From Minisyncoccota bacterium (GTDB lineage Bacteria > Patescibacteriota > Minisyncoccia > UBA6257 > HR35): a DNA stretch of 59,776 nt. The notes under the pieces were generated by a model. It was not told the DNA's origin. It searched no databases and was given only the letters and a program-made list of their open reading frames with translations. Both the position numbers and the translations under genes were made by a program. The stretch lies in contig CALHAT010000026.1 of the NCBI GenBank assembly GCA_937934285.1, positions 1 through 59,776 on the forward strand. Reading direction: 5' to 3'. Below, piece after piece: positions 1 to 59,776 of the stretch (its first letter is position 1; every line of letters starts with the position of its first letter).

Positions 1-1
1 A

Positions 2-193
2 TTTTTACCAAGTTTAGAGGAACTCAAAAAGGCAATTACTGCTTTTAAATTAATTGAAGAAAAATTTAAAAATCAAGAAGAGATTAATTTAACCGATGAA
101 GATTATCTTTTGATTTTTCATGCTTATGAAGTTGCTTTAAAAGATTTAAATATTTTAACTACTGAAGATTTTCTGGTAAAGAGCCGAGAGTAA
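2..193 (+). CDS. 3' fragment of an unidentified CDS whose 5' end lies outside the window
   Basis: The frame is open from the window edge to TAA at 191-193 (...LPSLEELKKAITAFKLIEEKFKNQEEINLTDEDYLL...VKSRE*). It overlaps the convergent htrA 3' end by 35 nt. No recognisable motif. Confidence 0.3.
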   Translation, partial: FLPSLEELKKAITAFKLIEEKFKNQEEINLTDEDYLLIFHAYEVALKDLNILTTEDFLVKSRE

Positions 194-1406
194 CCGGAAC
201 TATGAAAGTTTGATTATTTCTTAAAACTTTAAGATTAACTTTTTGACCTACACTTTTCTTTAAAATTATTTGACCTAAACCATTCTGAGTTGTTATCTTT
301 TCACCATCCATTTCTAAAATAATATCTCGATCTTTTAAACCAGCTTTTTCAGCAGGCGAATTAGGGATAATTGCTGTTTTATCTTCGCGATAAAGAAAAG
401 CTCCATAGTTGACTGGTAAGTTAAACTTTTTTTGAATCTCTTCATTTATTAAAAGATAATAAACACCTAAAAACGGTACTTCAATTTTTCCTTTAGCTTG
501 AACTTCTTTAAGCATTCTTTTAACTCTTTCGATAGGAATAGCAAAACCGATATTTTCAGCACCACTGGCGATAGCTGTATTAACGCCAATAACTTCACCT
601 CTTAAATTTAAAAGTGGTCCGCCGGAATTACCAAAATTAATTGCTGCATCAGTCTGAATCAAGCCTTCTAATCTCTCGACCCGGCCAGTTTCATCAGAAG
701 CAGTAATTGTTCGATTAAGACCAGAAATAACTCCAAAGCTTACAGTATTTTGAAATTCGCCCAAAGCGTTACCAATAGCAATCACAAATTGACCAAGTTT
801 AAGCTTGCTTGAATCTCCTAAAGAAAGAGTCGTTAAGTTATTAACATCTATCTTCAAAATTGCCAAATCATCAATCGGGTGTCGTGCTAGAACTCGGGCT
901 TTAAATTTTCTGCCATCATTTAAATAAACCGTATATTCAGCTTCGGGATCAATAACTACATGTTTGTTAGTTACAATCAGTCCATCTGAAGAAACAATAA
1001 AACCAGTTCCGCCACCAACCTTTTGTTTTTCTCTGCCTTTTTCTCTTAGTTGCGGGATTTTAAATTCAAAAAAGGGTCGGAGTTCCGGGGGCAAATCTTG
1101 AAAGGGGTTAATGTAATATTCTTCTAAAACCGGTACATATTTACTGATAATAATACTAACCACGGCTGGTGAAGATTTTTCAGCAATGTGAACAATTGTT
1201 GTTTCCAAATCAGCAACCGGTGGCGTTGGACTTAAAAATGAACTTGGTTCTTTGATCTCTATTTTCTGAGGAGTCGATGAAAGATTTTTCGTTAAAAAAT
1301 CAAGCAGATTTTGCCAAAAGTTTTTATCAGGTGATTCGGCTAAAACCCAAAAAACAGCAACAAGTAAAGAACTAAAGATTAAAAAGATCCAAATTGATTT
1401 TCTCAT
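159..1406 (-). CDS. htrA: HtrA/DegP-family periplasmic serine protease with a C-terminal PDZ domain
   Basis: N-terminal signal anchor. Trypsin-like catalytic motifs are present (TNKHV, DLAILK, GNSGGPLLN), followed by a PDZ-like tail (SPAEKAGLKDRDIILEMDG). Confidence 0.88.
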   Translation of the reverse strand: MRKSIWIFLIFSSLLVAVFWVLAESPDKNFWQNLLDFLTKNLSSTPQKIEIKEPSSFLSPTPPVADLETTIVHIAEKSSPAVVSIIISKYVPVLEEYYINPFQDLPPELRPFFEFKIPQLREKGREKQKVGGGTGFIVSSDGLIVTNKHVVIDPEAEYTVYLNDGRKFKARVLARHPIDDLAILKIDVNNLTTLSLGDSSKLKLGQFVIAIGNALGEFQNTVSFGVISGLNRTITASDETGRVERLEGLIQTDAAINFGNSGGPLLNLRGEVIGVNTAIASGAENIGFAIPIERVKRMLKEVQAKGKIEVPFLGVYYLLINEEIQKKFNLPVNYGAFLYREDKTAIIPNSPAEKAGLKDRDIILEMDGEKITTQNGLGQIILKKSVGQKVNLKVLRNNQTFIVPVTLGSLPENLQ

Positions 1407-2554
1407 ATAAATTTCTTCAGACAGTTAAATAAATAATCGACTTCCTCTTTTTTTGTTTCCCGACCAAAAGAAAATCTTAAACTTCGTTCACTTCTTTCTT
1501 TACCGTAAACATCGTAAACAACATAACTTGGTTCATTAGCTCGTGATTGACAAGCGGTTCCGGATGAAACAGCGATGCCTTGACTATCTAAGTATAACAT
1601 AAGTTCTTGAGAAGTTTTAGTTGGAAAATAAAGATTAAGAAATTTCAGACTGGAATTTTCCAAAGGTGTATTGATTAAAATTTTTTCTGGCAATTCTTTA
1701 GTTTTATTAAGAAAATATCCACGAATTTCTTTTAGGTGATTTCTAATTTGCTCTTTTTCTTGAGAAATAAGTTCCAGAGCTTTAGCAAAACCAACTATTA
1801 GAGGCACGGCTTCGGTGCCAGCTCTTAAAGAATATTCTTGTTGAGAACCAGAAATAATTCTTAAAAGAGGTGTTCCCTTTTTAACATACAATAAAGCAAT
1901 GCCTTTAGGACCGTAGATTTTGTGCGAAGATAAAGTCATTAAATCAACTCCTAAATTTTTAACATCAAGATTCTCCAGGCTAGCTTGAGCTGCGTCAGTA
2001 TGAAAATAGATTTTCTCTTTTCGCAGTTGATTAACTTCTTGAATTAATTTTGATATTTCTGGGATTTTTTGAATTGTTCCCAATTCACTATTCACATAAT
2101 GAATGGTTACCAAAATTGTATTCTCTTTAATATTATCTTTAACTTTTTGGGGATCAATAAGACTATCTTTTTCAGGTTTAAGATAAGTTACTTCAATTAA
2201 TCCAAGATCAATCAAATCAGAAATAACTTCTAAAATTGACGGATGCTCAATTGAACTCACAATCAAATGAGGTTTTATTTTTTTTAAAAAATAATAATAA
2301 AAAATAATTCCTTTAATAGCTAAATTATTGCTCTCAGTTGCTGAAGAGGTAAAAATAATTTCTCTTAAAAAATCGGTGTTCAAAATGTTTTTAATTTTTT
2401 CTCGGCTTTCATCAATTGCTTTTAAAGCTTCTTGACCAAAAAAATGCAAACTCGAAGGATTGCCAAATTTTTTTTGAAAATAAGGCTTCATTGCTTCAAG
2501 AACTTCTTTTCTCATTGGTGTGGTAGCGGCAAAATCAAAATAAATTTTTTTCAT
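1403..2554 (-). CDS. Cysteine desulfurase, class V aminotransferase (NifS/IscS-like)
   Basis: PLP-lysine motif SSHKIYGPKG, an N-terminal YFDFAATTP motif and an active-site loop SSGTACQS. Confidence 0.85.
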   Translation of the reverse strand: MKKIYFDFAATTPMRKEVLEAMKPYFQKKFGNPSSLHFFGQEALKAIDESREKIKNILNTDFLREIIFTSSATESNNLAIKGIIFYYYFLKKIKPHLIVSSIEHPSILEVISDLIDLGLIEVTYLKPEKDSLIDPQKVKDNIKENTILVTIHYVNSELGTIQKIPEISKLIQEVNQLRKEKIYFHTDAAQASLENLDVKNLGVDLMTLSSHKIYGPKGIALLYVKKGTPLLRIISGSQQEYSLRAGTEAVPLIVGFAKALELISQEKEQIRNHLKEIRGYFLNKTKELPEKILINTPLENSSLKFLNLYFPTKTSQELMLYLDSQGIAVSSGTACQSRANEPSYVVYDVYGKERSERSLRFSFGRETKKEEVDYLFNCLKKFI

Positions 2555-2575
2555 AATATAATATTATAAATCATA

Positions 2576-2884
2576 ATGAAAATCGTTTGGACTAAACATT
2601 CAGAAAAAAAATTAAGATCCTATCACTTAACTAAAAATCGAATTCTAAGGATAATTAAAAATCCTTATCGAGTTGAAGAGGGTATCGCTCCGCAAACAAT
2701 CGCTTTAATGAAACCAGTTAATCCGAAAAAGAATAAGTGGCGTCAGGAGATTTGGGCAATGATTCAAAAATCTCAAGACAGTTTAAAAATAATTTCTGCC
2801 TGGCGTTATCCCGGTATGTCTCCTAAACAAAATCCAATTCCATCAGAAATAATTGAAGAACTTAAAAAAGAAGGTTTTATCTAA
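2576..2884 (+). CDS. Small hypothetical protein (102 aa)
   Basis: Clean ORF divergent from the desulfurase gene. The N-terminus IVWTKHSEKKLRSYHLTKNRILRII loosely resembles small toxin-like (DUF4258-type) proteins, from memory only. Confidence 0.4.
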   Translation: MKIVWTKHSEKKLRSYHLTKNRILRIIKNPYRVEEGIAPQTIALMKPVNPKKNKWRQEIWAMIQKSQDSLKIISAWRYPGMSPKQNPIPSEIIEELKKEGFI

Positions 2885-4047
2885 CGGAAAAGACCTCGGA
2901 AAATATCAAGAAAACTACTCCAAAGACTTTTTTGTTCACCAAGTTTCTGATAATAGTAAATTGAACCCAGAGCATTTAAATAGATTCTTTCTTCTTGTTC
3001 TAAATTTTTATAAATATCAGCTTCCAATTTTGTTAAATAACCAGAGTGCTTTCTAAAGATATTATCAATTTCTGGTAAATAGGAACCGCCGCCAATTAAA
3101 TAAACTCCACCAGGCAGACGATAATTTTCTTTAATTTTTTTAAAAAGCTCAGGGAAGCCATTTTTTTTCCAATAAAAATTAAATCTTTTTTCGATAAACT
3201 TAACTAAATTCGAATAGCTAATTTTTTGTTTGCCAAATTTTATAGGCAATTTTTTTTTCTTATCATCTAAATTCTTGATTTCCTCGAAAGCATTATACAC
3301 CTCATCAACACTAAGACCGAAATCCAGGGCTAAATCTTCCCAAAGATCACCAGCACCAAATTTAAAATTTTGATAAAAATTCAATTTACCTTCTTGAAAA
3401 ATACTTAAATTAAAAATTCGGTAACCAAAATCAATTAAAATTACTCCTTGTTCTTTTTCTTTTTTAGAAAAAAGAACCAAACTTGCTGGTAAGGGATTAG
3501 GCAAAATCAAACTAACTTTTAATTCATTTTTTTCAAAAAAATCTTTTATTTTCGCTAAAGCTGATTTTAGACCTTGAATAACAAAAAAATCAACCTCCAA
3601 AGTTCGAGCTTCCATCCCCAAAGGATCGCGAACTTTAATATTAGCACCGTCAAGAAAATAAGCAATTGATTCTTCAAATAAAACTTCGTAATTTCCTGAG
3701 GCCAAAGAAGCTTTCGCAATTAAAAGGCACTTACGGATATCCTCATCAGTCACATATCTTTCACTCACAGAAATTTTATTTTTTGTTCTTTGAAAACTAA
3801 AATAAGGAGCTGAAAAAGAAAGAATAAGATTTTTAGGCAAACTATTTAGTTGGTAAGCAATTTCTTTTAAAGGATTAATAGCTTCTTCAATAAAATTTTC
3901 TTGATCAATTATCTCGCCATCGCTAAAAGAATCAAGATTTTTGGTTATTTTAGTAAGTAAGGTTATTTTCCCACTCTCGTCTTCTTCACCAACAGTCATC
4001 TTTAAAAGTTTACTACCAAGATCAACAGCAAAAATTTTTTCTCTCAT
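2881..4047 (-). CDS. ftsA: Cell division protein FtsA (actin-like ATPase)
   Basis: Actin-fold phosphate motifs are present (FAVDLGSKLLK, ILIDFGYRIFNLSIF, VYLIGGGSYLP). An FtsA-like segment DPLGMEARTLEVDFFVI is also present. Confidence 0.72.
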   Translation of the reverse strand: MREKIFAVDLGSKLLKMTVGEEDESGKITLLTKITKNLDSFSDGEIIDQENFIEEAINPLKEIAYQLNSLPKNLILSFSAPYFSFQRTKNKISVSERYVTDEDIRKCLLIAKASLASGNYEVLFEESIAYFLDGANIKVRDPLGMEARTLEVDFFVIQGLKSALAKIKDFFEKNELKVSLILPNPLPASLVLFSKKEKEQGVILIDFGYRIFNLSIFQEGKLNFYQNFKFGAGDLWEDLALDFGLSVDEVYNAFEEIKNLDDKKKKLPIKFGKQKISYSNLVKFIEKRFNFYWKKNGFPELFKKIKENYRLPGGVYLIGGGSYLPEIDNIFRKHSGYLTKLEADIYKNLEQEERIYLNALGSIYYYQKLGEQKSLWSSFLDIFRGLFR

Positions 4048-4325
4048 TCTTCTTTGCCTGGAAATTTAATTTCGCTAACATATCTTTTAGCAAGTTCATA
4101 AGCTTTTTGAAATGGCCAGCCTTCTTTCATTTTTTTATTAATAAAATATTGGAGTTTAAGACGATACATTTTCCTTTCCCATTTTCGGCGTTCGTTCGGT
4201 TTTTTGGTTCGATACATTTTTGATTTAACTTCCAAAACAACACCACTCCGACTGAATCTCGTCAAAAATCTTTTTAAAAATTGACCCTTTGATTCACCAG
4301 CTCTTCGTTTGACTTTAACTCTCAT
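4044..4325 (-). CDS. rpsU: 30S ribosomal protein S21
   Basis: Basic 93-aa protein with VKVKRRAGESKGQFLKRFLTRFSRSGVVLEVKSKMYRTKKPNERRK, matching the S21 pattern. Confidence 0.75.
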   Translation of the reverse strand: MRVKVKRRAGESKGQFLKRFLTRFSRSGVVLEVKSKMYRTKKPNERRKWERKMYRLKLQYFINKKMKEGWPFQKAYELAKRYVSEIKFPGKEE

Positions 4326-4728
4326 TTTTAATTCTTTGATAAATTACTTCTAACGACTCCTGGGGAGGATTATAAACAACTGAATGAATTGAACCACCTC
4401 GATCATTTTTAAAACGGGGCATAATATGAAAATGAAGATGAGAAACCGTCTGACCGGCTAACGGTCCTTCGTTGATTCCCAAGGTAAAATCATTAGTCAT
4501 AAAAACTTTTTCTAAAAGAATCATTATTTCTTGAATCATTTTAATGAATTCTTCAGCTAATTCGAGTTTTAATTCTTTGAGATTAACGAAATGCTCCTTG
4601 GGTATCACTAAAGTATGCCCCGGAGAATGAGGATGAATATCTAAAACTGCTAAAAAATTGGGCGATTCTTTAACAATATAACTTTTTATTTCTCCCTGAG
4701 TAATTTTACAAAAAATACAGTCTTTCAT
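4315..4728 (-). CDS. HIT-family (histidine triad) nucleotide hydrolase
   Basis: Histidine triad HLHFHIMPR, plus N-terminal CIFCKI and PGHTLVIPKEH. Confidence 0.88.
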   Translation of the reverse strand: MKDCIFCKITQGEIKSYIVKESPNFLAVLDIHPHSPGHTLVIPKEHFVNLKELKLELAEEFIKMIQEIMILLEKVFMTNDFTLGINEGPLAGQTVSHLHFHIMPRFKNDRGGSIHSVVYNPPQESLEVIYQRIKNES

Positions 4729-4731
4729 TTT

Positions 4732-5991
4732 TTATTTAGTAATTTTTCTTAAATCTTTAATTAGGTTTTTTAATTTCAAGACCTCCTGAGTTCCATATTC
4801 CATATCTTTTAAAATAACTGCTTCGCGACTTAACTCTTGAAAACCTAAAATCAAACTATATTTTAACCCAAGTTTATTAGCATATTCAAGTTGATTAGCT
4901 AAACTAATTTTGAAAAAATTAGCTTGAGGCTTAAAACCATTTGCTTGGAGTTCTTCATAAATTTCAAAAGCTTTTGGTCTTGTTTCTTCACCGGCAAAAG
5001 CAACAAAAATTTTAGTTAACTGAGGCTTAAAAGAAATTTTAAGTTCATCAAGAACTAATTTTAGTCTTTCAATCCCCAAAGCACCGCCAACTGAAGGTAA
5101 GGCAGTATTACTAATTACCTCACCTAAATCATAGCGACCGCCACTGGCTAAAGCAAAATTTTGACCGTCAATAAAAATTTCAAAAACTGTTCTTAAATAA
5201 TAATCAAAACCACGTACCAAGGTCTTATCAAGTTCATAGTTAACTTTAAAATAATCCATTAATTCTAAAACTTTCTGAAAATGAATTTTACAGAATTTAC
5301 ATAAGTAATCTAAAATATTTGGGGCTAATTCTTTATATTTTTGATCACTTTCCTGTTTACAATCTAAAATTCTTAAGGGGTTTAATTTTAATCTTTTTTG
5401 ACAATCAGAACATAATTTTTTTTGATAAGCTCGATAATATCTAATTAAATCTTTTAAATATTTTTTTCGACATTTTGAACAACCTAAGCTATTTAACTTA
5501 ACAATAAAATTTTGGATTTTAATTTTCTTTAAAAATTGACAGAAAAGATAGATAATTAAAAAATCAGCGAAAGGGTCTTCAGAATTTAAAATTTCTAAAC
5601 CCCATTGAGTATGTTCGCGCAACCTACCATGTTGAGGTCTTTCCTTGCGATACATTTTACCAAAATAAAACAAAGAGATCGGCTGAGGCAAGCTTATCAT
5701 TCCATTTTCAAAATAAGCTCGAACAACCGCAGCTGTACCTTCTGGTCTTAAAACATATTGCTCACCTCTTTCTTTGCCTTTTAAATAAAACATTTCTTTA
5801 CTAATCACATCCGTAGTTTCCCCTAAGCTTAAAGTGAAAGTTTTTACATTTTCAATTAAGGGTGTTTCTATATATTTAAAATTATTCAAAATTGAAAAAT
5901 CAGTTATTAAATCTCTAATTTTCAACAAAAATTCAGCATCATCAAAAACAATATCTTTCATTCCTCGTGGTCTTTGAGATTTTATTTTCAT
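4732..5991 (-). CDS. hisS: Histidine--tRNA ligase
   Basis: Class II aaRS motifs are present: RPEGTAAV, YFGKMYRKERPQHGRLREHTQWG, GGRYD and GGALGIERL. Confidence 0.92.
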   Translation of the reverse strand: MKIKSQRPRGMKDIVFDDAEFLLKIRDLITDFSILNNFKYIETPLIENVKTFTLSLGETTDVISKEMFYLKGKERGEQYVLRPEGTAAVVRAYFENGMISLPQPISLFYFGKMYRKERPQHGRLREHTQWGLEILNSEDPFADFLIIYLFCQFLKKIKIQNFIVKLNSLGCSKCRKKYLKDLIRYYRAYQKKLCSDCQKRLKLNPLRILDCKQESDQKYKELAPNILDYLCKFCKIHFQKVLELMDYFKVNYELDKTLVRGFDYYLRTVFEIFIDGQNFALASGGRYDLGEVISNTALPSVGGALGIERLKLVLDELKISFKPQLTKIFVAFAGEETRPKAFEIYEELQANGFKPQANFFKISLANQLEYANKLGLKYSLILGFQELSREAVILKDMEYGTQEVLKLKNLIKDLRKITK

Positions 5992-6554
5992 TTGATCAAT
6001 GCTTCAGTTAATCTCAATAAAGGAATCTTTAAAATAACTCTACCTATTATTCTTTCTCTTTTAACGGGTCCCCATTTTCGAGAATCATAACTAACTTCCC
6101 GATTATCTCCTAAAACAAAATACTCATTTTTACCTAAGGTTAAGTCGATTTTTCCTGAAGTATAGTGATTTTGAAGATAATCTTCCTCGAGAACAAAACC
6201 ATTGGAATTTTCTTCATTGAAAATCATAATTTTATTTTCATTAATAACAATCCTTTCTCCAGGAAGACCTATTACTCTTTTAATATAAAAAACTTTATCA
6301 TCGAAAGGAGGATGAAAAATGATTATTTCCCCTCTTTTTGGATCGCGTAAAAAAAAACTTAATTTATCAATAACTAAATAATCCCAATTATGGAAATTAG
6401 GCTCCATACTTTCACCTCTAACTAAAAATGGTTCCGTTATAAAAAATCTCACTGGAACAACTATTAAAATAAATAAAAAGGCGATTTCAATAAAATCAAA
6501 AATTAGTTGTCTTTTCATTCTAAAATTATACCACAATTTTATCATCAATTTCAA
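5988..6554 (-). CDS. lepB: Signal peptidase I
   Basis: GESMEPNF (catalytic Ser box), KRVIGLPGE and GDNREVSYDSR. The maximal ORF is given here. The internal Met at 6518 (MKRQLIF...) would remove the 29-nt overlap with infB and may be the real start. Confidence 0.85.
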   Translation of the reverse strand: MKLMIKLWYNFRMKRQLIFDFIEIAFLFILIVVPVRFFITEPFLVRGESMEPNFHNWDYLVIDKLSFFLRDPKRGEIIIFHPPFDDKVFYIKRVIGLPGERIVINENKIMIFNEENSNGFVLEEDYLQNHYTSGKIDLTLGKNEYFVLGDNREVSYDSRKWGPVKRERIIGRVILKIPLLRLTEALIK

Positions 6555-7980
6555 TATCGTTTTTTGTTTCTAAAATAAGGCCGCAGAGATCTCCTGCTTT
6601 AACTTCATCAACAGGTATTTTATTCTTTTCTAAGCTAATAATTTTACCCTGGCCAATTTTTTCATTATTTCTTAAAATAGAGACTTTTTGATTAATTCTT
6701 AATTTCCCGGAAACAACTCTACCACCGATTGTTTTTTTTGTTTTTGTCTTCCCAAAGGTAGCCAGAACTTCTAATTCGCCCGTTGGCAAAGAAACACCGC
6801 TTCTTATTTCTTCTAAATAATTTATAAATTTTTCTTCCAACTCATAAATAACATTTCCTTCAAAAAGAATGAGGTTAAAATCTTTGATTGCGTCTAAGGT
6901 TTCTTTCTTGTTTTTAACATTAAAACTTATTAAAATAGCTCCTGCGTCTTTAGCCAAATTAATATCTTCTAAGGTCAAACCACCTAAACCTGTTTTAATT
7001 ATCTTCAAATTTAATTTTTTTTCTTGAGCAATTTTTCCAAAAATATTTTCTAAAGCTTCCAAACTACCGATATGATCTGCTTTCAAAATTAAATTGACAA
7101 CTGATTCTTGGAAAGTTGGTTTTTCTTCAAAAATAATTTTTCTTTTGAACAATTCTTCACTTTTTTTCAATTTTTCCTGAATTTTTTCAAGATCTTCTTC
7201 TTGACTAACTTCGAACTCTTCACCAACCAAAGGTAGGTAATTAAAATTACCTACTAAAAATGGTTTTGAGGGGTAAGCATGTTGAATTTTGTTTCCCAAA
7301 TCATCTTCAAAAATTTTTATTTTACAAACAGCAGTTTTGGTAATTAAATAATTTCCATAACTTACTTGACCTTCAGTAACAATTGCTGATGCTAAAACTC
7401 CGCGGCGCTCATCTTTAAAAGCTTCCAAAATAAAACCTTTACCTGGTGCTTCAATCTCGACTTTGAAATCATGAATATCTCTTAAAAGAATTAAAGTTTC
7501 TAAAATTTCATTTAAACCTTGACCCGTGAGTGCGGAAGTTTCTACTAAAGGCACTTCACCACCCCATTTTTCGGGCATAACCCCTAATTCAATTAACTGG
7601 GAAATAACTCTTTGGGAATCAGTTCCCTTTTTATCAATTTTCGTTAAAGCAATAATAAAAGGTAAATTGGCTCCTTTAAGATATTCTAAGCTTTCTTTAG
7701 TTTGTTCTTTAACACCTTCGTCAGCTGCAATAACTAAAATACCGATATCAGCAACTTTAACGCCCCTTTCTCTTAAACGATTAAAAGCTTCATGGCCAGG
7801 AGTATCAATAAAAGTTATTTTTTCATTATCGAAAACAACTTCATAAGCACCAATTTTTTGAGTAATACCACCAGCTTCTTTTAAAGCAACATTCGTTTTT
7901 CTAAGAGCATCTAATAAAGTTGTTTTGCCATGATCGATGTGGCCTAAAACTACTACAATCGGTGGTTTTTTGATAAGCAT
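6526..7980 (-). CDS. infB: Translation initiation factor IF-2, short form that starts at the G domain
   Basis: GHIDHGKTTLLD, DTPGHEAF and TKIDK GTPase motifs begin at residue 13. The C-terminal IF-2 beta-barrel region is present. At 484 aa it has no long N-terminal region. Confidence 0.9.
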   Translation of the reverse strand: MLIKKPPIVVVLGHIDHGKTTLLDALRKTNVALKEAGGITQKIGAYEVVFDNEKITFIDTPGHEAFNRLRERGVKVADIGILVIAADEGVKEQTKESLEYLKGANLPFIIALTKIDKKGTDSQRVISQLIELGVMPEKWGGEVPLVETSALTGQGLNEILETLILLRDIHDFKVEIEAPGKGFILEAFKDERRGVLASAIVTEGQVSYGNYLITKTAVCKIKIFEDDLGNKIQHAYPSKPFLVGNFNYLPLVGEEFEVSQEEDLEKIQEKLKKSEELFKRKIIFEEKPTFQESVVNLILKADHIGSLEALENIFGKIAQEKKLNLKIIKTGLGGLTLEDINLAKDAGAILISFNVKNKKETLDAIKDFNLILFEGNVIYELEEKFINYLEEIRSGVSLPTGELEVLATFGKTKTKKTIGGRVVSGKLRINQKVSILRNNEKIGQGKIISLEKNKIPVDEVKAGDLCGLILETKNDIEIDDKIVV

Positions 7981-7983
7981 TTT

Positions 7984-8265
7984 TCATTTTTCTAAAATTT
8001 TAGGCACTTTTAAATAATTATCTTCTCTTTCGGGAAAATTGTTAATTATTTCCTGAGGAAAGAATTTTTGTGGCTCGTCTCGGCGTAAATCTAAATTTTC
8101 TAAAATATTTATAAGTGGCTGGAGTTTTTCTAAGCTTAGTTCATTAATTTTTTCAACATAAGCTAAAATTTTATTTAGATCTTGAGTCAGCTTTGGAATT
8201 TCCTTTTCTTTAAGTTTAAGTCGAGCCAGCTTAGCTAAATGTTCAATCTCTTTTTGAGTAATCAT
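7984..8265 (-). CDS. gatC: Asp/Glu-tRNA amidotransferase subunit C
   Basis: 93 aa, with ITQKEIEHLAKLARLKLKEKEI...YVEKINEL, the typical GatC layout. Confidence 0.8.
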   Translation of the reverse strand: MITQKEIEHLAKLARLKLKEKEIPKLTQDLNKILAYVEKINELSLEKLQPLINILENLDLRRDEPQKFFPQEIINNFPEREDNYLKVPKILEK

Positions 8266-8272
8266 AAAAAAA

Positions 8273-9118
8273 TTATAACATAAAATTAAAATAGATTTTA
8301 GTCAAAGATTCACCAAAAAGAATTGCTCCTAAGGTTCCTAAAAAAATAAAAGGAACAAAAGGAATTGGTTTCTTTAAGTTTTTCTCTTTTAAGATAAAAT
8401 AGATTCCACAAATTGAACCCAAAAAAGAACTGAGAATAATTGCTAAAAGACCATCGCCGGGTCTTAAAAAAAGCCCTAATAAAAAAGCAATCTTAACATC
8501 ACCAAAACCAATTCCTTTGCCTTGAGTAATTAAAAAAATCAAAAGAAGAATTGAACTTAAAAAAAATGGAGTAATTAAAGTTTCGAATTTCCCAAAGTTA
8601 AAAAGATAATTTAAAAGATAAGAAAAGTCACGAGGAAGGATTAAAAATTTTTTTTTAGCTAAATTAAATAAAATGCCTGTTAAGACACCAAAGAAAATTA
8701 ATCGATCATCAACCAAATAAGTTTTTAAATCATATAAAGCTAAAACAAAAAGAATACTAAAAAAAATTAAATAAAAAAGAAATTCTACAACAAATATCGG
8801 GTTTAGTGTTGTTTTTAGTGAAAAAGCTAAAAGGAAAACCCAAAAACCAGTAAAAATTTCTACCAATGGGTATCTGAAAGAAATTTTATTTTGACAGACA
8901 CGACATTTTCCTTTTTGGAAAATGAAGCTCAAAATCGGAATTAATTCATACCATTGTAAAATTTTCCCACAAGAAGGACACTTTGACCGAGAAAATAGAA
9001 AATCTTCGTTTTTTTCTAGTCTTAAAGCTATATTATTTAACAAAGAGCCCAGAAATAAACCTAAAATAAAAAAAAACATTAAAATCCAAAACGAGCACGA
9101 CAAATTTGATTTCGCCAA
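8273..9118 (-). CDS. pilD: Prepilin peptidase (A24 family, PilD-like)
   Basis: N-terminal zinc motif CPSCGK...CRVCQNKISFRYPLVE, a polytopic membrane profile and GIGFGDVK (Asp box). An alternative start at 9079 forms a TAATG junction with the upstream stop. Confidence 0.88.
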   Translation of the reverse strand: MAKSNLSCSFWILMFFFILGLFLGSLLNNIALRLEKNEDFLFSRSKCPSCGKILQWYELIPILSFIFQKGKCRVCQNKISFRYPLVEIFTGFWVFLLAFSLKTTLNPIFVVEFLFYLIFFSILFVLALYDLKTYLVDDRLIFFGVLTGILFNLAKKKFLILPRDFSYLLNYLFNFGKFETLITPFFLSSILLLIFLITQGKGIGFGDVKIAFLLGLFLRPGDGLLAIILSSFLGSICGIYFILKEKNLKKPIPFVPFIFLGTLGAILFGESLTKIYFNFML

Positions 9119-10335
9119 AATCTACAAGGGGCATCATTTTTACCTAAAACTTGAATAGTTTTTTCATAGAGAGGATGATTTCGCCAATCTCTTTGAGTTT
9201 GCACACAGAAACCCAAACGGCAATAATAATCATAAACCTTTAAAGAAAATTGCCGACAGTTATTACTGGGATTGACATCTGTTATTGGATTATTATTATT
9301 ATTAACTAAACAAGCAGTAACTGAATAATTATAAGCATTTTGAAATATATATTCCTCTTTAACTTCCTTAGGATAAGAAGAATTAAATTGTGATTCAATG
9401 CTTTTTGTTTCATAAGGTGAAGCTGAAATATCTTCGGGCTTTATAAATATTCGTAGCTTAGAAGAAGGACAATTGCCAAAATTACATTCTCCTTTAGCAG
9501 AAAACTCAACAGGTCGATTTCTTTGAGTTTCTGGACATTGAAGAATTGTTTTACCTTCTATTTGATTAATATTCATATAATCAGTAGCTGCTGTAGTTGA
9601 AGGTGGATATTGATAATTTGGGTTTCTTGAAAGATAATCTGAAATATAAGAAATGTCTGGAGTATTGTTTTTGCAAATAAAAGAACGAATATCAAGTTTT
9701 GTTACGGCAACATCAAAACAATTATTTGGATCTGGTAAACAGGTATTTTCTTGGTAAGTTGAACAGTCTTGTCTTATACAAGTTCGTACTGCTGGTCTAT
9801 GAGTAGGAGGACAACCACCTGTTCCACAATTACCTGTAATTGACCAATTACCACAAGATGGATTACAAGTTGGAGGTGGAGGAGGTGGTGGAGGAGGTGG
9901 TGGCGTGGAAGTTGGCGTGGAAGTTGGTGGAGAAGATCCTCCTGTTACAGTTATACTTCGGGAAGAACATTCATAGGTGAAGGATTCTCCAGCAACCCTA
10001 CACACAACAGTAGCTCGATAAGGTCCATAATTTCCTGGATTTTGATAAGTATAATTACAAGAAAAATTATTAAAAGTGCAGGGTCCGTTCCAGGATACGC
10101 TACAATTTGAAGAATTTGGAGAAACATTAAAGGTAACGGTTAATGGTGCTGATCCACTTGTCGGTGAAGCTGAGAGAGAGCATGACTGTTCACAAGCAGG
10201 TAAGAAAATTCCTTTTTCAAAAGTGAGTGGTTTGCCTAACAAATCAAAAAAAGGTCTGAAAATAAAAGCTTCGGTTATTAAAGGCAGGATTAGTAATAAA
10301 GAGGTTATAATAAAAATAAAATTATTATTTTTCAT
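9079..10335 (-). CDS. Secreted PKD-domain protein with a poly-proline linker and a Cys-rich C-terminal region
   Basis: Signal peptide. PKD-like segment SASPTSGSAPLTVTFNVS...YTYQNPGNYGPYRATV. A run of 11 Pro follows a TSTP x2 repeat. Many Cys lie downstream. GC is locally much higher than in the flanks. Confidence 0.7.
   Translation of the reverse strand: MKNNNFIFIITSLLLILPLITEAFIFRPFFDLLGKPLTFEKGIFLPACEQSCSLSASPTSGSAPLTVTFNVSPNSSNCSVSWNGPCTFNNFSCNYTYQNPGNYGPYRATVVCRVAGESFTYECSSRSITVTGGSSPPTSTPTSTPPPPPPPPPPPTCNPSCGNWSITGNCGTGGCPPTHRPAVRTCIRQDCSTYQENTCLPDPNNCFDVAVTKLDIRSFICKNNTPDISYISDYLSRNPNYQYPPSTTAATDYMNINQIEGKTILQCPETQRNRPVEFSAKGECNFGNCPSSKLRIFIKPEDISASPYETKSIESQFNSSYPKEVKEEYIFQNAYNYSVTACLVNNNNNPITDVNPSNNCRQFSLKVYDYYCRLGFCVQTQRDWRNHPLYEKTIQVLGKNDAPCRFWRNQICRARFGF
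9871..9927 (-). repeat. Low-complexity coding repeat: (CCN)11 poly-Pro tract plus a 12-bp x2 direct repeat
   Basis: On the plus strand, tggaggtggaggaggtggtggaggaggtggtgg (9871-9903) is followed by cgtggaagttgg x2 (9904-9927), which encodes TSTP-TSTP. Confidence 0.9.
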
Positions 10336-11218
10336 TTTTATTTATTATACTATAAATTTCTGCAATTTTTAAATTAAGGGATTCTCTGTCAAGTCCTTCA
10401 GCAATTTTAAGATAGCTTAAACCACTGATAATTTCTTTAGTTTTATTATAAAATTCTAAGGCTTTTTGCCATTCACCGTTTTTTTCATAAGCCAAAGCTA
10501 AATTAAAAGCAATGCCGGCTTTAATGTTTTCTATCATTTGTAAGGCTAATTTAGGATCATTATTAGGATAAGCTTGTAAGTAATCATTAACAGTTAAGTT
10601 TTGAGATTTTACAAAAGCTTTTTCTAATTCTTGAATAGCTAAATCATATCTACCTTGATTTAAATGAATAACTCCTAAACCATTTAAGCTCCAAATACTT
10701 TCCGGTTTTTTTTGATTCACAACTCTCATTATCTCTTCAGCTTTATCAAGCTTGCCCTGAGAAAATAAAATCCAAGCAAGATTTAAATAACCTGCCCAGC
10801 TATCTGTTAAAGATATTTCTTGACGAAAATCTTTTTCAGCTTTATCCCATTGCCGAAGATAGCCATAAATAATTCCTCTTTCATGATAAGCATAGGGATG
10901 ATTGGTAAGCTCTATTTCTTTAGTAAAGTAATTTAAAGCCTCATTTAAGGAAACAAAGCTTTGATTGAAAAAGAAAAATTTTCCTAATTCTAAATTAATG
11001 CCCGGATAGCGAGGATTTAATTTATAAATTTTTTTAAAATATTTAAAAGCCTCTTCATAATCACCTTCAGCTTTTAATCTCAGAGCGATTTCAAATAGAT
11101 TTTTAATGGATATTTGGTTTGATTTTAGTTTAATTAATTTATCTGTTAAAAAAAATATACTCAGACTTAAAAAAATTACCACCAGTAAATAATACTTTTT
11201 ATTATCCTGATGATTCAT
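10325..11218 (-). CDS. Membrane-anchored TPR-repeat protein
   Basis: N-terminal TM helix, then repeated TPR-like 34-mers (AEGDYEEAFKYFKKIYKLNP, QGKLDKAEEIM, QGRYDLAIQELEKA, NGEWQKALEFYNK). Confidence 0.75.
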   Translation of the reverse strand: MNHQDNKKYYLLVVIFLSLSIFFLTDKLIKLKSNQISIKNLFEIALRLKAEGDYEEAFKYFKKIYKLNPRYPGINLELGKFFFFNQSFVSLNEALNYFTKEIELTNHPYAYHERGIIYGYLRQWDKAEKDFRQEISLTDSWAGYLNLAWILFSQGKLDKAEEIMRVVNQKKPESIWSLNGLGVIHLNQGRYDLAIQELEKAFVKSQNLTVNDYLQAYPNNDPKLALQMIENIKAGIAFNLALAYEKNGEWQKALEFYNKTKEIISGLSYLKIAEGLDRESLNLKIAEIYSIINKNEK

Positions 11219-12346
11219 CTATTTTGATAATTCGTTTAAGACTTTTTCTAAATATCTTCGGTGGCTGGGTATAAGTAAATTTTTAGAGGCAAGTGCTTTA
11301 TTGTAATAATTTAGAGCTTCTTTTTTATCACCTTTAATTCTATAAATATCACCAATAACAATCCAGGCCGGAACTAACTCATTACTGCCGGGCCATTGAT
11401 ATTGCCAACCAGAAAAATTTTCTTTTAAATTACTATTATTTTCTATAATTTTGGGTATTAGGCTTTCAGCTTTAGCAAGTTGTCCTGCTTGAAGATATCG
11501 TTCGGCTGCTTCGCCATAAACTAAAACACGAAACCATCGAGGAAAATATTGGAAATTGTTCTCTTCAGATAATAAATTATCAAAAATTTCAACAATTTCA
11601 TTTAAATTATTGGGGACAGTGAATAAAGAAACATCTAATTTTTTTTCTTGAAGTAATAAATAATAAATATTTATTTTCTTCTGGTCCATAGCTGGAATTC
11701 GCTGAGGATAACTATAATTCTGACTAAAAAGTTTTAATCTTTCTTTATAATCCCGGGGTCTTATAATTAAAAAGTACCGTTGTGTCGCTTGCCATAATTG
11801 GTCAAATTCCCCATAATCTAATTCATAATTATTACCCAAAATAAAATCGTGGGCAATAACTTTTTTTCTTTTGTCATCTAAGCCAATAATCAATCGGTAT
11901 TCTAACCAATTTCCAGGATAATCTAAGCTTGTTTTTTGCAAAACAATAACCGGCGTTCTTTCTTGAGGATTAATAAACTTATATAAATCTTGGATACTAT
12001 TTGCTTGTAAAACTTGAGCATCAAATCCTGTTTGAAAAAGAGCAAAATGAGCCAGACTGTACATTGAAATTGCTCTAAGACCAATATTTTGAGGATAAGT
12101 TTTTAAAGAATTCTTTTCCTGATTCCAATAATCATAAACCATATCTAAAACAGCTTTAGCTGAGGTTCTAATTGGTCTACCATTATACAGATCAGCAGCA
12201 TTAAAACCAACATTATAAAAAGTATAATCCGGAACATTAGGAATAATATAAGAAGTTGTTCCTTTAAAATAAAACTTATAGGAAAGAAAACCAACTAATA
12301 GGATCCCAGCTAAGGTTGTTACAATTATTATAATTAACCTATTCAT
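11219..12346 (-). CDS. Membrane-anchored hypothetical protein: N-terminal domain reminiscent of a C39-like peptidase fold (no Cys in the whole protein), with a C-terminal TPR-like region
   Basis: TM anchor MNRLIIIIVTTLAGILLVGF. The layout ...TPVIVLQK...EYRLIIGLDDKRKKVIAHDF...YGEFDQLW resembles C39_2-type domains. The C-terminal part has TPR-like helices (GDKKEALNYYNKAL). I found zero cysteines on inspection. Confidence 0.55.
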   Translation of the reverse strand: MNRLIIIIVTTLAGILLVGFLSYKFYFKGTTSYIIPNVPDYTFYNVGFNAADLYNGRPIRTSAKAVLDMVYDYWNQEKNSLKTYPQNIGLRAISMYSLAHFALFQTGFDAQVLQANSIQDLYKFINPQERTPVIVLQKTSLDYPGNWLEYRLIIGLDDKRKKVIAHDFILGNNYELDYGEFDQLWQATQRYFLIIRPRDYKERLKLFSQNYSYPQRIPAMDQKKINIYYLLLQEKKLDVSLFTVPNNLNEIVEIFDNLLSEENNFQYFPRWFRVLVYGEAAERYLQAGQLAKAESLIPKIIENNSNLKENFSGWQYQWPGSNELVPAWIVIGDIYRIKGDKKEALNYYNKALASKNLLIPSHRRYLEKVLNELSK

Positions 12347-12367
12347 ATTAATTGTTGTATTTATTAA

Positions 12368-12847
12368 TTAAAGATTGGTACAACATGGGTAGGGGGGGTC
12401 CTCTGGACCACCTGAATCATCACACCCTCCGCAACATGATGGACTACTTCCTCCGCATGAATCAAAACAACCTTCACAACCTTCGGAACCTTCGGAACCT
12501 TCACAACCTTCGGAACCTTCGGAACCTTCGGAACCGCTCCCACCTTCGGAAGATGGGCCACTACATTCAACAAGAGCAGCATAAAGATCACCTTGATTAC
12601 CTCCTAAAGCTAACAAATTTTTATTTATTTTTTTAAAACCACATCCACCTCCACTACTTCCGCCTTCGACATGATCTGCCGAGGCTATATTCCAAGATTG
12701 ATATCTTTCTATAGAATAGTGGTTTTTTTTCTTTAGATAATTTAAAAAATTGTTAAATGGAGCTAACAGAAAAAACAAAATTAGAACAAATAGAATTTTT
12801 AAAAAATTTCCTATTTTTAAAGATGTATTAATAGCTTTTTTCACCAT
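12368..12847 (-). CDS. Candidate YcaO substrate or RiPP-like precursor: N-terminal basic plus hydrophobic segment and an acidic Cys/Ser/Gly-rich repeat tail
   Basis: It is the longest of three overlapping ORFs and the only one with a promoter. The last 66 aa (ECSGPSSEGGSGSEGSEGSEGCEGSEGSEGCEGCFDSCGGSSPSCCGGCDDSGGPEDPPYPCCTNL) hold 10 Cys, 14 Ser, 1 Thr, 17 Gly and 14 Asp/Glu, with no basic residue. It lies directly downstream of the ycaO and dehydrogenase genes. Confidence 0.6.
   Translation of the reverse strand: MVKKAINTSLKIGNFLKILFVLILFFLLAPFNNFLNYLKKKNHYSIERYQSWNIASADHVEGGSSGGGCGFKKINKNLLALGGNQGDLYAALVECSGPSSEGGSGSEGSEGSEGCEGSEGSEGCEGCFDSCGGSSPSCCGGCDDSGGPEDPPYPCCTNL
12469..12549 (-). 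repeat. 9-bp in-frame tandem repeat (7 near-perfect plus 2 degenerate units) encoding (G-S/C-E)n
   Basis: The plus-strand unit is aaccttc[a/g][c/g], tiled head to tail from 12469. Units 1-3 are identical to units 4-6, giving a 27-bp higher-order repeat. Confidence 0.9.
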
Positions 12848-12859
12848 CTTAATAAACTA

Positions 12860-12887
12860 ATTTTAACAAATTTTTTTATTTTGTCAA
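12860..12887 (-). promoter_or_regulatory. Sigma-70-type promoter for the Cys-rich ORF (TTGACA-N16-TAAAAT with a TGn extended -10)
   Basis: The minus strand reads TTGACAaaataaaaaaatttgtTAAAAT inside the 59-bp gap between the dehydrogenase stop and the ATG at 12847. The -10 lies only about 13 nt from the ATG, so the leader would be very short. Confidence 0.55.
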
Positions 12888-12906
12888 CAAAAGTTTTCCA
12901 CAGGCT

Positions 12907-13626
12907 TTATTTACCTATTAATAAAGTATAAACTAAGGATTCTTCAAAACCGTCAATATCTAATAGTTTTTTTTCTATCTCGTCATCATTGGTGCCAGCT
13001 AAAGCGCAGCATTTCAGTCCCAAAGCTGTAGTTAATAAATAAATATTTTGTCCGATATGGCCCGCTTCTTGCAAAATAAATCTATAACCCCTTTGACCAT
13101 ATTTGTTTAAAGTTCGCCAAAAAACACCAGTTAAAAAAATAATCAGTGATGAATCCTGGGCAAATTCATAAAAAAAATATTTTTTAAATTCTTCCTTATC
13201 AATTCCGGGATTAAATAAAAATTCAAGCTGATGATTTTTAACATCATAATGAAAGATACCCTTTTCTAACCCAGAACCTGGTTGGAGAATTAAACAATAA
13301 GTTTCAATGGGATATCTACCGCCACCTGAGGGTATAGCTCTTTTACCATTTTCTTGCAAACCACAAGAATACTTTAAAAGTAAAGACAATTCTTCTAAGC
13401 TGATTGGTTTTTGCGTAAATTCTCTTTGAGTCTCTCTTTTTTTTATAGCTTCAAACAAATTAAATTCTTTAAAATTGTCAATCAATTTGATTTTCTTAGC
13501 TCGTGGATATGATTTATAATAAATAGTTTTCCATTCCTCGGGCCATAAAGTTGAATCCTTGGGAATCTTTTTATAAAATTTTTTTGTATATTGATGAAAT
13601 ATATGAGCTAAAGGTATTTCTTTCAT
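12907..13626 (-). CDS. SagB-type (nitroreductase-fold, FMN) dehydrogenase
   Basis: RETQREF, PSGGGRYPIETY, GIFHYD, RTLNKYGQRGYRFILQEAGHIGQNIYL and ALGLKCCALAG match the SagB-type dehydrogenase domain pattern. The start overlaps the ycaO stop (ATGA). Confidence 0.8.
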   Translation of the reverse strand: MKEIPLAHIFHQYTKKFYKKIPKDSTLWPEEWKTIYYKSYPRAKKIKLIDNFKEFNLFEAIKKRETQREFTQKPISLEELSLLLKYSCGLQENGKRAIPSGGGRYPIETYCLILQPGSGLEKGIFHYDVKNHQLEFLFNPGIDKEEFKKYFFYEFAQDSSLIIFLTGVFWRTLNKYGQRGYRFILQEAGHIGQNIYLLTTALGLKCCALAGTNDDEIEKKLLDIDGFEESLVYTLLIGK

Positions 13627-15089
13627 GGAAAAAGATGAGGCAAGGAATTAATTTCTTGACGAATTAATCTTGGGCTTTTTTTTATTATGTCGCTCTCCCA
13701 GAGATAAAGAGGTAACAAGTTGGGAATTATTGCTTTAGCTGAATAATAACCTATTTTTTTTAAAACAGGATTATTTGACAAAAAGTAATAAACTTCATAA
13801 CCAGGTCCCAGACTTTCTATTTTTTTAACGACAAAGTTTAGCTCCTCTTTTAAAGAATTAAAAATTTTAAAACCGTCTTTATAAAGCTCATAAAAGCTTA
13901 ATTGGGGAGAATTGATAAAAAAATCCAGTTTACCTTTCATTTCTGAATTAGCCCATAAACGTAAACGATAATCTTGATTAACCCGAGAATCATAATAAGG
14001 AATAAGATTTGCTTCTTTAAAGGATGGAAAAGGTTGACGATAACTTATCCAATAAACCACGCTCCAAGCTTCAACAAAAGCCCTTTTTATAGCTTTTAAG
14101 GGATGGAGATTGCAACCTGCTCCCAAGCTATAACAGACTCCATTTTCTGAGGGATCATGAATTATTACTGAAAAAGAAGGTATTGCTAAATCAGTCGTAC
14201 AATCTAAAACATAAACTTCCAATCCATATTTAGTAGTTGTTTCGTAAAGAAATTGGAATTCTTGGTCAGGAACGGTTTGGGGGTCTATTCTTTTCGGAGT
14301 TATTTTATTAAGCCAGTGATAAAGAAAAGAATCTCTTTGAACTAATTCATAAACAGCGTATAAAATAGCTCCCTCCTGACTCCAATAACCGGCACAACCA
14401 TTAGTATTAGATTCAATAAGATGCGGCTCATCTTCAGCGCGTTTGTAATTCCAATAAACATATTGAGCAGGAATATAAAAGGTTTCATTAGTGCTCCATC
14501 TTTTCACTCTCTCCCAGTAAAATTTACTGTTTTTATCAAAATAGCGATCAGGAAAAATTCTTTTTTGCTCATCATCAAAACCGCTAATATTTTCTGGATT
14601 TATAACCTTAAATTTTCTTTGTAAATTTTTTAAAGAATCATAAATTAAATCTTTTCGAAAATAAATAGTTAGTGGAAATCTTTCTAAAAACTCATAAATC
14701 GCTTGATTAATGGTTTGTTCTAAATTTAACCCAAAGCCAGAAGCATAACCTCTTCGAGGTATATTACCGTCAGTTAGAACATAATCATAACTGGCTTTAA
14801 GTGAAAATCGATAAAAAAATGGCAAACCGTTTATTTTCTCATTGTGAGCAAAAAAGTTTTTTATAATTTTTTCTTTTAAAAGAGCTAAGAAAATTTTATT
14901 ATTATTTAACACTTCTAAATAATCATTGTCTCTTTCGTAAATTACAAGACCATCAATTCCGGTATTACCTTCTATTATCGTATAAACATTAGAAAATAAT
15001 TTATTTTGATATTTTAAAACTTCTTTAAAATTAACCAACTCAGCAACTGGTTTTGTCCGATAGCGACTTGTCCACAGAATTTTTTCCAT
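13623..15089 (-). CDS. ycaO: YcaO-domain protein (ATP-dependent backbone amide activation, cyclodehydratase-type)
   Basis: GYASGFGLNLEQTINQAIYEFLERF, ESNTNGCAGY, AVYELVQRDSF, LAIPSFSVII and a Pro-containing extreme C-terminus (SLPHLFP) match YcaO hallmarks. No fused E1-like domain is present. Confidence 0.85.
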   Translation of the reverse strand: MEKILWTSRYRTKPVAELVNFKEVLKYQNKLFSNVYTIIEGNTGIDGLVIYERDNDYLEVLNNNKIFLALLKEKIIKNFFAHNEKINGLPFFYRFSLKASYDYVLTDGNIPRRGYASGFGLNLEQTINQAIYEFLERFPLTIYFRKDLIYDSLKNLQRKFKVINPENISGFDDEQKRIFPDRYFDKNSKFYWERVKRWSTNETFYIPAQYVYWNYKRAEDEPHLIESNTNGCAGYWSQEGAILYAVYELVQRDSFLYHWLNKITPKRIDPQTVPDQEFQFLYETTTKYGLEVYVLDCTTDLAIPSFSVIIHDPSENGVCYSLGAGCNLHPLKAIKRAFVEAWSVVYWISYRQPFPSFKEANLIPYYDSRVNQDYRLRLWANSEMKGKLDFFINSPQLSFYELYKDGFKIFNSLKEELNFVVKKIESLGPGYEVYYFLSNNPVLKKIGYYSAKAIIPNLLPLYLWESDIIKKSPRLIRQEINSLPHLFP

Positions 15090-15097
15090 TTTTTAAT

Positions 15098-16027
15098 TTA
15101 CAATTTTAAAATCGCTTTAGCATTATTATAATAAATTTTTTTTAAAACATCCACTGGCAAAGCTAAACCTTCATAATATTCTTTAGAAGCAAAAAGGATA
15201 TCTTGATAATATTCTTTTTGCAAAATGGACAAGTCTAAAATAATTCTTTTAACAAACCATAAAAAATTTTTTTGCGGATCATCATCAATAACAATATCTG
15301 CAGCCCATAAAATTTTATCCTGAAACTTTATTAAAAAATTTCTGAACATATCTTTATTAAATTCAACAATGGTCATATATTTCTTAATTCCATAACCCGA
15401 AGAAATATCTATAAAAACATTAGAATATTTACTTAAAAGATATTCGCAAAGACTCAAACTTACTTTTTCGTCTAAGATACAAGAAGCATAATGAGCTAAA
15501 ATAAAATTTACTGTTGAGAATTTTTTAGCGATTTCCTCAAATTGATTTAAAAATTTATTATTTTTATGAAAATCAATATGCAAAAGAACGGGTACTTGAT
15601 ATTTATTAGCGACTTCATAAACTTTATACATATTTTCACTATTAATATCAGCAATAAAATTTTTAGTTTTTTCCGAATAAAACCAATCAATAAACTTAAT
15701 TCCTTGAGCACCATTTTTTATAGTTTCTTCTATGAATTCAGCTGCTGTCGTATCACCAGAATAACAGGTAGTAAAAATTATTATTCTTTCCCCAAATTTC
15801 TTCTTAAAATCAAAAAGACGGTAAAGGTGGTTTTTAAAAATAGGGTTATAAGGAGGCCAGTCAGTTGGTAAAAAAACAGCTTTTTCAATATTAAGAATCC
15901 TCATTGCCCAAATAAAAGATTCAATATTTCCTCCTGATCGATAATGCTCGTGAATAGAGATTTTTTTAAAATTTAAAAAATCAGTATCTAAAAATACTTT
16001 TCCCAAAACATTTAAAAAATCTTTCAT
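15098..16027 (-). CDS. Metal-dependent TIM-barrel amidohydrolase (amidohydrolase_2-like)
   Basis: N-terminal SIHEHY (HxH), mid-protein VLLHIDFH and FILAHYA, C-terminal LWAADIV and a terminal YYNNAKAILKL typical of this family. It sits 2 nt after the pilC stop and 8 nt before ycaO. Confidence 0.68.
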   Translation of the reverse strand: MKDFLNVLGKVFLDTDFLNFKKISIHEHYRSGGNIESFIWAMRILNIEKAVFLPTDWPPYNPIFKNHLYRLFDFKKKFGERIIIFTTCYSGDTTAAEFIEETIKNGAQGIKFIDWFYSEKTKNFIADINSENMYKVYEVANKYQVPVLLHIDFHKNNKFLNQFEEIAKKFSTVNFILAHYASCILDEKVSLSLCEYLLSKYSNVFIDISSGYGIKKYMTIVEFNKDMFRNFLIKFQDKILWAADIVIDDDPQKNFLWFVKRIILDLSILQKEYYQDILFASKEYYEGLALPVDVLKKIYYNNAKAILKL

Positions 16028-16029
16028 TT

Positions 16030-17235
16030 TTAGAAACTCTGAACATATTTAGTCAAAGTTAGTAAAGGAATAAGCAAAGAAGCTTCTAAAAGACCCAAAG
16101 CGGCTCCTAATAAAAGTATTAAAATTGGCTGTAAGGCTTCACTTAGATTAGTAACTTGATTTTCAACTATTTCATTGTAAAAATTATAAAGAGTTAAGGT
16201 AACCTCAGCAAGCTCGCCTGTCTTTTCAGCGGTTTTAATACCTTCAATCATAAAACTTTGAAAAAGGTCAGGGAAATTTGATAAAGATTCACTGAGAGGT
16301 GAACCTTTTTTGACATCTTCAACGATATATTCAAGAGCGGAAACATATAAGGGATTATCAAAGCTATCTTTGATAATTTCCAAAGCTTCAACGATTGGAA
16401 CCCCACCCTTGCTTAAGTGATATAGTGATTCTAAAAATTGAGCCGAATAATTGTTTTTAATTAAAGATCCCAAAATGGGTACATCGGAGACTAATTTAAA
16501 TAAGGTTGCCTTGCCCTCTGAAGTTTTAAATAGATAATCATAAAAATAAAATCCCAAAAGAATTAATGCGCCCAATATAAATAGTCCGAATTGTAATAGC
16601 AAATCAGCTATTGATTTAAAAATTTTAGTAATTAAAGGCATAGGTACATTATTTTCGGCAAAAATCGCTACTATTTGAGGAACAACATAATAAAATAGAG
16701 CGAAAAGAACGCCAAGAAAAATAAAAACAACAATAATAGGATAGATTGAAGCTTGAATAAGTCTATTCTTAAATTTAAATTGAGCATATAGATGTTGCGC
16801 GAGATATTCTAAAGTTTCATCTAAAACACCAACTGATTCTCCAATTTTAATCATTCCTACATAATAAGAATCAAAAATATCAGGAAATCTTGCTAATGAT
16901 TGAGAAAAGGTGATTCCGGAAATCAAATCATTATAAATCTCAACTAAAATCGAACGAAGAGCAGAATTTGGCATAGCTTCAGAAAGAGCTCTGATTGATT
17001 CATCTAAAGGTGTTCTTGATTTGATAAGATAAGAAAGTTGTTTGGTAAAGAAATAAATATCTCTTATGTTGGGTTTAAAAAGATAAGAAACTAAACTTAA
17101 TCGTTTTTCTGATAAATAAGTAACTAAAAGTTCCTGATTTTGTAAAATCTGTAAAGCTGCCTCTTTGTTATCAGCTGAAATAATTCCTTCTTTAAGTTTT
17201 CCTTCCCGAGTATAAGCTTTAAATTCAAACTGCAT
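16030..17235 (-). CDS. pilC: Type IV pilus platform protein PilC (GspF family)
   Basis: Two GspF-type repeats, three TM segments and the typical 401-aa length. It sits directly after pilT. Confidence 0.88.
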   Translation of the reverse strand: MQFEFKAYTREGKLKEGIISADNKEAALQILQNQELLVTYLSEKRLSLVSYLFKPNIRDIYFFTKQLSYLIKSRTPLDESIRALSEAMPNSALRSILVEIYNDLISGITFSQSLARFPDIFDSYYVGMIKIGESVGVLDETLEYLAQHLYAQFKFKNRLIQASIYPIIVVFIFLGVLFALFYYVVPQIVAIFAENNVPMPLITKIFKSIADLLLQFGLFILGALILLGFYFYDYLFKTSEGKATLFKLVSDVPILGSLIKNNYSAQFLESLYHLSKGGVPIVEALEIIKDSFDNPLYVSALEYIVEDVKKGSPLSESLSNFPDLFQSFMIEGIKTAEKTGELAEVTLTLYNFYNEIVENQVTNLSEALQPILILLLGAALGLLEASLLIPLLTLTKYVQSF

Positions 17236-17237
17236 TT

Positions 17238-18299
17238 TTATTCTTCAAGTAAATATTTAAGTTTCGTTGGATTTAAACTAAATTCAATAGCTTTTTCTAA
17301 AGAAATCTCATCTAAACGAACTAAGTTAACCAAGGATCTTTCTAAAGATATCATCCCTTCGCTTAAACTGGTATCAATCACGCTATCAATCTGATAAATT
17401 TTGTTTTCCCTTATTAAATTCCTAATAGCATTATTAGCTATTAAAATTTCACAAGCCGGAATTCGACCTCCTCTTATTCTCGGTACTAATCTTTGGGAAA
17501 TAATTCCAATTAAGGTGGAGGCTAATTGTAGTCTTCCTTGAGTTTTTTGATTTTCAGGCAAGACATCAACAATTCGATCAATTGTTTGGGAAGCAGAATT
17601 CGTATGTAATGTTCCCAAAACCAAATGTCCAGTTTCCGCCGCAGTTAAAGCAATTGAGATTGATTCCGGATCTCTTAATTCACCAATCATAATCACATCC
17701 GGATCTTGTCTTAAGGCTGCTCTTAAAGCGCGGTGCCAATTAGGAGAGTGAATAGGAATTTCTCTTTGAGAAATAACTGCTTTATCAGGATTAAATACAT
17801 ATTCAATTGGTTCTTCAATGGTTATAATATGAGATTGTCTTTGATGATTGATTGTATCTATTAGAGCTGCTAATGTTGTTGATTTACCCATACCAGCTGG
17901 ACCGGTTACTAAAATAAATCCTTGTCTTTTTTCAACAAATTCATTTAAAATGGGGGGTAAGTTTAATTCCTCAATACTTTTAATTTCATTAGAAATATAA
18001 CGAAAAGCTCCTGCCCATCCTTGAAATTGAAGATAAATATTCGCTCGAAAACGGATATTTTCTTCTAAGGAAAAAGAAAAATCTATATCTTTAAATTTAT
18101 TTAGCTGAGAAAACAAAACTTCATCCAATAAACTGAAAAGCATTGTTTCTGTATCTTCGGGAACTAAAACATCAAATTGAGTCAATGGGAAAATCTCTCC
18201 ATCTTTTCTCATTAAAGGAAAGCTGCCTGGTAAAATATGCAGGTCTGAAGCTCCTTGCTTTGATATAAAATAGAGATATTCTTTTAGTTTTTGATGCAT
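17238..18299 (-). CDS. pilT: Twitching-motility retraction ATPase PilT
   Basis: Walker A GPAGMGKSTT, Asp box, Walker B DPDVIMIGELRD and His box GHLVLGTLHTNSA. About 350 aa with no N-terminal GspE N-domain. Confidence 0.88.
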   Translation of the reverse strand: MHQKLKEYLYFISKQGASDLHILPGSFPLMRKDGEIFPLTQFDVLVPEDTETMLFSLLDEVLFSQLNKFKDIDFSFSLEENIRFRANIYLQFQGWAGAFRYISNEIKSIEELNLPPILNEFVEKRQGFILVTGPAGMGKSTTLAALIDTINHQRQSHIITIEEPIEYVFNPDKAVISQREIPIHSPNWHRALRAALRQDPDVIMIGELRDPESISIALTAAETGHLVLGTLHTNSASQTIDRIVDVLPENQKTQGRLQLASTLIGIISQRLVPRIRGGRIPACEILIANNAIRNLIRENKIYQIDSVIDTSLSEGMISLERSLVNLVRLDEISLEKAIEFSLNPTKLKYLLEE

Positions 18300-20002
18300 T
18301 AAGCGGATTTGAAAACTTCTTCTAAAGAAACAAGACCTTTGCTTGCTTTTATTATACCATCAAGTCTTAAGGTGATAAAATTTTGTTTTTTTAGAACTTC
18401 TAAAATTTCAGGTTCGCCTTTGTGTTCTAAAATAACTTTAGCAATTTCCTTAGTTATCTCGAACATCTCAAAAATAGCTGTTCTACCTATGAAACCTCGG
18501 TGATGACATTTTTCGCAACCCTTGCTATTAAAACATTTTATGGTTAAATTTTTATAATTTTCCGGCGCTTCCTGTAAAACTTTCTCAGCTTCTAATCTCA
18601 ATTCTTCGGAACAATCCTTTTCTTCTAAACAGTTTGGACAAAGAAGTCTAACTAATCTTTGAGCAATAACCAAATTAACGGTTGACGGAATAAAATAAGC
18701 TTTAACGCCCATATCCAAAAGTCTGGGAATAGCTCCAGCGGCAGTATTAGTATGTAAAGTTGAAAAAACTAAATGTCCTGTTAAAGCAGCATGAATAGCT
18801 AATTCAGCTGTCTCTTCATCGCGGATCTCTCCAACCAATATAACATCAGGATCCTGCCTTAAAATTTCTCTCAATCCTCGAGCAAAAGTATAACTAATCT
18901 CTGGTCTTACTTGCGATTGATTGATGCCTTGAATTTTATATTCAACCGGGTCTTCCAAACTAATAATATTAATATTTTCCTTATTAATTTCTTGAATCAA
19001 AGCGTAAAGAGTGGTCGTTTTTCCTGAACCAGTTGGTCCAGTTACTAAAATCATTCCATAGGGCTTTTTCAAATTAGCACGCATTATTTCGTAATGAAAA
19101 TCAGATAATCCTAATTCAGTAATTTTTTTAAGCCCAATTAAAGGATCTAAAATTCTGATAGCTACTTTCTCACCATTAATTGTCGGTAAAATACCTACTC
19201 GGAAATCTATTTCCCGTCCTTGAACTATAGCTCGGAACCGACCATCTTGAGTAATTCTAGTTTCATCCAGTCTCAAATTAGTTAAAATCTTTACTCGGTT
19301 AACCAAAGGTAAATGAATATCCCTTGGCAGATAAAGCATAGTTTTCAAATCACCATATAACCTAAATCGAACACGGGCTTTATCACTTAAAGGTTCTAAA
19401 TGAATATCTGAAGCATTCAAAGCTACGGCCTTTCTTAATAGGAGTTCGAAAAGTTGAATAATCGGCGCTTCTTGCACACCAACAACTTCTTGAAAAACAA
19501 ATGGCTTTTCGACTTCTATTTTTTTACCAGAAGAACTGCGGAAATTTAGAATATGTTTTTTAACTTCCATCTCGAAATCATAATAATCTTCTAAATGAAG
19601 ATAAAAATCTTTAACGGAAATTAAAAAAAGTTGGATATCTGCTTTTAAATTATGTTTAAGAGGAGCAATTACTCTTGATTGAAAATCAGAAATATCAGGA
19701 TCAACTACTCCTAAATAAAGAATTTTATTTTTAAATTCTAAAGGGAGAATTCTAAAATTGCGCGCCGTAGCTTCAGGAATCAATTTCAAAACCTCTGGGG
19801 GTATTTTCTCGTCAAGAGTAAATTTTTTTATTGGTAGATTATAAATTTTAGCTTTGAAATCCAGAAATTCTTCAGCAGGAATTAAATTTTTATTAAATAA
19901 ATAATCTTCCAAAGGGTAGTTAGAAATTTTTGCTTCTAAAATCCAATCTTGAATTGAGGGGTATTTTTCTTTAAAAAAGGAAATTACCTCTTCATCTTTC
20001 AT
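18299..20002 (-). CDS. pilB: Type IV pilus assembly ATPase PilB (GspE family)
   Basis: GPTGSGKTTT, DPDVILVGEIRD and GHLVFSTLHTN, plus the tetracysteine CPNC...CEKC motif and an N-terminal GspE-N domain. Confidence 0.9.
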   Translation of the reverse strand: MKDEEVISFFKEKYPSIQDWILEAKISNYPLEDYLFNKNLIPAEEFLDFKAKIYNLPIKKFTLDEKIPPEVLKLIPEATARNFRILPLEFKNKILYLGVVDPDISDFQSRVIAPLKHNLKADIQLFLISVKDFYLHLEDYYDFEMEVKKHILNFRSSSGKKIEVEKPFVFQEVVGVQEAPIIQLFELLLRKAVALNASDIHLEPLSDKARVRFRLYGDLKTMLYLPRDIHLPLVNRVKILTNLRLDETRITQDGRFRAIVQGREIDFRVGILPTINGEKVAIRILDPLIGLKKITELGLSDFHYEIMRANLKKPYGMILVTGPTGSGKTTTLYALIQEINKENINIISLEDPVEYKIQGINQSQVRPEISYTFARGLREILRQDPDVILVGEIRDEETAELAIHAALTGHLVFSTLHTNTAAGAIPRLLDMGVKAYFIPSTVNLVIAQRLVRLLCPNCLEEKDCSEELRLEAEKVLQEAPENYKNLTIKCFNSKGCEKCHHRGFIGRTAIFEMFEITKEIAKVILEHKGEPEILEVLKKQNFITLRLDGIIKASKGLVSLEEVFKSA

Positions 20003-20019
20003 TTTTCCCTTATAAAAAA

Positions 20020-20292
20020 TTAGAACAAGCTGTCCCGGCCAATTTCTTCATTTTTTATTAGAGGTAAAATCAAAGTTTCGACGGGTAAATTTTTTAAATA
20101 ATAATTAGCATCTTTAAAAGAGTAATTATTTACAAATTCTATTCTTCTCCTTAAATCCAACATCAATGGTGTTGGTTCTGACGGTTGCTTTAAAATTCTA
20201 AAATACCAAAAGGCATAAATAATAAGTCCGATTATAATTATGAACCAAAAAGTAAAAATTAAAAAATTTATTAAAAAAGACCTATTTTTCAT
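20020..20292 (-). CDS. Small single-pass membrane protein in the pilus operon
   Basis: 90 aa with one N-terminal TM helix. It lies between the PilO-like gene and pilB and overlaps the upstream stop by 4 nt. Confidence 0.5.
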   Translation of the reverse strand: MKNRSFLINFLIFTFWFIIIIGLIIYAFWYFRILKQPSEPTPLMLDLRRRIEFVNNYSFKDANYYLKNLPVETLILPLIKNEEIGRDSLF

Positions 20293-20831
20293 TTCGATTT
20301 TCGAGGCAGAAAGTAAGTTTCGACTTCGAATTTGGAAGGTTCCAGGGGTGATAAAATAGCCTTTTTAATTATCATCAAACGAGCACTCTGCTCAAGATAA
20401 TTTATAAATTCATTTAATTTATCGGAATTTAACTGAGCAGTTAAGGTGAAATTTATAGCCGATCGTGGTAAAATAAATTCTTCAAATTGTTGGGTATTTT
20501 CAGTGATTTTAAAATCAGCTCCAGGAAAACTAAGAGCGAAATTTTGATAGCCACTTGCTAAATAATAAATAATTTCCTCTATTTTGGGCTCTGTTGGTAG
20601 CCAAACATCCAAAGTTGAAGTCTGGCCCATAAGCTGTCTTAATGTAACATTTTGATTCAAGCTGTTAATTAATCTTTGTAAATTGTCTAATTCTATTTCT
20701 TTGTTTTTCAATTCATTGAATCTTTTTGCTAATTGAATAGTCTCTTGATATTTAGGATAAAGATAATTATTCATAACATAAAAAATAATGCCAACCAAAA
20801 TTAAAGGTAACATTTTTAACAGGAGATTCAT
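20289..20831 (-). CDS. PilO-like pilus assembly protein
   Basis: N-terminal TM helix, then a coiled coil (KEIELDNLQRLINSLNQ), then an alpha/beta domain. The position after the PilN-like gene is conserved. Confidence 0.5.
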   Translation of the reverse strand: MNLLLKMLPLILVGIIFYVMNNYLYPKYQETIQLAKRFNELKNKEIELDNLQRLINSLNQNVTLRQLMGQTSTLDVWLPTEPKIEEIIYYLASGYQNFALSFPGADFKITENTQQFEEFILPRSAINFTLTAQLNSDKLNEFINYLEQSARLMIIKKAILSPLEPSKFEVETYFLPRKSK

Positions 20832-21340
20832 TGTTGATAAAAAGAAGGGGTTAAACCAAGGACCATTGTAAAATTAATTTCATTCTGTTCAAATTTAGGA
20901 AATTGGATTTCTTTTATTTGAAAATGCTGTATTTTAGAAAGATAGTTGTGAAATCTAACATAATCAATCCAATCTTTAACTGAAGCTTTAATAGTGATTT
21001 TGTTCTCATCGTTATCAAACTCAAAGTTTTTTATAATTAAGAATTTGGGCATCAACTGATTAAACCGAGCTATAACAAAATTTAAAGAATGTCTCTGGCG
21101 AGCAATTTCTAAAATATTAACAACCTTAGAAAAAACATAAAAAAAGTCATTAGCTTCTAAATTAGTAATTAATTCTTTTTCCCGACGAACTAATTTAGAC
21201 TCAAGATCGTTAATTTGCTGACTAAGTTTTTGATTATAAAAATTCAAACCATAACTAAGCAAGTATTCCGTTAATAAGATAAGAGCAAAAGGTAGAATTA
21301 TGCCTAAAGGTAAAACATTATTTAATTTTAATTTTTCCAT
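20828..21340 (-). CDS. PilN-like pilus assembly protein
   Basis: Short cytoplasmic N-terminus, a TM helix and a coiled coil. It lies immediately downstream of pilM. Confidence 0.5.
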   Translation of the reverse strand: MEKLKLNNVLPLGIILPFALILLTEYLLSYGLNFYNQKLSQQINDLESKLVRREKELITNLEANDFFYVFSKVVNILEIARQRHSLNFVIARFNQLMPKFLIIKNFEFDNDENKITIKASVKDWIDYVRFHNYLSKIQHFQIKEIQFPKFEQNEINFTMVLGLTPSFYQQ

Positions 21341-21352
21341 TATACTTATATT

Positions 21353-22393
21353 TTAACTTAATAATTTTTTCATTAAAATACCTATTGCTTGACTAAAAAG
21401 ACAAGATTTTTCTTCTAACCTTTTAAACTTATTGCCTTCAACAAAATTAGCTGGGGATAAAATCTCGAAACTAATTTCTTGAAAACGCTGCAACATTGCT
21501 TCTTTGAAACCAGGAAGAAGACAAACTCCACCAGTTAAATAGATTTTATTTATTTTCATTAAAAATTTGTCTTCTAAATTTTTAATTTCGTTTATAATTA
21601 CTGAGTATAAATTATCGAGAAAGGTTTGGGCCATACTTTTAATTTCAACTTCTTCGGGATTAAAGATAAAACCTTTCGCCTGAACAAACTCAAGAACTTT
21701 ATCTTCAGGATATTTGGTTAAGTCGTGAATCATACTCAAATAATCAAAACCTCTTAACTTTAAACGGTTACTAAATATTAATCTACCATCCTTAACCAAG
21801 CTAATTATTGAATAAGAGTGGCCTAAATCTATTATACCGTAATTTCCTACCGCTTGCCAAAAATAAGGTTCTAAATTTAAATATTCACTACTATAGCCAT
21901 CGAGTCTTAATTTAGATAATTTGGCGATGTTTTCGATTCGTTGAATATAATTTTTAGGGATAGCGGTTAAAAAAACTAAATATTCTTTGTGTTTATTTTC
22001 TTTTTCAATCTCAAGGTAATTATACTCAATTTCAATTTCCTCTAAGGCAAGCGGTATTTGTTTTTGAGCCTCAAATTTGATAACTTGAGGAATATTTTTA
22101 GATGGAATATTGGGTATTAAAAAATTTACGGGGAAAACATAGGGAGCAGGAACACTAACAAATATTTGGTTGGTTTGTATTTTGGCTTCTTTAATGAAAT
22201 TTCTTAAAATAGAGGCGATCGTTTCTTCGACAATATGAGAAGTGGTTAAAATTTCTTTAAAATTAATAATGGGGATAACCCCAAAATTAGTAATTTCTAT
22301 TTTGCTTTCTTTTCTACGACATTCAACGATTTTAATATTAATTGAACCAAAATCAATGCTTAAAAACCTTTTTTCCCCAAAAAATAAAATCAT
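21353..22393 (-). CDS. pilM: Type IV pilus assembly ATPase-fold protein PilM
   Basis: Actin-like fold motifs are present (LSIDFGSINIKIVE, GIIDLGHSYSIISL, IYLTGGVCLLPG). It is the first gene of the pilMNO-BTC block. Confidence 0.8.
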   Translation of the reverse strand: MILFFGEKRFLSIDFGSINIKIVECRRKESKIEITNFGVIPIINFKEILTTSHIVEETIASILRNFIKEAKIQTNQIFVSVPAPYVFPVNFLIPNIPSKNIPQVIKFEAQKQIPLALEEIEIEYNYLEIEKENKHKEYLVFLTAIPKNYIQRIENIAKLSKLRLDGYSSEYLNLEPYFWQAVGNYGIIDLGHSYSIISLVKDGRLIFSNRLKLRGFDYLSMIHDLTKYPEDKVLEFVQAKGFIFNPEEVEIKSMAQTFLDNLYSVIINEIKNLEDKFLMKINKIYLTGGVCLLPGFKEAMLQRFQEISFEILSPANFVEGNKFKRLEEKSCLFSQAIGILMKKLLS

Positions 22394-23057
22394 AAATAAA
22401 TTATATCATTATTTCCGAGAAATTTTATCCCCGAAATATTGTTTGAATTGTTTTCAATTTGATAAAAACTACATTTGTTCTAATTGTCTTAAAAATTTAA
22501 ATTTTAGAATAAATTTTAATTGTTTGGAATGCGGTCGAAAAATAATTTCTCATTGTCAAATAAAAAATCACTCAAAATTAATAAAATTTTTAATAAGTTT
22601 TAACAGTTCGGAAAATAAGACCCTCTATGAAGCAATACTTTTAGGTAAAAAGGGCGCCTATGAAATTTTTAATGATTTTGGTTATTATCTTGGTCAGGAG
22701 CTCAAAAAATATAATTTTAGAGATTATTATTTAACTTTCATTCCTTTAACCAGAAAAAAACTTTTAGAGAGAGGCTTCAATCAAACTGAAATTTTAGCTC
22801 AAGCTATTAGTCAAACAACTGGTTTGAAAATATTTTCTGAGATTTTAAAAATTAAAGAAACCAGCGATCAAGCAGTCTTAAATTATGAGCAGAGATTAAA
22901 AAATTTACAAGGATCTTTTAGTTTAAAAAATAAACCTCCAGCAAAATTAATTTTGATTGACGACCTTAAAACAACTGGCGCTACTCTAAAAGAGTGTTCT
23001 CGGGTTTTAAAAACTGGCGGCGCTAAAGAAATAATCGCCTTAACTATCTTAAGTTAA
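22356..23057 (+). CDS. comF: ComF-family competence protein (phosphoribosyltransferase domain)
   Basis: N-terminal Cys pairs (CLNC...CSNC...CLECG) and a PRPP loop LILIDDLKTTGATL. The track ORF starts at 22242, inside pilM. The first plausible ATG is 22356, which still overlaps the pilM 5' end, so the start is uncertain. Confidence 0.75.
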   Translation: MLKNLFSPKNKIINKLYHYFREILSPKYCLNCFQFDKNYICSNCLKNLNFRINFNCLECGRKIISHCQIKNHSKLIKFLISFNSSENKTLYEAILLGKKGAYEIFNDFGYYLGQELKKYNFRDYYLTFIPLTRKKLLERGFNQTEILAQAISQTTGLKIFSEILKIKETSDQAVLNYEQRLKNLQGSFSLKNKPPAKLILIDDLKTTGATLKECSRVLKTGGAKEIIALTILS

Positions 23058-24083
23058 TCTTAAGAAAAGATAAAGAACCGTCCCCAAAAGACAACCTAAA
23101 AGATTTATCATCCAAAATCGGAAAGTAATATTAGCTTCATGCCAACCTATGGCTCGGAAGTGATGATGAATAGGAGTTGAAAGAAAGATTTTTCTTTTAA
23201 AAAATTTTTTGGAAAAGACCTGGGAAATTACCGACAGAGCTTCAATAACAAAAATCGGAAGCAAAAATGGTAAGAGCAGACTGCTTTGAGTAAAGAAAGC
23301 CATTAAAACTATCGAGATACTTACAGAAAAAGACCCCGTATTACCATCAAAAAACTTAGCCGGATAAAAATTAAACCAAAGATAAGAAAGTAAAGAACCT
23401 AATAAAGCTGAACCAAAACTGGCTAAATTGTAATCTTGATTAAGAAAAGCGAAAATTGTTAATACTAAAATGCTCATAAAAGAAAGTCCCCCAAAAAGGC
23501 CATCAACACCATCAGTAATGTCTCCGGAAAGCACAGTGGCTAAAAAAACAAAAAGAAAATAAATAAAGAAAAAAATAGTGCCGACAAAAATTCTTTGATC
23601 AGCCAAATCAATAAAATTAATGCTTAATTTAGAAACAAACCACCAGGCGAAAATAAGACCGATACTTAAATAAACCAGAAATGTATCGCGGCGACGAAGA
23701 CCATAAGAATTAAATTGTCTTAATAAATCGTCAATTAATCCAAAAAAACCACCCAAGAAAAGACCGGCTAAGGGAAGATAAGTTTCGCGGCGACTTACGA
23801 AATTTAAAAAATCAAAGAAAGAACTAAAATTTTTAAAAATTTCTAAAAGGAGAGCTAAAAAAAGAGGAGGTAGCCAAATAATTACTCCAGCCATTGTTGG
23901 CGTTCCAGCTTTTTCTTTTAAAGTCTCGGTAGCAATTGGTGCTTCGACTCGGTGAGGTTTGTCTGTGAACCCAAATTTTAAAGCTAATTTTAAATAAATC
24001 GGTACTAATAATAAAGATGTAAAAAAACTTAAAATTCCCAAACTTAAAACCTTAATTAAATTTAAAAAAAAATTAACCTCCAT
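23049..24083 (-). CDS. mraY: Phospho-N-acetylmuramoyl-pentapeptide transferase
   Basis: KAGTPTMAG, GLIDDLLR, TDGVDGL and STPIHHHF..GWHE motifs on a polytopic membrane protein. Confidence 0.9.
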   Translation of the reverse strand: MEVNFFLNLIKVLSLGILSFFTSLLLVPIYLKLALKFGFTDKPHRVEAPIATETLKEKAGTPTMAGVIIWLPPLFLALLLEIFKNFSSFFDFLNFVSRRETYLPLAGLFLGGFFGLIDDLLRQFNSYGLRRRDTFLVYLSIGLIFAWWFVSKLSINFIDLADQRIFVGTIFFFIYFLFVFLATVLSGDITDGVDGLFGGLSFMSILVLTIFAFLNQDYNLASFGSALLGSLLSYLWFNFYPAKFFDGNTGSFSVSISIVLMAFFTQSSLLLPFLLPIFVIEALSVISQVFSKKFFKRKIFLSTPIHHHFRAIGWHEANITFRFWMINLLGCLLGTVLYLFLRLT

Positions 24084-24924
24084 AATAAACTTTTAAAGCT
24101 TTAATTATCTTTTCGGCATCGCTAAATCGATCTTTAGAATTTAAAAGAATAACATTTATAAAGGGTGATTTTTCAAATTTTAAAATCATTAGAAAACATT
24201 CGCCGGCTTCGTAGGTAAAACCCGTTTTAGCACCAACAAAAATGTTTTTATATTTTGGCAAAAGAAGGTTAGTTGTCCAAAGAATTTTTCCATTAATAGT
24301 GATTTTTTCTAGAGTGGTTAAATTAAAAATTTCTGGTGCTAACGAATAAATTTTTTCAGTTAAAAGATAAAGATCATAAGCAGAGGCTTTATTATCTTTG
24401 CTAACACCGGTGGGATCGACAAAATAAGTATTGTTCATTTTAAATTCTTTAGCTTTTTGATTCATTAAAGAAACAAAATTTTTAAGATAATTTTTTTTAG
24501 CTAACAAATAGATAGCATCATTACTGGAAGCAACTAAAGAAGCTTGTAAGGCTTGATCCCGGCTTATTGGTTCACCAATATAAAAATTTCCCACCTGGCC
24601 TTCCTGGTTTATAGATTCTTCATCAAAAATAAAAATATCGTCGGGTTTATAAATTAAATAAGCTATATAAGCACTCATCAATTTAGTTAACGAAGCAATA
24701 GGCTTAGAAATAAAAGTATTTTTGGCGAATAAGGTTTTACCGTTTAACTCTTTAATTAAAATTACCTCAGCGGAGATATTATTTTGTTCAATTAATAAAA
24801 AACTTTCCCTATTTTTAACAAAATCCTCTTCCTGAAAAACGACAGCTTTATTTTGATTCAAATTTAAAATAATAGGTTGATCACTTATTTTAGACAAATT
24901 TAAAAACAAAATTAAAAAAAACAT
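24073..24924 (-). CDS. D-alanyl-D-alanine carboxypeptidase (PBP5/S11-type)
   Basis: All three penicillin-binding motifs are present: SLTK (SxxK), SSND (SxN) and KTG (GAKTGFT). Confidence 0.85.
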   Translation of the reverse strand: MFFLILFLNLSKISDQPIILNLNQNKAVVFQEEDFVKNRESFLLIEQNNISAEVILIKELNGKTLFAKNTFISKPIASLTKLMSAYIAYLIYKPDDIFIFDEESINQEGQVGNFYIGEPISRDQALQASLVASSNDAIYLLAKKNYLKNFVSLMNQKAKEFKMNNTYFVDPTGVSKDNKASAYDLYLLTEKIYSLAPEIFNLTTLEKITINGKILWTTNLLLPKYKNIFVGAKTGFTYEAGECFLMILKFEKSPFINVILLNSKDRFSDAEKIIKALKVYYGG

Positions 24925-25421
24925 TATTTTTTATCCTGAATCTCTTTATGAAGATCTTGGTAATCGGGTAAATCTTTTTCAGTATGGGCACCCAAAGCTT
25001 TTAAAAATTCATAACTGAGACGATAATAATTCTTTTCTTTTTTGACAAATCCATTATTCAAGAGCTCTTTCAAAACTAAAGCAGATTTTTTCCCCCGCAA
25101 CTTGTTGATTTCACGAAGACTTATCGGACCTCCATAAGCAATAATAGCGAGAACCTCTAAAATTTCTTGAATAATTTCGTTTTCTTCAAAATCAAAAAAG
25201 TTTATTAAATACTTATAAAGTTCAGGTCGAGTAACTAATTCAAATGTTTCTCCGTCTTCATAGATAAAAAAACCGGTGTCTTGAAATTTTTTATTAGCTA
25301 AAGCTATTAATTCTTCCAAATCGAAACCGTAAAAGAATTGAATTAATATTGTTTTTTTAATCTTTCTCCGGCTAGCTAAAAAAATTGCTTCTAAAATTTT
25401 TACTGCTAGGTCTTTATCCAT
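24924..25421 (-). CDS. scpB: Segregation and condensation protein B
   Basis: ILEAIFLAS..., and LEVLAIIAYGGPISLREINKLRG, a winged-helix pattern typical of ScpB. Confidence 0.8.
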   Translation of the reverse strand: MDKDLAVKILEAIFLASRRKIKKTILIQFFYGFDLEELIALANKKFQDTGFFIYEDGETFELVTRPELYKYLINFFDFEENEIIQEILEVLAIIAYGGPISLREINKLRGKKSALVLKELLNNGFVKKEKNYYRLSYEFLKALGAHTEKDLPDYQDLHKEIQDKK

Positions 25422-25685
25422 TTATTTAGGGGTATTAACTTTCAGAGCAATAGCGGCTCCAACCGCGCCTCCGATACTTTTCGCAATTCTCCTAATAGCA
25501 TTAATGGTTGAACCTTTTTTACCAATAATTAAACTTAGAACATCTTTGGGACCGGTTATTTCAACTAAAACACCTCTTTCATCAACATTAGCTTTAATCT
25601 CTAATTGTTCGACCTTTTGAGGATCTACCCATAAAGAGAACAAAGTACGGAGACGTTTTTCAATCTCTCTTAATTTTTCTGGCAT
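25422..25685 (-). CDS. KH-domain RNA-binding protein (YlqC/KhpA-like)
   Basis: IGKKGSTINAIRRIAK carries the GxxG KH motif. The start is set at Met-25 of the track ORF (MPEKLREIEK) because the upstream 24 codons overlap tRNA-Thr. Confidence 0.75.
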   Translation of the reverse strand: MPEKLREIEKRLRTLFSLWVDPQKVEQLEIKANVDERGVLVEITGPKDVLSLIIGKKGSTINAIRRIAKSIGGAVGAAIALKVNTPK

Positions 25686-25721
25686 TTCTTGGAATTTTTT
25701 CTTAACTTTCGACACATAATG

Positions 25722-25795
25722 AGCCAGGGACGGGATTTGAACCCGTGACCTCCGCATTACCAGAGCGGTGCTCTTACCAACTGAGCTACCCTGGC
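25722..25795 (-). tRNA. tRNA-Thr (anticodon GGU)
   Basis: Hand-folded cloverleaf. Acceptor GCCAGGG/CCCTGGC, D arm GCTC-AGTTGGTAA-GAGC, anticodon loop CTGGTAA, T arm ACGGG-TTCAAAT-CCCGT, discriminator U. CCA is not encoded. Confidence 0.9.
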
Positions 25796-25853
25796 TTATC
25801 TATAATATTATATAAAAAAATTTCAATTCGACAACTATGTTAAAATATTTTTA

Positions 25854-26411
25854 ATGACAAAAGAAAAAATAAAACTAATTTATGGGATTGGTAATGAGGA
25901 TAAAAATTTTGTAAACTCTGTTCATAATTTAGGTAAAGAAATTATTAAATTTTATTTTCAAAAGCCAATAGATTTGAGACATTCTCTTTATGAAAAAAAT
26001 GATTCTTTGATTTTAGCAACTAATTTAGGTTATGTCAATTTAGCTGGTCAGGGTTTAAAAGAACTCTTAGAAAAATTTAAATTAAAGCCAGAAAACATTC
26101 TAGTTATTCATGACGATGCTGATTTAGTTTTTCCGATTTTTAAAACCAGCTTTGGGGTTGGTTCAGCTGGTCATAAAGGCATAGAGTCAATTATCAAAAA
26201 TTTAAAAACAAAAAATTTTTGGCGTTTTCGCATCGGCATCCAAAAAAAGAAAAGAAGAAAAGCCGAAGAAATTGTTTTAAGAAAATGGTCTTCAAATGAA
26301 AAAAAGGTTGTTGATAAAATTAAAAAGAAATTTAAAATTATTTTCGAAAAATTAACTGAAGGAAAATTGCCGAATGAATTAAATTTAGAAAAAGAATATT
26401 TTTTAAGATAA
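25854..26411 (+). CDS. pth: Peptidyl-tRNA hydrolase
   Basis: IYGIGNED...SVHNLG and VIHDDADLVFPIFKTSFGVGSAGHKGIESI match Pth catalytic regions. Confidence 0.85.
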   Translation: MTKEKIKLIYGIGNEDKNFVNSVHNLGKEIIKFYFQKPIDLRHSLYEKNDSLILATNLGYVNLAGQGLKELLEKFKLKPENILVIHDDADLVFPIFKTSFGVGSAGHKGIESIIKNLKTKNFWRFRIGIQKKKRRKAEEIVLRKWSSNEKKVVDKIKKKFKIIFEKLTEGKLPNELNLEKEYFLR

Positions 26412-26413
26412 CA

Positions 26414-27364
26414 ATGGGCTTAAGAGAGAAAATTAAAAACATTAATCAAGAAATTTTTCAAAGAATTTTTGAGGTTAGAGAAATCAATTTAGATTTAGAA
26501 AATTTTGAAAGTTTTCCTGAATTTCAAAAACAAGAGCTTCTTTTCATCAAAGATAAAATCTTGGGCCTTGAAGCTATTTTTAATTTTTCAAGAAAAAAAA
26601 GACCTCAACCAAGAACCGAAACAAAAATTGAAAATGAACCTGATCCTTTTTGTAATGCTCATAATTTAACCCCCATTGATGAGCTTGGTCGTTTAGAAAA
26701 TGAATCAGCTCTTACCGCGGCTAATCTTTCCAAAATGGCTGATTATCATAGCTTAATCATTTTTAAAAAACATAGATTTACTGAGTTAACCGAAAAAGAT
26801 TTTATTGAAGCTTTAAATTTAGCTCAGGAATGGTTTGAAAAAATAAAAGAGCTTGATCCAAGAATCTTCACTCAAATTTTGATTTGGAACTATCATTATC
26901 GTGCTGCTGCTTCTATTTTACACCCCCATTTTCAAGTTTTAGCTTTCAAAGAAATACCTCAACGTCTTGAAGATTGGCAAAAAAGGATTGAAGATTATCA
27001 AGAAAAATTTAGGAGTGATTATTTTGCCGATTATTTTCAAGTTGCTCAAGAATTAGGAATTACTAAAAGTTTTCCTAATTTAAAAGCCTGGTTAAGTTTA
27101 ACGCCCTTTAAAGAAAAGACAGTTTTTTTTGAAGGTAATTTGAAAAATGATTTTTGGCAAATTTTAGAAAAATTAATTCAAAATGGAACTCAGAGTTTTA
27201 ATCTTTTTTATCTTTATCGAACAACTTATTTGAAAAATTTTGGCTTTTTCGTTGATCGTGGTGAAATAAATAAAATAAACTCTGATTTTGGTGCTTTGGA
27301 AATTTTTGGTTTACCAGTTGTTTCTTATGATCCGATCGAGTTAGCCGGTTTAATATTTAGTTGA
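26414..27364 (+). CDS. Hypothetical protein, possibly a GalT-like HIT-superfamily nucleotidyltransferase
   Basis: ILHPHFQVLA resembles the HxHxQ motif of galactose-1-phosphate uridylyltransferase-type enzymes. The rest is unassigned. Confidence 0.35.
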   Translation: MGLREKIKNINQEIFQRIFEVREINLDLENFESFPEFQKQELLFIKDKILGLEAIFNFSRKKRPQPRTETKIENEPDPFCNAHNLTPIDELGRLENESALTAANLSKMADYHSLIIFKKHRFTELTEKDFIEALNLAQEWFEKIKELDPRIFTQILIWNYHYRAAASILHPHFQVLAFKEIPQRLEDWQKRIEDYQEKFRSDYFADYFQVAQELGITKSFPNLKAWLSLTPFKEKTVFFEGNLKNDFWQILEKLIQNGTQSFNLFYLYRTTYLKNFGFFVDRGEINKINSDFGALEIFGLPVVSYDPIELAGLIFS

Positions 27365-27517
27365 AGTTGAAAATTCTTCAGGAACCAAAAGGGGTATTGT
27401 TTCTTTGGGGCTAAATTGTGAAGGTTTTTCTCTTCTAACTTCAATAGGAAGGAAAATAAAATAAGCTAAGAGACTAAGACCGACGAGCCAAAGAATAATT
27501 TTTGTTGCTCTTACCAT
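27350..27517 (-). CDS. Small (55 aa) single-pass membrane protein, not in the ORF track
   Basis: Hand translation gives MVRATKIILWLVGLSLLAYFIFLPIEVRREKPSQFSPKETIPLLVPEEFSTSTKY*. It fills the gap downstream of rnj, with ATG at 27517-27515. Confidence 0.3.
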   Translation of the reverse strand: MVRATKIILWLVGLSLLAYFIFLPIEVRREKPSQFSPKETIPLLVPEEFSTSTKY

Positions 27518-27519
27518 TT

Positions 27520-29271
27520 TTAAACCTTAACAACCACAGGTAAAACAAGCGGCCTTCTTTTGGTCTTTTTGAAAAGAAATTCGGCGATTTCCTCTTTTAA
27601 ATTATACCTGATTTGCTCTTCTTGAATAATTGGTGATTCATCGCCTAAAAATCTAACATTTCTTTCAACAATTTTCCTTATTAAGTTTCTTACCTCTTGT
27701 AAAAGTTCTTTTGATTCCCGTAAATAAACAAAGCCTCGAGAAACAATATCCGGACTTGTTTTTAAAGTTCCGGTAGCTGAATCGATAGTAGTAACCACAA
27801 CGAACATTCCATCTTTAGCTAAATTCTGCCGATCACGCAGTACAACTTCCTGAACATCACCAACACCCAAGCCATCAACATAAACAGGATTAGCTGGAAC
27901 ATATCTATTAGTTAAATAGACTTTATCAGCGGTTACTTCAATAATTCTTCCGTTTTGGCTAATAATAACTTTTTCTTTGGGAATTCCCAAATTGACAGCA
28001 ATTTCTTCAGCTGCTTTTAGCATATAATAATAACCTTGCGAAGGAATAACATATTCAGGTTTAGTAATGTTTATCAAGAGTTTTAAGTCACCGGAAAAGC
28101 CATGACCTGAAGCATGAATATCCATCATTTGATAATGATAGATATAAGCTCCTTGTTTAGATAAATCGTCTTTTAATTCTTGAATAATTCTTTCGTTCCC
28201 TGGAATAACCGAAGATGAAAAGATAACCGTATCACCGGGAATAATTTTAAAGTAACGGTGCTGACCATTAGCAATTCTCATCAAAGCTGAGCTTTCTTCA
28301 GCTTGAGAACCAGTACAAATGATTGTTACCTGATGAGGGGGTAAACGAAAACTATCTTCGGGTCTAATCAAAATCCCCTTAGGAACTTGGAGATATTTTA
28401 AACGTCGGGCGATTTCAACAGCCATTTTCATTGACCTACCATCAAGAACAACTTTTCGACCATAAAGAGACGAAAGCCAAATAAGCTGTTGAACTCTTTC
28501 TAAAAGAGCCGAGAAGGTAGCAGCAATAATTCGACCTTTGGCTTTTCTAAAAATATCCTCTAAGTTTTCCATAATAACTTTTTCTGATTCAACAAAACCT
28601 GGCTGGGGTGCATTAGTCGCATCCATCATTAAAACTCTGACTCCCCTCATCGCTAATTTGGCAATTCTGAAAAGATCAGCTGGCTGATCGAAAACGGGAG
28701 AAAAATCAATTTTAAATTCACCAGCATATAAAATATTACCAACTGGGGTTTGAATAAAAAAACCAATCGTATCTGGAATATTATGATTTAGATGAAAATA
28801 ATCAATAATAAAAGAGCCGAGTTTAATTGTTTTATAATTATCTTTTCTTAATTCATAAATCTGCAATCTTGGTTGGTTAGGAAAATCAGCTTGTCTTTGT
28901 AAAATGAGACCCTTAGTTAGGGGTGCTGTATAAATTGGTGGATTGCCGATTCGATCAATAATGTAAGGAATACCTCCTATGTGATCAAAATGGCCATGAC
29001 TAATTAAAATACCTTTGATTTTTTCTTTATTTTCTTCTAAATATTCAGTATTGGGAATAATAAAATCAACACCGGGTAATTCCTCAAAAGCCGGAAATTC
29101 TAAACCAACATCAATAATAATAATTTCCTTATCGTTTAATTCTAAGACAGTCATATTCTTACCAACCTCTTCTAAACCGCCCAAGGGGATAATTTTAAGA
29201 TGACCTGGATAAGATTTATCTCTTTTTCTAATCTTTGATTGGGTTTCTTCTAAAATTAAAGTTTTTTCCAT
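27520..29271 (-). CDS. rnj: Ribonuclease J (metallo-beta-lactamase / beta-CASP)
   Basis: HGHFDHIGG motif, beta-CASP region, HASGH, and a length near 580 aa. Confidence 0.9.
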   Translation of the reverse strand: MEKTLILEETQSKIRKRDKSYPGHLKIIPLGGLEEVGKNMTVLELNDKEIIIIDVGLEFPAFEELPGVDFIIPNTEYLEENKEKIKGILISHGHFDHIGGIPYIIDRIGNPPIYTAPLTKGLILQRQADFPNQPRLQIYELRKDNYKTIKLGSFIIDYFHLNHNIPDTIGFFIQTPVGNILYAGEFKIDFSPVFDQPADLFRIAKLAMRGVRVLMMDATNAPQPGFVESEKVIMENLEDIFRKAKGRIIAATFSALLERVQQLIWLSSLYGRKVVLDGRSMKMAVEIARRLKYLQVPKGILIRPEDSFRLPPHQVTIICTGSQAEESSALMRIANGQHRYFKIIPGDTVIFSSSVIPGNERIIQELKDDLSKQGAYIYHYQMMDIHASGHGFSGDLKLLINITKPEYVIPSQGYYYMLKAAEEIAVNLGIPKEKVIISQNGRIIEVTADKVYLTNRYVPANPVYVDGLGVGDVQEVVLRDRQNLAKDGMFVVVTTIDSATGTLKTSPDIVSRGFVYLRESKELLQEVRNLIRKIVERNVRFLGDESPIIQEEQIRYNLKEEIAEFLFKKTKRRPLVLPVVVKV

Positions 29272-29275
29272 TTTA

Positions 29276-29359
29276 TGTCGGAGGGGAGATTCGAACTCCC
29301 ACAGCTTTTCAGCTACGAGGCTCTGAACCTCGCGCGTCTGCCGATTCCGCCACTCCGAC
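29276..29359 (-). tRNA. tRNA-Leu (anticodon CAG), class II with a long variable arm
   Basis: Hand-folded. Acceptor GTCGGAG/CTCCGAC, anticodon stem CGAGG/CCTCG with loop TTCAGAG, variable arm TAGCTGAAAAGCTGT, T arm GGGAG-TTCGAAT-CTCCC, discriminator A. Confidence 0.9.
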
Positions 29360-29365
29360 TAAACC

Positions 29366-29434
29366 GCGAACTGTTGCGAACTTTCTCGCGAACTTATGCG
29401 AACTTCATTATATTCTTGTCTGCGATTGTCTGCG
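29366..29434. repeat. Phased short direct repeats: GCGAACT x4 (10-12 bp spacing) followed by TGTCTGCG x2 (10 bp spacing)
   Basis: GCGAACT occurs at 29366, 29376, 29388 and 29398. TGTCTGCG occurs at 29417 and 29427. These are GC-rich 7-8-mers in an AT-rich spacer immediately 5' of tRNA-Leu on the minus strand. A TATAAT (minus strand) lies between the two repeat sets. Confidence 0.85.
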
Positions 29435-29443
29435 TTCATTAAT

Positions 29444-29884
29444 TTACTCTTCACTCATTTCAATATCTAAAATTTTACCCGAAGAATCAATTGTTGCTGT
29501 GGCATTTAAAATTCTTGAAAGACCGGTTGTTAAAGTTGCTTGGACTCTAATTTTTTTTGTTCCTGAAGCAACATCTAAAACAGTGTAATTAAAATAACCC
29601 TGAGGCATAAAAACTACAGCTGAACTGGTAGTAAAATTTGGATTTTGATTAATTTGATAAAGGGCATAACGTAGACCACTAATAGCTACTGATCTTAAAG
29701 AAACAAAATTACGAAAAACATAACCAAATTGTAAAGAAGTTGACGATAGGTTCCCTAATATTATAACTAAAAAAATAAATAAAATCAAGGTCAAGGTAGC
29801 GATAACAAAAATTATCTGGCCTTTTTGGAAAGTTAATCTCTGCTTATTCGAAAGGCAAAATAATTGCTGTTTCTCCTTCTTCAT
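29444..29884 (-). CDS. PilX-like or minor pilin-like protein
   Basis: An N-terminal basic region is followed by QKGQIIFVIATLTLILFIFLVIILG (hydrophobic helix). It is the last gene of the pilin trio and overlaps the upstream gene by 41 nt. Confidence 0.5.
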   Translation of the reverse strand: MKKEKQQLFCLSNKQRLTFQKGQIIFVIATLTLILFIFLVIILGNLSSTSLQFGYVFRNFVSLRSVAISGLRYALYQINQNPNFTTSSAVVFMPQGYFNYTVLDVASGTKKIRVQATLTTGLSRILNATATIDSSGKILDIEMSEE

Positions 29885-30737
29885 AAGTTCCCGCCGGTCC
29901 TTTGACCTTTAAATTAACTTTAAAACTTCGACCCGTTTTCGTAAATTTTAAATCCTGAAAAATAACTCGGGGATCAGAAATTAAATCAAGATAATAAACT
30001 GCAGGGTTCGTTTTAGCTAAATAAACTTTACCCGCTTGACCATCAAAAATAAGCCAACCGATCACTTCGTTCCAAGCATAACCATAAAGATAATTGTCTT
30101 TAACAATGACTTTATAATTTGAAGTTGGACAAATATTAACATCTTGACAATTAAAAGAAATCCAACCCACAACATCACTCCAAGCAAAACCGCGGAGTTG
30201 ATTTTGTTGATCTAAACAAACACCATACACCGGTTCACCAGAATCAGTATTTCTAAATTTTATCCAGCCAATATTTGGTGACCAAGCATAACCTGAAAAA
30301 GCATAAATAGCCGGTACCGAAGATCCGGAACTTATTTGACAACTAGATGAAGCTAAAAAACTAACATAATAGGTCGGACCATTAAAACTAATACTCCCGA
30401 CACTTAAATTATTAGCAAAACCTTTCACTCTTGAAGAAGATAGATCCAAATAAATTGGTTGGGTTAAAAAAATAACAACATTTTCATTTTTTTGAACAAA
30501 AACAATCTCCCAATCAGTTAAAATATCCAAGGATTTCGATCGGAAAATTTCTCGTTGAATTCTTAAAAAAATATTTCTTATTTCACTTCGCAAATCAACT
30601 TCTTCTCTTAAAACAAAATAATTTTTTAAAGCTTCATTTAAAATCGGGTAAGCAATACCAATAATCAAAGCAAACAAACCAAAATATAAAATAACCTCAA
30701 TTAAAGTGAAACCTTGATTTTTTTTAAAAGGCGACAT
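29844..30737 (-). CDS. Type IV pilin-like protein with a prepilin N-terminal motif and a triple Trp-rich repeat
   Basis: The leader MSPFKKNQG|FTLIEVILYFGLFALI is a class III signal with Glu at +5. Internal repeats are GYAWSPNIGWIKF, GFAWSDVVGWISF and GYAWNEVIGWLIF. Confidence 0.8.
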   Translation of the reverse strand: MSPFKKNQGFTLIEVILYFGLFALIIGIAYPILNEALKNYFVLREEVDLRSEIRNIFLRIQREIFRSKSLDILTDWEIVFVQKNENVVIFLTQPIYLDLSSSRVKGFANNLSVGSISFNGPTYYVSFLASSSCQISSGSSVPAIYAFSGYAWSPNIGWIKFRNTDSGEPVYGVCLDQQNQLRGFAWSDVVGWISFNCQDVNICPTSNYKVIVKDNYLYGYAWNEVIGWLIFDGQAGKVYLAKTNPAVYYLDLISDPRVIFQDLKFTKTGRSFKVNLKVKGPAGTYEEGETAIILPFE

Positions 30738-31155
30738 TTAACTTTGGTAAAAGAAAATAATCTTCAATAATTAAATCAAGATATTTGGCGGTGGTAGTTA
30801 CAAATTTAATAGTATCAGTTGTATAATTATTTATTTTAAAACTAAAATAATAAATTTCATTGAAGGCGGTAATTTTTTCACTGCCGGTAGCAATTACCCA
30901 GTCATTTCCTGAAGCATAAAGGTAATAATCAGTAGTTGAAGCCAAAGAATCAATTAGTGACCAATTTGTCTTAGCTAAAGAAATTAAAGCATTACGATAT
31001 TTTTCGAAACTTGAAATAGCAATCGCCTGATTAAAAGTAGGGTATCTTTGGGAACGCTGTAAAAGACTCAAAAAAGCAGCTAAAATTCCTAAAATAACAA
31101 CCAAAAGTCCCAAACCAAGAACAACCTCAATTAAAAACTGGCCTTTATTTTTCAT
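30724..31155 (-). CDS. Type IV pilin (candidate major pilin, 143 aa)
   Basis: MKNKG|[18 protein letters not shown] is a prepilin-type cleavage/methylation motif. The start overlaps the fusA stop by 4 nt. Confidence 0.75.
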
Positions 31156-33284
31156 CTGATTTTGGCTACATTATTTGTTTGGATTATCATCTGAGAAATT
31201 TGTGGAGGGACGGGCTCATAATGAGAAAACTCCATCATACATGTTCCTCTTCCTTGGGTTAAAGATCTTAAAACCGTTACATAACCGAACATTTCTGCTA
31301 AAGGAGTGTAAGCCCGAATAACTTTCGTCATTCCTCGATCAAAAACTTCTTCAATCTTTGCTCTTCTTGAAGAAAGATCACCGGTAATATCACCCAAAAA
31401 TTCAGGTGGAATAACAATTTCTGTTTTCATAATTGGTTCTATTAAAATTGGGCTAGCTTGTTTAACTGCTTCTTGAAGAGCAATTGCTCCAGCAATTTTA
31501 AAAGCAATATCCGAAGAATCAACTTCATGATAAGAACCATCAAACAAAGTAATCCGAATGTCTTTAATTGGATAGCCCGCTAAAACTCCTTTTTCCATTG
31601 CTTCTTTAACACCCTTTTCAACTGAAGGAATAAAATTGTCGGGAATAATTCCGCCTTTAATAGCATTGATAAATTCAAAACCTTTACCTCTTTCTAAGGG
31701 TTCAACTTTTAACCAAACATGACCATACTGTCCTCGACCACCGCTTTGACGAATATATTTTCCTTCAGCAACGGCTTCTTTGGTTATTGTCTCTAAATAA
31801 GCAACTTGGGGTCTGCCAACATTAATTTCAACATTAAATTCTCTTTTGAGTCGATCGACTTTAATTTCTAAATGAAGCTCGCCCATTCCTCCAATTAAAA
31901 CATCACCGGTTTCTAAATTTTGAGTTAAACGGAAGGTTGGGTCTTCGTCCATTAAAGCTTTTAATGCTAAGCCCATTTTTTCCTGATCTTGTTTAGTTTT
32001 GGGTTCAACTCTCATCCAAATAACCGGTTCTGCAAATTCAATTTTTTCATAAATAATTGGTGCCTTGGGATCACAAAGAGTTTCACCGGTCTTTAATTCC
32101 TTAAGACCAACAATAGCACCAATATCACCGGCAAAAAGTTCTTCAATTTCTTCACGATGATTAGCATGCATCCGAGCGATTCTACCGATCCTTAGGGTTT
32201 GTCCGGTAGTTGAATTTAAAACAGTCATCCCACTTTTTAAAATACCGGAATAAACACGAATATAAGATAAAGTACCAACATAGGGATCAACGGCGATTTT
32301 AAAAACTAGTCCGGAAAATGGTTCATTGTCAGATGCTTTTCGTGAAGTTTTTTCATTGGTTAAAGGATTGTTTCCCTGAGGATCGGGTAAATCAAGAGGT
32401 GAAGGCAAAAAATCAACAACTCCATCTAAAAGAAGTTGAACACCTTTATTTTTTAAAGATGAACCACAAAAAACCGGGATAAATTCATATTTCAAGGTTG
32501 TTCTTCTAATTGCTTTTCGGATCTCTTCGTCGTTGAAATTATTAGCAAAATATTTTTCCATAAACTCTTCATCTCTTTCGGCTAATTTTTCTAATAAAAT
32601 ATTCCTCCATTTTTCAGCATATTCTTTTCTCGAAGGATCAATATCTTTTTTAACAATATCTTGACCTTTTTCACTTTCAAAATAAACCTCTTTCATCTCA
32701 ATTAAATCAATTACTCCTTGAAAATTTTCTTCTTGCCCGATAGGAATATTTACTAAAACAGCATCTTTTGATAACCTCTGATGAATAGAATTTAAAGAAA
32801 ACTCAAAATCAGCACCAATACGATCGAGTTTATTAATAAAACAAATTCGAGGTACTCTATATTTATCAGCTTGATGCCAAACTGTTTCTGATTGAGCCTC
32901 AACTCCTTGAACACCATCAAAAACAACCACAGCTCCATCTAAAACTCTTAAAGATCTTTCAACTTCAGCGGTAAAATCAACATGACCGGGAGTATCAATG
33001 ATATTAATTTTATATTCACCTTTAATTCTTTCTTCTTTTGTTTCAGCTTGCTTTAAATAACTTTGTGTCCAAAAGCAAGTTACAGCTGCTGAGGTAATTG
33101 TAATCCCCCTTTCTCTTTCTTGAGGCATCCAATCAGTAACTGTTGTTCCTTCATGAACTTCACCGATTTTATGAGAAATTCCCGTGTAATATAAAATCCT
33201 TTCAGTTGTGGTTGTTTTCCCAGCATCAATATGAGCAATAATTCCAATATTTCTTGTTTTTTCAATTGGATAGATTCGTGGCAT
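31152..33284 (-). CDS. fusA: Elongation factor G
   Basis: [20 protein letters not shown] and NKLDR, with full five-domain length. The start is set at [14 protein letters not shown] (ATG 33284), one nt after the rpsG stop, rather than the track start at 33326. Confidence 0.93.
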
Positions 33285-33285
33285 T

Positions 33286-33777
33286 TTATTTTTGTTGTTT
33301 TCTTCCCCACCAACCAAAATGAGCAAAAGCTTTGTTAGTTTCAGCTAATTTATGCATCTCAATTTTCTTCTTATAAGCATCACCCTCTTCATTAAAAGCA
33401 GCAATTATTTCTTCAGCCAATTTTTCAGACATCGGTTTCCCTTTTTTATTTCGAGCTGCTTCAATAATCCATTTAACTGCTTTTTGAAACCTTCGTTCAC
33501 TTCTTACTTGCCGGGGAACCAAAAAAGTTGCTCCCCCAATTCTTCTTGGCCAAACCTCAACAACTGGGGCAACATTTTTTAAAGCTGATTGAAAAACTTT
33601 TAAAGGATTTTGACCTGTCTTTTCCTTAACAAGTTCCATTGCTTTGTAAAAAATTTTCATAGCTTTTTCTTTTTTACCATCTCTCATTAAATTATTAATA
33701 AACCTTGTAACAATAACGCTATTATAGAGCGGATCAGGATTCCAATGCCTTTTAATTTTCACTCTTTTTCTTGGCAT
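33286..33777 (-). CDS. rpsG: 30S ribosomal protein S7
   Basis: [23 protein letters not shown]...[16 protein letters not shown]...A matches S7. Confidence 0.93.
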
Positions 33778-34190
33778 TATTCTTTTGGTTTTTTAGCACC
33801 ATAAAGAGAACGGCCTTGTCTTCTTCCTTCAACACCACTGGCATCATAAACGCCCCGGACAATATGATATCGAACTCCCGGCAAATCTTTGACTCGACCA
33901 CCTCTGACAAGAACAATTGAGTGCTCTTGCAAATTATGACCAATTCCTGGAATGTAAGCAGTTACCTCAACACCATTTGACAATCTCACCTTAGCGACTT
34001 TTCTTAAGGCTGAATTTGGTTTTTTAGGGGTTGTCGTATAAACTCTAAGACAGACACCTTTTTTAAAGGGTGCCGGTAAATATCTTTCTTTTCTTTTTAA
34101 ACTATTATAATAAAAAAGCAAAGCTGGCGATCTCGATCTTTTCTTAATCTTACTTCTTCCCTTTTTGACTAATTGATTAACTGTCGGCAT
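33777..34190 (-). CDS. rpsL: 30S ribosomal protein S12
   Basis: [12 protein letters not shown]...[19 protein letters not shown]...[12 protein letters not shown]...[15 protein letters not shown]. Confidence 0.95.
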
Positions 34191-34260
34191 TTTTTTATTA
34201 TATCATAAAAATAAAAAAATTTTAATTTTAGGCGGTGGTTTTGGTGGTTTAAGTGAATGA

Positions 34261-34452
34261 TTAAACTTTAATTTTGCCTTTTAAGATAAGTTTCCGGCAA
34301 TCTTTACAAACTAAAAACTTTTTACCTTGAAAATTCAAAATCTGCAAATTTGGTTTTTGAAAATATTTTTTAACCGGGTTAAATTTTCCTCTTAATTTTT
34401 TTCTTTTAATAGCTTTTTTTCTATTTTTACCACAAATTTGACAAACCTTCAT
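34261..34452 (-). CDS. rpmB: 50S ribosomal protein L28
   Basis: 63 aa and basic. MKVCQICGK...PNLQ fits the L28 N-terminal pattern. Confidence 0.6.
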   Translation of the reverse strand: MKVCQICGKNRKKAIKRKKLRGKFNPVKKYFQKPNLQILNFQGKKFLVCKDCRKLILKGKIKV

Positions 34453-35769
34453 TTAGAAACTATATCTTAATCGGACCTCATTTTCGAAAACTATTTCTTC
34501 TTGAATTAATTTTATTTCTGGAAAAGTTTGGTTAATTTGGGATTTGATTGTTTCTAAATTTTCTTTTTTAACCCTTAAAGAAAAAGTAATTTTGTTTAAA
34601 TTATCAAAGTCAAGCTTTTCGAAATCACTAAAATTTATTACTTCTTTTATTTTAACAAAATTTTCTAAAATTTGAGGATTAAAATTTTTAGCAATATCCA
34701 GAAGCTGATTTATTTGATTTTCTGCTTGTAATTGAAATGATGCTGGTTTTATTTTTTCTTTTAATTTATTTATTTCGTTCTGAAGTTTAAAGTTAAAATA
34801 TAAAAAAATTCCTGAACAAATTATAAAAATAGCAAAAATATAAGCCGAAAGAAAAATTATTATTGAAGTAAGATGGTTAAGAAAATAGGCTGAATATGGT
34901 TTAATTGGCAAAAAATCAATAAATTCCTGGTCCAAAAAAGTTTTTTCAAAAATCAACTTTGATCCTTCAATAAAAATTTCCGAAGGAGACTGATCAAAAA
35001 ATAATTGTTGATGAGATATTTCTGAAAAGGATGATAATTTATAGGCACTAAAAAATAAAATTTTTCCTTCGGTGGTGATATGAGGTTTTAAGAAATTATA
35101 AAAACGATAAATAACTATATTAAGATCGACTTGGTCTGGATTAATTTCTTCAACAATAACTTTTTCTATTCTTAAATTTTTAATTAGAAAAACAGTCATC
35201 AGTTCTTGGTCTATAAAGAAAACAAGATATTCATCGTTAAAATCAATGATTGAGTGAGCTAAAAGATATTGGAAAATTGCACTTAAAGAAGGAGTGATAA
35301 AGAGAGGTATTAAATTATATTTTTCAATAATCCTCAAAAGAGTGTCAATTATTTCTCGAGGGATAAAAGTCAGATTAAAATTAGAAATGGTTGGTTCTAA
35401 TCGATATTTATCCTCTTTATAAAAAAAAGTATATTTCTCGAGCGGTAAAGGAAAAGAAACCTTAATATAATTTAAAATTGCTTCGTAAGGATTAGCTACG
35501 CGTGGTAAAGTAATTTTCTGATACAAAACATTTGGCAGATTAAGAACAATTCCTAAAGTAGAAACTTTTTGTTTTTTTGCCAAAAAAGATAAGCCTTTTT
35601 CCAAATTTTCTTTTTGAAAAATACCTTGATTTAACAAATTCACCTCTATAACCTCAGAATCAATTATTTTTCCTGTTTTTTCAATTTTAAAATAGATAAT
35701 ACTGTTCCTATTTATCCAAATAAGATCATAAATTTTCTCCTTAAAAAATTCTATTTTTATCTTTTTCAT
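34453..35769 (-). CDS. Hypothetical membrane protein with a PilM-like N-terminal half, a central TM helix and a coiled-coil/PilN-O-like C-terminal half
   Basis: The N-terminal half has a degenerate actin-like layout (LGIVLNLPNVLYQKITLP). One TM helix (IIIFLSAYIFAIFIICSGIFLYF) is followed by the coiled coil NEINKLKEKI. Confidence 0.4.
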   Translation of the reverse strand: MKKIKIEFFKEKIYDLIWINRNSIIYFKIEKTGKIIDSEVIEVNLLNQGIFQKENLEKGLSFLAKKQKVSTLGIVLNLPNVLYQKITLPRVANPYEAILNYIKVSFPLPLEKYTFFYKEDKYRLEPTISNFNLTFIPREIIDTLLRIIEKYNLIPLFITPSLSAIFQYLLAHSIIDFNDEYLVFFIDQELMTVFLIKNLRIEKVIVEEINPDQVDLNIVIYRFYNFLKPHITTEGKILFFSAYKLSSFSEISHQQLFFDQSPSEIFIEGSKLIFEKTFLDQEFIDFLPIKPYSAYFLNHLTSIIIFLSAYIFAIFIICSGIFLYFNFKLQNEINKLKEKIKPASFQLQAENQINQLLDIAKNFNPQILENFVKIKEVINFSDFEKLDFDNLNKITFSLRVKKENLETIKSQINQTFPEIKLIQEEIVFENEVRLRYSF

Positions 35770-37304
35770 CTTTTAAACCATTGTTCTATCTTAACGAATC
35801 TTGCGCTGGGTTCAATAATATAAAATTCATTAAAATTATAAATATTTTTGTTTAAAAAATAAAGATATGCTGGATTTAATAAAAAAACATTGGTTTTTAA
35901 TTTAAGAATTTTTTTTTCGATTTCCAAAAGCTCCTCATTCCAATTAATTTTAGGATCGGAAATAATTTTTTGAAAATTTTTTTCTAAATCAATATTTTCT
36001 AAATTATTTAAATTTAAACCCGAAATTGAAAAAAAAGAAACAAGATTAGGCGGATGGGAAAAATTAAGACCCGTCAAGATCATCTCATAATCTTTATTTT
36101 TAATTATTTCTTTCAACATATCATTAGTAACAAACTCTATTTTTAAATTTAATTTATCACGTAAATAGCGGGCGATTTCTGGGTAAAAATAAGAAGAAGC
36201 AGTAATTAAGGTTCTTGTTGCTATTTCTTTAGTTTCGTCTTTGCCAAAATCAAAATCAATTTCTTTAAGGTTAAAAACCTTCCTTAATGTTTTTGAAAAA
36301 ATAGCCGGGCTTTCTTCAGCATAACCTTTGAAAATATCTTTGACCAAAAAATTGCGATTTATATTTTTTTCTAAGTAAACAATTTCTTCAACAGAAACTT
36401 TTTTACTATTACTGAAAATTCCAATCACTCTCGGTAAGACCATCTGATAAACTCGATAATTAAAAAAAAGATTAGATGGTAGATTAAAATAATTAACACC
36501 GGCTAAGCCATCAATTTCTTTTAAAAACAAGCCATCAAAGGCTCTCTTAGGATTAGGATAAATATAGAATATTATTTTATCTAAATAAGCTCTTACTGAA
36601 TAATTTTCATTTCTTTTTAAAATTAAATAAGAAATCGGGTCTGATTTGAGAAAATTATCCACAACAAAAGGACCTGAACCTATTCTCAAAAAATCTGGGA
36701 ATTTCAAATTATTACTAGTGAAAATTTTTTGAGGTAAAGGTTTTAGATATTTTAAATTATAAATAAAATAATTGTCATTATTAACAAGTTTAAATATAAA
36801 TTTCTTTTTATCTATAATCTCCATTTGGATATCTTTAAAAATAGCAGTAATCTCTCCTGGACCGTCTTTTTTTAAAACTTCCAAACCAAAAAATATATCC
36901 TCGGGGGTTAATTCACTACCATCACTCCACCTTAGGTTATCTTTAAGTTCAAAATTATATGTCAAACCATCAGAAGAAGAGTAATAGTTTTTTAAATACT
37001 TAGAAATTAATCGACCGTTATCAAACTCAACAAGCGGAGGGAAGACAATATCTAAAATTGCTTTTTGACTATCATTTTTAGGAAAAACTGGATTTAAAGA
37101 TTCAATTTCTTCATAAAGTCCTTCGCGATAAATACCACCATAGATTGGTTTAGTTGCTGAAATTTCGTTTATTTCTGAATTAGCTAAAAAAATAATAAAA
37201 ATTCCTAAAAAAAATAGTAAAAAAACTAAAAATTTCTCTTGGTTTAAAAGATATTTCTTAATTTTTAAAAAATAAATCTTTATAAAATTTTTCATTCTAA
37301 ACAA
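35766..37304 (-). CDS. Family-5 extracellular solute-binding protein (peptide/nickel type), membrane-anchored
   Basis: GGIYREGLYEEIESLNPVF and YNFELKDNLRWSDGSELTPEDIFFGLE match SBP_bac_5 signatures. No permease or ATPase gene is adjacent. Confidence 0.62.
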   Translation of the reverse strand: MFRMKNFIKIYFLKIKKYLLNQEKFLVFLLFFLGIFIIFLANSEINEISATKPIYGGIYREGLYEEIESLNPVFPKNDSQKAILDIVFPPLVEFDNGRLISKYLKNYYSSSDGLTYNFELKDNLRWSDGSELTPEDIFFGLEVLKKDGPGEITAIFKDIQMEIIDKKKFIFKLVNNDNYFIYNLKYLKPLPQKIFTSNNLKFPDFLRIGSGPFVVDNFLKSDPISYLILKRNENYSVRAYLDKIIFYIYPNPKRAFDGLFLKEIDGLAGVNYFNLPSNLFFNYRVYQMVLPRVIGIFSNSKKVSVEEIVYLEKNINRNFLVKDIFKGYAEESPAIFSKTLRKVFNLKEIDFDFGKDETKEIATRTLITASSYFYPEIARYLRDKLNLKIEFVTNDMLKEIIKNKDYEMILTGLNFSHPPNLVSFFSISGLNLNNLENIDLEKNFQKIISDPKINWNEELLEIEKKILKLKTNVFLLNPAYLYFLNKNIYNFNEFYIIEPSARFVKIEQWFKR

Positions 37305-37500
37305 TTTTCAAAAGAGAAACCAAGACAAAAATCAAAATAAAAATCCATGTTAAATAAAATAATGTTTTCTCCAAACCCCGTCTTTTAAAAAAAAATTCTG
37401 TTTTAGTCCCAAACAAAACACCGCCTTCAGCTCCTCGTTGCTGAAATAAAACCAAAACAATAATTAAAATAGCTGAAAAAATTTGTATTACATCTAACAT
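37297..37500 (-). CDS. secG: Preprotein translocase subunit SecG
   Basis: 67 aa with two TM helices and the LFQQRGAEGGVLFG motif. Confidence 0.65.
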   Translation of the reverse strand: MLDVIQIFSAILIIVLVLFQQRGAEGGVLFGTKTEFFFKRRGLEKTLFYLTWIFILIFVLVSLLKIV

Positions 37501-37522
37501 AAATTAATTATATAATAAAATT

Positions 37523-38827
37523 ATGAATTTTTATAATTCTTTAACAAAAAGAAAGGAAAGTTTGAGACCTTTAAAAAACAATCTGATAAGAATGTATGTT
37601 TGTGGTCCAACTGTTTACGGACCAAGTCATTTAGGTCATGCGGTTACTTATATCAGGTTTGATTTTATTAGAAGGTTTTTAGAATTTTTAGGCTATAAAG
37701 TCAAATTGGTAATAAATATTACTGATATTCATGATGATATTCTAAAAAAATCCCAAGAACTAAAAATTCCTCCTCAAAAATTAGCTGATAAATATACTCA
37801 AGAGTTTTACAAAGATTTAGAAAGTCTAAGAATAAAAAAAGCTTTTAAATATCCAAGAGTAAGTGAAAATTTGAAAGAAATTATTAACTTAATTAAAATT
37901 TTAATTCAAAAGGGATATGCTTATGAAACAAATGACGGGGTTTATTTCGATATTAGTAAATTTAAAAATTACGGCCGACTTTCAGGAATTATAATTGAAA
38001 AAGAACTTACGGGAACAAGAGTAAAAACAGATAAATATGAAAAAGAAGAGGTTTCTGATTTTGCTTTGTGGAAAAAAGAAAATGATAAGTGGCTTTTTAG
38101 CTCTCCGTGGGGCAAAGGCCGACCTGGTTGGCACATTGAATGCTCAGCAATGTCAATAAAGTATTTAGATATGCCCTTTGACCTTCACGGTGGAGCTATT
38201 GATTTAATTTTTCCTCATCATGAAAATGAAATTGCTCAATCCGAAGCTGCTTATGGTAAAAAATTTGTTAATTTCTATCTTCATTCAGGACTTTTATATG
38301 TTAATGGTCAAAAAATGTCAAAATCCTTAGGCAATTATATTGAGCTTCGAGAATTTTTACAAAAATATCCAGCCAGATTTTTGAGATTCTTTGTTTTTCT
38401 TCATCATTACCGTTCACCAATTGATTTTAATGAAAAGAATTTGAAAAATGCCTGGGAGACTTATTTTAATCTAAACGAAAGAATAGTTAAATTAAAGGCT
38501 AAAGAATTCAAAGAAAAAAACTTAAGAAATATTGTTAAAATTTTAGAAGATGACTTTAATTCACCAAAGTTTTTTGCTAAACTTTACGAAATTATTGAAA
38601 AAAACGAAATTTCTCTAAGTAATCTTAAAAACTTAGACAAATTTTTACTTTTTCTTTTTCCTTGGAGAAAATTAACCCCAAAAGAAAAAGCCTTAATTAG
38701 ACAAAGAAACAGATTAAGGCAAGAAAAAAAGTTTGCCCAAGCTGACATAATTCGCCAAAATTTTGAAAAAAAATTTATTTATCTTCAAGATTTAAAAAAT
38801 AAAACTTTAGTTATTAATATAAATTAA
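37523..38827 (+). CDS. cysS: Cysteine--tRNA ligase
   Basis: HLGHA (HIGH) and KMSKS motifs, with GWHIECSAM (zinc site). Confidence 0.92.
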   Translation: MNFYNSLTKRKESLRPLKNNLIRMYVCGPTVYGPSHLGHAVTYIRFDFIRRFLEFLGYKVKLVINITDIHDDILKKSQELKIPPQKLADKYTQEFYKDLESLRIKKAFKYPRVSENLKEIINLIKILIQKGYAYETNDGVYFDISKFKNYGRLSGIIIEKELTGTRVKTDKYEKEEVSDFALWKKENDKWLFSSPWGKGRPGWHIECSAMSIKYLDMPFDLHGGAIDLIFPHHENEIAQSEAAYGKKFVNFYLHSGLLYVNGQKMSKSLGNYIELREFLQKYPARFLRFFVFLHHYRSPIDFNEKNLKNAWETYFNLNERIVKLKAKEFKEKNLRNIVKILEDDFNSPKFFAKLYEIIEKNEISLSNLKNLDKFLLFLFPWRKLTPKEKALIRQRNRLRQEKKFAQADIIRQNFEKKFIYLQDLKNKTLVININ

Positions 38828-39040
38828 GACGGAAATACATCTTTCCATTAAATATAATTTATCTTTGCAATTTTTATATTAATATTTACTTATCAATAAA
38901 ATCTTAAAATACTAAATCTTAAATTTTTAACAAATAATCTAAAATTGCCAGTTAATCTTAGCCGTTAAAACTGATTTAAATAAAATAAAGATTATCAACT
39001 GATAATACCCAAACTATTTTGATTCTAAAAAAATTTAAGT

Positions 39041-39073
39041 CCCTTATATTTCGCGATTGCATGATATAAAGGG
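39041..39073. terminator. Imperfect hairpin between convergent cysS and holA (possible bidirectional terminator)
   Basis: CCCTTATAT (39041-49) pairs with ATATAAAGGG (39064-73) with one bulge and a 14-nt loop containing the TCGCGA palindrome. A/T runs flank both sides. Confidence 0.3.
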
Positions 39074-39109
39074 AAATGGATTTTAAATTCTATTAAAAAA
39101 ATAAAATGC

Positions 39110-40048
39110 TTAAAGGTAATTTTTTTTCGAATCGGTTCTGACTTTATCAGTCAATAAATAATTCAAATAAATATCTTCGGGGATGTCTTTAATGTTTAAA
39201 TAGAATTTCTTTAATTTTCTTTCAGTTTTAGCAATACTTGTTTGAAGCCTTTTAATTTCTTCTACGGAAATATTTTTAGCTATTTTTTCAAGTTTATTCA
39301 AATAAAATGGATTGGCTTTAATTTTTTTGCCATTTTTAATTAAAAAAATTCTTATTAAACTATTAGAGAGAAAGTTTAAAAGTTTTAATATCTCAAAATG
39401 GTCTTTGCTTTTATCTTCTAAAATAAATTTCTTGAGATGATGAATAAACTCTGGCCAATTTCTTTCTAAGAATAAATCATGAATTTTAAAATTATTGGTT
39501 AAAAGCGATAATGTATATTTAAGATATTTATCAAGCGTTCTTTCTTCAAGGGCTGAAATTTTATTCAAGTCCTGAATTAATAAATCAATATTATCATCAT
39601 AGTTTTCGACTAAAAAATTAATCATCGATGGCGATAATTTTATTTTTTTCGCCTTTAAAATTTCAATAATAAAACTCCTCAGCTCTCTTTTACTTTTAGG
39701 ACCAATTCTTTTTATCTCAAACTTAATTTTATTTTTCCTTAAAAGTAGAGTGAATTCAGTAGGTTCGTTGTCACAAATAAAAAAAATGTTTATTTTAGCA
39801 TCTTTAATAATTAAAACAAGTTTCCTTAAATCTTCGTTTTTTAATCTGTCGACATTTTTAATAATTAAATCAAATTTTTTGCCGATTAATTTCTGGTTCA
39901 ATTTTTTTTGTAAATCTAAAAAAAATTCCTTAGAGTCTTTATTAAAACTAAGATAAGTATTTTTTTGTGAAATTTCGTTTATTTTTTCCTCAATTAATGT
40001 TATGTTTTTACCAATAAGAAAATAAATATGTCCTTTTTCGCCCACCAT
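39110..40048 (-). CDS. holA: DNA polymerase III delta subunit-like protein
   Basis: N-terminal HIYFLIGKNITLIEEKINEI pattern, about 310 aa, helical C-terminal half. The call rests on pattern and length only. Confidence 0.5.
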   Translation of the reverse strand: MVGEKGHIYFLIGKNITLIEEKINEISQKNTYLSFNKDSKEFFLDLQKKLNQKLIGKKFDLIIKNVDRLKNEDLRKLVLIIKDAKINIFFICDNEPTEFTLLLRKNKIKFEIKRIGPKSKRELRSFIIEILKAKKIKLSPSMINFLVENYDDNIDLLIQDLNKISALEERTLDKYLKYTLSLLTNNFKIHDLFLERNWPEFIHHLKKFILEDKSKDHFEILKLLNFLSNSLIRIFLIKNGKKIKANPFYLNKLEKIAKNISVEEIKRLQTSIAKTERKLKKFYLNIKDIPEDIYLNYLLTDKVRTDSKKNYL

Positions 40049-40339
40049 TTATTTTACCGCTTCTTTGAGATCCTTAGCTGGAGTAAAACGAGGAACCCGC
40101 GTAGCGGGTACATGAACTTTTTCGCCGGTTTTAGGATTAAGCGCCACTCTTTCTTTTCTTTCTCTAACTTTAAACGTGCCTAAACCAGCAATTTTTACCT
40201 TATAGCCGCTTTTGAGATTTCGTGTAATTTCTTCAGTAAGGAAATTTAGAATTTCAATCGCTTCTTTTTTTGTCAAATTAAATTTTTCGACCATTTTTTG
40301 AGCTAAATCTTTTGCCTTAACGATAGTACCTTTTGCCAT
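40049..40339 (-). CDS. hup: HU/IHF-family DNA-binding protein
   Basis: GLGTFKVRERKERVALNPKTGEKVHVPATRVPRFTPAKDLK, the beta-arm with conserved Pro. Confidence 0.9.
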   Translation of the reverse strand: MAKGTIVKAKDLAQKMVEKFNLTKKEAIEILNFLTEEITRNLKSGYKVKIAGLGTFKVRERKERVALNPKTGEKVHVPATRVPRFTPAKDLKEAVK

Positions 40340-40431
40340 TATTGTAAAAAATAATTTCTTAAAAACGACCGCTATTTATTACCTAATTTCATTATACGAA
40401 ATTTTCTCAAAAAATAAAAATTTAAAAATTT

Positions 40432-41943
40432 TTAGCGAGCATATTCAACAGCCCTATTTTCCCTAACAACAACAACCTTAATTTCTCCAGGATACTTAAG
40501 TTCTTTTTCGATTTTTTGGGCTATTTCTTTAGCTAATTTATATATTTCTAAATCGCTTACTTTATCAGCGGTAACAAAAACTCTTAACTCTCTACCACCC
40601 GAAATAGCAAAACTTTTCTCCACCCCTTCAAATGAAGATGCAATCCTTTCCAGATCCTGGAGTCTTTGAAGATAAATTTCGGTTGTTTCTCGTCTGGCTC
40701 CTAACCGATGAGAAGAAATAATATCGGCGGTCAAAACAATATATGCTTCCGGAATTGCAAAAGGATAAGTTTCATGATGAGATCTCATAGCCAAAATAAC
40801 TTTCTCTTCGATGTTATATCTTTCTAAAATTTTAATTCCTATCTCTAAATGATTACCCTCTAAAGCATGAGTAGCGGATTTGCCAATATCATGTAAAAAA
40901 CCGGCTTTTTTGGCAACCGCAGTGTCTAAACCAAGTTCCTCAGCAATCATTCTAGAAAAAGTGGCAACCTCGATCGAATGTTGAAGAACATTTTGACCAT
41001 AGGAATAACGAAATTTTAAACTGCCCATAAGGACCATTATCTCCGGTGGCAAATCAAAAATACCTAATTCATAAGAAGCATTCTTACCTGCTTCCTCAAT
41101 GACTCTATTAATCTCTTCTTTAGCTTCTTGGATTTTTTCTTCAATAGTCGCGGGGTTAATTCTTCCATCTTTGATTAACTTTTCTAAAGCAAGTCGTGCT
41201 GTTTCTCTTCGTACTGGATCGAAAGAAGATAAAATTACTAAATCGGGTGTTTCGTCAATAATTATTTCTACTCCAGTTAAATTTTCGAAATGTTTAATAT
41301 TTCTGCCTTCTTTACCAATAATTCTACCTTTCATTTCTTCATTAGGCAAAGAAACGGTCGTGGTTGTTATTTCGCTTACAACTGAACGAGCATAACGAGG
41401 TAAAGATTCATAAAGAATATTTCTAATTTCTTGGTTTAAGATTTCATCGCCCTTTTGTTTTATCTTAATTATTCTTGTTAAAATCTCATTTTCATTTTCT
41501 TTCTCAATCTTTTCAAATAAAATTTTCAGTGCTTCTTCTTTTGTAAAACCACTAATCTTTTCTAAGGATTCTTCTAAAAATCTTTCTTTTTCTTCTAAAT
41601 TTTTACTTTTCTCTTCAATATCTTTTATTTTTTCAGTCAAGTTTTTTTCCCTTTCAATTAAAGTTATTTCTCTTTCATCTAAAAATCTTTCCCTGTGATT
41701 AACTCTTTCTTCTTTTTGTAAAACCTCGGTCAAAATTTTTTCTCTTTCCTTTTTGGCTTCATCAATAATTAAAACTGACTTTTCTCGTGCTTCCTTAATT
41801 AAATTCTCCGCCTCAATTTTTTTTGCTTGTAAATTCTCTTCTGTTTCCTTCTCAATTTTTTCTTGTCTTTTTTGAACAAAAAATTGTCCTAATAAAAAAC
41901 CACTCAAAAAACTAATCAAAAGAATAATAATAAAATTAATCAT
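40432..41943 (-). CDS. rny: Ribonuclease Y
   Basis: N-terminal TM helix, long coiled coil, KH domain (IGKEGRNIKHFE) and HD domain (GFLHDIGK). Confidence 0.92.
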   Translation of the reverse strand: MINFIIILLISFLSGFLLGQFFVQKRQEKIEKETEENLQAKKIEAENLIKEAREKSVLIIDEAKKEREKILTEVLQKEERVNHRERFLDEREITLIEREKNLTEKIKDIEEKSKNLEEKERFLEESLEKISGFTKEEALKILFEKIEKENENEILTRIIKIKQKGDEILNQEIRNILYESLPRYARSVVSEITTTTVSLPNEEMKGRIIGKEGRNIKHFENLTGVEIIIDETPDLVILSSFDPVRRETARLALEKLIKDGRINPATIEEKIQEAKEEINRVIEEAGKNASYELGIFDLPPEIMVLMGSLKFRYSYGQNVLQHSIEVATFSRMIAEELGLDTAVAKKAGFLHDIGKSATHALEGNHLEIGIKILERYNIEEKVILAMRSHHETYPFAIPEAYIVLTADIISSHRLGARRETTEIYLQRLQDLERIASSFEGVEKSFAISGGRELRVFVTADKVSDLEIYKLAKEIAQKIEKELKYPGEIKVVVVRENRAVEYAR

Positions 41944-41995
41944 AGTAAATAAAATTTTAATCGAAAACCTCTTTTAATTATAATATATTTTTACA

Positions 41996-43555
41996 ATGAC
42001 TACCAAAAGACGAATTTGCTTTTTAATTTTAGATGGTTTAGGAGAGGGACCTCTGATAAGTAGTAACCCTCAACGATGGGCGAAGTTAAAAAATTTTGAT
42101 TATTTTAAAAAAAATTACCCCTTTTGTCTCTTGGCATCTGCGGGTATTCCTATTGGCTTGCCATCGTATGAAGCGCCTAATTGTGAGTTAGCCCATTTAA
42201 CTATAGGTACTGGGATGGTTCACTATAAAAACTGGCTTAGAATAAATTTAGCTATAGAAAATGGTGAATTTTATAAAAACAGAACTCTTCAAGAGGTTTT
42301 TCAACATTGCTCCAAATTTAACTCTCGATTACATTTAATAGGCTTAATAAGCGAATCTAAAAATGAAACAGATATTAATCATCTTTTTGCTATTTTAAAA
42401 TTAGCTCAATCTTTAAATTTTAAAAATATCTATTTTCATTTTATTACTGACGGCATTGATTCCTGGCCAAAATCGGCATCTAATTTAATACAAAATTTCT
42501 TAAAAGAAATTCGAAAACAAAATTATCCAGGAGAAATTGCTACTTTATGTGGTAGGTATTATGCCTTAGACGAAACCAGGAATTACACTTTAAGAACTCA
42601 AAAATATTTTTTATTAATAGTTGAAGGGATTGGCACTGAAATTAAAAACCCTCTTGATTTCTTAAAAAATAAATACAATGATGAGAATTTTAAAGATGAT
42701 ATTTTAGAACCTATAATTATCAACAAAGAGGGCATTATTAGAGATAACGATGCGATTTTATTTTTCCATTTTGAAAATAAAAGTATTGTTCAATTGGCTA
42801 ATGCTTTTTTAAATCCTATATTTAAAGAATTTTCTCGACCCCCAAGAAAAAATCTTTTTATTGCTTCCTTTACTAGATATTTAGATTTTAATTACCCCGT
42901 TCTTTTTGAAGAAAAAAAAATTTTAACTAATTTGAGTAGGATTTTATCAGAAAATAATCTAACTCAATTAAAGATCACCGATGTTTCTCGAGAAAAACTT
43001 TTAAAAGATTACTTTAACGGTTTTATTCAAGAGGCGCATTATAAAGAAATTTATAAAATATTTCCAGCCTTTAGTTCTGATCCTGAAGAATTAGACAAAC
43101 AAAGTATTGATTTTATAAATAATTTAGTTTTTATTTTGCAAAAAAGTGATTTTAATTTTATTTTGGTTAATTTCCCCATTTTAGATATTATAGGTCATAA
43201 AGGGGATTTTAAGCTCGCTGTTGCTTTTTTAGAAAAAGTTGATCAATTAATAGAGATTATTTACAAGACCTGTTTTGAAAAAGATTATTTGCTTATTATT
43301 ACTTCTGATCACGGTAATATTGAACAAGTTATTGACCCTAGAACATCTAAAAAAGATATTCAGCATAATCTTAATCCTGTCCCCTTTTATTTAATTGATA
43401 AAAACAGAAAAAGAGAGAAAACAACTACAGAATTAAACTTTTATTCTAAAAAAATCTTAGGTTCATTAGTTGATATTGCACCTACGATTTTAGATATTTT
43501 TAACATATCTCCGCCAAGAGAATTTGAAGGCAAAAGTCTCTTAAGATATTTTTAA
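41996..43555 (+). CDS. gpmI: 2,3-bisphosphoglycerate-independent phosphoglycerate mutase
   Basis: FLILDGLGEG, ITDGIDS and ITSDHGNIE motifs, with a length near 520 aa. Confidence 0.85.
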   Translation: MTTKRRICFLILDGLGEGPLISSNPQRWAKLKNFDYFKKNYPFCLLASAGIPIGLPSYEAPNCELAHLTIGTGMVHYKNWLRINLAIENGEFYKNRTLQEVFQHCSKFNSRLHLIGLISESKNETDINHLFAILKLAQSLNFKNIYFHFITDGIDSWPKSASNLIQNFLKEIRKQNYPGEIATLCGRYYALDETRNYTLRTQKYFLLIVEGIGTEIKNPLDFLKNKYNDENFKDDILEPIIINKEGIIRDNDAILFFHFENKSIVQLANAFLNPIFKEFSRPPRKNLFIASFTRYLDFNYPVLFEEKKILTNLSRILSENNLTQLKITDVSREKLLKDYFNGFIQEAHYKEIYKIFPAFSSDPEELDKQSIDFINNLVFILQKSDFNFILVNFPILDIIGHKGDFKLAVAFLEKVDQLIEIIYKTCFEKDYLLIITSDHGNIEQVIDPRTSKKDIQHNLNPVPFYLIDKNRKREKTTTELNFYSKKILGSLVDIAPTILDIFNISPPREFEGKSLLRYF

Positions 43556-43557
43556 AA

Positions 43558-44817
43558 ATGCTTAAAATAAATCTCAGAAACATTCCTTCTCAGCCGGGGG
43601 TTTACCTTTTCAAGGACAAAAAAAATAAAGTTTTATACATTGGTAAAGCTAAAAATTTAAAAAACCGATTTCGACAATATTTTCTTTCGCCCTCCTTTAA
43701 GATCAAAAAACTTTTAGCCGAAGCTATCAAGGTAGAATTTTTAGAGACTGAAAACGAAGCTTTAGCTATTTTTAAAGAAAGTGATCTTATTAAAAAATTC
43801 AACCCTCCCTATAATCAGCTTTTAAGAGATGACACCCGTTATTTTTATCTAATTTTCACTCGAGAAAGATTCCCTAAAATTTTGATCACCCATCAACCGG
43901 AAAAATTTCACTACCAAGAAATTATCGGACCATTTTTTGAAGGTAGTGCTTTAAGAACAATTTTAAAAATAATTAGGAAAAACATCCCTTTTTGTACTTG
44001 CCTGAAAGAACATCAAAAAACTTGTCTTAATGCTTCTTTAGGACTTTGTCCTGGTTTTTGTTGCCAAAAAGAGGTAAGCTTTACCCAAAAAGATATTAAA
44101 AACTATAAAAAGAATTTAAAAATCATCAAAAGAATTTTGACTGGTAATCTTTCTGAGATCAAAAAATCACTTTTAACCCAAATGAAAAAATTGATTGCTG
44201 AAGACAAATTAGTTGAAGCTGAGAAATTAAGAAAGGTTTATTTAGCTATTAAAAAAATTGAGCTTCACCACGGTTTAATCAAAGAAAAAGAAGCTTTTTT
44301 AATTGAACACCAAACCCGAAAAATTTTAATTAAGCTAAAAGAAAAATTTGATTTAGAAAAATTGCCCCATCGAATTGAGGTTATTGATATCTCCCATTTT
44401 GCTGGTAAAGAAGTTGTCGGCATTGTGGTTAATTTTCTCGATGGTGTTTATGAACCTTCGCTTTTAAGAAAATTTAAAATTAAAACAAATTTTAAGACTG
44501 ATGATCCGCGAATGATTTATGAGGTTTTAAAAAGAAGATTAAAACATAAAGAATGGGGATATCCGGATCTTATTTTGGTTGATGGTGGCAAAATTCAATT
44601 CAAATTTGCTCTCAAAGCCGTCAGTGAAAGCAATTTAAAAATTAAAGTTATTGCTTTAGCCAAACCTAAAGAAAATGTTTATTATGATTTTGAAAAAGAA
44701 CCTTTTCATTTAGAAGAAGATAAAGAATTAAGGGATTTTATCTTAGCCCTGGACAAAAAAGCTCATCAGAAGGTTATCAGCTATCATCGTCAACAAAGAG
44801 AGAAACTTAAAGCTTAG
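43558..44817 (+). CDS. uvrC: Excinuclease ABC subunit C, short form lacking the C-terminal HhH region
   Basis: GIY-YIG domain (GVYLFKDKKNKVLYIGKAKNLKNRFRQY), a UVR-like helix and the endonuclease domain (IEVIDISHFAG...DGGKIQ). It ends at 419 aa. Confidence 0.8.
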   Translation: MLKINLRNIPSQPGVYLFKDKKNKVLYIGKAKNLKNRFRQYFLSPSFKIKKLLAEAIKVEFLETENEALAIFKESDLIKKFNPPYNQLLRDDTRYFYLIFTRERFPKILITHQPEKFHYQEIIGPFFEGSALRTILKIIRKNIPFCTCLKEHQKTCLNASLGLCPGFCCQKEVSFTQKDIKNYKKNLKIIKRILTGNLSEIKKSLLTQMKKLIAEDKLVEAEKLRKVYLAIKKIELHHGLIKEKEAFLIEHQTRKILIKLKEKFDLEKLPHRIEVIDISHFAGKEVVGIVVNFLDGVYEPSLLRKFKIKTNFKTDDPRMIYEVLKRRLKHKEWGYPDLILVDGGKIQFKFALKAVSESNLKIKVIALAKPKENVYYDFEKEPFHLEEDKELRDFILALDKKAHQKVISYHRQQREKLKA

Positions 44818-45064
44818 CTAATAATTTAGCATAATGAGATTTCAAGCGACTAACTTTATTTTTATGCATAAATCTCTTACTGGCTTTATCTAGTTCTTTA
44901 TAAACTATCCTTAGAGCTTCTGAAGCTTTATTTTTATTTTTTTCTTTGATCAGTTTTAGAAAATTCTTAACTGCTAATTTAACTTTTTTTCTTCTCTCCT
45001 CGTTAATTTGCCAATTTCTTTTTGCCTTTTTTAAAGCTCTTTTAGCTGATTTGGTGACTGGCAT
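44807..45064 (-). CDS. rpsT: 30S ribosomal protein S20
   Basis: [17 protein letters not shown]..., a helical basic 85-aa protein. Confidence 0.8.
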   Translation of the reverse strand: MPVTKSAKRALKKAKRNWQINEERRKKVKLAVKNFLKLIKEKNKNKASEALRIVYKELDKASKRFMHKNKVSRLKSHYAKLLAKL

Positions 45065-45561
45065 TATTGAATTTCTTTTTTTAATTCCTCGACTATTTTT
45101 TTAATTTTTTCAGAAAGATTTTGAGGCAATTTAAATTTTATTTTCAGCAAAGTTTTTCTTGAACCTTGATAAAGAGGAATTTCAATTTCTTTTTCCTTTA
45201 AAGCTTCAAGAGGATTAATTTCTAAAGTAACCTCGTTAATATGACTTTTGTGTTCAAAAATATCAAAAATGTCTCTAAATAAATCAAAAATATCTTCACC
45301 AAGAAATTCTCTTCGTAAATAATCCTCTAAATCATCGAAGCCGAAAACGAAAGAGGTTTGGAGTTTTCTTCTTTGATCATATTCGGCTCTTAATTTTTTA
45401 TCGGAAAGAATTCGATAAGCTTCAACAATTTTCTTAAATTTTTCAGCATCACCGCCAGGCCGATCAGGGTGGTATTTTTTAGCTAGCTCTCGGAAAGCTT
45501 TTTTTATTGTCTCATCATCAGCATTCTCGGGAACACCTAAAATTTCATAATAATTTTCCAT
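45064..45561 (-). CDS. J-domain protein (DnaJ N-terminal domain only)
   Basis: YYEILGV...[10 protein letters not shown] is a J domain with HPD. There is no Gly/Phe region, zinc finger or C-terminal substrate domain, and it is only 165 aa. Confidence 0.8.
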
Positions 45562-45567
45562 TTTAAT

Positions 45568-46404
45568 TTAAAGCTCTAAAATTTCTTTATTTACCGACTT
45601 GGAGTTTATTTTAACAAGTTTTATTTTCAAAAATAAATAATAAAAAGGGAGAGATAAATAACCAACCAAAAAAGAGAAAATTTTTAGCAAAGGGTAAAAA
45701 ATAAGAAAAATAATTGACAAAAAACTTAAAATATAGATTCGGCGAAGACCAGGGTTAGGCCAAGTATTGACTAAGGAATTATAAATAATTTTACCGATAG
45801 TTTCTTGAGGTAAAGTTTGCTCTAACAAATCAGCTATTACTTTGGGTAGATTATATTTTTTAAAATAAGCCAAAATGAGGTTGGATATTTTTTCTTGGAA
45901 AGAAAATTTTATCTTTAAAAGAGTTAATAAATTATCGATTTTTACAGTTATTTCCTGAAAAACTGGAAAAGTTAAGGGTAAATTGTTTTGTTGATTAAAA
46001 CTTTGATAGAAATGGAGATTAGTTATTAGAAAAAAAGCTAAAAGAAGAAAAGTATAGTTTTTACCAACCAATTCGACAAAAGGAATTTTCAATGAGATTT
46101 TTAAAATATGGCGCTGGGTGAAAATTTTTAAAAAAGCCAAGATAAATAAAATTATTCCGGCGTAAATATAAAAATAACTTAAAATAAGTAAAACTATAAG
46201 CCAGAAAATTAGATATTCAATAGTTGTGCTTGTCATCTCAAAGATTGTTAGCAAAGAAAGAAAAATAACTAAAAATAAAAAAAGCAATGAAAGCTTAAGA
46301 TAAATGTTAATTTGGATTCTAAAGAAATAAAAACTAAAAATTGGCAAGATTAAAATAACAAAAATAAGAATAATTTTCTTATAAGTCTGGACCAAGGGAT
46401 TCAT
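45568..46404 (-). CDS. Polytopic membrane protein of unknown function inside the heat-shock operon
   Basis: Multiple hydrophobic helices. It lies between dnaK and the J-domain gene with minimal spacers. Confidence 0.55.
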   Translation of the reverse strand: MNPLVQTYKKIILIFVILILPIFSFYFFRIQINIYLKLSLLFLFLVIFLSLLTIFEMTSTTIEYLIFWLIVLLILSYFYIYAGIILFILAFLKIFTQRHILKISLKIPFVELVGKNYTFLLLAFFLITNLHFYQSFNQQNNLPLTFPVFQEITVKIDNLLTLLKIKFSFQEKISNLILAYFKKYNLPKVIADLLEQTLPQETIGKIIYNSLVNTWPNPGLRRIYILSFLSIIFLIFYPLLKIFSFLVGYLSLPFYYLFLKIKLVKINSKSVNKEILEL

Positions 46405-48209
46405 TAATGTTGATAAAAACCTTTACCAATATCCATTAACAATTGATTAAATTCTTTAATTTTAGCTTCAATTTCTTCAGCCGAAGATGCCTTTTCTTTT
46501 ATTTCTTCTAATTCTTTTATTTTATCATTAATTTTATTTTTTATTTCGTCATTTAATTTATCCTGCTGGTCTTGTAATAGTTTCCTTGCTTGATAAATTA
46601 AATTATCGGCTTGATTTTTGGCTTCAGCTAATTTGCGACGACGGTAATCTTCAGCAGCATATTCTTCAGCCTCTTTTTTTAATCTTTCAATTTCTTCTTT
46701 GGGGATATTAATTGAATTGGTTATCTTTACGCTTTGACTTTTTTGAGTTGCTTTATCTAAAGCCGTAACCGTTAAAATTCCGTTTTGATCGATGTCAAAA
46801 GTAACTTCAATTTGAGGAATACCTCGAGGAGCTGGTGGAATGCCTTCTAAACGGAAGAGAGCTAAAGTTTTATTATCACGGGCTATCGGTCTTTCACCCT
46901 GAACAACATGAATTTCTACAATCGTTTGATTATCTTCAGCAGTTGTAAAAATCTCTTTCTTTGAATAAGGAATCGGGGTATTTTTAGGAATCATAGGATG
47001 GGCAATCCCACCTAAGGTTTCAATAGCTAAAGTTAAGGGGACAACATCTAAAAGCAAAATTTCTCTAACCTCACCCTGCAAAATTCCCGCTTGAACAGCA
47101 GCTCCAATAGCTACAACTTCGTCAGGATTAATGTCTTTTCTTGGTTCTTTACCAAAGAACTCTTTTACTTTTTGCTGAATTAAAGGCATTCTGGTTTGAC
47201 CACCAACCAAAACAATATCATCAATATCTTGGGGCTTAAAGCCAACTTCATCTAAAGTTTTTTTTACCAGTTCAATTGATCTTTCAACTAAGTCTCTGGT
47301 CAAATCTTCAAGTTGGCTTCGGGTTAACTTGTAATAAAAATGTTTTGGTCCAGCTGGAGTCGAAGTAATAAAAGGAAGATTGATTTCGGTTTCATAAAGA
47401 GAAGATAATTCCTGTTTAGCTCTTTCAGCAGCTTCTTTTAGTCTTTGTAAAGCTAAAATATCAGTTGCTAAATCTATCCCTTCTTCTTTTTTAAACCAAT
47501 CAATCAAAAATTGAATAATTCTTTGATCAAAATCGTCACCACCCAAAAAGGTATCACCACCGACACCTTTGGTTTCAATAACCTGATCGCCGACTTCTAA
47601 AATTGAAATATCAAATGTCCCCCCACCAAAATCATAAACTAAAATTCGGGCATTTTTTTGTTTATCAAGCCCATAAGCTAAAGCAGCCGCAGTTGGTTCT
47701 GGCAAAAGTCTTTCGACTTCTAAACCAGCGATTTCGCCCGCGGCTTTAGTCGCTGCTCGTTGCGAATCATCAAAATAAGCCGGGCAAGTAATAACTGCTT
47801 CTTTAATCTCTTCACCAAGCTTTTCTTCAACATCCATTTTTATTTTCTGAAGAACCATTGCTGAAATCTCTTCAGGTCGATACCAACGATCACCCATTTT
47901 AACCTCGATACCGCCGCTTTCTGATTCTCTAATTTCATAAGGTAGAATTTGTTTTGCTCTTTGAACCTCCGGATCAGTAAATCTTCTTCCGATTAATCTT
48001 TTAACTGAAAAAATGGTATTTTTTGGATTAGTAATAGCTTGTCTTTTTGCCAAAACCCCAACCAACCTTTCACCGGCTTTCGAAATAGCTACTACTGAAG
48101 GCGTAAGTCTTGAACCTTCGCGATTTTCAATAACTCGAAAAGTGCCGGCTTCAATAATGGCTGCCACCGAATTGGTTGTTCCTAAATCAATACCGATAAT
48201 TCTACTCAT
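46404..48209 (-). CDS. dnaK: Chaperone DnaK (Hsp70)
   Basis: IGIDLGTTNS, DFGGGTFDIS and VLVGGQTRMP, across the full Hsp70 length. Confidence 0.96.
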   Translation of the reverse strand: MSRIIGIDLGTTNSVAAIIEAGTFRVIENREGSRLTPSVVAISKAGERLVGVLAKRQAITNPKNTIFSVKRLIGRRFTDPEVQRAKQILPYEIRESESGGIEVKMGDRWYRPEEISAMVLQKIKMDVEEKLGEEIKEAVITCPAYFDDSQRAATKAAGEIAGLEVERLLPEPTAAALAYGLDKQKNARILVYDFGGGTFDISILEVGDQVIETKGVGGDTFLGGDDFDQRIIQFLIDWFKKEEGIDLATDILALQRLKEAAERAKQELSSLYETEINLPFITSTPAGPKHFYYKLTRSQLEDLTRDLVERSIELVKKTLDEVGFKPQDIDDIVLVGGQTRMPLIQQKVKEFFGKEPRKDINPDEVVAIGAAVQAGILQGEVREILLLDVVPLTLAIETLGGIAHPMIPKNTPIPYSKKEIFTTAEDNQTIVEIHVVQGERPIARDNKTLALFRLEGIPPAPRGIPQIEVTFDIDQNGILTVTALDKATQKSQSVKITNSINIPKEEIERLKKEAEEYAAEDYRRRKLAEAKNQADNLIYQARKLLQDQQDKLNDEIKNKINDKIKELEEIKEKASSAEEIEAKIKEFNQLLMDIGKGFYQH

Positions 48210-48717
48210 GAGTGATAATTTTTACTCGACTAGGTCTTAACAGTCGACCCTTGAAAAAATAACCCTTGCTTAAAATTTCAACAATTAACCCCTCATCTTC
48301 GCCAGAACAATTTTCTTGAACACATTTTTTCTTAGCAATTGCTTCGTGAAAATTGGGATCAAATTTTTGATTGGGAGAAATTTCAATTTCGGATAAACCA
48401 AATTTTTCTAAAACATCTTTTAACTGAGAATAGATTAAATAAAAGCCTTTATTAATTTCATTTTTTTCGCTCTCTTTTAAAGCTAATTCAAATCCATCCA
48501 AAACACTCAGTAAATGATAAATCAATTCTAAATTAGCTATATTTTGAATCTCTTTAAATTTTTCTTCATATTCAGATTGAATTCTCAAAACATCACTTTT
48601 AGCTCTTTTTAAATTTTCTAAATATTGTTCTTTTTCTTTTTCCAAATTAGAAATTTTTTCTAAAAGTTCGTCGATGGTTTCCTCCCTTTTGGGCAATTCT
48701 TCATAATGTTCATTCAT
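48202..48717 (-). CDS. grpE: Nucleotide exchange factor GrpE
   Basis: Coiled-coil N-terminus, with FDPNFHEAI and GRLLRPSRV at the C-terminus. Confidence 0.88.
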   Translation of the reverse strand: MNEHYEELPKREETIDELLEKISNLEKEKEQYLENLKRAKSDVLRIQSEYEEKFKEIQNIANLELIYHLLSVLDGFELALKESEKNEINKGFYLIYSQLKDVLEKFGLSEIEISPNQKFDPNFHEAIAKKKCVQENCSGEDEGLIVEILSKGYFFKGRLLRPSRVKIITHE

Positions 48718-49336
48718 TTTTGAAATTTTTACAAATTAAACAAAGGGTGTGATAAAAATTAATTTTATGACCTAAAAATCCTATTTCGAAATTTTTAGTT
48801 CTTTTTATGAATAAACTTAAATTACCCGTTTGAGATTCTTTAATTTCTCTTCCGATTAATACCTCATAATCCTTATCAATTTTATTGACAATTTTTTCTA
48901 AATTTTCGATAATATTTCCTAAATCATCAAGGGGACCGGCATTTTTATTAAATTGTATTAAAATTGTTTTTAAACCCTTTAAAACAAATTTAGAAGAATT
49001 TTTATCCTTAAAAAAAACAACATTTTTAGTCATTAAAGAAACCTTCTCTAAAAATTCTTCAACAGAATCTTTAAAATCGATTTTTATTTCTGGTACTAAA
49101 TGGTAATTATCTAAATAGTAATGCCAACCTTTCTCTGTCGGTTCTCTGCCAACAAAATTATCAGTATTTTTTAAATAACCATCATCAACTAATTTTCTAA
49201 AATAAAATCTTAAAGTTGAAGGCGAAAATTTTTTTATTTTTTTAGCTAAAAATTTTGAACCAATAGGTCTTTTTTGGGCAATATGACTTCTAACAAATTT
49301 ATAAAAAATATATTTTTGATTTCTATTAAGAGACAT
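48710..49336 (-). CDS. hrcA: HrcA-like heat-inducible transcription repressor (short, 208 aa)
   Basis: N-terminal winged-helix pattern (FVRSHIAQKRPIGSKFLAKK...STLRFYFRKLVDDGYL). The position upstream of grpE-dnaK is classical. Confidence 0.6.
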   Translation of the reverse strand: MSLNRNQKYIFYKFVRSHIAQKRPIGSKFLAKKIKKFSPSTLRFYFRKLVDDGYLKNTDNFVGREPTEKGWHYYLDNYHLVPEIKIDFKDSVEEFLEKVSLMTKNVVFFKDKNSSKFVLKGLKTILIQFNKNAGPLDDLGNIIENLEKIVNKIDKDYEVLIGREIKESQTGNLSLFIKRTKNFEIGFLGHKINFYHTLCLICKNFKNE

Positions 49337-49740
49337 TACTCAATTTTAATTTCTTCACCGAATTCCTTTGTTTCTTCTGTTTTAGGAAGAAAAACTTTTA
49401 AAACTCCATTAATCAAAGTGGCTTTTGCTTTTTTAACATCAACTTCTCGAGGCAAAGGAACAACTCTTACAAAAGACCCTCGGCGAATCTCTTTTCGCCA
49501 ATAATTTTTCTCTTTCTCCTCTTTTTCTTCTTCGGCTTTACCCTGAATTTTTAAATAACCATCTTGAAACGAAATCTTAATATCTTCTTTGTGAAAACCA
49601 GGAACATTCATTTCGACAACAATCTCCTTATCAGTCTCATAGACATCAGTCGATAAAGATGAAGTTTTAAGTGGGGAAATATCCTCCTCAAAGAATTTCT
49701 CAATAAAATCTCTAAATGGTTCCCACTTACGAATAATCAT
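49336..49740 (-). CDS. Hsp20/alpha-crystallin small heat-shock protein
   Basis: Alpha-crystallin domain: DVYETDKEIVVEMNVPGFHKEDIKI...GSFVRVVPLP...ATLINGVLKVFLPK. Confidence 0.88.
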   Translation of the reverse strand: MIIRKWEPFRDFIEKFFEEDISPLKTSSLSTDVYETDKEIVVEMNVPGFHKEDIKISFQDGYLKIQGKAEEEKEEKEKNYWRKEIRRGSFVRVVPLPREVDVKKAKATLINGVLKVFLPKTEETKEFGEEIKIE

Positions 49741-49791
49741 AATTAATTTATTAAAGATTTAATTTCGACCTTTACAATATATATTAATCAT

Positions 49792-49830
49792 ATTATATCT
49801 TGTTTAGCACCAATATGTCAAGGGTGATAG
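49792..49830 (-). promoter_or_regulatory. Consensus sigma-70 promoter (TTGACA-N18-TATAAT) overlapped by a degenerate CIRCE-like inverted repeat
   Basis: The minus strand reads CTATCACCC-TTGACATAT-TGGTGCTAA, then ...TATAAT. The arms match the CIRCE consensus TTAGCACTC-N9-GAGTGCTAA at 7/9 and 6/9. It lies about 50-90 nt upstream of the hsp20 ATG. Confidence 0.5.
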
Positions 49831-49987
49831 ATTATTAGCAAATTAAAAATTTTTTTTAAGAATTCTTAGAAGTTCTATATAGAGAGCCGGATTGGAAAAA
49901 ATCCATATATAAAGAGAAATTATTATTAAAAAAATAACAAATAAAAATAAGATATCCTTTTTCATATGGTTCTTAACTTTTAAATAT

Positions 49988-50017
49988 TTGACATTTTTTA
50001 AATTCTTATGTTAAAAT
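49988..50017 (+). promoter_or_regulatory. Sigma-70-type promoter for the 62-aa ORF (TTGACA-N18-TAAAAT with TGn)
   Basis: TTGACAttttttaaattcttatgtTAAAAT. It shares the same tgtTAAAAT extended -10 as the promoter at 12860-12887. Confidence 0.45.
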
Positions 50018-50066
50018 TTTATCATAAATTTAAAAAGGTCGCTATTCTTAAAAAATCCGAAATAAA

Positions 50067-50255
50067 ATGCAAAATAAGAATATAACTGTTGTTTTAGTTA
50101 TTGTCATTCTATTAGCTTTAGGGGTTGTAACTTACTGGTTTTTACAAAGAGGAAAAACGCCAGTATCAACTTCCGAAGTGTTACCAAGTGTTCCTGAAAT
50201 ACCAACCGGTCAAGAAGTTCCATCAATTCCTGAATCAGAAGGACCAACTTATTAG
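50067..50255 (+). CDS. Small secreted or membrane-anchored protein (62 aa)
   Basis: N-terminal TM or signal helix (ITVVLVIVILLALGVVTYWFL), then a Pro/Ser/Glu-rich tail. It is bracketed by a promoter and a strong terminator. Confidence 0.5.
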   Translation: MQNKNITVVLVIVILLALGVVTYWFLQRGKTPVSTSEVLPSVPEIPTGQEVPSIPESEGPTY

Positions 50256-50313
50256 CCATCAACACCTTAAAATTTTATCTAATTTTATCTTTTATTACTT
50301 TAAATAAATTTTG

Positions 50314-50344
50314 AAAACACCGGCTCTTTGCTGCCGGTGTTTTC
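50314..50344 (+). terminator. Rho-independent terminator
   Basis: Perfect 8-bp GC-rich stem ACACCGGC / GCCGGTGT (50317-24 / 50333-40), an 8-nt loop and a T-run after it. An A-run before it makes it potentially bidirectional. Confidence 0.8.
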
Positions 50345-50377
50345 AGTATGGCTAAATTTTGATAAAATTAAAATATT

Positions 50378-51685
50378 ATGGCTGACCCGCTTTTATTTAT
50401 CTTAAGATTTATTTTTGATTTTTGGTGGCTTTTAATGCCCGCTTTAACATTTCAAATTTTATGGGAAAAATTCAGAAAAAATCAAGCTAAAGAGTACCGT
50501 AATAAATTTATAAAATGGTCCTTTATAGAAATTAAATTTCCCTCGGGAATAACCAGAACTCCAAGAGCAATGGAGGAAGTTTTCAATGCCCTACATGCTA
50601 TTCATCCTGATCCATCTCTTGATCTAACTTGGTACAATTTAAATATTAAGGGCTTTGTACCTAAAAGTTATGTCTTTTTGATTATCGCTCATGATAAAAA
50701 GTTAAGATTTTATATTAGATTCCCTCAAGAATTAAAAGAATTTATCAAAACTAGGTTTTATTCTCAATATCCAGAAATTCAATTTCAAGAAGTAGATAAC
50801 CCATTAAGCATTCTTCCTCTAAATATACCCAATGCTTTATTTGATGTTGAGATTTTTGACGCTCGACTTTTAAAAGAGGATGCTTACCCAATAAAAACCT
50901 ATGTTCAAATTGAAAATCTCCCTCCAGATCAACAAATAGATCCTATTACCACTTTTTCTGAAGCTGCTACTCAAATTTCCAATAAGGAATGGCTTATTTT
51001 TCAACTTTTTGCATTACCTACAACCGCTGATAATCCTGAACAGGGCAAAAAATGGATTGAAAGGGGTCAAAAGCTAATTAACAAACTTATCGGCAAAGAA
51101 GAAATCAAGGAACCTTCTTTAGAGGAACAGATCAAAGAGTTTGTAGTTAATCTTTTATTAGCCCCTTTTAAATCCCCGGAATGGAAAACCTTAGAAAAAA
51201 AAGATGATAAGGAATTCAATATTCAAAAGCTAACACCAGGGGAAAGAAAAATTATCGAATTAATTCAAACAAAACTTTCAAAATTAGGATATTGGTGTAA
51301 TTTACGGATTGCTTATATAGCCACTAAAGATATTTTTGATATTAACAAAAAATCAATAAATTCATTGATATTAAGCACTTTAAAAAATTTCAGTACTGAA
51401 AATTTAAATGGATTTAGATTAACACCTTTAACTCAAAAAGGCGATAGTTCTTCGCTGATTAATTTTGTTTTAAAAAGGTCAGAATATAATTATCTAAACA
51501 TTTATCTTCCTGTAATTTTTTTACCGGGATGGGCAAAGAAAAAACTGGTCGACAAAACCTTGGGAGAAGGGTTTATTTTAAATACCGAAGAACTAGCTTC
51601 CCTATTCCACCCGCCAATGGAGTTTGTTCCATCTATTGGCTTAGAAAAAATTCCATTACGAGAACTGCCACCGCCTTTTTCTTAA
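50378..51685 (+). CDS. Hypothetical membrane-anchored protein, partner of the downstream TraD/VirD4-like ATPase
   Basis: N-terminal hydrophobic region (LLFILRFIFDFWWLLMPALTF), 435 aa, no catalytic motif seen. Its stop lies 2 nt before the ATPase ATG. Confidence 0.6.
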   Translation: MADPLLFILRFIFDFWWLLMPALTFQILWEKFRKNQAKEYRNKFIKWSFIEIKFPSGITRTPRAMEEVFNALHAIHPDPSLDLTWYNLNIKGFVPKSYVFLIIAHDKKLRFYIRFPQELKEFIKTRFYSQYPEIQFQEVDNPLSILPLNIPNALFDVEIFDARLLKEDAYPIKTYVQIENLPPDQQIDPITTFSEAATQISNKEWLIFQLFALPTTADNPEQGKKWIERGQKLINKLIGKEEIKEPSLEEQIKEFVVNLLLAPFKSPEWKTLEKKDDKEFNIQKLTPGERKIIELIQTKLSKLGYWCNLRIAYIATKDIFDINKKSINSLILSTLKNFSTENLNGFRLTPLTQKGDSSSLINFVLKRSEYNYLNIYLPVIFLPGWAKKKLVDKTLGEGFILNTEELASLFHPPMEFVPSIGLEKIPLRELPPPFS

Positions 51686-51687
51686 TT

Positions 51688-53184
51688 ATGGAAACCATTT
51701 TACCTATTGGCAAAATAAATTTTAGAGGCAAAGAGAATATTTTTGGTATAAAAAAAACTGATAGATTGAAACATATTTATATTTTAGGGAAAACTGGCCA
51801 CGGCAAAACAACTCTTTTGGAAAATATGATTATTGAGGATATCTTAAATGGTGAGGGTTTAGCTTATTTAGACCCTCATGGGGATAGTGTCCAAAAAATT
51901 TTGGATTTTATTCCCAAAGAACGAATTGATGATGTTATTTATTTTAATCCAACAGATGTTAATCATCCTTTCGCTTTTAATCCTTTAGAAAGAGTTCCCT
52001 GGGAAAATCGCCATTTAATCGCTTTAAGTTTGCTTTCGGTTTTCAAAAAAATTTGGGTTGATGCCTGGTCAGCCAGAATGGAGTATATCTTAACTAACAC
52101 TTTATTAGCTCTTTTGGAATGGCCCGGGGCAACCTTACTTGATGTTAATCGCATATTAGCTGATGATAATTTTCGCAAAAAAGTTATTGATAACCTCCAG
52201 GACCAAGTTGTTAAAGCTTTTTGGACCCAAGAATTTAATAAATATCATCTCCAGTTTCGAACCGAAGCCATTGCTCCGATCCAAAACAAAATTGGCCAAT
52301 TTATAACCAATCCTTTAATTAGAAATATTATTGGCCAGACAGAATCATCATTTGATTTAAGAGATATTATGGATAACAGAAAAATTTTATTAGTCAATTT
52401 AGCTGTTGGCGCCATTGGCGAAGAGACCTCAGCTTTGCTTGGTGGTCTTTTGATAACCAAACTTCAAATTTCAGCAATGAGTCGGGTTAATCTTTCTGAA
52501 GAAGAAAGGAAAGATTTTTATCTTTATGTTGATGAATTTCAAAATTTTGCTACTGAATCTTTTATTAATATCTTGTCTGAAGCTAGAAAATATCATTTAG
52601 GGCTTATCTTAAGCCATCAATATTTTGATCAAGTCGAAGAAAAAATAATTAAGTCTATTTTCGGCAATGTAGGAACCTTTATTATTTTTCGAGTAGGGCC
52701 AATAGATGCTGAAATTCTTATTAAAGAATTCAATTATCAAGTTAGATTAGAGGATTTTGTTAATTTGCCTGCTTATCATATCTATGTAAAGCTTTTAGTT
52801 GATAATATGCCTACCGCTCCGTTTTTAGCAATCACTTTACCTCCTAAGCAAAAACCTGAAATTTCATACAAAGAAGAAATTATTAATTTAAATCACTTAA
52901 AATATGCCAAACGCCGAAGTTTAGTCGAGATGAGAATTGCTAAAATCTATAAAGAGGTTTCATCAGAAGATAAAAATTTAATTTATTGTCGACAATGTGG
53001 CCAGCTTTTTTATTCTCAAAAAGGATTCGAAATTTGTGAAGACTGCCAAGCACGGGTTAAAACGGGTATCTCCCTAAAAAAAGCTATCGAAACAGAAATT
53101 TTAATTAGAAAAAAAGAAAATAAGCGAAAAGGAGCAAATAGCTTAGATGAAATTTTAAAAAAATTACAAAATGGAAAGTCTTAA
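51688..53184 (+). CDS. TraD/VirD4-like (type IV coupling-protein-like, HerA/FtsK superfamily) P-loop ATPase with a C-terminal zinc ribbon
   Basis: Walker A GKTGHGKTT and Walker B-like FYLYVDEFQNF, plus SEARKYHLGLILSHQY. C-terminal CRQCG...CEDC. No TM helix. The start is set at METILPIGK (ATG 51688) rather than the track start, which overlaps the upstream gene. Confidence 0.7.
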   Translation: METILPIGKINFRGKENIFGIKKTDRLKHIYILGKTGHGKTTLLENMIIEDILNGEGLAYLDPHGDSVQKILDFIPKERIDDVIYFNPTDVNHPFAFNPLERVPWENRHLIALSLLSVFKKIWVDAWSARMEYILTNTLLALLEWPGATLLDVNRILADDNFRKKVIDNLQDQVVKAFWTQEFNKYHLQFRTEAIAPIQNKIGQFITNPLIRNIIGQTESSFDLRDIMDNRKILLVNLAVGAIGEETSALLGGLLITKLQISAMSRVNLSEEERKDFYLYVDEFQNFATESFINILSEARKYHLGLILSHQYFDQVEEKIIKSIFGNVGTFIIFRVGPIDAEILIKEFNYQVRLEDFVNLPAYHIYVKLLVDNMPTAPFLAITLPPKQKPEISYKEEIINLNHLKYAKRRSLVEMRIAKIYKEVSSEDKNLIYCRQCGQLFYSQKGFEICEDCQARVKTGISLKKAIETEILIRKKENKRKGANSLDEILKKLQNGKS

Positions 53185-54790
53185 AAATAAACTTGATATT
53201 TTCGAAGTTGTTCAAAGATATGTCAAATTGAAAAAAGCTGGTAGATATTTTGTTGGTCTTTGTCCTTTTCATAAAGAAACTAAACCTTCTTTTTATATTT
53301 CCCCGGAAAGACAGATTTTTAAATGTTTTGGTTGTGGTGAAGGTGGCGATGTTTTGAAATTTTTAATGAAAATTGAAAATCTTAATTATCCTCAAGTTTT
53401 GGAAAAATTAAAAGAAGATTATGGCTTAGAAATTAAAAGCACACCTTCTGAGTTGGTTCGTGAAGAAAAAGAAATTTTAGAAATCAATTATGCAGCTTTA
53501 AAATTCTTTCGTCAAAATTTAAAAGAAAATAAAGATGCTTTAGATTATTTGCGCGAGCGGGGGTTGACAGAAAAAACAATTAATGATTTTGAGTTAGGTT
53601 TTTCGCCTGGTAATACTTTATTAAGAGATTATCTTTATTCTCTTGGTTATTCTTTAGAAAAAATAAAAAAAGCCGGCTTTGTTGATGAAAAAAATTTTGA
53701 CCGTTTTCAATCGCGTCTTATTTTTCCCTTAAGAGATGAACGAGGTCGATTGGTTGGTTTTACCGGCAGACTCTTTCAAAAAGAATTAGGACCAAAATAC
53801 CTAAACTCACCAGAGACATCTTTGTTTAAAAAATCGCAATTTTTATATGGACTTTTTTATAGTAAAGAATATCTTTTGCAGACAAAAAAAGTTTTTTTGG
53901 TCGAAGGGCAATTTGATTTTTTACTTGCTTGGCAAAATAATTTAAAAAATATCGTTGCTGTTTCCGGTTCGGCTTTAACTGAGGACCATCTGCGAAAATT
54001 AAAAAGATATAGTCAAGAAATTATTTTTGCTTTTGATAATGATAATGCCGGTTTTTCTGCATCATTAAGGGCCAATCTTTTAGCTAAAAAACTTAATTTT
54101 CCGACTTATCAAGCTATTTATCCCCAAAAAGATTTAGCTGAGTTTTTTGCTAATCAAGAAAACATTCCTATAAAACAAGAAAAGTTTGAGGATTATCTTT
54201 TAAATTTTCTTTTGGAAAAATATGGTCAAGAAAAAGGACAGGAAATTTTGAATATTTTTTTACCCCAAATCAAATATCTCAAACCAATCGAAATCAACAA
54301 TTATTTAGAAAGATTAAGTTCGTTACTAAATATTTCTAAGAATCTCCTCGAGACAGAATTAAAACAAATCGAAGTTTTTGTCCCCTCTTTCGAAGAAAAA
54401 GAGTTAGTCGAAGAGAAAAGTCTCGAAGAAAAATTTTCCCTAAAATTAATTTCCTTAATTTATCTTCAAAAAGATAGTTTAGTCTTAGAAGAAGCCCAAA
54501 ATTTTTTACCCTTAAAATTCAAAAATCTTCTTGAGCGAGTTATTAAAAACGAACTTAATGAAAACGAAAGAGATTATTTAGAAATGGCTAAAAATTTTTA
54601 TTTAAGTTCAAAAATTTCTCTATCGCGAGAATTAAAAAAAACTTTAATTAATTTAAAGCGAGTTGTTCTTAAAAATAATTTAAAGAATCTGCACAATCAG
54701 TTAAAATTGGCAACAGCTGAAGAATTTGATAAAATTATGTTGGAAATAAATGATCTTTTAAAAGAGTTAAGAAAAGTTGAAAAACAATGA
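53171..54790 (+). CDS. dnaG: DNA primase
   Basis: Zinc finger [30 protein letters not shown], and a TOPRIM region (LVEGQFDFL...FDNDNAG). Confidence 0.92.
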
Positions 54791-55872
54791 AAAAGGTAAA
54801 AAGAAAAAAAATTAAAAAAGATCCGGAAAAAATTATTGATGAGAAAATTAAGGTCTTAATTGAGAAGGGTAAGGAAAGAGGCTTTGTTACTGAAGAAGAA
54901 ATTTTATATTTATTCCCTGATATTGAAAAAAATATTGATATTTTAGAAAAAATTTATGAACGATTAGAAATCTCAGGAATTGAATTAAAAAGCACTAAAG
55001 AACTTTGGCAGAAAAATGAAAATTTTGACTTTGAAGATAAAGCTTTAGCTGATGCGACTCAAAAATATTTATCTGAGATTGGCAAATACCCTCTATTAAC
55101 ACCGGAAGAAGAAAAAGAATTAGCTAAAAAAGCATCAAAAGGTGATTTAGAAGCCCGGGAAAGATTAATAAAGTCAAATTTAAGATTGGTAGTGAATATT
55201 GCTAAAAAATACTTAGGTAGAAGCAAAGGATTAACTTTGCTTGACTTAATCCAAGAAGGAAATATTGGTTTAGCTAAAGCAGTTGACAAATTTGATTGGC
55301 GTCGGGGATTTAAATTTTCAACTTTTGCAACCTGGTGGATTCGTCAAGCGATTTCTCGTGCCTTATCTGACCAAGCCCGAACAATTAGATTACCCGTCCA
55401 TGTTGTTGAAACTTTATATAAACTTAACAAAGCTAAAAAGAGGCTGGCGAGTATTTTGGATCGCGAACCAACTACAGAGGAATTAGCTGCGGAAATTGGT
55501 TTACCAACTCAAAAAATTCAAAAACTTTTGAAATATGTTCCTGATACCATATCCTTAGAATCTCCGATCGGTGAAGGAAAATCTCTTTTAAAAGAATTGA
55601 TTCCCGACACAACAACTATTAGTCCTGAAAAAATAGCTGCGGCAGCCGCTTTAAGAGAAGAACTTAAAAAAGCAATCCGTGATTTAAATCCTAAAGAAAG
55701 AAGAATTATTAGTCTAAGATATGGTCTTGAAGACGGTATTATGCATACCTTAGAAGAGATTGGTAAAATTTATGGAATTACACGCGAAAGAGTTAGGCAA
55801 ATTGAAATCAAAGCTTTAGAAAAGCTTAAACATAATGAACTTATTAAAAAACTTAAGGAACAGTGGGGTTAA
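54787..55872 (+). CDS. rpoD: RNA polymerase primary sigma factor (sigma-70 family)
   Basis: Regions 2 to 4 are present: [52 protein letters not shown] and [20 protein letters not shown]. Confidence 0.92.
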
Positions 55873-56964
55873 ATGTTCTACCATAAATATCGGCCAAAAT
55901 TTTTTCGCGAAGTAGTCGGTCAAGAAATTGTTGTTAAAATTTTACAAAATTTTTTGAAAAGAGACTCAATTCCTCATGGTTATTTGTTTGCTGGCGAAAA
56001 AGGAACGGGCAAAACAAGTGTTGCTCGAATTTATGCTAAAGCTTTAAATTGTTTACATCTTAAAGAAAATGAACCTTGTGGCGAGTGTCTTGTTTGTCGC
56101 TTATTTCAAGAAAATAAATTTTTAGATATCGTTGAAATTGACGCTGCTTCACATCGCAAAATTGATGATATCCGCAATCTTCAAGAACATATTGGTTTTC
56201 GACCCCTTCAGGGGAAATATAAAGTGTTTATTATTGACGAAGCTCACTCCTTAACTGAAGAGGCAGCCAACGCTCTTTTGAAAACATTAGAAGAACCTCC
56301 GACACACGCTATTTTCATTTTAGCAACAACTGAACCAACAAGAATTATCCCTACAATTCTTTCCCGGGTTCAAAGATTAGATTTTCGTCGAATTAGTTTG
56401 CCCAAAATTGTTGCGAAATTAAAATTGATTGCTGAAAATGAGGGTTTCGCTTATGAAGAACCAGCTCTTTATTTAATTGCCGAAGAAGCCGGTGGTTCTT
56501 TGCGAGATGCTGAAACTTTACTTGAAAAAATTGCCCTGAGTTTAAATCCTCATACAATATTAAGCGAGAATCTTGTAGCTGAATTTTTGGGCCATTTGAG
56601 TTTAATTAAAATTTTAGAATTTCTGGAATTAATCAGCAAAAGAAAAATAAATGAATCTTTAAACTTTTTAGAAAAAATTTATGCTCAGGGTTTTGACCTA
56701 AACTTATTTTTGCGCTCTTTGCTCAAAGTAATAAGACAGTTGATGTTTTTAAAAATTCATCCTGAATATGGTAAACATTTAGAAACCGAAAAGCCAGAAG
56801 AAATTATTGACCGAATGAAAAAAATTAACGAGAACTTCTCTCTTGATGATTTAAAAAAATTAAGTTTTCTTCTTTTTGAGGCTGATAGTTATTTAAAAAA
56901 AGAGCCGCCGTCATTACTTTTACCAATTGAACTTGCCTTAATTGAATATTTTGAGGTAAAATAA
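55873..56964 (+). CDS. dnaX: DNA polymerase III gamma/tau subunit (short)
   Basis: GEKGTGKTS Walker A, zinc module CGECLVC, DEAH box (IIDEAHSL) and SRVQRLDF (SRC motif). Confidence 0.9.
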   Translation: MFYHKYRPKFFREVVGQEIVVKILQNFLKRDSIPHGYLFAGEKGTGKTSVARIYAKALNCLHLKENEPCGECLVCRLFQENKFLDIVEIDAASHRKIDDIRNLQEHIGFRPLQGKYKVFIIDEAHSLTEEAANALLKTLEEPPTHAIFILATTEPTRIIPTILSRVQRLDFRRISLPKIVAKLKLIAENEGFAYEEPALYLIAEEAGGSLRDAETLLEKIALSLNPHTILSENLVAEFLGHLSLIKILEFLELISKRKINESLNFLEKIYAQGFDLNLFLRSLLKVIRQLMFLKIHPEYGKHLETEKPEEIIDRMKKINENFSLDDLKKLSFLLFEADSYLKKEPPSLLLPIELALIEYFEVK

Positions 56965-56974
56965 TTATAAAAAT

Positions 56975-57045
56975 TGCGGGGTGGTGTAATGGTAGCACAA
57001 GGGACTTTGAATCCCTTGGTCTTGGTTCGAATCCAAGCCCCGCAG
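56975..57045 (+). tRNA. tRNA-Gln (anticodon UUG)
   Basis: Hand-folded. Acceptor TGCGGGG/CCCCGCA (U1-A72, typical of bacterial tRNA-Gln), anticodon stem AGGGA/TCCCT with loop CTTTGAA, T arm CTTGG-TTCGAAT-CCAAG, discriminator G. Confidence 0.88.
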
Positions 57046-57054
57046 CCTTTTAAG

Positions 57055-57171
57055 ATGACAAAACTAAAACAAAAAAGAATTTCAGGATTTTTAGCCAGAA
57101 AAAGAACCAAGGCAGGCAAAAAAATTTTGCAACGAAGACGAAGAAAAGGAAGATCCCGATTAACTGTTTAA
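57055..57171 (+). CDS. rpmH: 50S ribosomal protein L34
   Basis: MTKLKQKRISGFLARKRTKAGKKILQRRRRKGRSRLTV (38 aa). It is the C-terminal part of the track ORF at 56974-57171, whose upstream part is just tRNA-Gln read-through. Confidence 0.85.
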   Translation: MTKLKQKRISGFLARKRTKAGKKILQRRRRKGRSRLTV

Positions 57172-57500
57172 TGATTAAAAAGAAATTTAAACTTAGCGGT
57201 GAGGATATTAAAAAATTTTTTACGACTCGCTTTAAAAAAATTGAAACTGATGATTTTTTAATCTATTATCAAAGAAATAGTTTAGATTATCCTCGCTTTG
57301 CCGTGATTTGTAAAAAAGAAATTTTCAAAAAAGCAAATTTAAGAAATAAAATTAAAAGAAAAATTTATGCGATAATAAATAAACTCTTAAAAGAAAGTCG
57401 AATTAAATTTTATGATTTTTTAATTTTCCCCCGACATCCCAAAATTACTCCGGAATCGTTCTTAAAAATTTTTCTTAAAAATCAATGTTTGAAATTTTAA
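57171..57500 (+). CDS. rnpA: Ribonuclease P protein component
   Basis: Basic 109-aa protein with ANLRNKIKRKIY (RNR-like motif). It sits in the canonical position between rpmH and yidC. Confidence 0.78.
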   Translation: MIKKKFKLSGEDIKKFFTTRFKKIETDDFLIYYQRNSLDYPRFAVICKKEIFKKANLRNKIKRKIYAIINKLLKESRIKFYDFLIFPRHPKITPESFLKIFLKNQCLKF

Positions 57501-58120
57501 ATCAAGGACTTTTAGGTTTTATCTTTTGGCTTAATAATTTCTTCAATGATATTGGGATTACTATTATTGTTTTTACCTGCATTTTAAAAATTGCTTTAGC
57601 ACCGATAGATTTTTTAGCTTTTTTAGAAGAATTGAAATTGCAAAGAATTCGACCGAAAATCCAAGAGGTTTTTAAAAAATACCGGAATGATTTTCAAAAA
57701 CAAGTTGAAATTTTAAATGAAATTTACAAAAAAGAAAATTATAATCCATTTTTTATAACTTTTATTCAGTTTTTACCTTTGCCAATTCTCTTTTCCGTTT
57801 TTTTTGTTCTTAATAGCCTTTTAGCTAATAAAAATTTAGATTTATTTTTTCTCAAAACAATCGATTTAACACAAAAAAATTATTATTTAATTCTGACTGT
57901 TATTCTTTTCCAGCTTTTAACAATTTTTAATCTTCCCCGCGATCAAAGAAAAGCTGGATTTTTCTTTTTCGGCTTAATTGCTCTCTTTTTAACTCAATTT
58001 CCTGCCTTATTTAATCTTTATTGGTTAGCTAATCTTTTGTTGACTTTTTTAGAAAGAAGTATTTTTCGACTCTATCAAGTAAAATTTGGCATCCAATCGA
58101 TTCCAGAAAATAATTCCTAA
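57485..58120 (+). CDS. yidC: Membrane protein insertase YidC/Oxa1 (short form)
   Basis: ILKIALAPIDF...RIRPKIQEVFKKYRND...EIYKKENYNP pattern, five hydrophobic segments and rpmH-rnpA-yidC synteny. Confidence 0.78.
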   Translation: MFEILNQGLLGFIFWLNNFFNDIGITIIVFTCILKIALAPIDFLAFLEELKLQRIRPKIQEVFKKYRNDFQKQVEILNEIYKKENYNPFFITFIQFLPLPILFSVFFVLNSLLANKNLDLFFLKTIDLTQKNYYLILTVILFQLLTIFNLPRDQRKAGFFFFGLIALFLTQFPALFNLYWLANLLLTFLERSIFRLYQVKFGIQSIPENNS

Positions 58121-59152
58121 AGGTGTTATTTTAGGCTTAACAATATCAAATTTAGATTCCAATCTAATCTCTTTAGTTTTGCCATTTTGAATATTATAAA
58201 TAATTAATTTTTCATCATAAGCTGGTTCTTTCATTAACCATAAATCCGGAGAAAAATTTTCTAAATCTGCCGGAATGGCACAAACTAAAACTTCATCGAA
58301 AGAACATTTTTCTTTAACTGTCCCCCAAGAAAAATTAAACTTAACTTTTTTATCTGGAGTAATAATTTGACTTTGCCAATATTTATCTTTAAAAGTAACA
58401 AAAATTAAATTTTTTTCCTTATTAACTAAAAGAGAATAATTAGGTTTAGCTTCTAAAAATACTGAAAAATTATTAATATTTTTCAAATCTAAAAGAAAGA
58501 CCGGGCTATTTTTTTCATAAATTAATAAAGAGTTTTTTAAAGATTCAAATTTAGGATTTAAAATGCCCAGGTTTCTAATTTTCGTCATTTGACCATCTTT
58601 ATAAAGAGCTAAATAAGAAATATCTTTATTATTGACATAAATAACCAATCCCTGAGGTGTAAAAGCAAAATTTTTAGTAAAAGGAGGAAGTGGGTATAAA
58701 CTATCATTTTTTAAATTCAAAAAATTAAATCCCTCATTTGTCTTAAAAACAATATAGCTCTCATCTGAAGACATAAAAGCTTCTTCAATTAAAGGAGCCC
58801 GATAAATTTCTTTGTAAACTTGATTTTCTAAATCAAAATATTTAATGATACCAGAATTTAAATCATAAACATAAAGTAGGGGGTAAAATAAATCAATATA
58901 AAGATATTCTTCTTTAAAAAGCAAAGGATAAGAAGTGGTTTGCTGGGGAGGTATTTGGATACCGGAAATTGAAGGGAGCTTTGTTTCTCCAGAAGGAGCT
59001 GGAACAATAGGAATAGGCGAAGGTGTTAATTGACCCTCTTCTTGAAAAAAAATTTCTTTTTCTTGCTTTTGTTTATTTTTAAAATAACCTATAAAAACTA
59101 TAGTTGCTATGCTAACTAAAATTAGTATACCTAAAATTAATCTTTTGTTCAT
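58049..59152 (-). CDS. Membrane-anchored hypothetical protein, probably beta-rich or propeller-like
   Basis: N-terminal TM helix, a Pro-rich linker (PSPIPIVPAPSGE), then repetitive beta-strand-like segments. Its 3' end overlaps the yidC 3' end by 72 nt. Confidence 0.55.
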   Translation of the reverse strand: MNKRLILGILILVSIATIVFIGYFKNKQKQEKEIFFQEEGQLTPSPIPIVPAPSGETKLPSISGIQIPPQQTTSYPLLFKEEYLYIDLFYPLLYVYDLNSGIIKYFDLENQVYKEIYRAPLIEEAFMSSDESYIVFKTNEGFNFLNLKNDSLYPLPPFTKNFAFTPQGLVIYVNNKDISYLALYKDGQMTKIRNLGILNPKFESLKNSLLIYEKNSPVFLLDLKNINNFSVFLEAKPNYSLLVNKEKNLIFVTFKDKYWQSQIITPDKKVKFNFSWGTVKEKCSFDEVLVCAIPADLENFSPDLWLMKEPAYDEKLIIYNIQNGKTKEIRLESKFDIVKPKITPLGIIFWNRLDAKFYLIESKNTSF

Positions 59153-59164
59153 TTTTTAATTTTA

Positions 59165-59776
59165 TCAAAATACGGCATGAATATGTGTGCCTGTTGTACC
59201 TGCACAAATAGTCCATATTATCCCACAGTTATCAGGTGGCCATATAGGTTGACAACATCCTTCGCCTGTTTCTGGTTTGCATGACTCCTTAAGTTTTGCT
59301 TGGAGTTCTTGTTCCTTGGGTGTTTTAGGTAGTTTTTCAAGTAAAATGAATTTTGCTCCCGCTAGAGCTAAACAACCACGTAATGTTTCCCAAGGTTGAC
59401 AATCTATACCATTAACTATTATATCAATACATGTGCCGGTCTGTGTGTGACAACGAGATATAGAGGGTCCTTGTCCTCCTGTATAACCGGAAGTAATGGT
59501 AGCTTTTAGGTTGTGTTTGTTTAGACATTTATCAAGTTTTATAAGGTTGTTTACAATAGATTCACGGACAACAACACCGGGTCTCGCTGTAAGGTTCGTG
59601 AAGGTGTAATAATTATAATCGGGGTGATTTTTAATTTCATCAAATTTAATCATATTCTGGGGTACTGGACCACTGTAACCAACATTAGGATCTTCTCCTG
59701 CGTATTCTTCTTTTAAAGTTGGAAATAGGATTTTAATTTGAGGTATTTGCAATTTAATTCCTTTAAAAATCTCGGG
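59165..59776 (-). CDS. Cys-rich LAS-type zinc peptidase-like protein (M15/VanY-Hedgehog fold), 5'-partial
   Basis: SGYTGG...SRCHTQTGTCIDI (SxHxxGxAxD-like) and a C-terminal GTHIHAVF (HxH) fit the M15 zinc ligand pattern. There are 10 Cys. The frame stays open upstream of the track's TTG start to the window edge (PEIFKGIK-LQIPQ...), so the true start is probably outside the window. Confidence 0.45.
   Translation of the reverse strand, partial: PEIFKGIKLQIPQIKILFPTLKEEYAGEDPNVGYSGPVPQNMIKFDEIKNHPDYNYYTFTNLTARPGVVVRESIVNNLIKLDKCLNKHNLKATITSGYTGGQGPSISRCHTQTGTCIDIIVNGIDCQPWETLRGCLALAGAKFILLEKLPKTPKEQELQAKLKESCKPETGEGCCQPIWPPDNCGIIWTICAGTTGTHIHAVF

Follow-up and report, generated by a model that had tools for sequence, protein, structure and literature searches.

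Classical linear azol(in)e-peptide (LAP/TOMM-type) systems, such as those for microcin B17 (McbBCD), streptolysin S (SagBCD), plantazolicin and phazolicin, combine a YcaO cyclodehydratase with a SagB/McbC-family FMN dehydrogenase and a precursor whose core is rich in Gly, Ser and Cys. We analysed a 59,776-nt stretch of DNA from a Minisyncoccota bacterium (contig CALHAT010000026.1, hereafter the window), which holds a cassette with these same components. However, this cassette comprises neither an E1-like (SagC/McbB) nor an Ocin-ThiF-like partner, and no ABC exporter, CaaX or TldD/E-type leader protease or immunity gene. Its precursor has a hydrophobic signal-anchor leader where those of the classical systems are soluble, and its core is strongly acidic.

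Similar clusters have been reported from the candidate phyla radiation (CPR). Sharrar et al. 2020 (mBio; PMC7298704) counted 110 LAP clusters in 93 CPR genomes, 89 with a nitroreductase gene adjoining ycaO. Likened by description and not by YcaO clade, these clusters share with the window the pairing of YcaO with an adjoining nitroreductase/SagB-type dehydrogenase, a small Ser/Cys-rich precursor (~84 aa), a neighbouring 'peptidase' and hosts among Parcubacteria and Microgenomates. The account of them is short and at antiSMASH level, and its passages on these clusters do not mention a signal-anchor leader, an A-x-A|D junction, a missing E1-like partner, AMMECR1 or amidohydrolase genes, a degenerate C39-like domain or a pilus context. 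A preliminary description of the window had called its enzyme set unusual for a CPR genome; since CPR LAP clusters are already known from that report, the set is, by its figures, ordinary.

Bufferins (PMC11626156) are MNIO-modified RiPP metallophores with Sec signal peptides, whose Cys residues become heterocycles in the cytoplasm, ahead of export by Sec. Like the window's cassette they feature a long Cys-containing precursor with an N-terminal Sec-type signal, lack a dedicated exporter and rely on a signal peptidase site for cleavage. However, they employ MNIO/DUF692 and DUF2063 proteins instead of YcaO and SagB, and in the window export and cleavage are predictions and a much longer linker leads from the helix to the cleavage site. 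In the bottromycin pathway (PMC10885120), stand-alone YcaOs occur and the amidohydrolase PurAH/BotAH trims the precursor. There, too, a YcaO without E1-like partner is encoded beside a metal-dependent amidohydrolase, but the precursor has a follower instead of a leader and a SagB-type oxidase is missing. Since sequence and profile searches detected no similarity of the window's Amidohydro_2 protein to any solved structure in the PDB, the analogy with PurAH is functional only.

Gene layout of the cassette

Seven genes lie between pilC and pilD on the minus strand of the window. The order is pilM, three small ORFs, pilB, pilT, pilC, Amidohydro_2, YcaO, SagB-type dehydrogenase, a 59-nt gap, a 159-aa ORF, three further genes and pilD. 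The features are:

16030..22393, minus: upstream type IV pilus genes pilM, three small ORFs, pilB, pilT, pilC (context); Pfam PilM_2 64.7 bits, T2SSE 408 and 164 bits, T2SSF 175.7 bits
15098..16027, minus: metal-dependent amidohydrolase, 309 aa, accessory enzyme; Pfam Amidohydro_2 PF04909 36.9 bits (cutoff 26.4)
13623..15089, minus: YcaO cyclodehydratase, 488 aa, N-terminal extension of 115 aa, no E1-like partner; PF02624 174.8 bits
12907..13626, minus: SagB-type FMN dehydrogenase, 239 aa; TIGR03605 135.8 bits (cutoff 78.4), Pfam Nitroreductase 69.8 bits
12860..12887, minus: promoter-like site in the 59-nt gap upstream of the precursor gene; TTGACA, 16 nt, TG-TAAAAT, 11 of 12 consensus positions, by consensus match only
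12677..12847, minus: precursor leader, aa 1-57 (sequence); Lys-rich N-terminus, ~21-aa hydrophobic helix, 19-aa linker, A-S-A end
12368..12676, minus: precursor core, aa 58-159, and stop codon; acidic Gly/Ser/Cys-rich tail, by composition the presumed azole substrate
12467..12551, no strand: tandem repeat coding for (E-G-S/C)n of the core; Tandem Repeats Finder, 9-nt (27-nt) unit, period 9, 7.4 copies, 89% match
11219..12346, minus: membrane-anchored protein, 375 aa, with transmembrane helix, degenerate papain/C39-like domain and TPR repeats; weak NCBIfam C39_PA2778 match, 33.8 bits
10325..11218, minus: membrane-anchored TPR protein, 297 aa; multiple Pfam TPR families
9079..10335, minus: secreted Cys-rich protein, 418 aa, 25 Cys, poly-Pro linker, signal-peptide-like N-terminus; cassette membership uncertain
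8273..9118, minus: prepilin peptidase PilD (context); Pfam A24_N_bact 100.9 bits, Peptidase_A24 50.4 bits
5988..6554, minus: signal peptidase I (context; candidate for A-x-A cleavage); Pfam Peptidase_S26 140 bits

Gaps of 2 nt and 8 nt separate the amidohydrolase gene from pilC and ycaO, respectively; ycaO and sagB overlap by 4 nt (ATGA), and 59 nt lie between sagB and the 159-aa ORF. These recomputed positions bore out the preliminary description from pilC to the 159-aa ORF, and the profile scores listed above support its assignments of all three enzymes. Its claim that only overlaps or zero gaps follow as far as pilD holds for the later junctions (0, -11 and -40 nt), but the first is a 21-nt gap. 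Pfam agreed with all PilB, PilT, PilC, PilD and PilM identities, but the labels pilN, pilO and 'PKD protein' were not sustained: none of the three small ORFs beside pilM had a profile match, and a PKD domain in the 418-aa protein reached only E=0.16. The module had been placed at 12368-16027; the conserved unit extends beyond this, down to ~9079 (9079-16027).

Modifying enzymes, precursor and membrane proteins

Judged by its sequence, the YcaO protein belongs to a clade specific to the CPR, and 28 close homologues were found. The best NCBIfam match was TIGR03604 (SagD family) with 192.9 bits, under the cutoff of 219.25. Top Foldseek matches of the AlphaFold2 model (pLDDT 88) were LynD (E 3e-24), MusD, TruD, MJ1094 and McbD, the last from the microcin B17 system. 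Invariant residues in the family are those of the ExxER motif (E133, E136, R137), predicted to bind ATP, and the C-terminal P484, H485 and F487. The C-terminus is proline-rich (PHLFP in the window, NPLPHPFP at the end of the family consensus), which is reportedly typical of azoline-forming YcaOs. The N-terminal 120 aa had no Pfam match. Pfam and NCBIfam profile searches revealed no E1-like or Ocin-ThiF-like partner and no RRE (leader-recognition) domain, and a Pfam profile search found no TfuA gene nearby.

It is very improbable that this YcaO performs other or additional chemistry, be it thioamide or amidine formation or ATP-dependent leader cleavage as reported for MusD, and that the nitroreductase-fold protein might not be an azoline oxidase. 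MusD, with its 'YcaO-mediated ATP-dependent peptidase activity', is indeed among the best matches by both sequence and structure, there is no partner protein or dedicated protease, and the score stays below the SagD-family cutoff. However, the SagB-family model was clearly passed (135.8 versus 78.4 bits), TfuA is missing nearby, the C-terminus is of the azoline-forming kind mentioned above and Gly-Ser and Gly-Cys abound in the core, as they do in known azole-forming substrates.

A SagB homologue was present in 19 of 29 clustered related loci. The amidohydrolase, in which HxH (H26, H28), H150, H179 and D244 are invariant among 11 homologues, is encoded upstream of ycaO also in loci L007, L008 and L102. 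It is limited to the window's sub-clade, and most relatives carry an unrelated 640-aa AMMECR1 protein in its place.

The presumed substrate is the 159-aa ORF, whose final 66 residues comprise 10 Cys, 14 Ser, 1 Thr and 17 Gly (the Cys, Ser and Thr counts agree with those made earlier). The promoter-like site upstream ranks in the top three matches over 15 kb; the gap that holds it is the array's one intergenic space of any size. We take the ORF to be a real gene because its leader is kept in L007 (DNA 83% identical) and because equivalent ORFs exist in at least 26 related loci; the leader is also kept in L102, a contig 99.9% identical to the window that departs from it only from the tandem-repeat region onward. 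The 26 precursors share a like architecture with an A/V/T-x-A|D/Q junction. Their leaders have a median length of 50 aa and a hydrophobic segment of 17-25 aa. At the junction, which the search pattern partly selected, Ala occupies -1 in 26/26 and -3 in 21/26 (otherwise Val or Thr), D is found at +1 in 22/26, and P is kept at +3. In the pooled cores (n=26), Gly makes up 25% of residues, Ser 17%, Cys 11% and Asp+Glu 15%, and Lys/Arg are nearly absent. With 102 aa the window core is the longest of the 26 (median 34.5 aa), while that of L012 contains zero Cys.

These leaders could also belong to a surface protein that stays permanently anchored in the membrane with a modified tail, that is, to a protein-level modification rather than a classical RiPP, with A-x-A-D-x-P as enzyme-recognition motif instead of cleavage site. 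The hydrophobic segment matches a transmembrane helix in length, and a median of 20 aa (26 precursors) separates it from the A-x-A beyond, a long way for signal peptidase I. In addition, D at +1 and P at +3 are kept beyond the needs of that enzyme, the cassette encodes no active protease and the window core is long for a RiPP. But Ala at -1 throughout and Ala/Val/Thr at -3 form the classical signal peptidase I pattern, even if the search partly selected it, and bufferin precursors of similar size are cut at a predicted signal peptidase site (PMC11626156). We consider a permanent anchor possible but unlikely. The closeness of the signal peptidase I gene to the cassette is probably incidental, since relatives show no such linkage.

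The gene for the 375-aa protein follows the precursor gene in 7 loci, and its family counts 240 representatives at E<=1e-3. The AlphaFold2 model (pLDDT 74) resembles peptide-binding TPR domains and the C70 protease AvrRpt2 (Foldseek, E 6.6e-4), and the relative in L105 matches Pfam Peptidase_C39_2; with this E value and 33.8 bits in NCBIfam, the C39-like fold assignment is weak. Across 90 family members only H166-D167 and the motif G171-N-N-Y-E are conserved, and no conserved Cys was found in the C39-like domain. Since the catalytic Cys is absent, the cassette has no identified dedicated leader protease. The CLD of HlyB-type ABC transporters is likewise a C39-like domain without catalytic Cys. 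Such a papain/C39-like fold lacking its nucleophile suggests, by analogy, that the domain of the 375-aa protein binds substrate and does not cleave it, although its fusion partners here are one transmembrane helix and TPR repeats, and not an ABC transporter. Homologues of the TPR protein (~240-280 aa) were detected in 14/29 related loci. For the 418-aa protein there was no homologue in related loci; its position is taken by Cys-rich, PKD or BACON secreted proteins in L001, L005 and L018. Near the cassette we found no active leader protease and, as had been stated before, no ABC exporter or immunity gene.

A probable azole-peptide cassette

Taken together, the locus is likely a LAP/TOMM-type RiPP cassette of the CPR-specific YcaO clade, and its probable role is to convert the Cys/Ser-rich tail of a membrane-anchored peptide to azole rings. 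Enzyme families, gene order and conservation of the precursor architecture are established by sequence analysis, and from these we infer the chemistry. The partner-less YcaO would act in the cytoplasm on the acidic tail of the 159-aa protein, cyclodehydrating in an ATP-dependent reaction those Cys and Ser residues that are preceded by Gly, and the SagB-type flavoprotein would then oxidise azolines to azoles. The amidohydrolase may act as a sub-clade-specific tailoring or trimming hydrolase. More speculatively, the signal-anchor-like leader could carry the modified tail across the membrane via the general Sec pathway, and signal peptidase I or another protease could free it at A-x-A|D. Binding or retention of the product at the cell surface might fall to the C39-like/TPR protein, the TPR protein and the Cys-rich secreted protein.

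The LAP reading is supported by the profile and fold assignments of YcaO, SagB and amidohydrolase, by the ExxER motif and proline-rich C-terminus, and by the gene set common to relatives together with 26 precursors of like architecture. The leader kept in a relative with 83% DNA identity, the promoter-like site directly upstream of the precursor gene and a signal peptidase I encoded in the genome point the same way, as do three precedents: CPR clusters described with YcaO, nitroreductase and peptidase (PMC7298704), Sec-signal RiPPs among the bufferins (PMC11626156) and the amidohydrolase-YcaO pair of PurAH (PMC10885120). Counted against it are the missing E1-like/Ocin-ThiF-like partner and RRE, the YcaO score under the SagD cutoff, the long distance from helix to A-x-A at a partly pattern-chosen junction, the C39-like domain without catalytic Cys, the L012 core without Cys and an amidohydrolase without sequence similarity to any solved structure.

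Pilus genes and the wider neighbourhood

Some ~34 related loci encode YcaO and a small precursor, with the gene for a membrane-anchored repeat protein after the latter, and most of them also a SagB-type dehydrogenase; CPR loci L010-L031 and L044 mostly hold this set. The pairing of azole-installing enzymes with an adjoining Cys/Ser/Gly-rich substrate gene, proposed earlier for the window, is thus kept in relatives.

The preliminary description held that the azole system is physically and probably transcriptionally coupled to pilus biogenesis. Read as a functional link to the making or use of type IV pili, this could mean a peptide made with pili and acting at pilus-mediated host-cell contact, or one decorating or serving the pilus machinery. 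We consider such functional coupling quite improbable. The position between pilC and pilD was verified, with 2-nt gaps or overlaps and no terminator-like site found on the cassette strand in this stretch. Counting the window, pilus genes lie near the cassette in three lineages that a rough YcaO tree keeps apart (the window with L008; L018; L001). pilC lies immediately upstream of the amidohydrolase gene in L008 (YcaO 47% identical), an AMMECR1-type cassette lies between pilB-pilT-pilC-pilD and three minor pilin genes in L018, and L001 has its cassette between pilD and a pilin gene. However, ~31/34 related loci are without a pilus gene in the compared DNA. In place of the pilC junction, the close relative L007 (YcaO 79% identical) has a non-coding, AT-rich stretch of 57 nt or more before its amidohydrolase gene, and the precursors lack a prepilin (G|FTLIE) signal. 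The 3-4 pilus-linked loci of ~34 are only weakly above expectation if 3-7% of loci are taken to have a pilus cluster within 10 kb, a background rate that is our rough estimate and not a whole-genome computation. Pilus genes and cassette may be weakly, though not universally, associated.

Transcriptional coupling, offered earlier as evidence of function, does not serve as such. Same-strand neighbours are at most 10 nt apart in 43 of 53 cases in the window, the 26-gene co-directional run that holds the cassette also includes the housekeeping genes infB, gatC, lepB, hisS and scpB, and the precursor has a strong promoter-like site of its own. Functional coupling is thus unproven, since tight spacing is the norm in this compact genome. 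Of the earlier interpretation, azole enzymes, substrate gene and physical embedding stand, while CPR rarity, transcriptional coupling as functional evidence and the view that this is no free-standing bacteriocin island are unsupported or go too far. The preliminary description knew of no earlier account of such a coupling, and our literature search turned up no paper tying YcaO to type IV pili. Cassettes of like kind are already known in the CPR (PMC7298704, by its description), and few relatives keep theirs beside pilus genes. In the ~31 loci without a pilus gene in the compared DNA the cassette sits beside glycosyltransferases, NrdD or ribosomal genes. It thus behaves as a self-contained unit, and the pilC-pilD position is a neighbourhood found in a minority of lineages, not the cassette's defining feature.

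Gene array and modification enzymes

From pilM to pilD the genes form an uninterrupted array on the minus strand of the window, and the cassette lies between pilC and pilD.

Genes of the array, in order of transcription
21353-22393, minus strand, pilM (confirmed by PilM profile match)
20020-21340, minus strand, three small ORFs
18299-20002, minus strand, pilB (confirmed by PilB profile match)
17238-18299, minus strand, pilT (confirmed by PilT profile match)
16030-17235, minus strand, pilC (confirmed by PilC profile match)
15098-16027, minus strand, amidohydrolase, 309 aa (Amidohydro_2)
13623-15089, minus strand, YcaO, 488 aa (PF02624)
12907-13626, minus strand, SagB-type dehydrogenase, 239 aa (TIGR03605)
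12368-12847, minus strand, putative precursor, 159-aa ORF
11219-12346, minus strand, 375-aa protein
10325-11218, minus strand, 297-aa protein
9079-10335, minus strand, 418-aa protein
8273-9118, minus strand, pilD (confirmed by PilD profile match)

Profile searches agreed with the three enzyme calls of the preliminary description (YcaO, SagB and Amidohydro_2) and with its labels for pilM, pilB, pilT, pilC and pilD, while the ORFs labelled pilN and pilO had no Pfam match. The spacings described from pilC to the precursor gene (2 nt, 8 nt, a 4-nt ATGA overlap and 59 nt) were all correct. Downstream of the precursor gene the junctions measure 21, 0, -11 and -40 nt, so that the zero gaps or overlaps reported there hold except at the first. 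The composition of the precursor tail was likewise reproduced: its last 66 residues contain 10 Cys, 14 Ser and 1 Thr, in addition to 17 Gly. The cassette had been drawn at 12368-16027, and we place it at about 9079-16027 because the gene set recurring in related loci includes genes 3' of the precursor gene. Overall, the observed gene order stands, and its interpretation as an azole-installing system coupled to the pilus is supported in part.

Close spacing is common across the window, where 43 of the 53 same-strand gene pairs lie at most 10 nt apart (median gap -1 nt), and in this genome it is thus a poor guide to function. The cassette forms part of a co-directional run of 26 genes that includes hisS, lepB, infB, gatC, scpB and a D-Ala-D-Ala carboxypeptidase gene. 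A recent foreign insertion was rejected, as the GC content of the cassette (0.28-0.31) is no different from that of its flanks. A PADLOC scan of all seven cassette proteins for defence systems gave zero matches, and searches for RNA elements (Rfam, ARAGORN) revealed tRNAs only, none inside the cassette.

The YcaO protein matched PF02624 with 174.8 bits. By a wide margin, its best NCBIfam match was the SagD-family model TIGR03604 (192.9 bits, under the cutoff of 219.25; runner-up 75.9 bits). In the family alignment, ExxER and other acidic residues, the expected ATP/Mg-binding positions, are invariant. Foldseek matched an AlphaFold2 model of the protein (pLDDT 88) to LynD (E 3e-24), MusD, TruD, MJ1094 and McbD, and a profile search against the PDB matched the same entries. 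Azoline-forming YcaO proteins typically have a proline-rich C-terminus, as Dunbar and co-workers are said to have found in 2014. The family consensus ends in NPLPHPFP and the window protein in LPHLFP, the middle Pro being replaced by Leu; P484, H485 and F487 are invariant in the family. The SagB-type dehydrogenase scored 135.8 bits against TIGR03605 (cutoff 78.4).

Profile searches detected no E1-like or Ocin-ThiF-like partner or RRE in any gene between 8273 and 22393, nor in the annotated relatives; such a partner may be encoded elsewhere in the genome. The N-terminal extension of YcaO (115 aa) was considered as an RRE or E1-like domain and rejected: the first 120 aa had no Pfam match, and a dsRBD-like resemblance in Foldseek was non-significant.

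Just 28 close homologues of this YcaO were present in a collection of 5.8 billion proteins. In a scan of one genome per species, the nearest relatives (31-39% identity) were confined to Patescibacteria/CPR genomes, namely Sungii-, Morani-, Lloyd-, Lipton-, Adler- and Woesebacteria and bins labelled Saccharibacteria, and relatives in other phyla shared at most 30% identity.

The amidohydrolase scored 36.9 bits against Pfam Amidohydro_2 (cutoff 26.4), and its predicted metal ligands H26 and H28 (HxH), H150, H179 and D244 are invariant in 11 sequences. No amidohydrolase turned up at E<=1 when all PDB chains were searched by sequence and by profile.

Precursors and companion proteins

We compared 26 precursors and found a common plan: an N-terminus rich in Lys/Arg, a 17-25 aa hydrophobic helix, a linker (median 20 aa), a junction of the form [A/V/T]-x-A↓D/Q, often followed by x-P, and an acidic core of 21-57 aa. 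The pooled cores consist of 25% Gly, 17% Ser, 11% Cys and 15% Asp+Glu, with Lys/Arg nearly absent. At the junction, Ala occupies position -1 in all 26 precursors, a count partly built into the search pattern (small residue, any residue, Ala). Independent of this pattern are the preferences for Ala at -3 (21/26), Asp at +1 (22/26) and Pro at +3 (11/26). The positive N-terminal region, the hydrophobic helix and Ala at -1 would suit a Sec signal with an A-x-A signal peptidase site, but the linker is long.

The window precursor matches the plan. It starts with MVKK, continues with the helix ILFVLILFFLLAPF and reaches the junction at NIASA↓DHVEGG. No other precursor examined has a core as long as its 102 aa. 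In L007, a locus whose DNA is 83% identical, the leader is preserved. Within the 59-nt gap 5' of the gene lies a promoter-like TTGACA-16-TG-TAAAAT, which agrees with the consensus at 11 of 12 positions. We rejected the protein as a pilin or PilD substrate, as neither it nor any of the 26 precursors carries a class III G↓F-T-L-I-E signal.

Two observations concern the core in this strain. The contig L102, which comes from a different sample, matches 4731 nt of the window at 99.9% identity and then diverges abruptly (L102:4732-4792 versus window 12467-12551) within a 9-nt tandem repeat, where the L102 contig stops. The repeat (12467-12551) encodes an (E-G-S/C)n core. This divergence reflects either a core that is hypervariable among nearly identical strains or a break of the assembly at the repeat. 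Furthermore, core residues of about 71-84 (within 12368-12676, minus strand) form a non-repetitive segment, FKKINKNLLALGG↓NQGDLYAALVE, that was seen in this strain only, loosely resembles a double-glycine leader and might provide a second internal processing site.

The 375-aa protein encoded directly after the precursor has a single transmembrane helix at its N-terminus; a domain showing weak papain-like (C39/C70) signals comes next, and TPR repeats follow. Its match to NCBIfam C39_PA2778 (33.8 bits) is far under the cutoff of 150; a relative in locus L105 matches Pfam Peptidase_C39_2, and Foldseek returned AvrRpt2 (E 6.6e-4). The N-terminal half belongs to a family of 240 representatives at E<=1e-3. 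Among 90 aligned members, no column contains Cys in 20% or more of the sequences, and conservation is restricted to H166 (91%), the next Asp and a G-N-N-Y-E motif. The protein was therefore rejected as an active C39 leader protease: the family is not a canonical cysteine protease, and a peptide-binding module is more likely. Most members carry positive charges before the helix, which suggests that the C-terminal domains face outward. Fifteen other loci encode, at this position, an unrelated helical-repeat protein that is likewise anchored in the membrane. The window-type family (F4) and the other post-precursor family (F2) were treated as non-homologous (hhalign probability 8%).

The 297-aa TPR protein has an N-terminal hydrophobic helix. 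The 418-aa protein contains 25 Cys and has an N-terminal segment resembling a signal peptide; its earlier designation as a PKD protein was dropped, the PKD match reaching merely E=0.16. It has no homologue in the related loci.

Related loci and known systems

We examined the gene content of about 34 related loci, 29 of which were clustered. The recurring set consists of an accessory enzyme gene, ycaO, a sagB-type gene (present in 19 of the 29 clustered loci), a small ORF and, right after it, a gene for a membrane-anchored protein of ~370 aa. Equivalent Cys/Ser-rich precursor ORFs are present in 26 loci and a TPR protein of ~270 aa in 14, and a Cys-rich, PKD or BACON secreted protein is a frequent member.

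The accessory enzyme is the amidohydrolase in the window, L007, L008 (whose YcaO is 47% identical) and L102, and in most other loci a 640-aa protein with an AMMECR1 domain. BLASTP similarity between the two is nil, so that they are alternative accessory genes, not homologues. A scan of metagenome contigs with the amidohydrolase yielded 12 loci, mostly short. One of these (L097) has a non-RiPP context and another (L098) is part of a larger RiPP-like cluster, which shows that the amidohydrolase family is not confined to YcaO cassettes.

The 640-aa proteins are encoded directly 5' of ycaO (for example L005:8074-9996, L001:7995-9959 and L018:7975-9903). Their AMMECR1 domain is AmmeMemoRadiSam protein A-like (68 bits), and the C-terminal half gives weak alpha/alpha-barrel signals (GH127, TED, QxxDGSF-type repeats). 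At L009:10001-12550 (P0023), a C-terminal half of this type is fused to YcaO in a protein of 849 aa. This fusion suggests that the C-terminal half of the AMMECR1 protein may be a previously unrecognised YcaO partner.

Several loci carry further genes. L008 encodes a second, divergent YcaO (515 aa, L008:3268-4815) between the SagB gene and the precursor, whose core consists of CEGQ repeats. In one sub-group of cassettes (L015:608-6194, L016:1273-9122 and L021:7877-15500), we tentatively assigned, from reading the sequences, a CcdA-like thiol-disulfide transporter and a TlpA-like thioredoxin beside the ycaO/precursor gene, together with three tandem membrane-anchored rhodanese-like proteins and a methyltransferase. 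These genes hint at extracytoplasmic thiol chemistry on an exported Cys-rich peptide. Radical SAM genes occur near the cassette at L001:5113-7953, L004:4496-6403 and L009:8977-9906. Those of L001 and L004 are of the radical SAM/SPASM type, L004 additionally encodes a 56-aa ORF and a transglutaminase-core protein, and in L009 the gene adjoins the precursor gene. Such genes may add extra modifications or belong to a second RiPP system. Small ORFs of selfish-element type (PDDEXK_3, 23S rRNA-intervening-sequence protein, GIY-YIG) are inserted in or beside ycaO-sagB at L001:11573-11968, L004:11572-11961 and L106:3870-4154, with the cassette order kept around them.

Because CPR bacteria combine very small genomes with host dependence, any conserved pathway for a specialised peptide likely matters for that lifestyle. 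An azole system had been called unusual for this group. Sharrar et al. 2020 (PMC7298704) already describe a CPR LAP cluster made up of YcaO, a nitroreductase, a peptidase and an 84-aa precursor, and count 110 such clusters in 93 CPR genomes, with a nitroreductase gene adjoining ycaO in 89; the kind is therefore known. Unlike classical TOMM/LAP systems, the window variant has a signal-anchor leader and an acidic core and lacks an E1-like partner, a protease, an exporter and an immunity gene, the last two having been rightly reported as missing from the cassette. A literature search, with most subscription journals outside its coverage, found no paper on YcaO in connection with type IV pili, on AMMECR1 together with YcaO, on this leader architecture or on these companion proteins.

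In the route that we propose from these sequences, YcaO and the SagB-type dehydrogenase would convert Cys/Ser following Gly in the tail to azoles in the cytoplasm. The amidohydrolase might trim or tailor the product, much as the metal-dependent amidohydrolase PurAH trims the bottromycin precursor after YcaO action (PMC10885120), a likeness of analogy and not of homology. More speculatively, the signal-anchor-like leader would route the modified tail through Sec, release would occur at A-x-A↓D, and the product would be kept at the cell surface by the TPR and pseudo-peptidase proteins outside the cytoplasm. Cytoplasmic heterocyclisation of a Sec-signal-bearing precursor is known from bufferins (PMC11626156); profile searches showed that their MNIO (DUF692) domain is absent from the window cassette, and the resemblance is in logic only.

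A weak point of release by signal peptidase is the 20-aa linker, which is long for signal peptidase I; alternatively, YcaO itself may cleave the leader in the manner of MusD. A signal peptidase I gene (5988-6554, minus strand; Peptidase_S26, 140 bits) is located in the same co-directional run, 5.8 kb downstream of the precursor gene. We rejected it as a cassette-linked gene: every related locus lacks it, and its closeness in the window is probably incidental.

The window locus and its relatives represent a testable azole-peptide variant, with a YcaO without known partner, a Sec signal-anchor-like leader and a conserved A-x-A↓D junction, in which extracytoplasmic TPR and pseudo-peptidase companions would replace exporter and protease. 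If confirmed, the Sec-routed RiPP logic known so far mainly from bufferins would extend to YcaO chemistry, and there would be a first handle on the role of these peptides for CPR cells.

Pilus neighbourhood

The described embedding of the cassette in a pilus array is real in the window and in the near-identical contig L102. As a conserved trait it did not hold up: pil genes lie near the cassette in just 3 of about 34 other loci (L001, L008 and L018), and about 31 have no pilus gene on the sequence examined around it. In L008, pilC is directly 5' of the amidohydrolase gene. The order in L018 is pilB, pilin, pilT, pilC, pilin, pilD, two ORFs, an AMMECR1-type cassette, a PKD protein and three minor pilin genes. 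In L001 the cassette is preceded by pilD at a distance of about 6 kb, and a pilin gene lies some 5 kb downstream of it. The pilus-linked loci fall into three separate YcaO lineages in a rough neighbour-joining tree. Elsewhere the neighbours are glycosyltransferases, NrdD with ComEC, ribosomal proteins and transporters, and L007 (79% identity in YcaO, 83% in DNA) has AT-rich non-coding DNA in place of the pilC junction. These contexts, the lack of a prepilin signal on the precursors, the tight spacing across the window and the mixed content of the 26-gene run speak against a functional link to pili. By a rough estimate, 3-4 pilus-linked loci among about 34 is only slightly above chance. The pilus neighbourhood is a lead, not a result.

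We consider it rather improbable that an azole-modified acidic peptide is exported through Sec, retained at the surface by the TPR and C39-like proteins and acts with type IV pili in CPR episymbiosis. In such a role the peptide could be a contact-dependent, streptolysin-S-like host-permeabilising factor or a surface metal-binding peptide, and its core would diversify fast through the 9-nt repeat. If true, it would be the first case of a RiPP linked to the CPR host-attachment apparatus, and also a YcaO system of a new type, partner-less and with a signal-anchor leader.

Two further genes of the window touch on pili. Divergent from pilM, a ComF-like ORF (22242-23057, plus strand) encodes a double zinc ribbon and a phosphoribosyltransferase domain. 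From its listed GTG start it overlaps the pilM 5' end by about 150 nt, and translation probably begins further downstream. Finding a competence gene beside a pilus operon is consistent with DNA uptake. Outside the main pil operon, a 297-aa pilin-like gene (29844-30737, minus strand; N_methyl motif GFTLIE, 25.3 bits) is flanked by an RNase J gene on one side and the S12-S7-EF-G ribosomal genes on the other.

What the first reader, a model, noticed from the sequence alone, without database searches (positions are those of the whole stretch)
12368..12847. Atypical candidate substrate: pilin-like N-terminus and long leader fused to a highly acidic (G-S/C-E)n Cys-rich tail
Seen: only one Met (the start) exists in the 159-aa frame, so the whole ORF is the unit. 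The N-terminus is a basic 13-mer ending in Gly (MVKKAINTSLKIG), followed by about 20 hydrophobic residues (NFLKILFVLILFFLLAPF). That has the architecture of a class III (prepilin) signal. G|NFL resembles the G|QFLIEV and G|FTLIEV motifs of the bona fide pilins at 29.8-31.2 kb, but the Glu at +5 is missing (Ile there, Lys at +4). A mid-region LLALGG looks like a double-glycine cleavage motif. The tail has 14 Asp/Glu and no Lys/Arg, and it ends PPYPCCTNL. Classical thiazole/oxazole-modified precursors are short and soluble, and the ones I know lack a tail this acidic. Inference: the product may be a membrane-inserted or pilus/surface-displayed modified protein, or possibly a metal-binding tail, rather than a diffusible microcin. 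The prepilin peptidase encoded four genes downstream is an obvious candidate processing enzyme.
Basis: partly seen in the sequence, partly recalled or inferred. Interest (0 to 1): 0.8.

Follow-up and report, generated by a model that had tools for sequence, protein, structure and literature searches.

The report
Membrane-leader azole-peptide precursor in CPR bacterium
This small gene most likely encodes the precursor of a YcaO/SagB-modified (thiazole/oxazole) peptide from an ultra-small CPR bacterium; its family has an unusual membrane-type leader and a highly variable acidic, cysteine-rich tail, and it is not a pilin-like protein.

Summary
It has no detectable sequence homologues. However, 52 other distinct small ORFs sit on the YcaO strand, nearly all just downstream of related YcaO genes in CPR/Patescibacteria, and share its layout. 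That layout is a basic N-terminus, one hydrophobic helix, a 7-32-residue linker, a conserved [A/V/S/T]-x-A|[D/Q] motif (ASA|D at residues 55-58 here), and a Gly/Ser/Cys/Glu/Asp core almost free of Lys/Arg. A near-identical strain (99.9% over 4.7 kb) matches codons 1-92 exactly and diverges from codon 93. This is the conserved-leader, hypervariable-core pattern of RiPP precursors.

The prepilin reading fails. Gly13 is Tyr in the nearest homologue, Glu+5 is absent, and pilus genes flank few loci. The double-glycine reading also fails. The neighbouring "C39-like" protein has no cysteine, and the window holds no C39-ABC exporter.

Best explanation: a linear azole peptide precursor whose leader doubles as a signal or anchor. 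CPR YcaO-nitroreductase clusters were already reported (Sharrar 2020). The membrane-type leader, the A-x-A motif and the family-wide acidity appear not to have been described. I rate it a new variant of a known kind, of moderate interest.

The parts
12860..12887 (-). Promoter-like site TTGACA-16 nt-TAAAAT with TG extension. The -10 hexamer ends 12 nt before the ATG, which implies a very short or absent 5' leader.
   Evidence: 11 of 12 matches, the best site in the 5.2 kb scanned; 100% identical in strain L170.
12368..12847 (-). ORF159, the putative precursor peptide (whole gene including stop codon).
12755..12847 (-). Residues 1-31: basic n-region (K3, K4, K11) plus the hydrophobic helix F15-F31. 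Read as a membrane-targeting or anchor part of the leader.
   Evidence: KD19 2.32, KD17 2.72. Conserved in L001 and family-wide.
12686..12754 (-). Residues 32-54: polar, Lys-rich linker (NNFLNYLKKKNHYSIERYQSWNI).
   Evidence: the linker is 26 residues from helix end to cut site here, and 7-32 (median 20) in the family.
12674..12685 (-). Residues 55-58, A-S-A-D: the family-conserved [AVST]-x-A|[DQ] motif. Read as the probable leader/core boundary, following the -3/-1 small-residue rule.
   Evidence: 53/53 with the loose motif or its variant, 40/53 with strict A-x-A-[DQ]. (4.9% in 265 control ORFs). (the HMM alignment ends on this motif).
12572..12673 (-). Residues 59-92 (HVEGGSSGGGCGFKKINKNLLALGGNQGDLYAAL): a segment specific to this lineage and invariant between strains. 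It contains LLALGG (12599-12616). Its role is unknown; it may be a pro-region or a second recognition element.
   Evidence: identical in L170. Absent from the other members' cores.
12368..12571 (-). Residues 93-159 plus stop: hypervariable acidic Gly/Ser/Glu/Cys core with 10 Cys, 14 D/E and 0 K/R.
   Evidence: divergence begins exactly at codon 93. (GC 52%). (different tails in L168 and L167).
12469..12535 (-). Tandem DNA repeat (9-bp period; a 27-bp unit x2.3 at 100% identity) encoding (G-S-E / G-C-E)n.
12907..13626 (-). SagB-type FMN dehydrogenase (azoline to azole).
   Evidence: TIGR03605, 135.8 bits against a cut-off of 78.4. (Nitroreductase). No TM segment.
13623..15089 (-). YcaO cyclodehydratase.
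   Evidence: PF02624, 174.8 bits. (TIGR03604, 192.9 bits, below the 219 cut-off). (AF2 pLDDT 88; best structural matches LynD and TruD). (conserved C-terminal P-H-x-F-P).
15098..16027 (-). Amidohydro_2 protein. It occupies the position held by a 640-aa AMMECR1-domain protein in most relatives. A possible accessory or partner; role unknown.
11219..12346 (-). Membrane-anchored protein with a Cys-less papain-like (C39/C70-like) domain plus TPR. Probably a non-catalytic binding or scaffold partner.
   Evidence: C39_PA2778, E 2e-8, partial. (no conserved Cys or His at the catalytic positions). (AvrRpt2 fold match, TMt 0.53, plus TPR). (0 Cys).
10325..11218 (-). Membrane-anchored TPR protein, conserved downstream partner.
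9079..10335 (-). Secreted Cys-rich protein (25 Cys, poly-Pro linker). It is conserved after the TPR gene in the nearest clade; whether it belongs to the system is tentative.

Best explanation
ORF159 is the precursor of a linear azole(-ine)-containing peptide (LAP/TOMM-type RiPP). It belongs to a CPR-wide precursor family whose leader is a signal- or anchor-like membrane helix rather than a soluble leader.

Proposed sequence of events:
1. The gene is transcribed from its own strong promoter. The site is shown; its function is inferred.
2. The cytoplasmic YcaO, possibly helped by the upstream Amidohydro_2 protein (an AMMECR1-domain protein in relatives), cyclodehydrates Cys/Ser residues in the Gly/Ser/Cys-rich C-terminal region. 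The SagB-type flavoprotein then oxidises the azolines to azoles. This step is inferred from conserved gene linkage and composition.
3. The basic N-terminus and the hydrophobic helix insert N-in/C-out. The Lys/Arg-free polyanionic tail is translocated by Sec or YidC, since no dedicated ABC exporter is present. This step is inferred from the charge distribution.
4. The peptide is cut after the conserved small-x-Ala motif (A55-S-A57|D58), either by signal peptidase I or by an unidentified protease. Alternatively it stays tethered. This step is inferred and is the weakest one.
5. The membrane-anchored Cys-less papain-like/TPR protein and the TPR protein act outside the membrane as binding or scaffold partners. 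This step is speculative.

The core is hypervariable between strains and evolves partly by triplet-repeat slippage. That pattern suggests a role in cell-cell or host interaction, antagonism or cation binding.
For: Gene linkage. SagB (TIGR03605, above its cut-off) and YcaO lie directly upstream on the same strand. The YcaO model is confident and closest to the azoline-forming heterocyclases LynD and TruD.

Family. Of 10,612 ORFs of 40-260 aa in 166 related loci, 64 have the helix plus G/S/C/acidic-tail layout. Of these, 63 are on the YcaO strand, and 54 of 75 eligible loci with a YcaO of at least 30% identity have one 0-5 kb downstream. Only 2 of 62 loci with more distant YcaOs have one.

Shared motif. 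[AVST]-x-A|[DQ], or a variant, is present in 53 of 53 members against 4.9% of 265 control ORFs.

Sequence-level membership. A leader HMM built without the window sequence ranks ORF159 first among 165 window ORFs (E 5.8e-4), aligned from K11 to D58.

Core composition is typical of LAP cores. The pooled family cores have G 28.7%, S 17.3% and C 10.0%, plus 14.8% D+E and 0.2% K+R.

Conserved leader and hypervariable core. Strain L170 shows 5 mismatches in 4,730 nt, then diverges exactly from codon 93 while keeping the composition. Relatives L167 and L168 end in different GE/Cys-rich tails.

Selection on the tail. GC is 52% against about 30% background.

Compartment logic. YcaO, SagB and the amidohydrolase have no TM segment. 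ORF159 and all three downstream proteins have an N-terminal one. None of the 10 further large ORFs scanned in the window is a PCAT/ABC exporter.

Precedents. CPR LAP clusters with a putative 84-aa precursor have been reported (PMC7298704). Bufferins are RiPPs modified in the cytoplasm, then exported by Sec and cut by signal peptidase (PMC11626156).
Against: There is no chemical evidence of modification.

No E1-like/RRE 'C' protein was identified, and the YcaO scores below the TIGR03604 SagD cut-off.

The spacing between the helix and the A-x-A motif is 26 residues here, and 7-32 (median 20) in the family. From my own knowledge of signal peptides, a canonical signal-peptidase-I c-region is about 3-9 residues, so this spacing is too long. 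The protease is therefore unassigned.

The flanking charges of ORF159 itself are balanced: +3 before and +3 after the helix. Its topology is therefore not clear-cut.

Three members have no Cys, and two of those have almost no Ser/Thr. Azole formation therefore cannot be the whole story for the family.

Residues 59-92 of ORF159, with three Lys and a hydrophobic patch, are atypical for the family and remain unexplained.

The leader HMM match is weak (13.4 bits).
Confidence: 0.6

Rival explanations
1. Prepilin-like substrate. The N-terminus is a class III signal cut after Gly13 by the PilD encoded four genes downstream, and the modified protein is built into or displayed on a type IV pilus.
For: ORF159 has K-I-G|N-F-L followed by a hydrophobic run. 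The cluster lies between pilC and pilD. Pilus genes also flank the cluster in L015, L091 and L146.
Against: Residue +5 is Ile, not Glu, and +4 is Lys. The nearest divergent homologue has Tyr in place of Gly13. Only 10 of 53 members have a Gly within 3 residues of the helix start, and only 1 of 53 fits G-x4-E. There is no pilin or N-methylation Pfam or NCBIfam hit. A true pilin in L091 (MKKQKGFTLIELLVV) shows what the real signal looks like in these genomes. Pilus genes flank only 3 of the ~100 relatives' loci, plus the window and its near-identical strain L170. The family-conserved motif lies about 20 residues after the helix, not before it.
Confidence: 0.03
2. Double-glycine leader. LLALGG(83) is the cleavage site, cut by the adjacent C39-like protein, which releases NQGDLY...CCTNL.
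For: The next gene has a weak, partial match to a C39 family (NF033920, E 2e-8) and a papain-like fold. LLALGG and the following 9 residues are invariant between the two strains, and variability starts soon afterwards.
Against: The 375-aa protein has no cysteine at all. In its family, 14 of 16 members have none, and no Cys or His column is conserved at the expected catalytic positions. None of the 10 further large ORFs scanned in the window is a PCAT. The motif is absent from the other 52 family members. From my own knowledge of double-glycine leaders, the usual hydrophobic residues at -4, -7 and -12 and the Glu at -8 are not matched (here A, N, K and K). The ORF has 8 GG dipeptides, so a GG is expected by chance.
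Confidence: 0.05
3. Not a RiPP. The ORF encodes an unmodified, membrane-tethered, polyanionic Cys-rich surface protein (for example a cation- or metal-binding or surface-charge protein) that merely travels with the YcaO genes, or it is a tethered protein that is never cleaved.
For: The layout of a TM helix plus a low-complexity Cys/Gly tail resembles small Cys-rich membrane proteins. One member gave a weak hit over its TM region to PF12669, FeoB-associated Cys-rich membrane protein (E 0.2). Some members lack Cys or have almost no heterocyclisable residues. The A-x-A spacing is non-canonical for signal peptidase.
Against: The link to YcaO is strict in strand and position across dozens of divergent CPR lineages and is absent near distant YcaOs. 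The conserved-leader, hypervariable-core pattern is typical of RiPP precursors. The core composition matches LAP cores. The gene has its own strong promoter directly after the modifying enzymes.
Confidence: 0.17

Closest known systems
CPR linear azole/azoline peptide (LAP) clusters reported by genome mining (Sharrar et al. 2020, mBio, PMC7298704)
   Same: The phylogenetic group is the same (CPR/Patescibacteria). The core gene set is the same: YcaO, a nitroreductase-type dehydrogenase, a 'peptidase' and a small putative precursor (84 aa in their example) next to YcaO. They found 110 clusters in 93 genomes.
   Different: That paper does not mention a signal or membrane segment in the precursor; the word 'signal' does not occur in its text. 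It also does not mention the A-x-A motif, the acidity or strain-level hypervariability. ORF159 is about twice as long. Its neighbouring 'peptidase-like' protein has no Cys. An Amidohydro_2 gene replaces the usual AMMECR1-domain gene.
Microcin B17 (McbA/McbBCD) and other LAPs (plantazolicin, phazolicin)
   Same: The precursor has a Gly/Ser/Cys-rich core and is encoded beside a YcaO cyclodehydratase and an FMN dehydrogenase. McbD is among the structural matches of the YcaO model.
   Different: From my own knowledge, McbA has a short soluble leader bound by an E1-like partner, a neutral core, export by a dedicated ABC pump and leader removal by TldD/E. Here the leader contains a TM-type helix and the core is polyanionic. 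No E1-like partner, ABC exporter or TldD/E-type gene was seen in the cluster.
Bufferins (MNIO-modified, Sec-exported RiPP metallophores; PMC11626156)
   Same: The logic is the same: Cys-derived heterocycles are installed in the cytoplasm on a long precursor that carries an N-terminal export signal. Export then uses the general pathway and cleavage occurs at a signal-peptidase-type site. They are described as 'rare examples' of RiPPs with Sec signals.
   Different: The enzyme family differs (MNIO/DUF692 plus DUF2063, not YcaO/SagB). Bufferins are folded small proteins with a canonical signal peptide. The CPR peptides are low-complexity and acidic, and the motif lies 7-32 residues beyond the helix.
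Type IV pilins / class III signal peptides (PilD substrates)
   Same: A short basic N-terminus is followed by a hydrophobic helix. In this one sequence a Gly precedes the helix, and pilus genes are neighbours.
   Different: There is no Glu at +5. The Gly is not conserved. There is no pilin domain hit. The conserved processing-like motif lies after the helix, not before it.
Double-glycine leader peptides processed by C39 peptidase domains (PCATs)
   Same: A GG dipeptide follows a Leu-rich stretch, and the neighbouring protein has a papain/C39-like fold.
   Different: The neighbour lacks the catalytic Cys and has no ABC transporter module. The motif is not shared by the family.

Membership tests
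LAP/TOMM precursor peptide (YcaO + SagB substrate) | Encoded next to a YcaO cyclodehydratase and an FMN (SagB-type) dehydrogenase | tested here: met
   YcaO PF02624 at 174.8 bits. SagB TIGR03605 at 135.8 bits against a cut-off of 78.4. Same strand, 59 nt upstream. The linkage recurs in 54 of 75 related loci.
LAP/TOMM precursor peptide (YcaO + SagB substrate) | Core rich in Cys/Ser/Thr (heterocyclisable) and Gly | tested here: met
   the window core has G 25.5%, S 15.7% and C 10.8%. The family pool has G 28.7%, S 17.3% and C 10.0%.
LAP/TOMM precursor peptide (YcaO + SagB substrate) | Conserved leader and variable core | tested here: met
   identical through codon 92, divergent from codon 93 in a strain that is 99.9% identical; leader layout conserved and cores unalignable across the family.
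LAP/TOMM precursor peptide (YcaO + SagB substrate) | Leader-binding partner (E1-like 'C' protein or RRE) for the cyclodehydratase | tested here: inconclusive
   No E1-like or RRE family hit among the cluster proteins. The YcaO has a 117-residue N-terminal extension of lower confidence. The upstream partner is Amidohydro_2 here and an AMMECR1-domain protein in relatives.
LAP/TOMM precursor peptide (YcaO + SagB substrate) | Azole or azoline heterocycles actually present in the product | not testable with these tools
   Requires mass spectrometry of the native or heterologously produced peptide.
Type IV pilin-like protein (class III signal, PilD substrate) | Conserved Gly at -1 immediately before the hydrophobic segment | tested here: not met
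   Gly13 is present in the window and in the near-identical L170, but it is Tyr in L001. Only 10 of 53 members have any Gly within 3 residues of the helix start.
Type IV pilin-like protein (class III signal, PilD substrate) | Glu at +5 and an N-methylation motif or pilin domain | tested here: not met
   Residue +5 is Ile. Only 1 of 53 members fits G-x4-E. There is no Pfam or NCBIfam hit. The true pilins of the window have G|FTLIEV and G|QFLIEV.
Double-glycine leader / C39 peptidase system | C39 peptidase with catalytic Cys (and His), usually fused to an ABC exporter | tested here: not met
   The 375-aa neighbour has 0 Cys, and 14 of 16 family members have none. No catalytic column is conserved. 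None of the window ORFs scanned is a PCAT.
Double-glycine leader / C39 peptidase system | GG/GA/GS motif conserved at the leader-core junction | tested here: not met
   LLALGG is absent from the other 52 members. The conserved junction motif is [AVST]-x-A|[DQ].
Sec-type (signal peptidase I) signal peptide | Basic n-region and hydrophobic h-region | tested here: met
   a mean of 2.96 K/R in the 12 residues before the helix. KD17 is at least 1.9 in all members and 2.72 in ORF159.
Sec-type (signal peptidase I) signal peptide | Small residues at -3 and -1 of the cleavage site | tested here: met
   A55-S-A57|D58 in ORF159. The motif is in 53 of 53 members against 4.9% of controls.
Sec-type (signal peptidase I) signal peptide | Short c-region (about 3-9 residues) between the h-region and the cleavage site | tested here: not met
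   The spacing is 26 residues in ORF159 and 7-32 (median 20) in the family. The canonical c-region length comes from my own knowledge. No signal-peptide predictor was available.
CPR LAP cluster (Sharrar et al. 2020) | CPR genome with YcaO + nitroreductase + a small adjacent precursor | tested here: met
   The closest YcaO relatives are all Patescibacteria/CPR MAGs. Gene content. Description of the published clusters. The organism of the window itself was not named by any tool.

The most novel reading that the evidence does not exclude
CPR bacteria make a previously undescribed class of YcaO-modified peptides whose leader is itself a membrane signal or anchor. Polyanionic, azole-bearing, strain-hypervariable tails would be pushed across the membrane by the general Sec/YidC machinery. 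They would then be released at a conserved A-x-A site or left tethered at the cell surface, with Cys-less papain-like/TPR proteins as extracellular handlers. This would be the first signal-peptide-type leader in the YcaO RiPP world. It could also be a surface or host-interaction or cation-binding factor of episymbiotic bacteria, possibly coupled functionally to the adjacent type IV pilus.
Probability: 0.35. Interest if true: 0.72.

Novelty: new variant of a known kind. Interest (0 to 1): 0.55.

Why it matters
CPR/Patescibacteria are tiny, mostly uncultured episymbionts with very few recognisable secondary-metabolite genes. The YcaO-SagB cluster is one of the few that are widespread among them, and its product is unknown. 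If the precursors carry a built-in membrane or export leader and a polyanionic, strain-variable core, three things follow. First, it would explain how these genomes export a RiPP without a dedicated transporter. Second, it would extend the recently found 'Sec-leader RiPP' principle (bufferins) to YcaO chemistry. Third, it points to a surface or host-interaction role rather than a classical diffusible antibiotic. The motif and layout defined here (helix, linker, [AVST]-x-A|[DQ], K/R-free G/S/C/E/D core) also give a simple rule for finding these precursors, which current Pfam and NCBIfam models miss.

Tried and rejected
1. Sequence homology searches with ORF159. The word-seeded search found only the ORF itself. 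The exhaustive phmmer search found the ORF itself plus collagen-like G-X-Y repeat proteins. The pairwise alignment showed those matches are periodic and compositional, so I rejected them as homologues.

2. Pfam and NCBIfam scans of ORF159 and four family members gave nothing significant. The weak hits were TolR, HxsA4, Hok and FeoB-associated Cys-rich protein. They cover only the TM helix or low-complexity parts, so I rejected them.

3. The neighbour as a C39 protease. I pursued this with an alignment, PDB sequence searches that returned TPR hits only, an AF2 model and Foldseek. The fold is papain-like, but there is no Cys, so I rejected it as a cysteine protease.

I used a 4-sequence alignment instead, which gave a moderate model (pLDDT 74).

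5. Correlation between SagB presence and core Cys count. Only 14 loci against 3 were usable, and they are not phylogenetically independent (p = 0.02). I treat this as inconclusive.

6. Search for further strain variants through exact SagB and 375-aa protein look-ups returned only the L170 contig again.

7. Cluster look-up for organism or names returned no names.

8. Literature searches for YcaO precursors with TM or signal leaders found no description. They found only the bufferin precedent and the Sharrar 2020 genome-mining report.

9. A terminator scan between the genes found none.
Full report
**Observation**

It runs 12368..12847 on the minus strand, is 159 aa long, starts with ATG and has Met only at position 1.
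- The N-terminus is MVKKAINTSLKIG followed by NFLKILFVLILFFLLAPF.
- LLALGG is at residues 78-83.
- Residues 93-159 hold 14 Asp/Glu, 10 Cys and no Lys/Arg, and the protein ends PPYPCCTNL.

On the minus strand the gene order is pilM-like ... pilB, pilT, pilC, Amidohydro_2, YcaO, SagB-type dehydrogenase, ORF159, a 375-aa TPR protein, a 297-aa TPR protein, a 418-aa Cys-rich protein, and prepilin peptidase. Two real pilins with G|FTLIEV and G|QFLIEV lie at 29.8-31.2 kb.

**No sequence homologues, but many positional counterparts**

A word-seeded search of 5.8 billion proteins returned only the ORF itself. An exhaustive phmmer search of 1.84 billion representatives added only collagen-like G-X-Y repeat proteins. 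Their match to the (G-S-E)n tail is periodic and compositional, not homology.

The adjacent YcaO does have relatives. Their contexts, plus 160 loci fetched with the YcaO alignment, showed a small ORF of the same layout in the same place. The best YcaO matches are all CPR/Patescibacteria MAGs: Saccharibacteria, Parcubacteria, Sungii-, Morani-, Lloyd-, Lipton-, Adler-, Kaiser- and Woesebacteria.

I screened all 10,612 ORFs of 40-260 aa in these loci for an N-terminal hydrophobic helix plus a Gly/Ser/Cys/acidic tail.
- The screen gave 64 hits, and 63 were on the YcaO strand, although the opposite strand holds more ORFs.
- 54 of 75 eligible loci with a YcaO of at least 30% identity had a hit 0-5 kb downstream. 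Only 2 of 62 loci with more distant YcaOs did.
- One hit was a genuine pilin (MKKQKGFTLIELLVV...), which I removed. This left 52 distinct sequences, or 53 with the window ORF.
- The same screen on the window flags ORF159 alone among 128 small ORFs.
- A leader HMM built from the other 52 members ranks ORF159 first of 165 window ORFs (E 5.8e-4). The alignment runs from K11 through the helix to D58.

**Anatomy of the family**

- N-flank: basic, with a mean of 2.96 K/R in the 12 residues before the helix.
- Helix: one hydrophobic helix.
- Linker: polar, 7-32 residues (median 20; 26 in ORF159).
- Motif: [A/V/S/T]-x-A followed by D or Q, for example ANADVP, AHADTP, ASADA or AQAQSCW, with AQ[AG]xCC in a few members. 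It is present in all 53. The strict form A-x-A-[DQ] is in 40 of 53. Among 265 control ORFs with an N-terminal helix from the same loci, the rates are 4.9% and 3%. In ORF159 the motif is A55-S-A-D58.
- Core: median 37 residues (21-102; ORF159 is the longest). The pooled composition is G 28.7%, S 17.3%, A 10.4%, C 10.0%, E 8.3%, D 6.5%, K 0.1% and R 0.1%. 48 of 53 cores have no Lys/Arg.

G-E-X triplet repeats are common, for example in L124, L103/L104, L009 and L105. In ORF159 they come from a 9-bp-period tandem repeat that includes a perfect 27-bp unit x2.3. The features that set ORF159 apart are its length and residues 59-92 (HVEGGSSGGGCGFKKINKNLLALGGNQGDLYAAL).

**Conserved leader, hypervariable core**

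Contig L170 comes from another sample and carries pilC, Amidohydro_2, YcaO, SagB and the start of the ORF. Over its first 4,730 nt it differs from the window at 5 positions. This identical stretch includes the promoter and codons 1-92 of ORF159. From codon 93 (window 12571) the two sequences diverge almost completely. The tail nevertheless stays in frame, acidic and Cys-rich: VECSGPSSEGGSGSEGSEG... in the window against EGCDFLEGGCSGCEGSQGCE... in L170.

More distant relatives end in ...GEGGEGACSI (L167) and ...QCECEQCECEGEGEGEGSDSGGCGGCGDPPVVITPIEVPKP (L168). The tail is 52% GC in a region of about 30% GC, so its composition is maintained by selection. This pattern is the classic signature of a RiPP precursor.

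**Expression**

The best sigma-70-like site in the 5.2 kb scanned lies directly upstream of the ORF. It reads TTGACA-16-TAAAAT with a TG extension and scores 11 of 12. Its -10 hexamer ends 12 nt before the ATG, which implies its own promoter and a very short 5' leader.

**Enzymes**

- SagB passes the TIGR03605 cut-off.
- The YcaO hits Pfam strongly, but its 192.9 bits against TIGR03604 fall below the 219 cut-off.
- The YcaO AF2 model (pLDDT 88) is closest to the heterocyclases LynD and TruD.
- The YcaO family keeps a C-terminal P-H-x-F-P.
- No E1-like or RRE partner was detected. In about 45 related loci a 640-aa AMMECR1-domain protein sits directly upstream of YcaO. In the window, L170 and L001 an Amidohydro_2 protein takes that place.

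(a) PilD and a class III signal.
- Gly13 is Tyr in L001, the nearest divergent homologue (MAKKAFNTSLKIYSALKIL...).
- Only 10 of 53 members have any Gly within 3 residues of the helix start, and only 1 of 53 fits G-x4-E.
- Residue +5 is Ile, and there is no pilin-domain hit.
- Pilus genes flank the cluster only in the window, its near-identical strain L170, and L015, L091 and L146.
- This idea is not supported.

(b) LLALGG and a C39 peptidase.
- The 375-aa neighbour has a partial C39-family match (E 2e-8).
- Its best non-TPR structural match is the papain-fold protease AvrRpt2 (TMt 0.53).
- It has no cysteine, and 14 of 16 family members have none. The expected catalytic His position is mostly Arg.
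- The window has no PCAT among the ORFs scanned.
- The motif is absent from the other members.
- This idea is not supported. The neighbour is more likely a non-catalytic binding domain.

**Most likely mechanism**

YcaO, SagB and the amidohydrolase have no membrane segments. ORF159 and all three downstream proteins have an N-terminal one.
- The charge pattern is a basic N-flank and a K/R-free polyanionic core. By the positive-inside rule (my own knowledge) this favours an N-in/C-out orientation with translocation of the tail.
- The conserved small-x-Ala motif fits the -3/-1 rule of signal peptidase I. A lepB gene is present at 5988-6554. However, the motif lies much further from the helix than a canonical c-region, so the protease is not assigned and permanent tethering remains possible.
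- Bufferins are the precedent for cytoplasmic heterocycle installation followed by Sec export and signal-peptidase cleavage. They are called rare among RiPPs. A 2023 review of RiPP leader proteases does not mention signal peptidase at all.

**Comparison with what is known, and novelty**

Sharrar et al. (2020) reported LAP clusters in 93 CPR genomes, with YcaO, a nitroreductase, a peptidase and an 84-aa putative precursor. The kind of system is therefore known from genome mining. Their text does not mention any signal or membrane segment. No Pfam or NCBIfam model covers the precursors. The literature searches found no description of YcaO precursors with membrane-type leaders.

I rate this a new variant of a known kind. 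The gene is an unusually long member of the CPR LAP precursor family. The family's membrane-type leader, A-x-A junction motif, polyanionic K/R-free cores and strain-level hypervariability appear not to have been described.

**Uncertainties**

- There is no chemical evidence of modification.
- The topology of ORF159 itself is ambiguous: +3 on each side of the helix.
- The role of residues 59-92 is unknown.
- Three members lack Cys, and two of those have almost no Ser/Thr, so YcaO may do something other than azole formation in some lineages.
- The link between SagB presence and Cys count is only suggestive.

Confidence that ORF159 is a YcaO/SagB-modified precursor with a membrane-type leader is about 0.6.

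Noticed in passing
L005 6074-7996 and about 45 other loci (for example L002, L003, L087-L091); window 15098-16027: A ~640-aa protein with a central AMMECR1 domain (residues ~112-301) sits directly upstream of, and often overlaps, the CPR YcaO gene in about 45 loci. In the window, L170 and L001 an Amidohydro_2 protein replaces it. It may be a YcaO partner standing in for the missing E1-like/RRE protein. I found no report of an AMMECR1-YcaO association.
   Followed up: partly
window 9079-10335 (-); L168 2096-2533: A 418-aa secreted protein with 25 Cys and a run of 12 Pro, with no Pfam or NCBIfam family. A homologue with the same N-terminus (FIFRP..PLTFEKG.FLPAC) follows the TPR gene in L168, so it may belong to the cluster in this clade.
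   Followed up: partly
window 8273-22393 (-); L015 209-2924; L091 197-4902; L146 1-681: In the window the YcaO cluster is inserted between pilC and pilD of a type IV pilus operon. Pilus genes (pilT/pilC/pilD) are also adjacent in three fairly divergent relatives but absent from most loci. I did not resolve whether this is inherited synteny or a functional link.
   Followed up: partly
L007 9324-9590, L105 2960 onward, L009 9531-9776: Some family members have cores with no Cys, and two have almost no Ser/Thr (DVPEGGEGGEGGEGGGPEGDS; DVPEGAEGAEGAEGAEGAEGDS). They lie in loci where no SagB gene was found within the flanks. What YcaO does to such substrates is unexplained.
   Followed up: no
L005 10442-10915 (-), L002 10778-11248 (-), L003 10816-11319 and 11455-11922 (-), L087, L091, L129: A conserved ~155-165-aa lipoprotein- or signal-peptide-bearing protein of no known family is encoded on the opposite strand between SagB and the precursor in the 'AQAQ(S)CW' clade. 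It is absent from the window.
   Followed up: no
L003/L004 3113-5953; L002 2496-4403: Radical SAM/SPASM genes with small adjacent ORFs (56-133 aa), and in L002 a transglutaminase-core protein, lie just upstream of the AMMECR1-YcaO genes. This may be a second RiPP system or extra tailoring enzymes.
   Followed up: no
window 12352-12636 (+) and 12364-12591 (-): Two alternative-frame ORFs (94 and 75 aa, with repetitive NLRNLRNL and PKVPKVPKV translations) overlap the tail. They are by-products of the 9-bp tandem repeat and not likely genes.
   Followed up: partly
window 51529-53184 (+): A 551-aa protein with weak matches to the type IV secretion coupling protein family (TrwB/TraG-like) lies next to DNA primase.
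   Followed up: no

Follow-up and report, generated by a model that had tools for sequence, protein, structure and literature searches.

Organization of the Locus

The window, the whole 59,776-nucleotide stretch of DNA under analysis, belongs to a genome of 465 kb (93.6% complete) that was searched in its entirety in six frames. Within it, an island of about 5.7 kb (10325-16027) lies between pilC (T2SSF, PF00482; 16030..17235) and the genes that precede the prepilin peptidase gene pilD (PF06750 and PF01478; 8273..9118). These two genes mark the upstream and downstream boundaries and stand outside the system; they and all of the genes described below are on the minus strand. In order, the island encodes an amidohydrolase, a YcaO enzyme, a SagB dehydrogenase, a candidate precursor peptide anchored in the membrane, a C39-like/TPR protein free of cysteine, and a further TPR protein. 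Two nucleotides separate pilC from the amidohydrolase gene and eight separate the latter from the YcaO gene, and the YcaO stop codon overlaps the start of the SagB gene as ATGA.

In the same-genus relatives G001 and G002, pilD directly follows pilC, and synteny in G001-G003 places the pilD boundary. Of the 60 relatives from the same order, only 3 have a YcaO and none has the amidohydrolase. As pilC and pilD adjoin in the same-genus relatives and the amidohydrolase is absent from all of those of the order, the block is an insertion, and the same synteny rejects the amidohydrolase as a member of the pilus operon. The prospect that this gene might turn out to be conserved beside pilC in relatives lacking YcaO, which the earlier sequence-only reading had named as grounds for abandoning its proposal, is thus not borne out.

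The YcaO (13623..15089) and amidohydrolase (15098..16027) open reading frames, of 488 and 309 residues, are as that reading had given them. The third gene (12907..13626) encodes a SagB-type FMN dehydrogenase of 239 residues that matches TIGR03605 (E 1e-39, 135.8 bits, cut-off 78.4) and PF00881 and carries a Lys-Tyr motif (LNKYGQRGYRF); a SagB/McbC-type enzyme is therefore adjacent to the YcaO here, and SagB lies within the YcaO flanks in 27 of 38 clustered CPR loci. The candidate precursor (12368..12847), of 159 residues, has in translation an N-terminal transmembrane helix, a ...IASADHVEGG... junction, and an acidic tail rich in Gly, Ser, and Cys. A precursor of this length with a transmembrane helix is unusual among linear azol(in)e-containing peptide (LAP) precursors. 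Its architecture is repeated in open reading frames of 65-92 residues in relatives.

The next gene (11219..12346) encodes a membrane-anchored protein of 375 residues that combines a C39-like domain (NF033920, C39_PA2778, E 2.2e-8) with TPR matches and contains no cysteine. Six more loci (L001, L004, L009, L022, L023, and L037) contain homologues; in the family alignment (A5), none of the seven members has Cys at the nucleophile position, and most retain the H-D motif. A family of 361-445 residues that recurs downstream in other CPR loci was rejected as a diverged form of this protein, hhalign having aligned only 9 columns. The last gene common to related cassettes (10325..11218) encodes a protein of 297 residues that matches multiple TPR families and has homologues in 11 other CPR YcaO loci.

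The YcaO Enzyme and the Absence of a Partner

Membership of the enzyme in the YcaO superfamily is clear from a match to PF02624 (E 3.8e-51, 174.8 bits, cut-off 25.7) that spans residues 117-458 and profile positions 1-324 of 325; the motif GYASGFGLNLEQ...EFLERF starts at G114. Among NCBIfam models, the best is that for SagD (TIGR03604), although the score of 192.9 bits falls short of the 219.25 required, and the enzyme is designated here a SagD-like cyclodehydratase. The methan_mark_1 model scores 75.9 bits, far from its cut-off of 365, and TfuA (PF07812), the companion of YcaO in thioamide-type systems, occurs nowhere in the genome. An AF2 model (pLDDT 88.7) has LynD, MusD, MJ1094, and TruD as its top Foldseek matches; the fold also matches Escherichia coli YcaO, and McbD is matched at E about 3e-15. 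Residues E133, E136, and R137, E248, R252, and D253, and E340 are invariant in the family, as is the C-terminal P484-H485-x-F487-P488. A proline-rich C terminus is characteristic of azoline-forming YcaOs (PMC8442711). Where the family consensus ends in ...NPLPHPFP, the enzyme of the window ends in ...SLPHLFP, so that, relative to PxPxP, the middle proline is replaced by leucine while the outer prolines, the histidine, and the phenylalanine are retained.

The prevailing view is that YcaOs that form azolines depend on an E1-like or ThiF-like partner to bind the leader. The sequence-only reading had seen no E1-like, Ocin-ThiF, or TfuA protein among the neighboring genes, and profile searches agree: Pfam and NCBIfam models of these families have no match at E <= 0.1 in the neighbors, and the six-frame search of the 465-kb genome yielded no ThiF (PF00899), SagC (TIGR03603), TIGR03882, TfuA, or PqqD (PF05402), so that neither a C nor an F protein, separate or fused, is found in the vicinity or in the genome at large. 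As a positive control, the open reading frame directly upstream of YcaO matched TIGR03882, TIGR03603, or ThiF in all nine of nine non-CPR TOMM loci. Sequence methods have overlooked E1-like partners in the past, AmiB of streptamidine biosynthesis being one example (PMC8442711). Comparison by hhalign gave no support for a hidden E1-like domain in either the C39-like/TPR protein or the amidohydrolase, with probabilities of 0.29% and 0.36%, respectively. By tblastn, E1-like partners were detected in 0 of 45 CPR loci versus 34 of 48 non-CPR loci. Lack of the partner is accordingly a feature of the whole CPR clade and is not special to the window.

The N-terminal 116 residues of the YcaO (14742..15089) lie outside the Pfam match and were suggested in the sequence-only reading to be a cryptic recognition element. 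This extension is present across the CPR clade: the Pfam match is preceded there by a median of 130 residues, as compared with some 57-66 in discrete E1-partnered D proteins, and in the YcaO of the window about 55-70 residues of the extension reach beyond the N terminus of the latter. Its predicted secondary structure comprises a strand (16-20), a helix (30-43), a strand (48-52), two helices (56-62 and 65-72), and two strands (76-84 and 92-99). None of the comparisons made, including those with PqqD-like RRE domains that had been proposed as a check, gives it a relative: the Pfam scan of N-terminal segments from 19 family members and the PDB profile search returned no match, hhalign gave probabilities of 0.18% against a profile of PqqD derived from seven CPR hits and 0.39% against nine E1-like partners, and the best Foldseek match of the isolated N-terminal model (pLDDT 72.8) was at E 0.39. 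These comparisons do not support an RRE in this segment, and one relative lacks its first 58 or so residues.

The Amidohydrolase and the Upstream Slot

The amidohydrolase, a lineage-specific accessory gene product with no signal peptide, scores above the cut-off of Amidohydro_2 (PF04909; 36.9 bits, cut-off 26.4) and retains the HxH, His, His, and Asp metal ligands expected of that family of metal hydrolases. In an alignment of 26 homologues (A3), H26, E27, H28, K111, H179, D207, and D244 are invariant and H150 is nearly so; a dihydroorotase model also matches weakly over residues 23-181. Searches against all PDB chains with phmmer and with a family profile returned just 3nur (E 2e-4) and 3irs (E 0.012), both weak. 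Judged by these sequence comparisons, the enzyme appears to have no close solved relative.

The pairing of YcaO with an amidohydrolase, on which the sequence-only reading had centered, is real. The amidohydrolase gene also stands upstream of YcaO in two relatives, L006 and L007, in which the YcaO is 79% and 47% identical, respectively, and a fragment of pilC precedes it in L007 as well. It recurs independently in a Parcubacteria cluster (L009-L011), together with a YcaO only 23% identical, a precursor of the same type, and a C39/TPR homologue. A general tie between the amidohydrolase family and YcaOs was rejected: among 41 metagenome loci of 6 kb or more that contain the family, just one has a YcaO nearby, and it is of the L009 type.

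The place occupied by this gene can be followed in the phylogeny of the YcaOs, in which tips were labeled by partner type, placement otherwise being taken from model scores and fold matches. The tree separates the CPR clade from the E1-partnered clade (support 94/85), and the YcaOs of the window, L006, and L007 group together (100/100), nested in a clade (100/95) of YcaOs partnered by an AMMECR1-toroid protein. In that clade, the usual upstream gene encodes a protein of about 640 residues that joins AMMECR1 to a helical toroid; in L008, toroid domain and YcaO form a single fused protein. A literature search for a link between AMMECR1 and YcaO found none. Tblastn with both halves of the protein found nothing below E 0.1 in the genome of the window, and the amidohydrolase has no homology to it. 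Since the amidohydrolase of the window and its two relatives sits in the slot held by the AMMECR1-toroid gene in the subclade in which they nest, the arrangement is derived; tree and synteny show the amidohydrolase to be a lineage-specific recruit that has replaced the AMMECR1-toroid gene of sister lineages. Those sister modules share with the window a SagB, a precursor with a transmembrane leader, and C39-like/TPR genes, and differ from it in the unrelated gene that fills this one position. Neither gene is present within the flanks of 21 CPR loci, so that an occupant of the slot seems dispensable.

Relation to Known Systems

The system is a variant of linear azole-peptide clusters already reported from CPR genomes. 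Genome mining identified 110 such clusters in 93 further CPR genomes, 89 of them with a nitroreductase beside the YcaO, according to part of one published account (Sharrar et al. 2020, mBio, PMC7298704). The clusters described in that part resemble the island in their YcaO next to a nitroreductase/SagB, their peptidase-like gene, their Cys/Ser-rich precursor, and their occurrence in Patescibacteria genomes; they differ in that the island begins with an amidohydrolase and that its "peptidase" lacks the catalytic Cys. The same part of the account includes no discussion of a missing E1-like partner, an AMMECR1-toroid gene, or an amidohydrolase.

The SagBCD, McbBCD, and BalhBCD TOMM synthetases, composed of an E1-like C protein, a YcaO D protein, and an FMN dehydrogenase B, share two features with the island, namely a YcaO of the D type whose C-terminal tail contains proline and, next to it, a dehydrogenase of the SagB type. 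In contrast to these, the genome of the window has no C or F protein, its YcaO falls outside the E1-partnered clade, and its precursor carries a transmembrane helix.

Bottromycin biosynthesis, which the sequence-only reading had offered as an analogy, pairs the standalone YcaOs BotC and BotCD with a dinuclear-zinc amidohydrolase, BotAH or PurAH, and PurAH removes the bottromycin-type follower peptide (PMC7136475; PMC10885120). The analogy stands at the level of the superfamily, in that both clusters combine YcaO chemistry lacking a partner with an enzyme of the amidohydrolase superfamily, and goes no deeper. The YcaO of the island is SagD-like and is accompanied by a SagB dehydrogenase, and the precursor has a long N-terminal leader containing the transmembrane helix and a C-terminal Cys-rich part with no follower, whereas bottromycin-type precursors have a C-terminal follower and no N-terminal leader. 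The amidohydrolase itself belongs to Amidohydro_2, and the searches against PDB chains, among which PurAH was possibly not included, produced no evidence of orthology to PurAH.

Proposed Pathway and Alternatives

The reading preferred here, with a probability of roughly 0.6, is that the inserted island is a linear azol(in)e-peptide cluster of the CPR clade in which an E1-independent YcaO acts together with a recruited amidohydrolase that serves as a hydrolase on the peptide. The YcaO would spend ATP to cyclodehydrate Cys and Ser in the precursor's acidic tail, which is rich in Gly, Ser, and Cys, and SagB would oxidize the resulting azolines to azoles. Substrate engagement, dispensing with an RRE, would fall to the YcaO itself, possibly aided by the N-terminal extension common to the clade and by the C39-like/TPR pseudo-peptidase anchored in the membrane. 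The amidohydrolase, which is probably not a leader-recognition partner, would be a metal-dependent hydrolase of the cytoplasm that matures or tailors the peptide and might, for example, cleave an amide between leader and core or at the C terminus. Points against this reading are the SagD score below its cut-off and the PHLFP tail in place of PxPxP, the breadth of the amidohydrolase family, by which the gene could be a passenger, the precedent of E1-like partners that went unrecognized, and the unusual precursor.

How the leader is bound and what the slot occupant does can each be accounted for in other ways. The N-terminal 110 or so residues of the YcaO may be a fused leader-binding domain of a non-RRE type that renders the enzyme self-sufficient. 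In favor of this are the lack of E1 partners throughout the clade together with the longer N terminus noted above, and the prediction of the segment as a folded alpha/beta unit (pLDDT 64-90) in which L70, N87, and P90, among other positions, are conserved. This remains a doubtful proposal: profile and structure comparisons reveal no PqqD/RRE or E1-like similarity, the L007 orthologue is without the first 58 or so residues, and conservation is lower in the N terminus than anywhere else in the enzyme, at 38% mean column identity versus 54% overall. Functional replacement of the AMMECR1-toroid protein by the amidohydrolase, either as an obligate partner of the YcaO or in the same maturation step, with the slot filled by interchangeable modules, seems unlikely, even though the two genes share position and tight coupling, the tree places the swap within the AMMECR1-toroid-partnered clade, and a slot occupant can act physically with YcaO, as is evident from the Rosetta-stone fusion in L008. 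The two proteins are unrelated in sequence and have different folds, the CPR loci with neither gene speak against an obligatory occupant, and most members of the amidohydrolase family are not located near a YcaO.

A passenger with no role in peptide maturation, such as a hydrolase of small cyclic amides carried along with the island, is a still weaker candidate for the amidohydrolase. Its homologues do occur in many unrelated contexts (lipoprotein forms beside housekeeping or regulatory genes, hydantoinase B, ATP-grasp), and its ligand pattern is like that of dihydroorotase-type cyclic amidohydrolases. However, the 2-nt and 8-nt junctions put the gene within one transcription unit, it has been kept while the YcaO diverged to 47% identity, the same precursor, C39-TPR, and YcaO system accompanies it in a distant lineage, and unused genes would be unlikely to persist in a genome of this size. 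It is highly improbable that the YcaO makes no azolines at all and instead forms a thioamide or an amidine, or cleaves peptides at the expense of ATP in the manner of MusD, with the amidohydrolase resolving the intermediate. The SagD score below its cut-off, the missing middle proline, and the second-best structural match, to MusD, an ATP-dependent peptidase according to its PDB title, would all be compatible with such chemistry; a SagB with its K-Y motif translationally coupled to the YcaO, an island with no TfuA or sulfur-transfer gene, and a core rich in Cys and Ser argue against it.

A more speculative extension of the preferred reading, and a very unlikely one as a whole, is that the CPR YcaOs are intrinsically E1-independent, that the upstream slot holds interchangeable enzymes, and that the amidohydrolase, as a dihydroorotase-like binuclear enzyme, acts directly on the YcaO product. 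It could then open an azoline or hydrolyze beside one, as PurAH does, and so set where the peptide is cut, either between leader and core or at the C terminus. If true, this would represent YcaO-amidohydrolase two-enzyme chemistry outside of bottromycin and would provide natural evidence against the AMMECR1-toroid protein as an obligate partner of YcaO.

Implications for YcaO Evolution

The CPR YcaOs constitute a whole clade without an E1-like or ThiF-like partner, contrary to the general expectation for azoline-forming enzymes of the family. Inside this clade, the island of the window represents a natural swap in which the AMMECR1-toroid neighbor is gone and an amidohydrolase is found instead. 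With bottromycin as the first, this may be a second instance in which YcaO chemistry is linked to an enzyme of the amidohydrolase superfamily. Two questions thereby become testable with a set of only four or five small genes: whether such YcaOs can recognize a membrane-type leader alone, and whether the protein encoded in the upstream slot is a partner or a tailoring enzyme.

An island within the pilus operon

The surroundings of the YcaO gene in the window have a GC content of 30%, with every gene on the minus strand. In the order of transcription, pilM, pilN, pilO, pilB, and pilT precede pilC (16030-17235), which is followed by genes for a 309-aa Amidohydro_2 protein (15098-16027), the 488-aa YcaO (13623-15089), a 239-aa SagB-type dehydrogenase (12907-13626), a 159-aa ORF whose N-terminal transmembrane (TM) helix is followed by an acidic tail rich in Gly, Ser, and Cys (12368-12847), a 375-aa C39-like/TPR protein (11219-12346), a 297-aa TPR protein (10325-11218), a Cys-rich secreted protein of 418 aa (9079-10335), and the prepilin peptidase PilD (8273-9118). 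The amidohydrolase gene lies 2 nt from pilC and 8 nt from the YcaO gene, which overlaps the SagB gene by 4 nt (ATGA). Gene order, domain assignments, and junctions bear out the YcaO-amidohydrolase arrangement described in the sequence-only reading; its estimate of about 90 unassigned residues before the YcaO domain becomes 116 by Pfam, with the domain starting at residue 117.

In two same-genus genomes, pilT, pilC, pilD, gatC, and IF-2 are contiguous, which marks the genes separating pilC from pilD in the window as inserted. Among 60 relatives from the same order, the amidohydrolase was never found and only three have a YcaO of any kind, all distant, so that the situation that would have told against the pairing, an amidohydrolase kept beside pilC where YcaO is lacking, was not seen. 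The Cys-rich protein probably belongs with the pilus genes rather than with the island: its homologue directly precedes pilD in a YcaO-less genome of the same family (L101:6271-7791; 55% identity over the C-terminal half), and the island is therefore set at 10325-16027.

A YcaO clade lacking the E1-like partner

None of the YcaO neighbors matched models for E1-like, ThiF, Ocin-ThiF, TfuA, or PqqD proteins at E <= 0.1, and six-frame searches of the 465-kb genome (93.6% complete) found no PF00899, TIGR03603, TIGR03882, PF07812, or PF05402. That such partners can be detected in this way is indicated by nine non-CPR TOMM loci retrieved with the YcaO family profile, in all of which the ORF directly upstream of YcaO matches TIGR03882, TIGR03603, or ThiF (E 1e-8 to 1e-20). 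When these nine upstream proteins were used as tblastn queries, an E1-like gene was found within the flanks of 34 of 48 non-CPR loci vs none of 45 CPR loci. In profile-profile comparisons, the E1-like alignment likewise gave <1% probability against the C39-like/TPR family, the YcaO N terminus, and the amidohydrolase family. The claim that a recognizable partner is missing stands, with one remaining caveat: a cryptic E1-like partner, of the kind represented by AmiB of the streptamidine pathway, which sequence methods missed (PMC8442711).

The close family of this YcaO is small (28 proteins among 5.8 billion searched, most of about 514 aa), and its labeled relatives are Patescibacteria/CPR. In a maximum-likelihood tree, 86 YcaOs fall into two parts (support 94/85), one (42 rows) holding every CPR sequence and not a single E1-like gene, the other (44 rows) including 33 E1-partnered members. 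The YcaOs of the window and of two comparison loci, L006 and L007, group at 100/100 and are nested (100/95) among YcaOs whose upstream gene encodes a protein of about 640 aa with an AMMECR1 domain and a C-terminal helical toroid-like domain. In locus L008 (8001-10550, plus strand), a toroid-like domain 31% identical (E 8e-38) to residues 323-644 of the free protein (compare L001:6013-7959) is fused N-terminally to YcaO in a single 849-aa chain, a Rosetta-stone fusion. A genome-wide search found no AMMECR1-toroid protein in the window's genome, and sequence comparison shows the amidohydrolase to be unrelated to it. Lack of the canonical partner is therefore a trait of the whole CPR clade, and having the amidohydrolase as first gene is a derived state in which it has replaced the AMMECR1-toroid gene. 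Published work (PMC7298704) already describes CPR clusters of YcaO and nitroreductase as such; a literature search found no published account of AMMECR1 and YcaO together.

Other CPR YcaO loci vary in their neighbors. In four Saccharibacteria-labeled loci, among them L019:4069-5567, L020:4262-5797, and L025:10601-12117, tandem paralogous ORFs of 148-177 aa adjoin YcaO; of these, only L019:4069-4584 was scanned and proved rhodanese-like, which hints at sulfur transfer in these variants. Seven CPR loci (L020:1107-2753, L030:3220-4926, and five others) have, near the YcaO, a fusion of phosphoribosyltransferase and β-propeller (PQQ_2 / ACSF4-type).

The sequence-only reading had suggested a possible cryptic recognition element (RRE) in the YcaO N terminus, where residues 1-116 are predicted to form a small α/β unit. 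Ahead of the Pfam domain, CPR YcaOs carry 130 residues (median) and discrete D proteins with an E1 partner about 57-66, and this longer N terminus, accompanying the E1-less clade as a whole, favors a compensating role. A function specifically in recognition is nevertheless unlikely, as the extension is the least conserved stretch of the protein, the 437-aa L007 orthologue lacks its first ~58 residues, and no similarity to RRE or E1 domains emerged in any test (Pfam, PDB profile, hhalign, Foldseek), leaving the proposed RRE unsupported.

Recruitment of the amidohydrolase

Association of the amidohydrolase with YcaO is real, as the pair is kept in L006 (amidohydrolase 83% and YcaO 79% identical to the window's) and in L007 (54% and 47%). 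In L007, a pilC fragment lies upstream and SagB is flanked by two YcaOs (1189-4815), the 437-aa orthologue and, after SagB, a 515-aa protein 30% identical to the window's YcaO. The pairing recurs in Parcubacteria-type contigs L009-L011 (amidohydrolase 46% identical), in a cluster that also encodes a PLP decarboxylase, a C39/TPR homologue, a YcaO of just 23% identity, and a precursor of the window type with a TM leader (...SKASADVPGGGG...EEEE...GSCG). The L009 cluster (7001-14056), with its Gly/Glu-rich precursor, has no SagB; a radical SAM gene lies nearby.

The amidohydrolase family itself is large (at least 120 homologues, many in lipoprotein forms of about 388 aa), and its other members sit beside ATP-grasp/7TM-transglutaminase genes or unrelated genes; of 41 metagenome loci measuring 6 kb or more, only one, of the L009 type, has a YcaO near the homologue. 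The enzyme thus looks like a recruit and not a dedicated RiPP family. In L012:7001-11295, L013:250-2040, and L114-L116, homologues with 44-47% identity are arranged tail to tail with an ATP-grasp gene (ATPgrasp_ST / RimK-like), followed in L012 by a 7TM-transglutaminase gene, which points to another kind of peptide-modification setting. Two short contigs from metagenomes (L174:1128-2963 and L175:1115-2950) carry a homologue (36%) with a nitroreductase (32% identical to SagB of the window) immediately upstream, and no YcaO is visible on either.

The window's amidohydrolase has no signal peptide. The family alignment shows no variation at H26, E27, H28, K111, H179, D207, and D244, and almost none at H150. 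In their spacing, the ligands resemble those of dihydroorotase-type enzymes, with their binuclear HxH / Lys / His / His / Asp set; the dihydroorotase model matches residues 23-181 weakly. Searches of the PDB found no close solved relative by phmmer and, with the family profile, only weak matches to 3nur and 3irs. Bottromycin PurAH is a dinuclear-zinc amidohydrolase that takes off the follower peptide (PMC7136475; PMC10885120), and the proposed bottromycin parallel holds at the level of superfamily and concept, and no closer.

Predicted chemistry and precursor

The most likely chemistry would be formation of azol(in)es on the Cys/Ser-rich peptide encoded next to the YcaO, given the best NCBIfam model for the YcaO (SagD family, 192.9 bits, under the cut-off of 219.25, vs 75.9 bits for McrA-thioamidation), the best PDB matches of its AF2 model (LynD, E 6e-25, then MusD, MJ1094, TruD, and McbD; pLDDT 88.7 with 25 homologues as input), and the K-Y motif of the coupled SagB. 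The family retains E133/E136/R137, E248/R252/D253, E340, and a C-terminal ...NPLPHPFP, which reads ...SLPHLFP in the window; azoline-forming YcaOs typically have a proline-rich C terminus (PMC8442711).

The candidate precursors share an A-(S/x)-A-D-(H/Y)-(V/P) junction where the leader with its TM helix meets the acidic core of Gly, Cys, and Ser (window 12368-12847; L006:3239-3433; L007:4868-5089; L009:9304-9552, minus strand; L004:11178-11411), in the variants IASADHVEGG, VLADHVEGG, VIADYVPSD, ASADVPGG, and VNADYPYEGG, which may mark a processing site. The C39-like/TPR protein (11219-12346) has no cysteine at all, and none of the seven aligned family members (the window's and six homologues) has Cys at the papain-type nucleophile position; the (I/V)-V-H-D (His-Asp) motif is mostly kept, so that the protein looks like a pseudo-peptidase. 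Both it and the precursor are membrane-anchored, and it could plausibly bind the precursor leader.

The YcaO-amidohydrolase finding is real, and the island, an insertion in a type IV pilus operon, is best seen as a variant of CPR clusters of the known linear azol(in)e-containing peptide type, with an E1-independent, SagD-like YcaO and, in place of its usual AMMECR1-toroid neighbor, a recruited Amidohydro_2 hydrolase.
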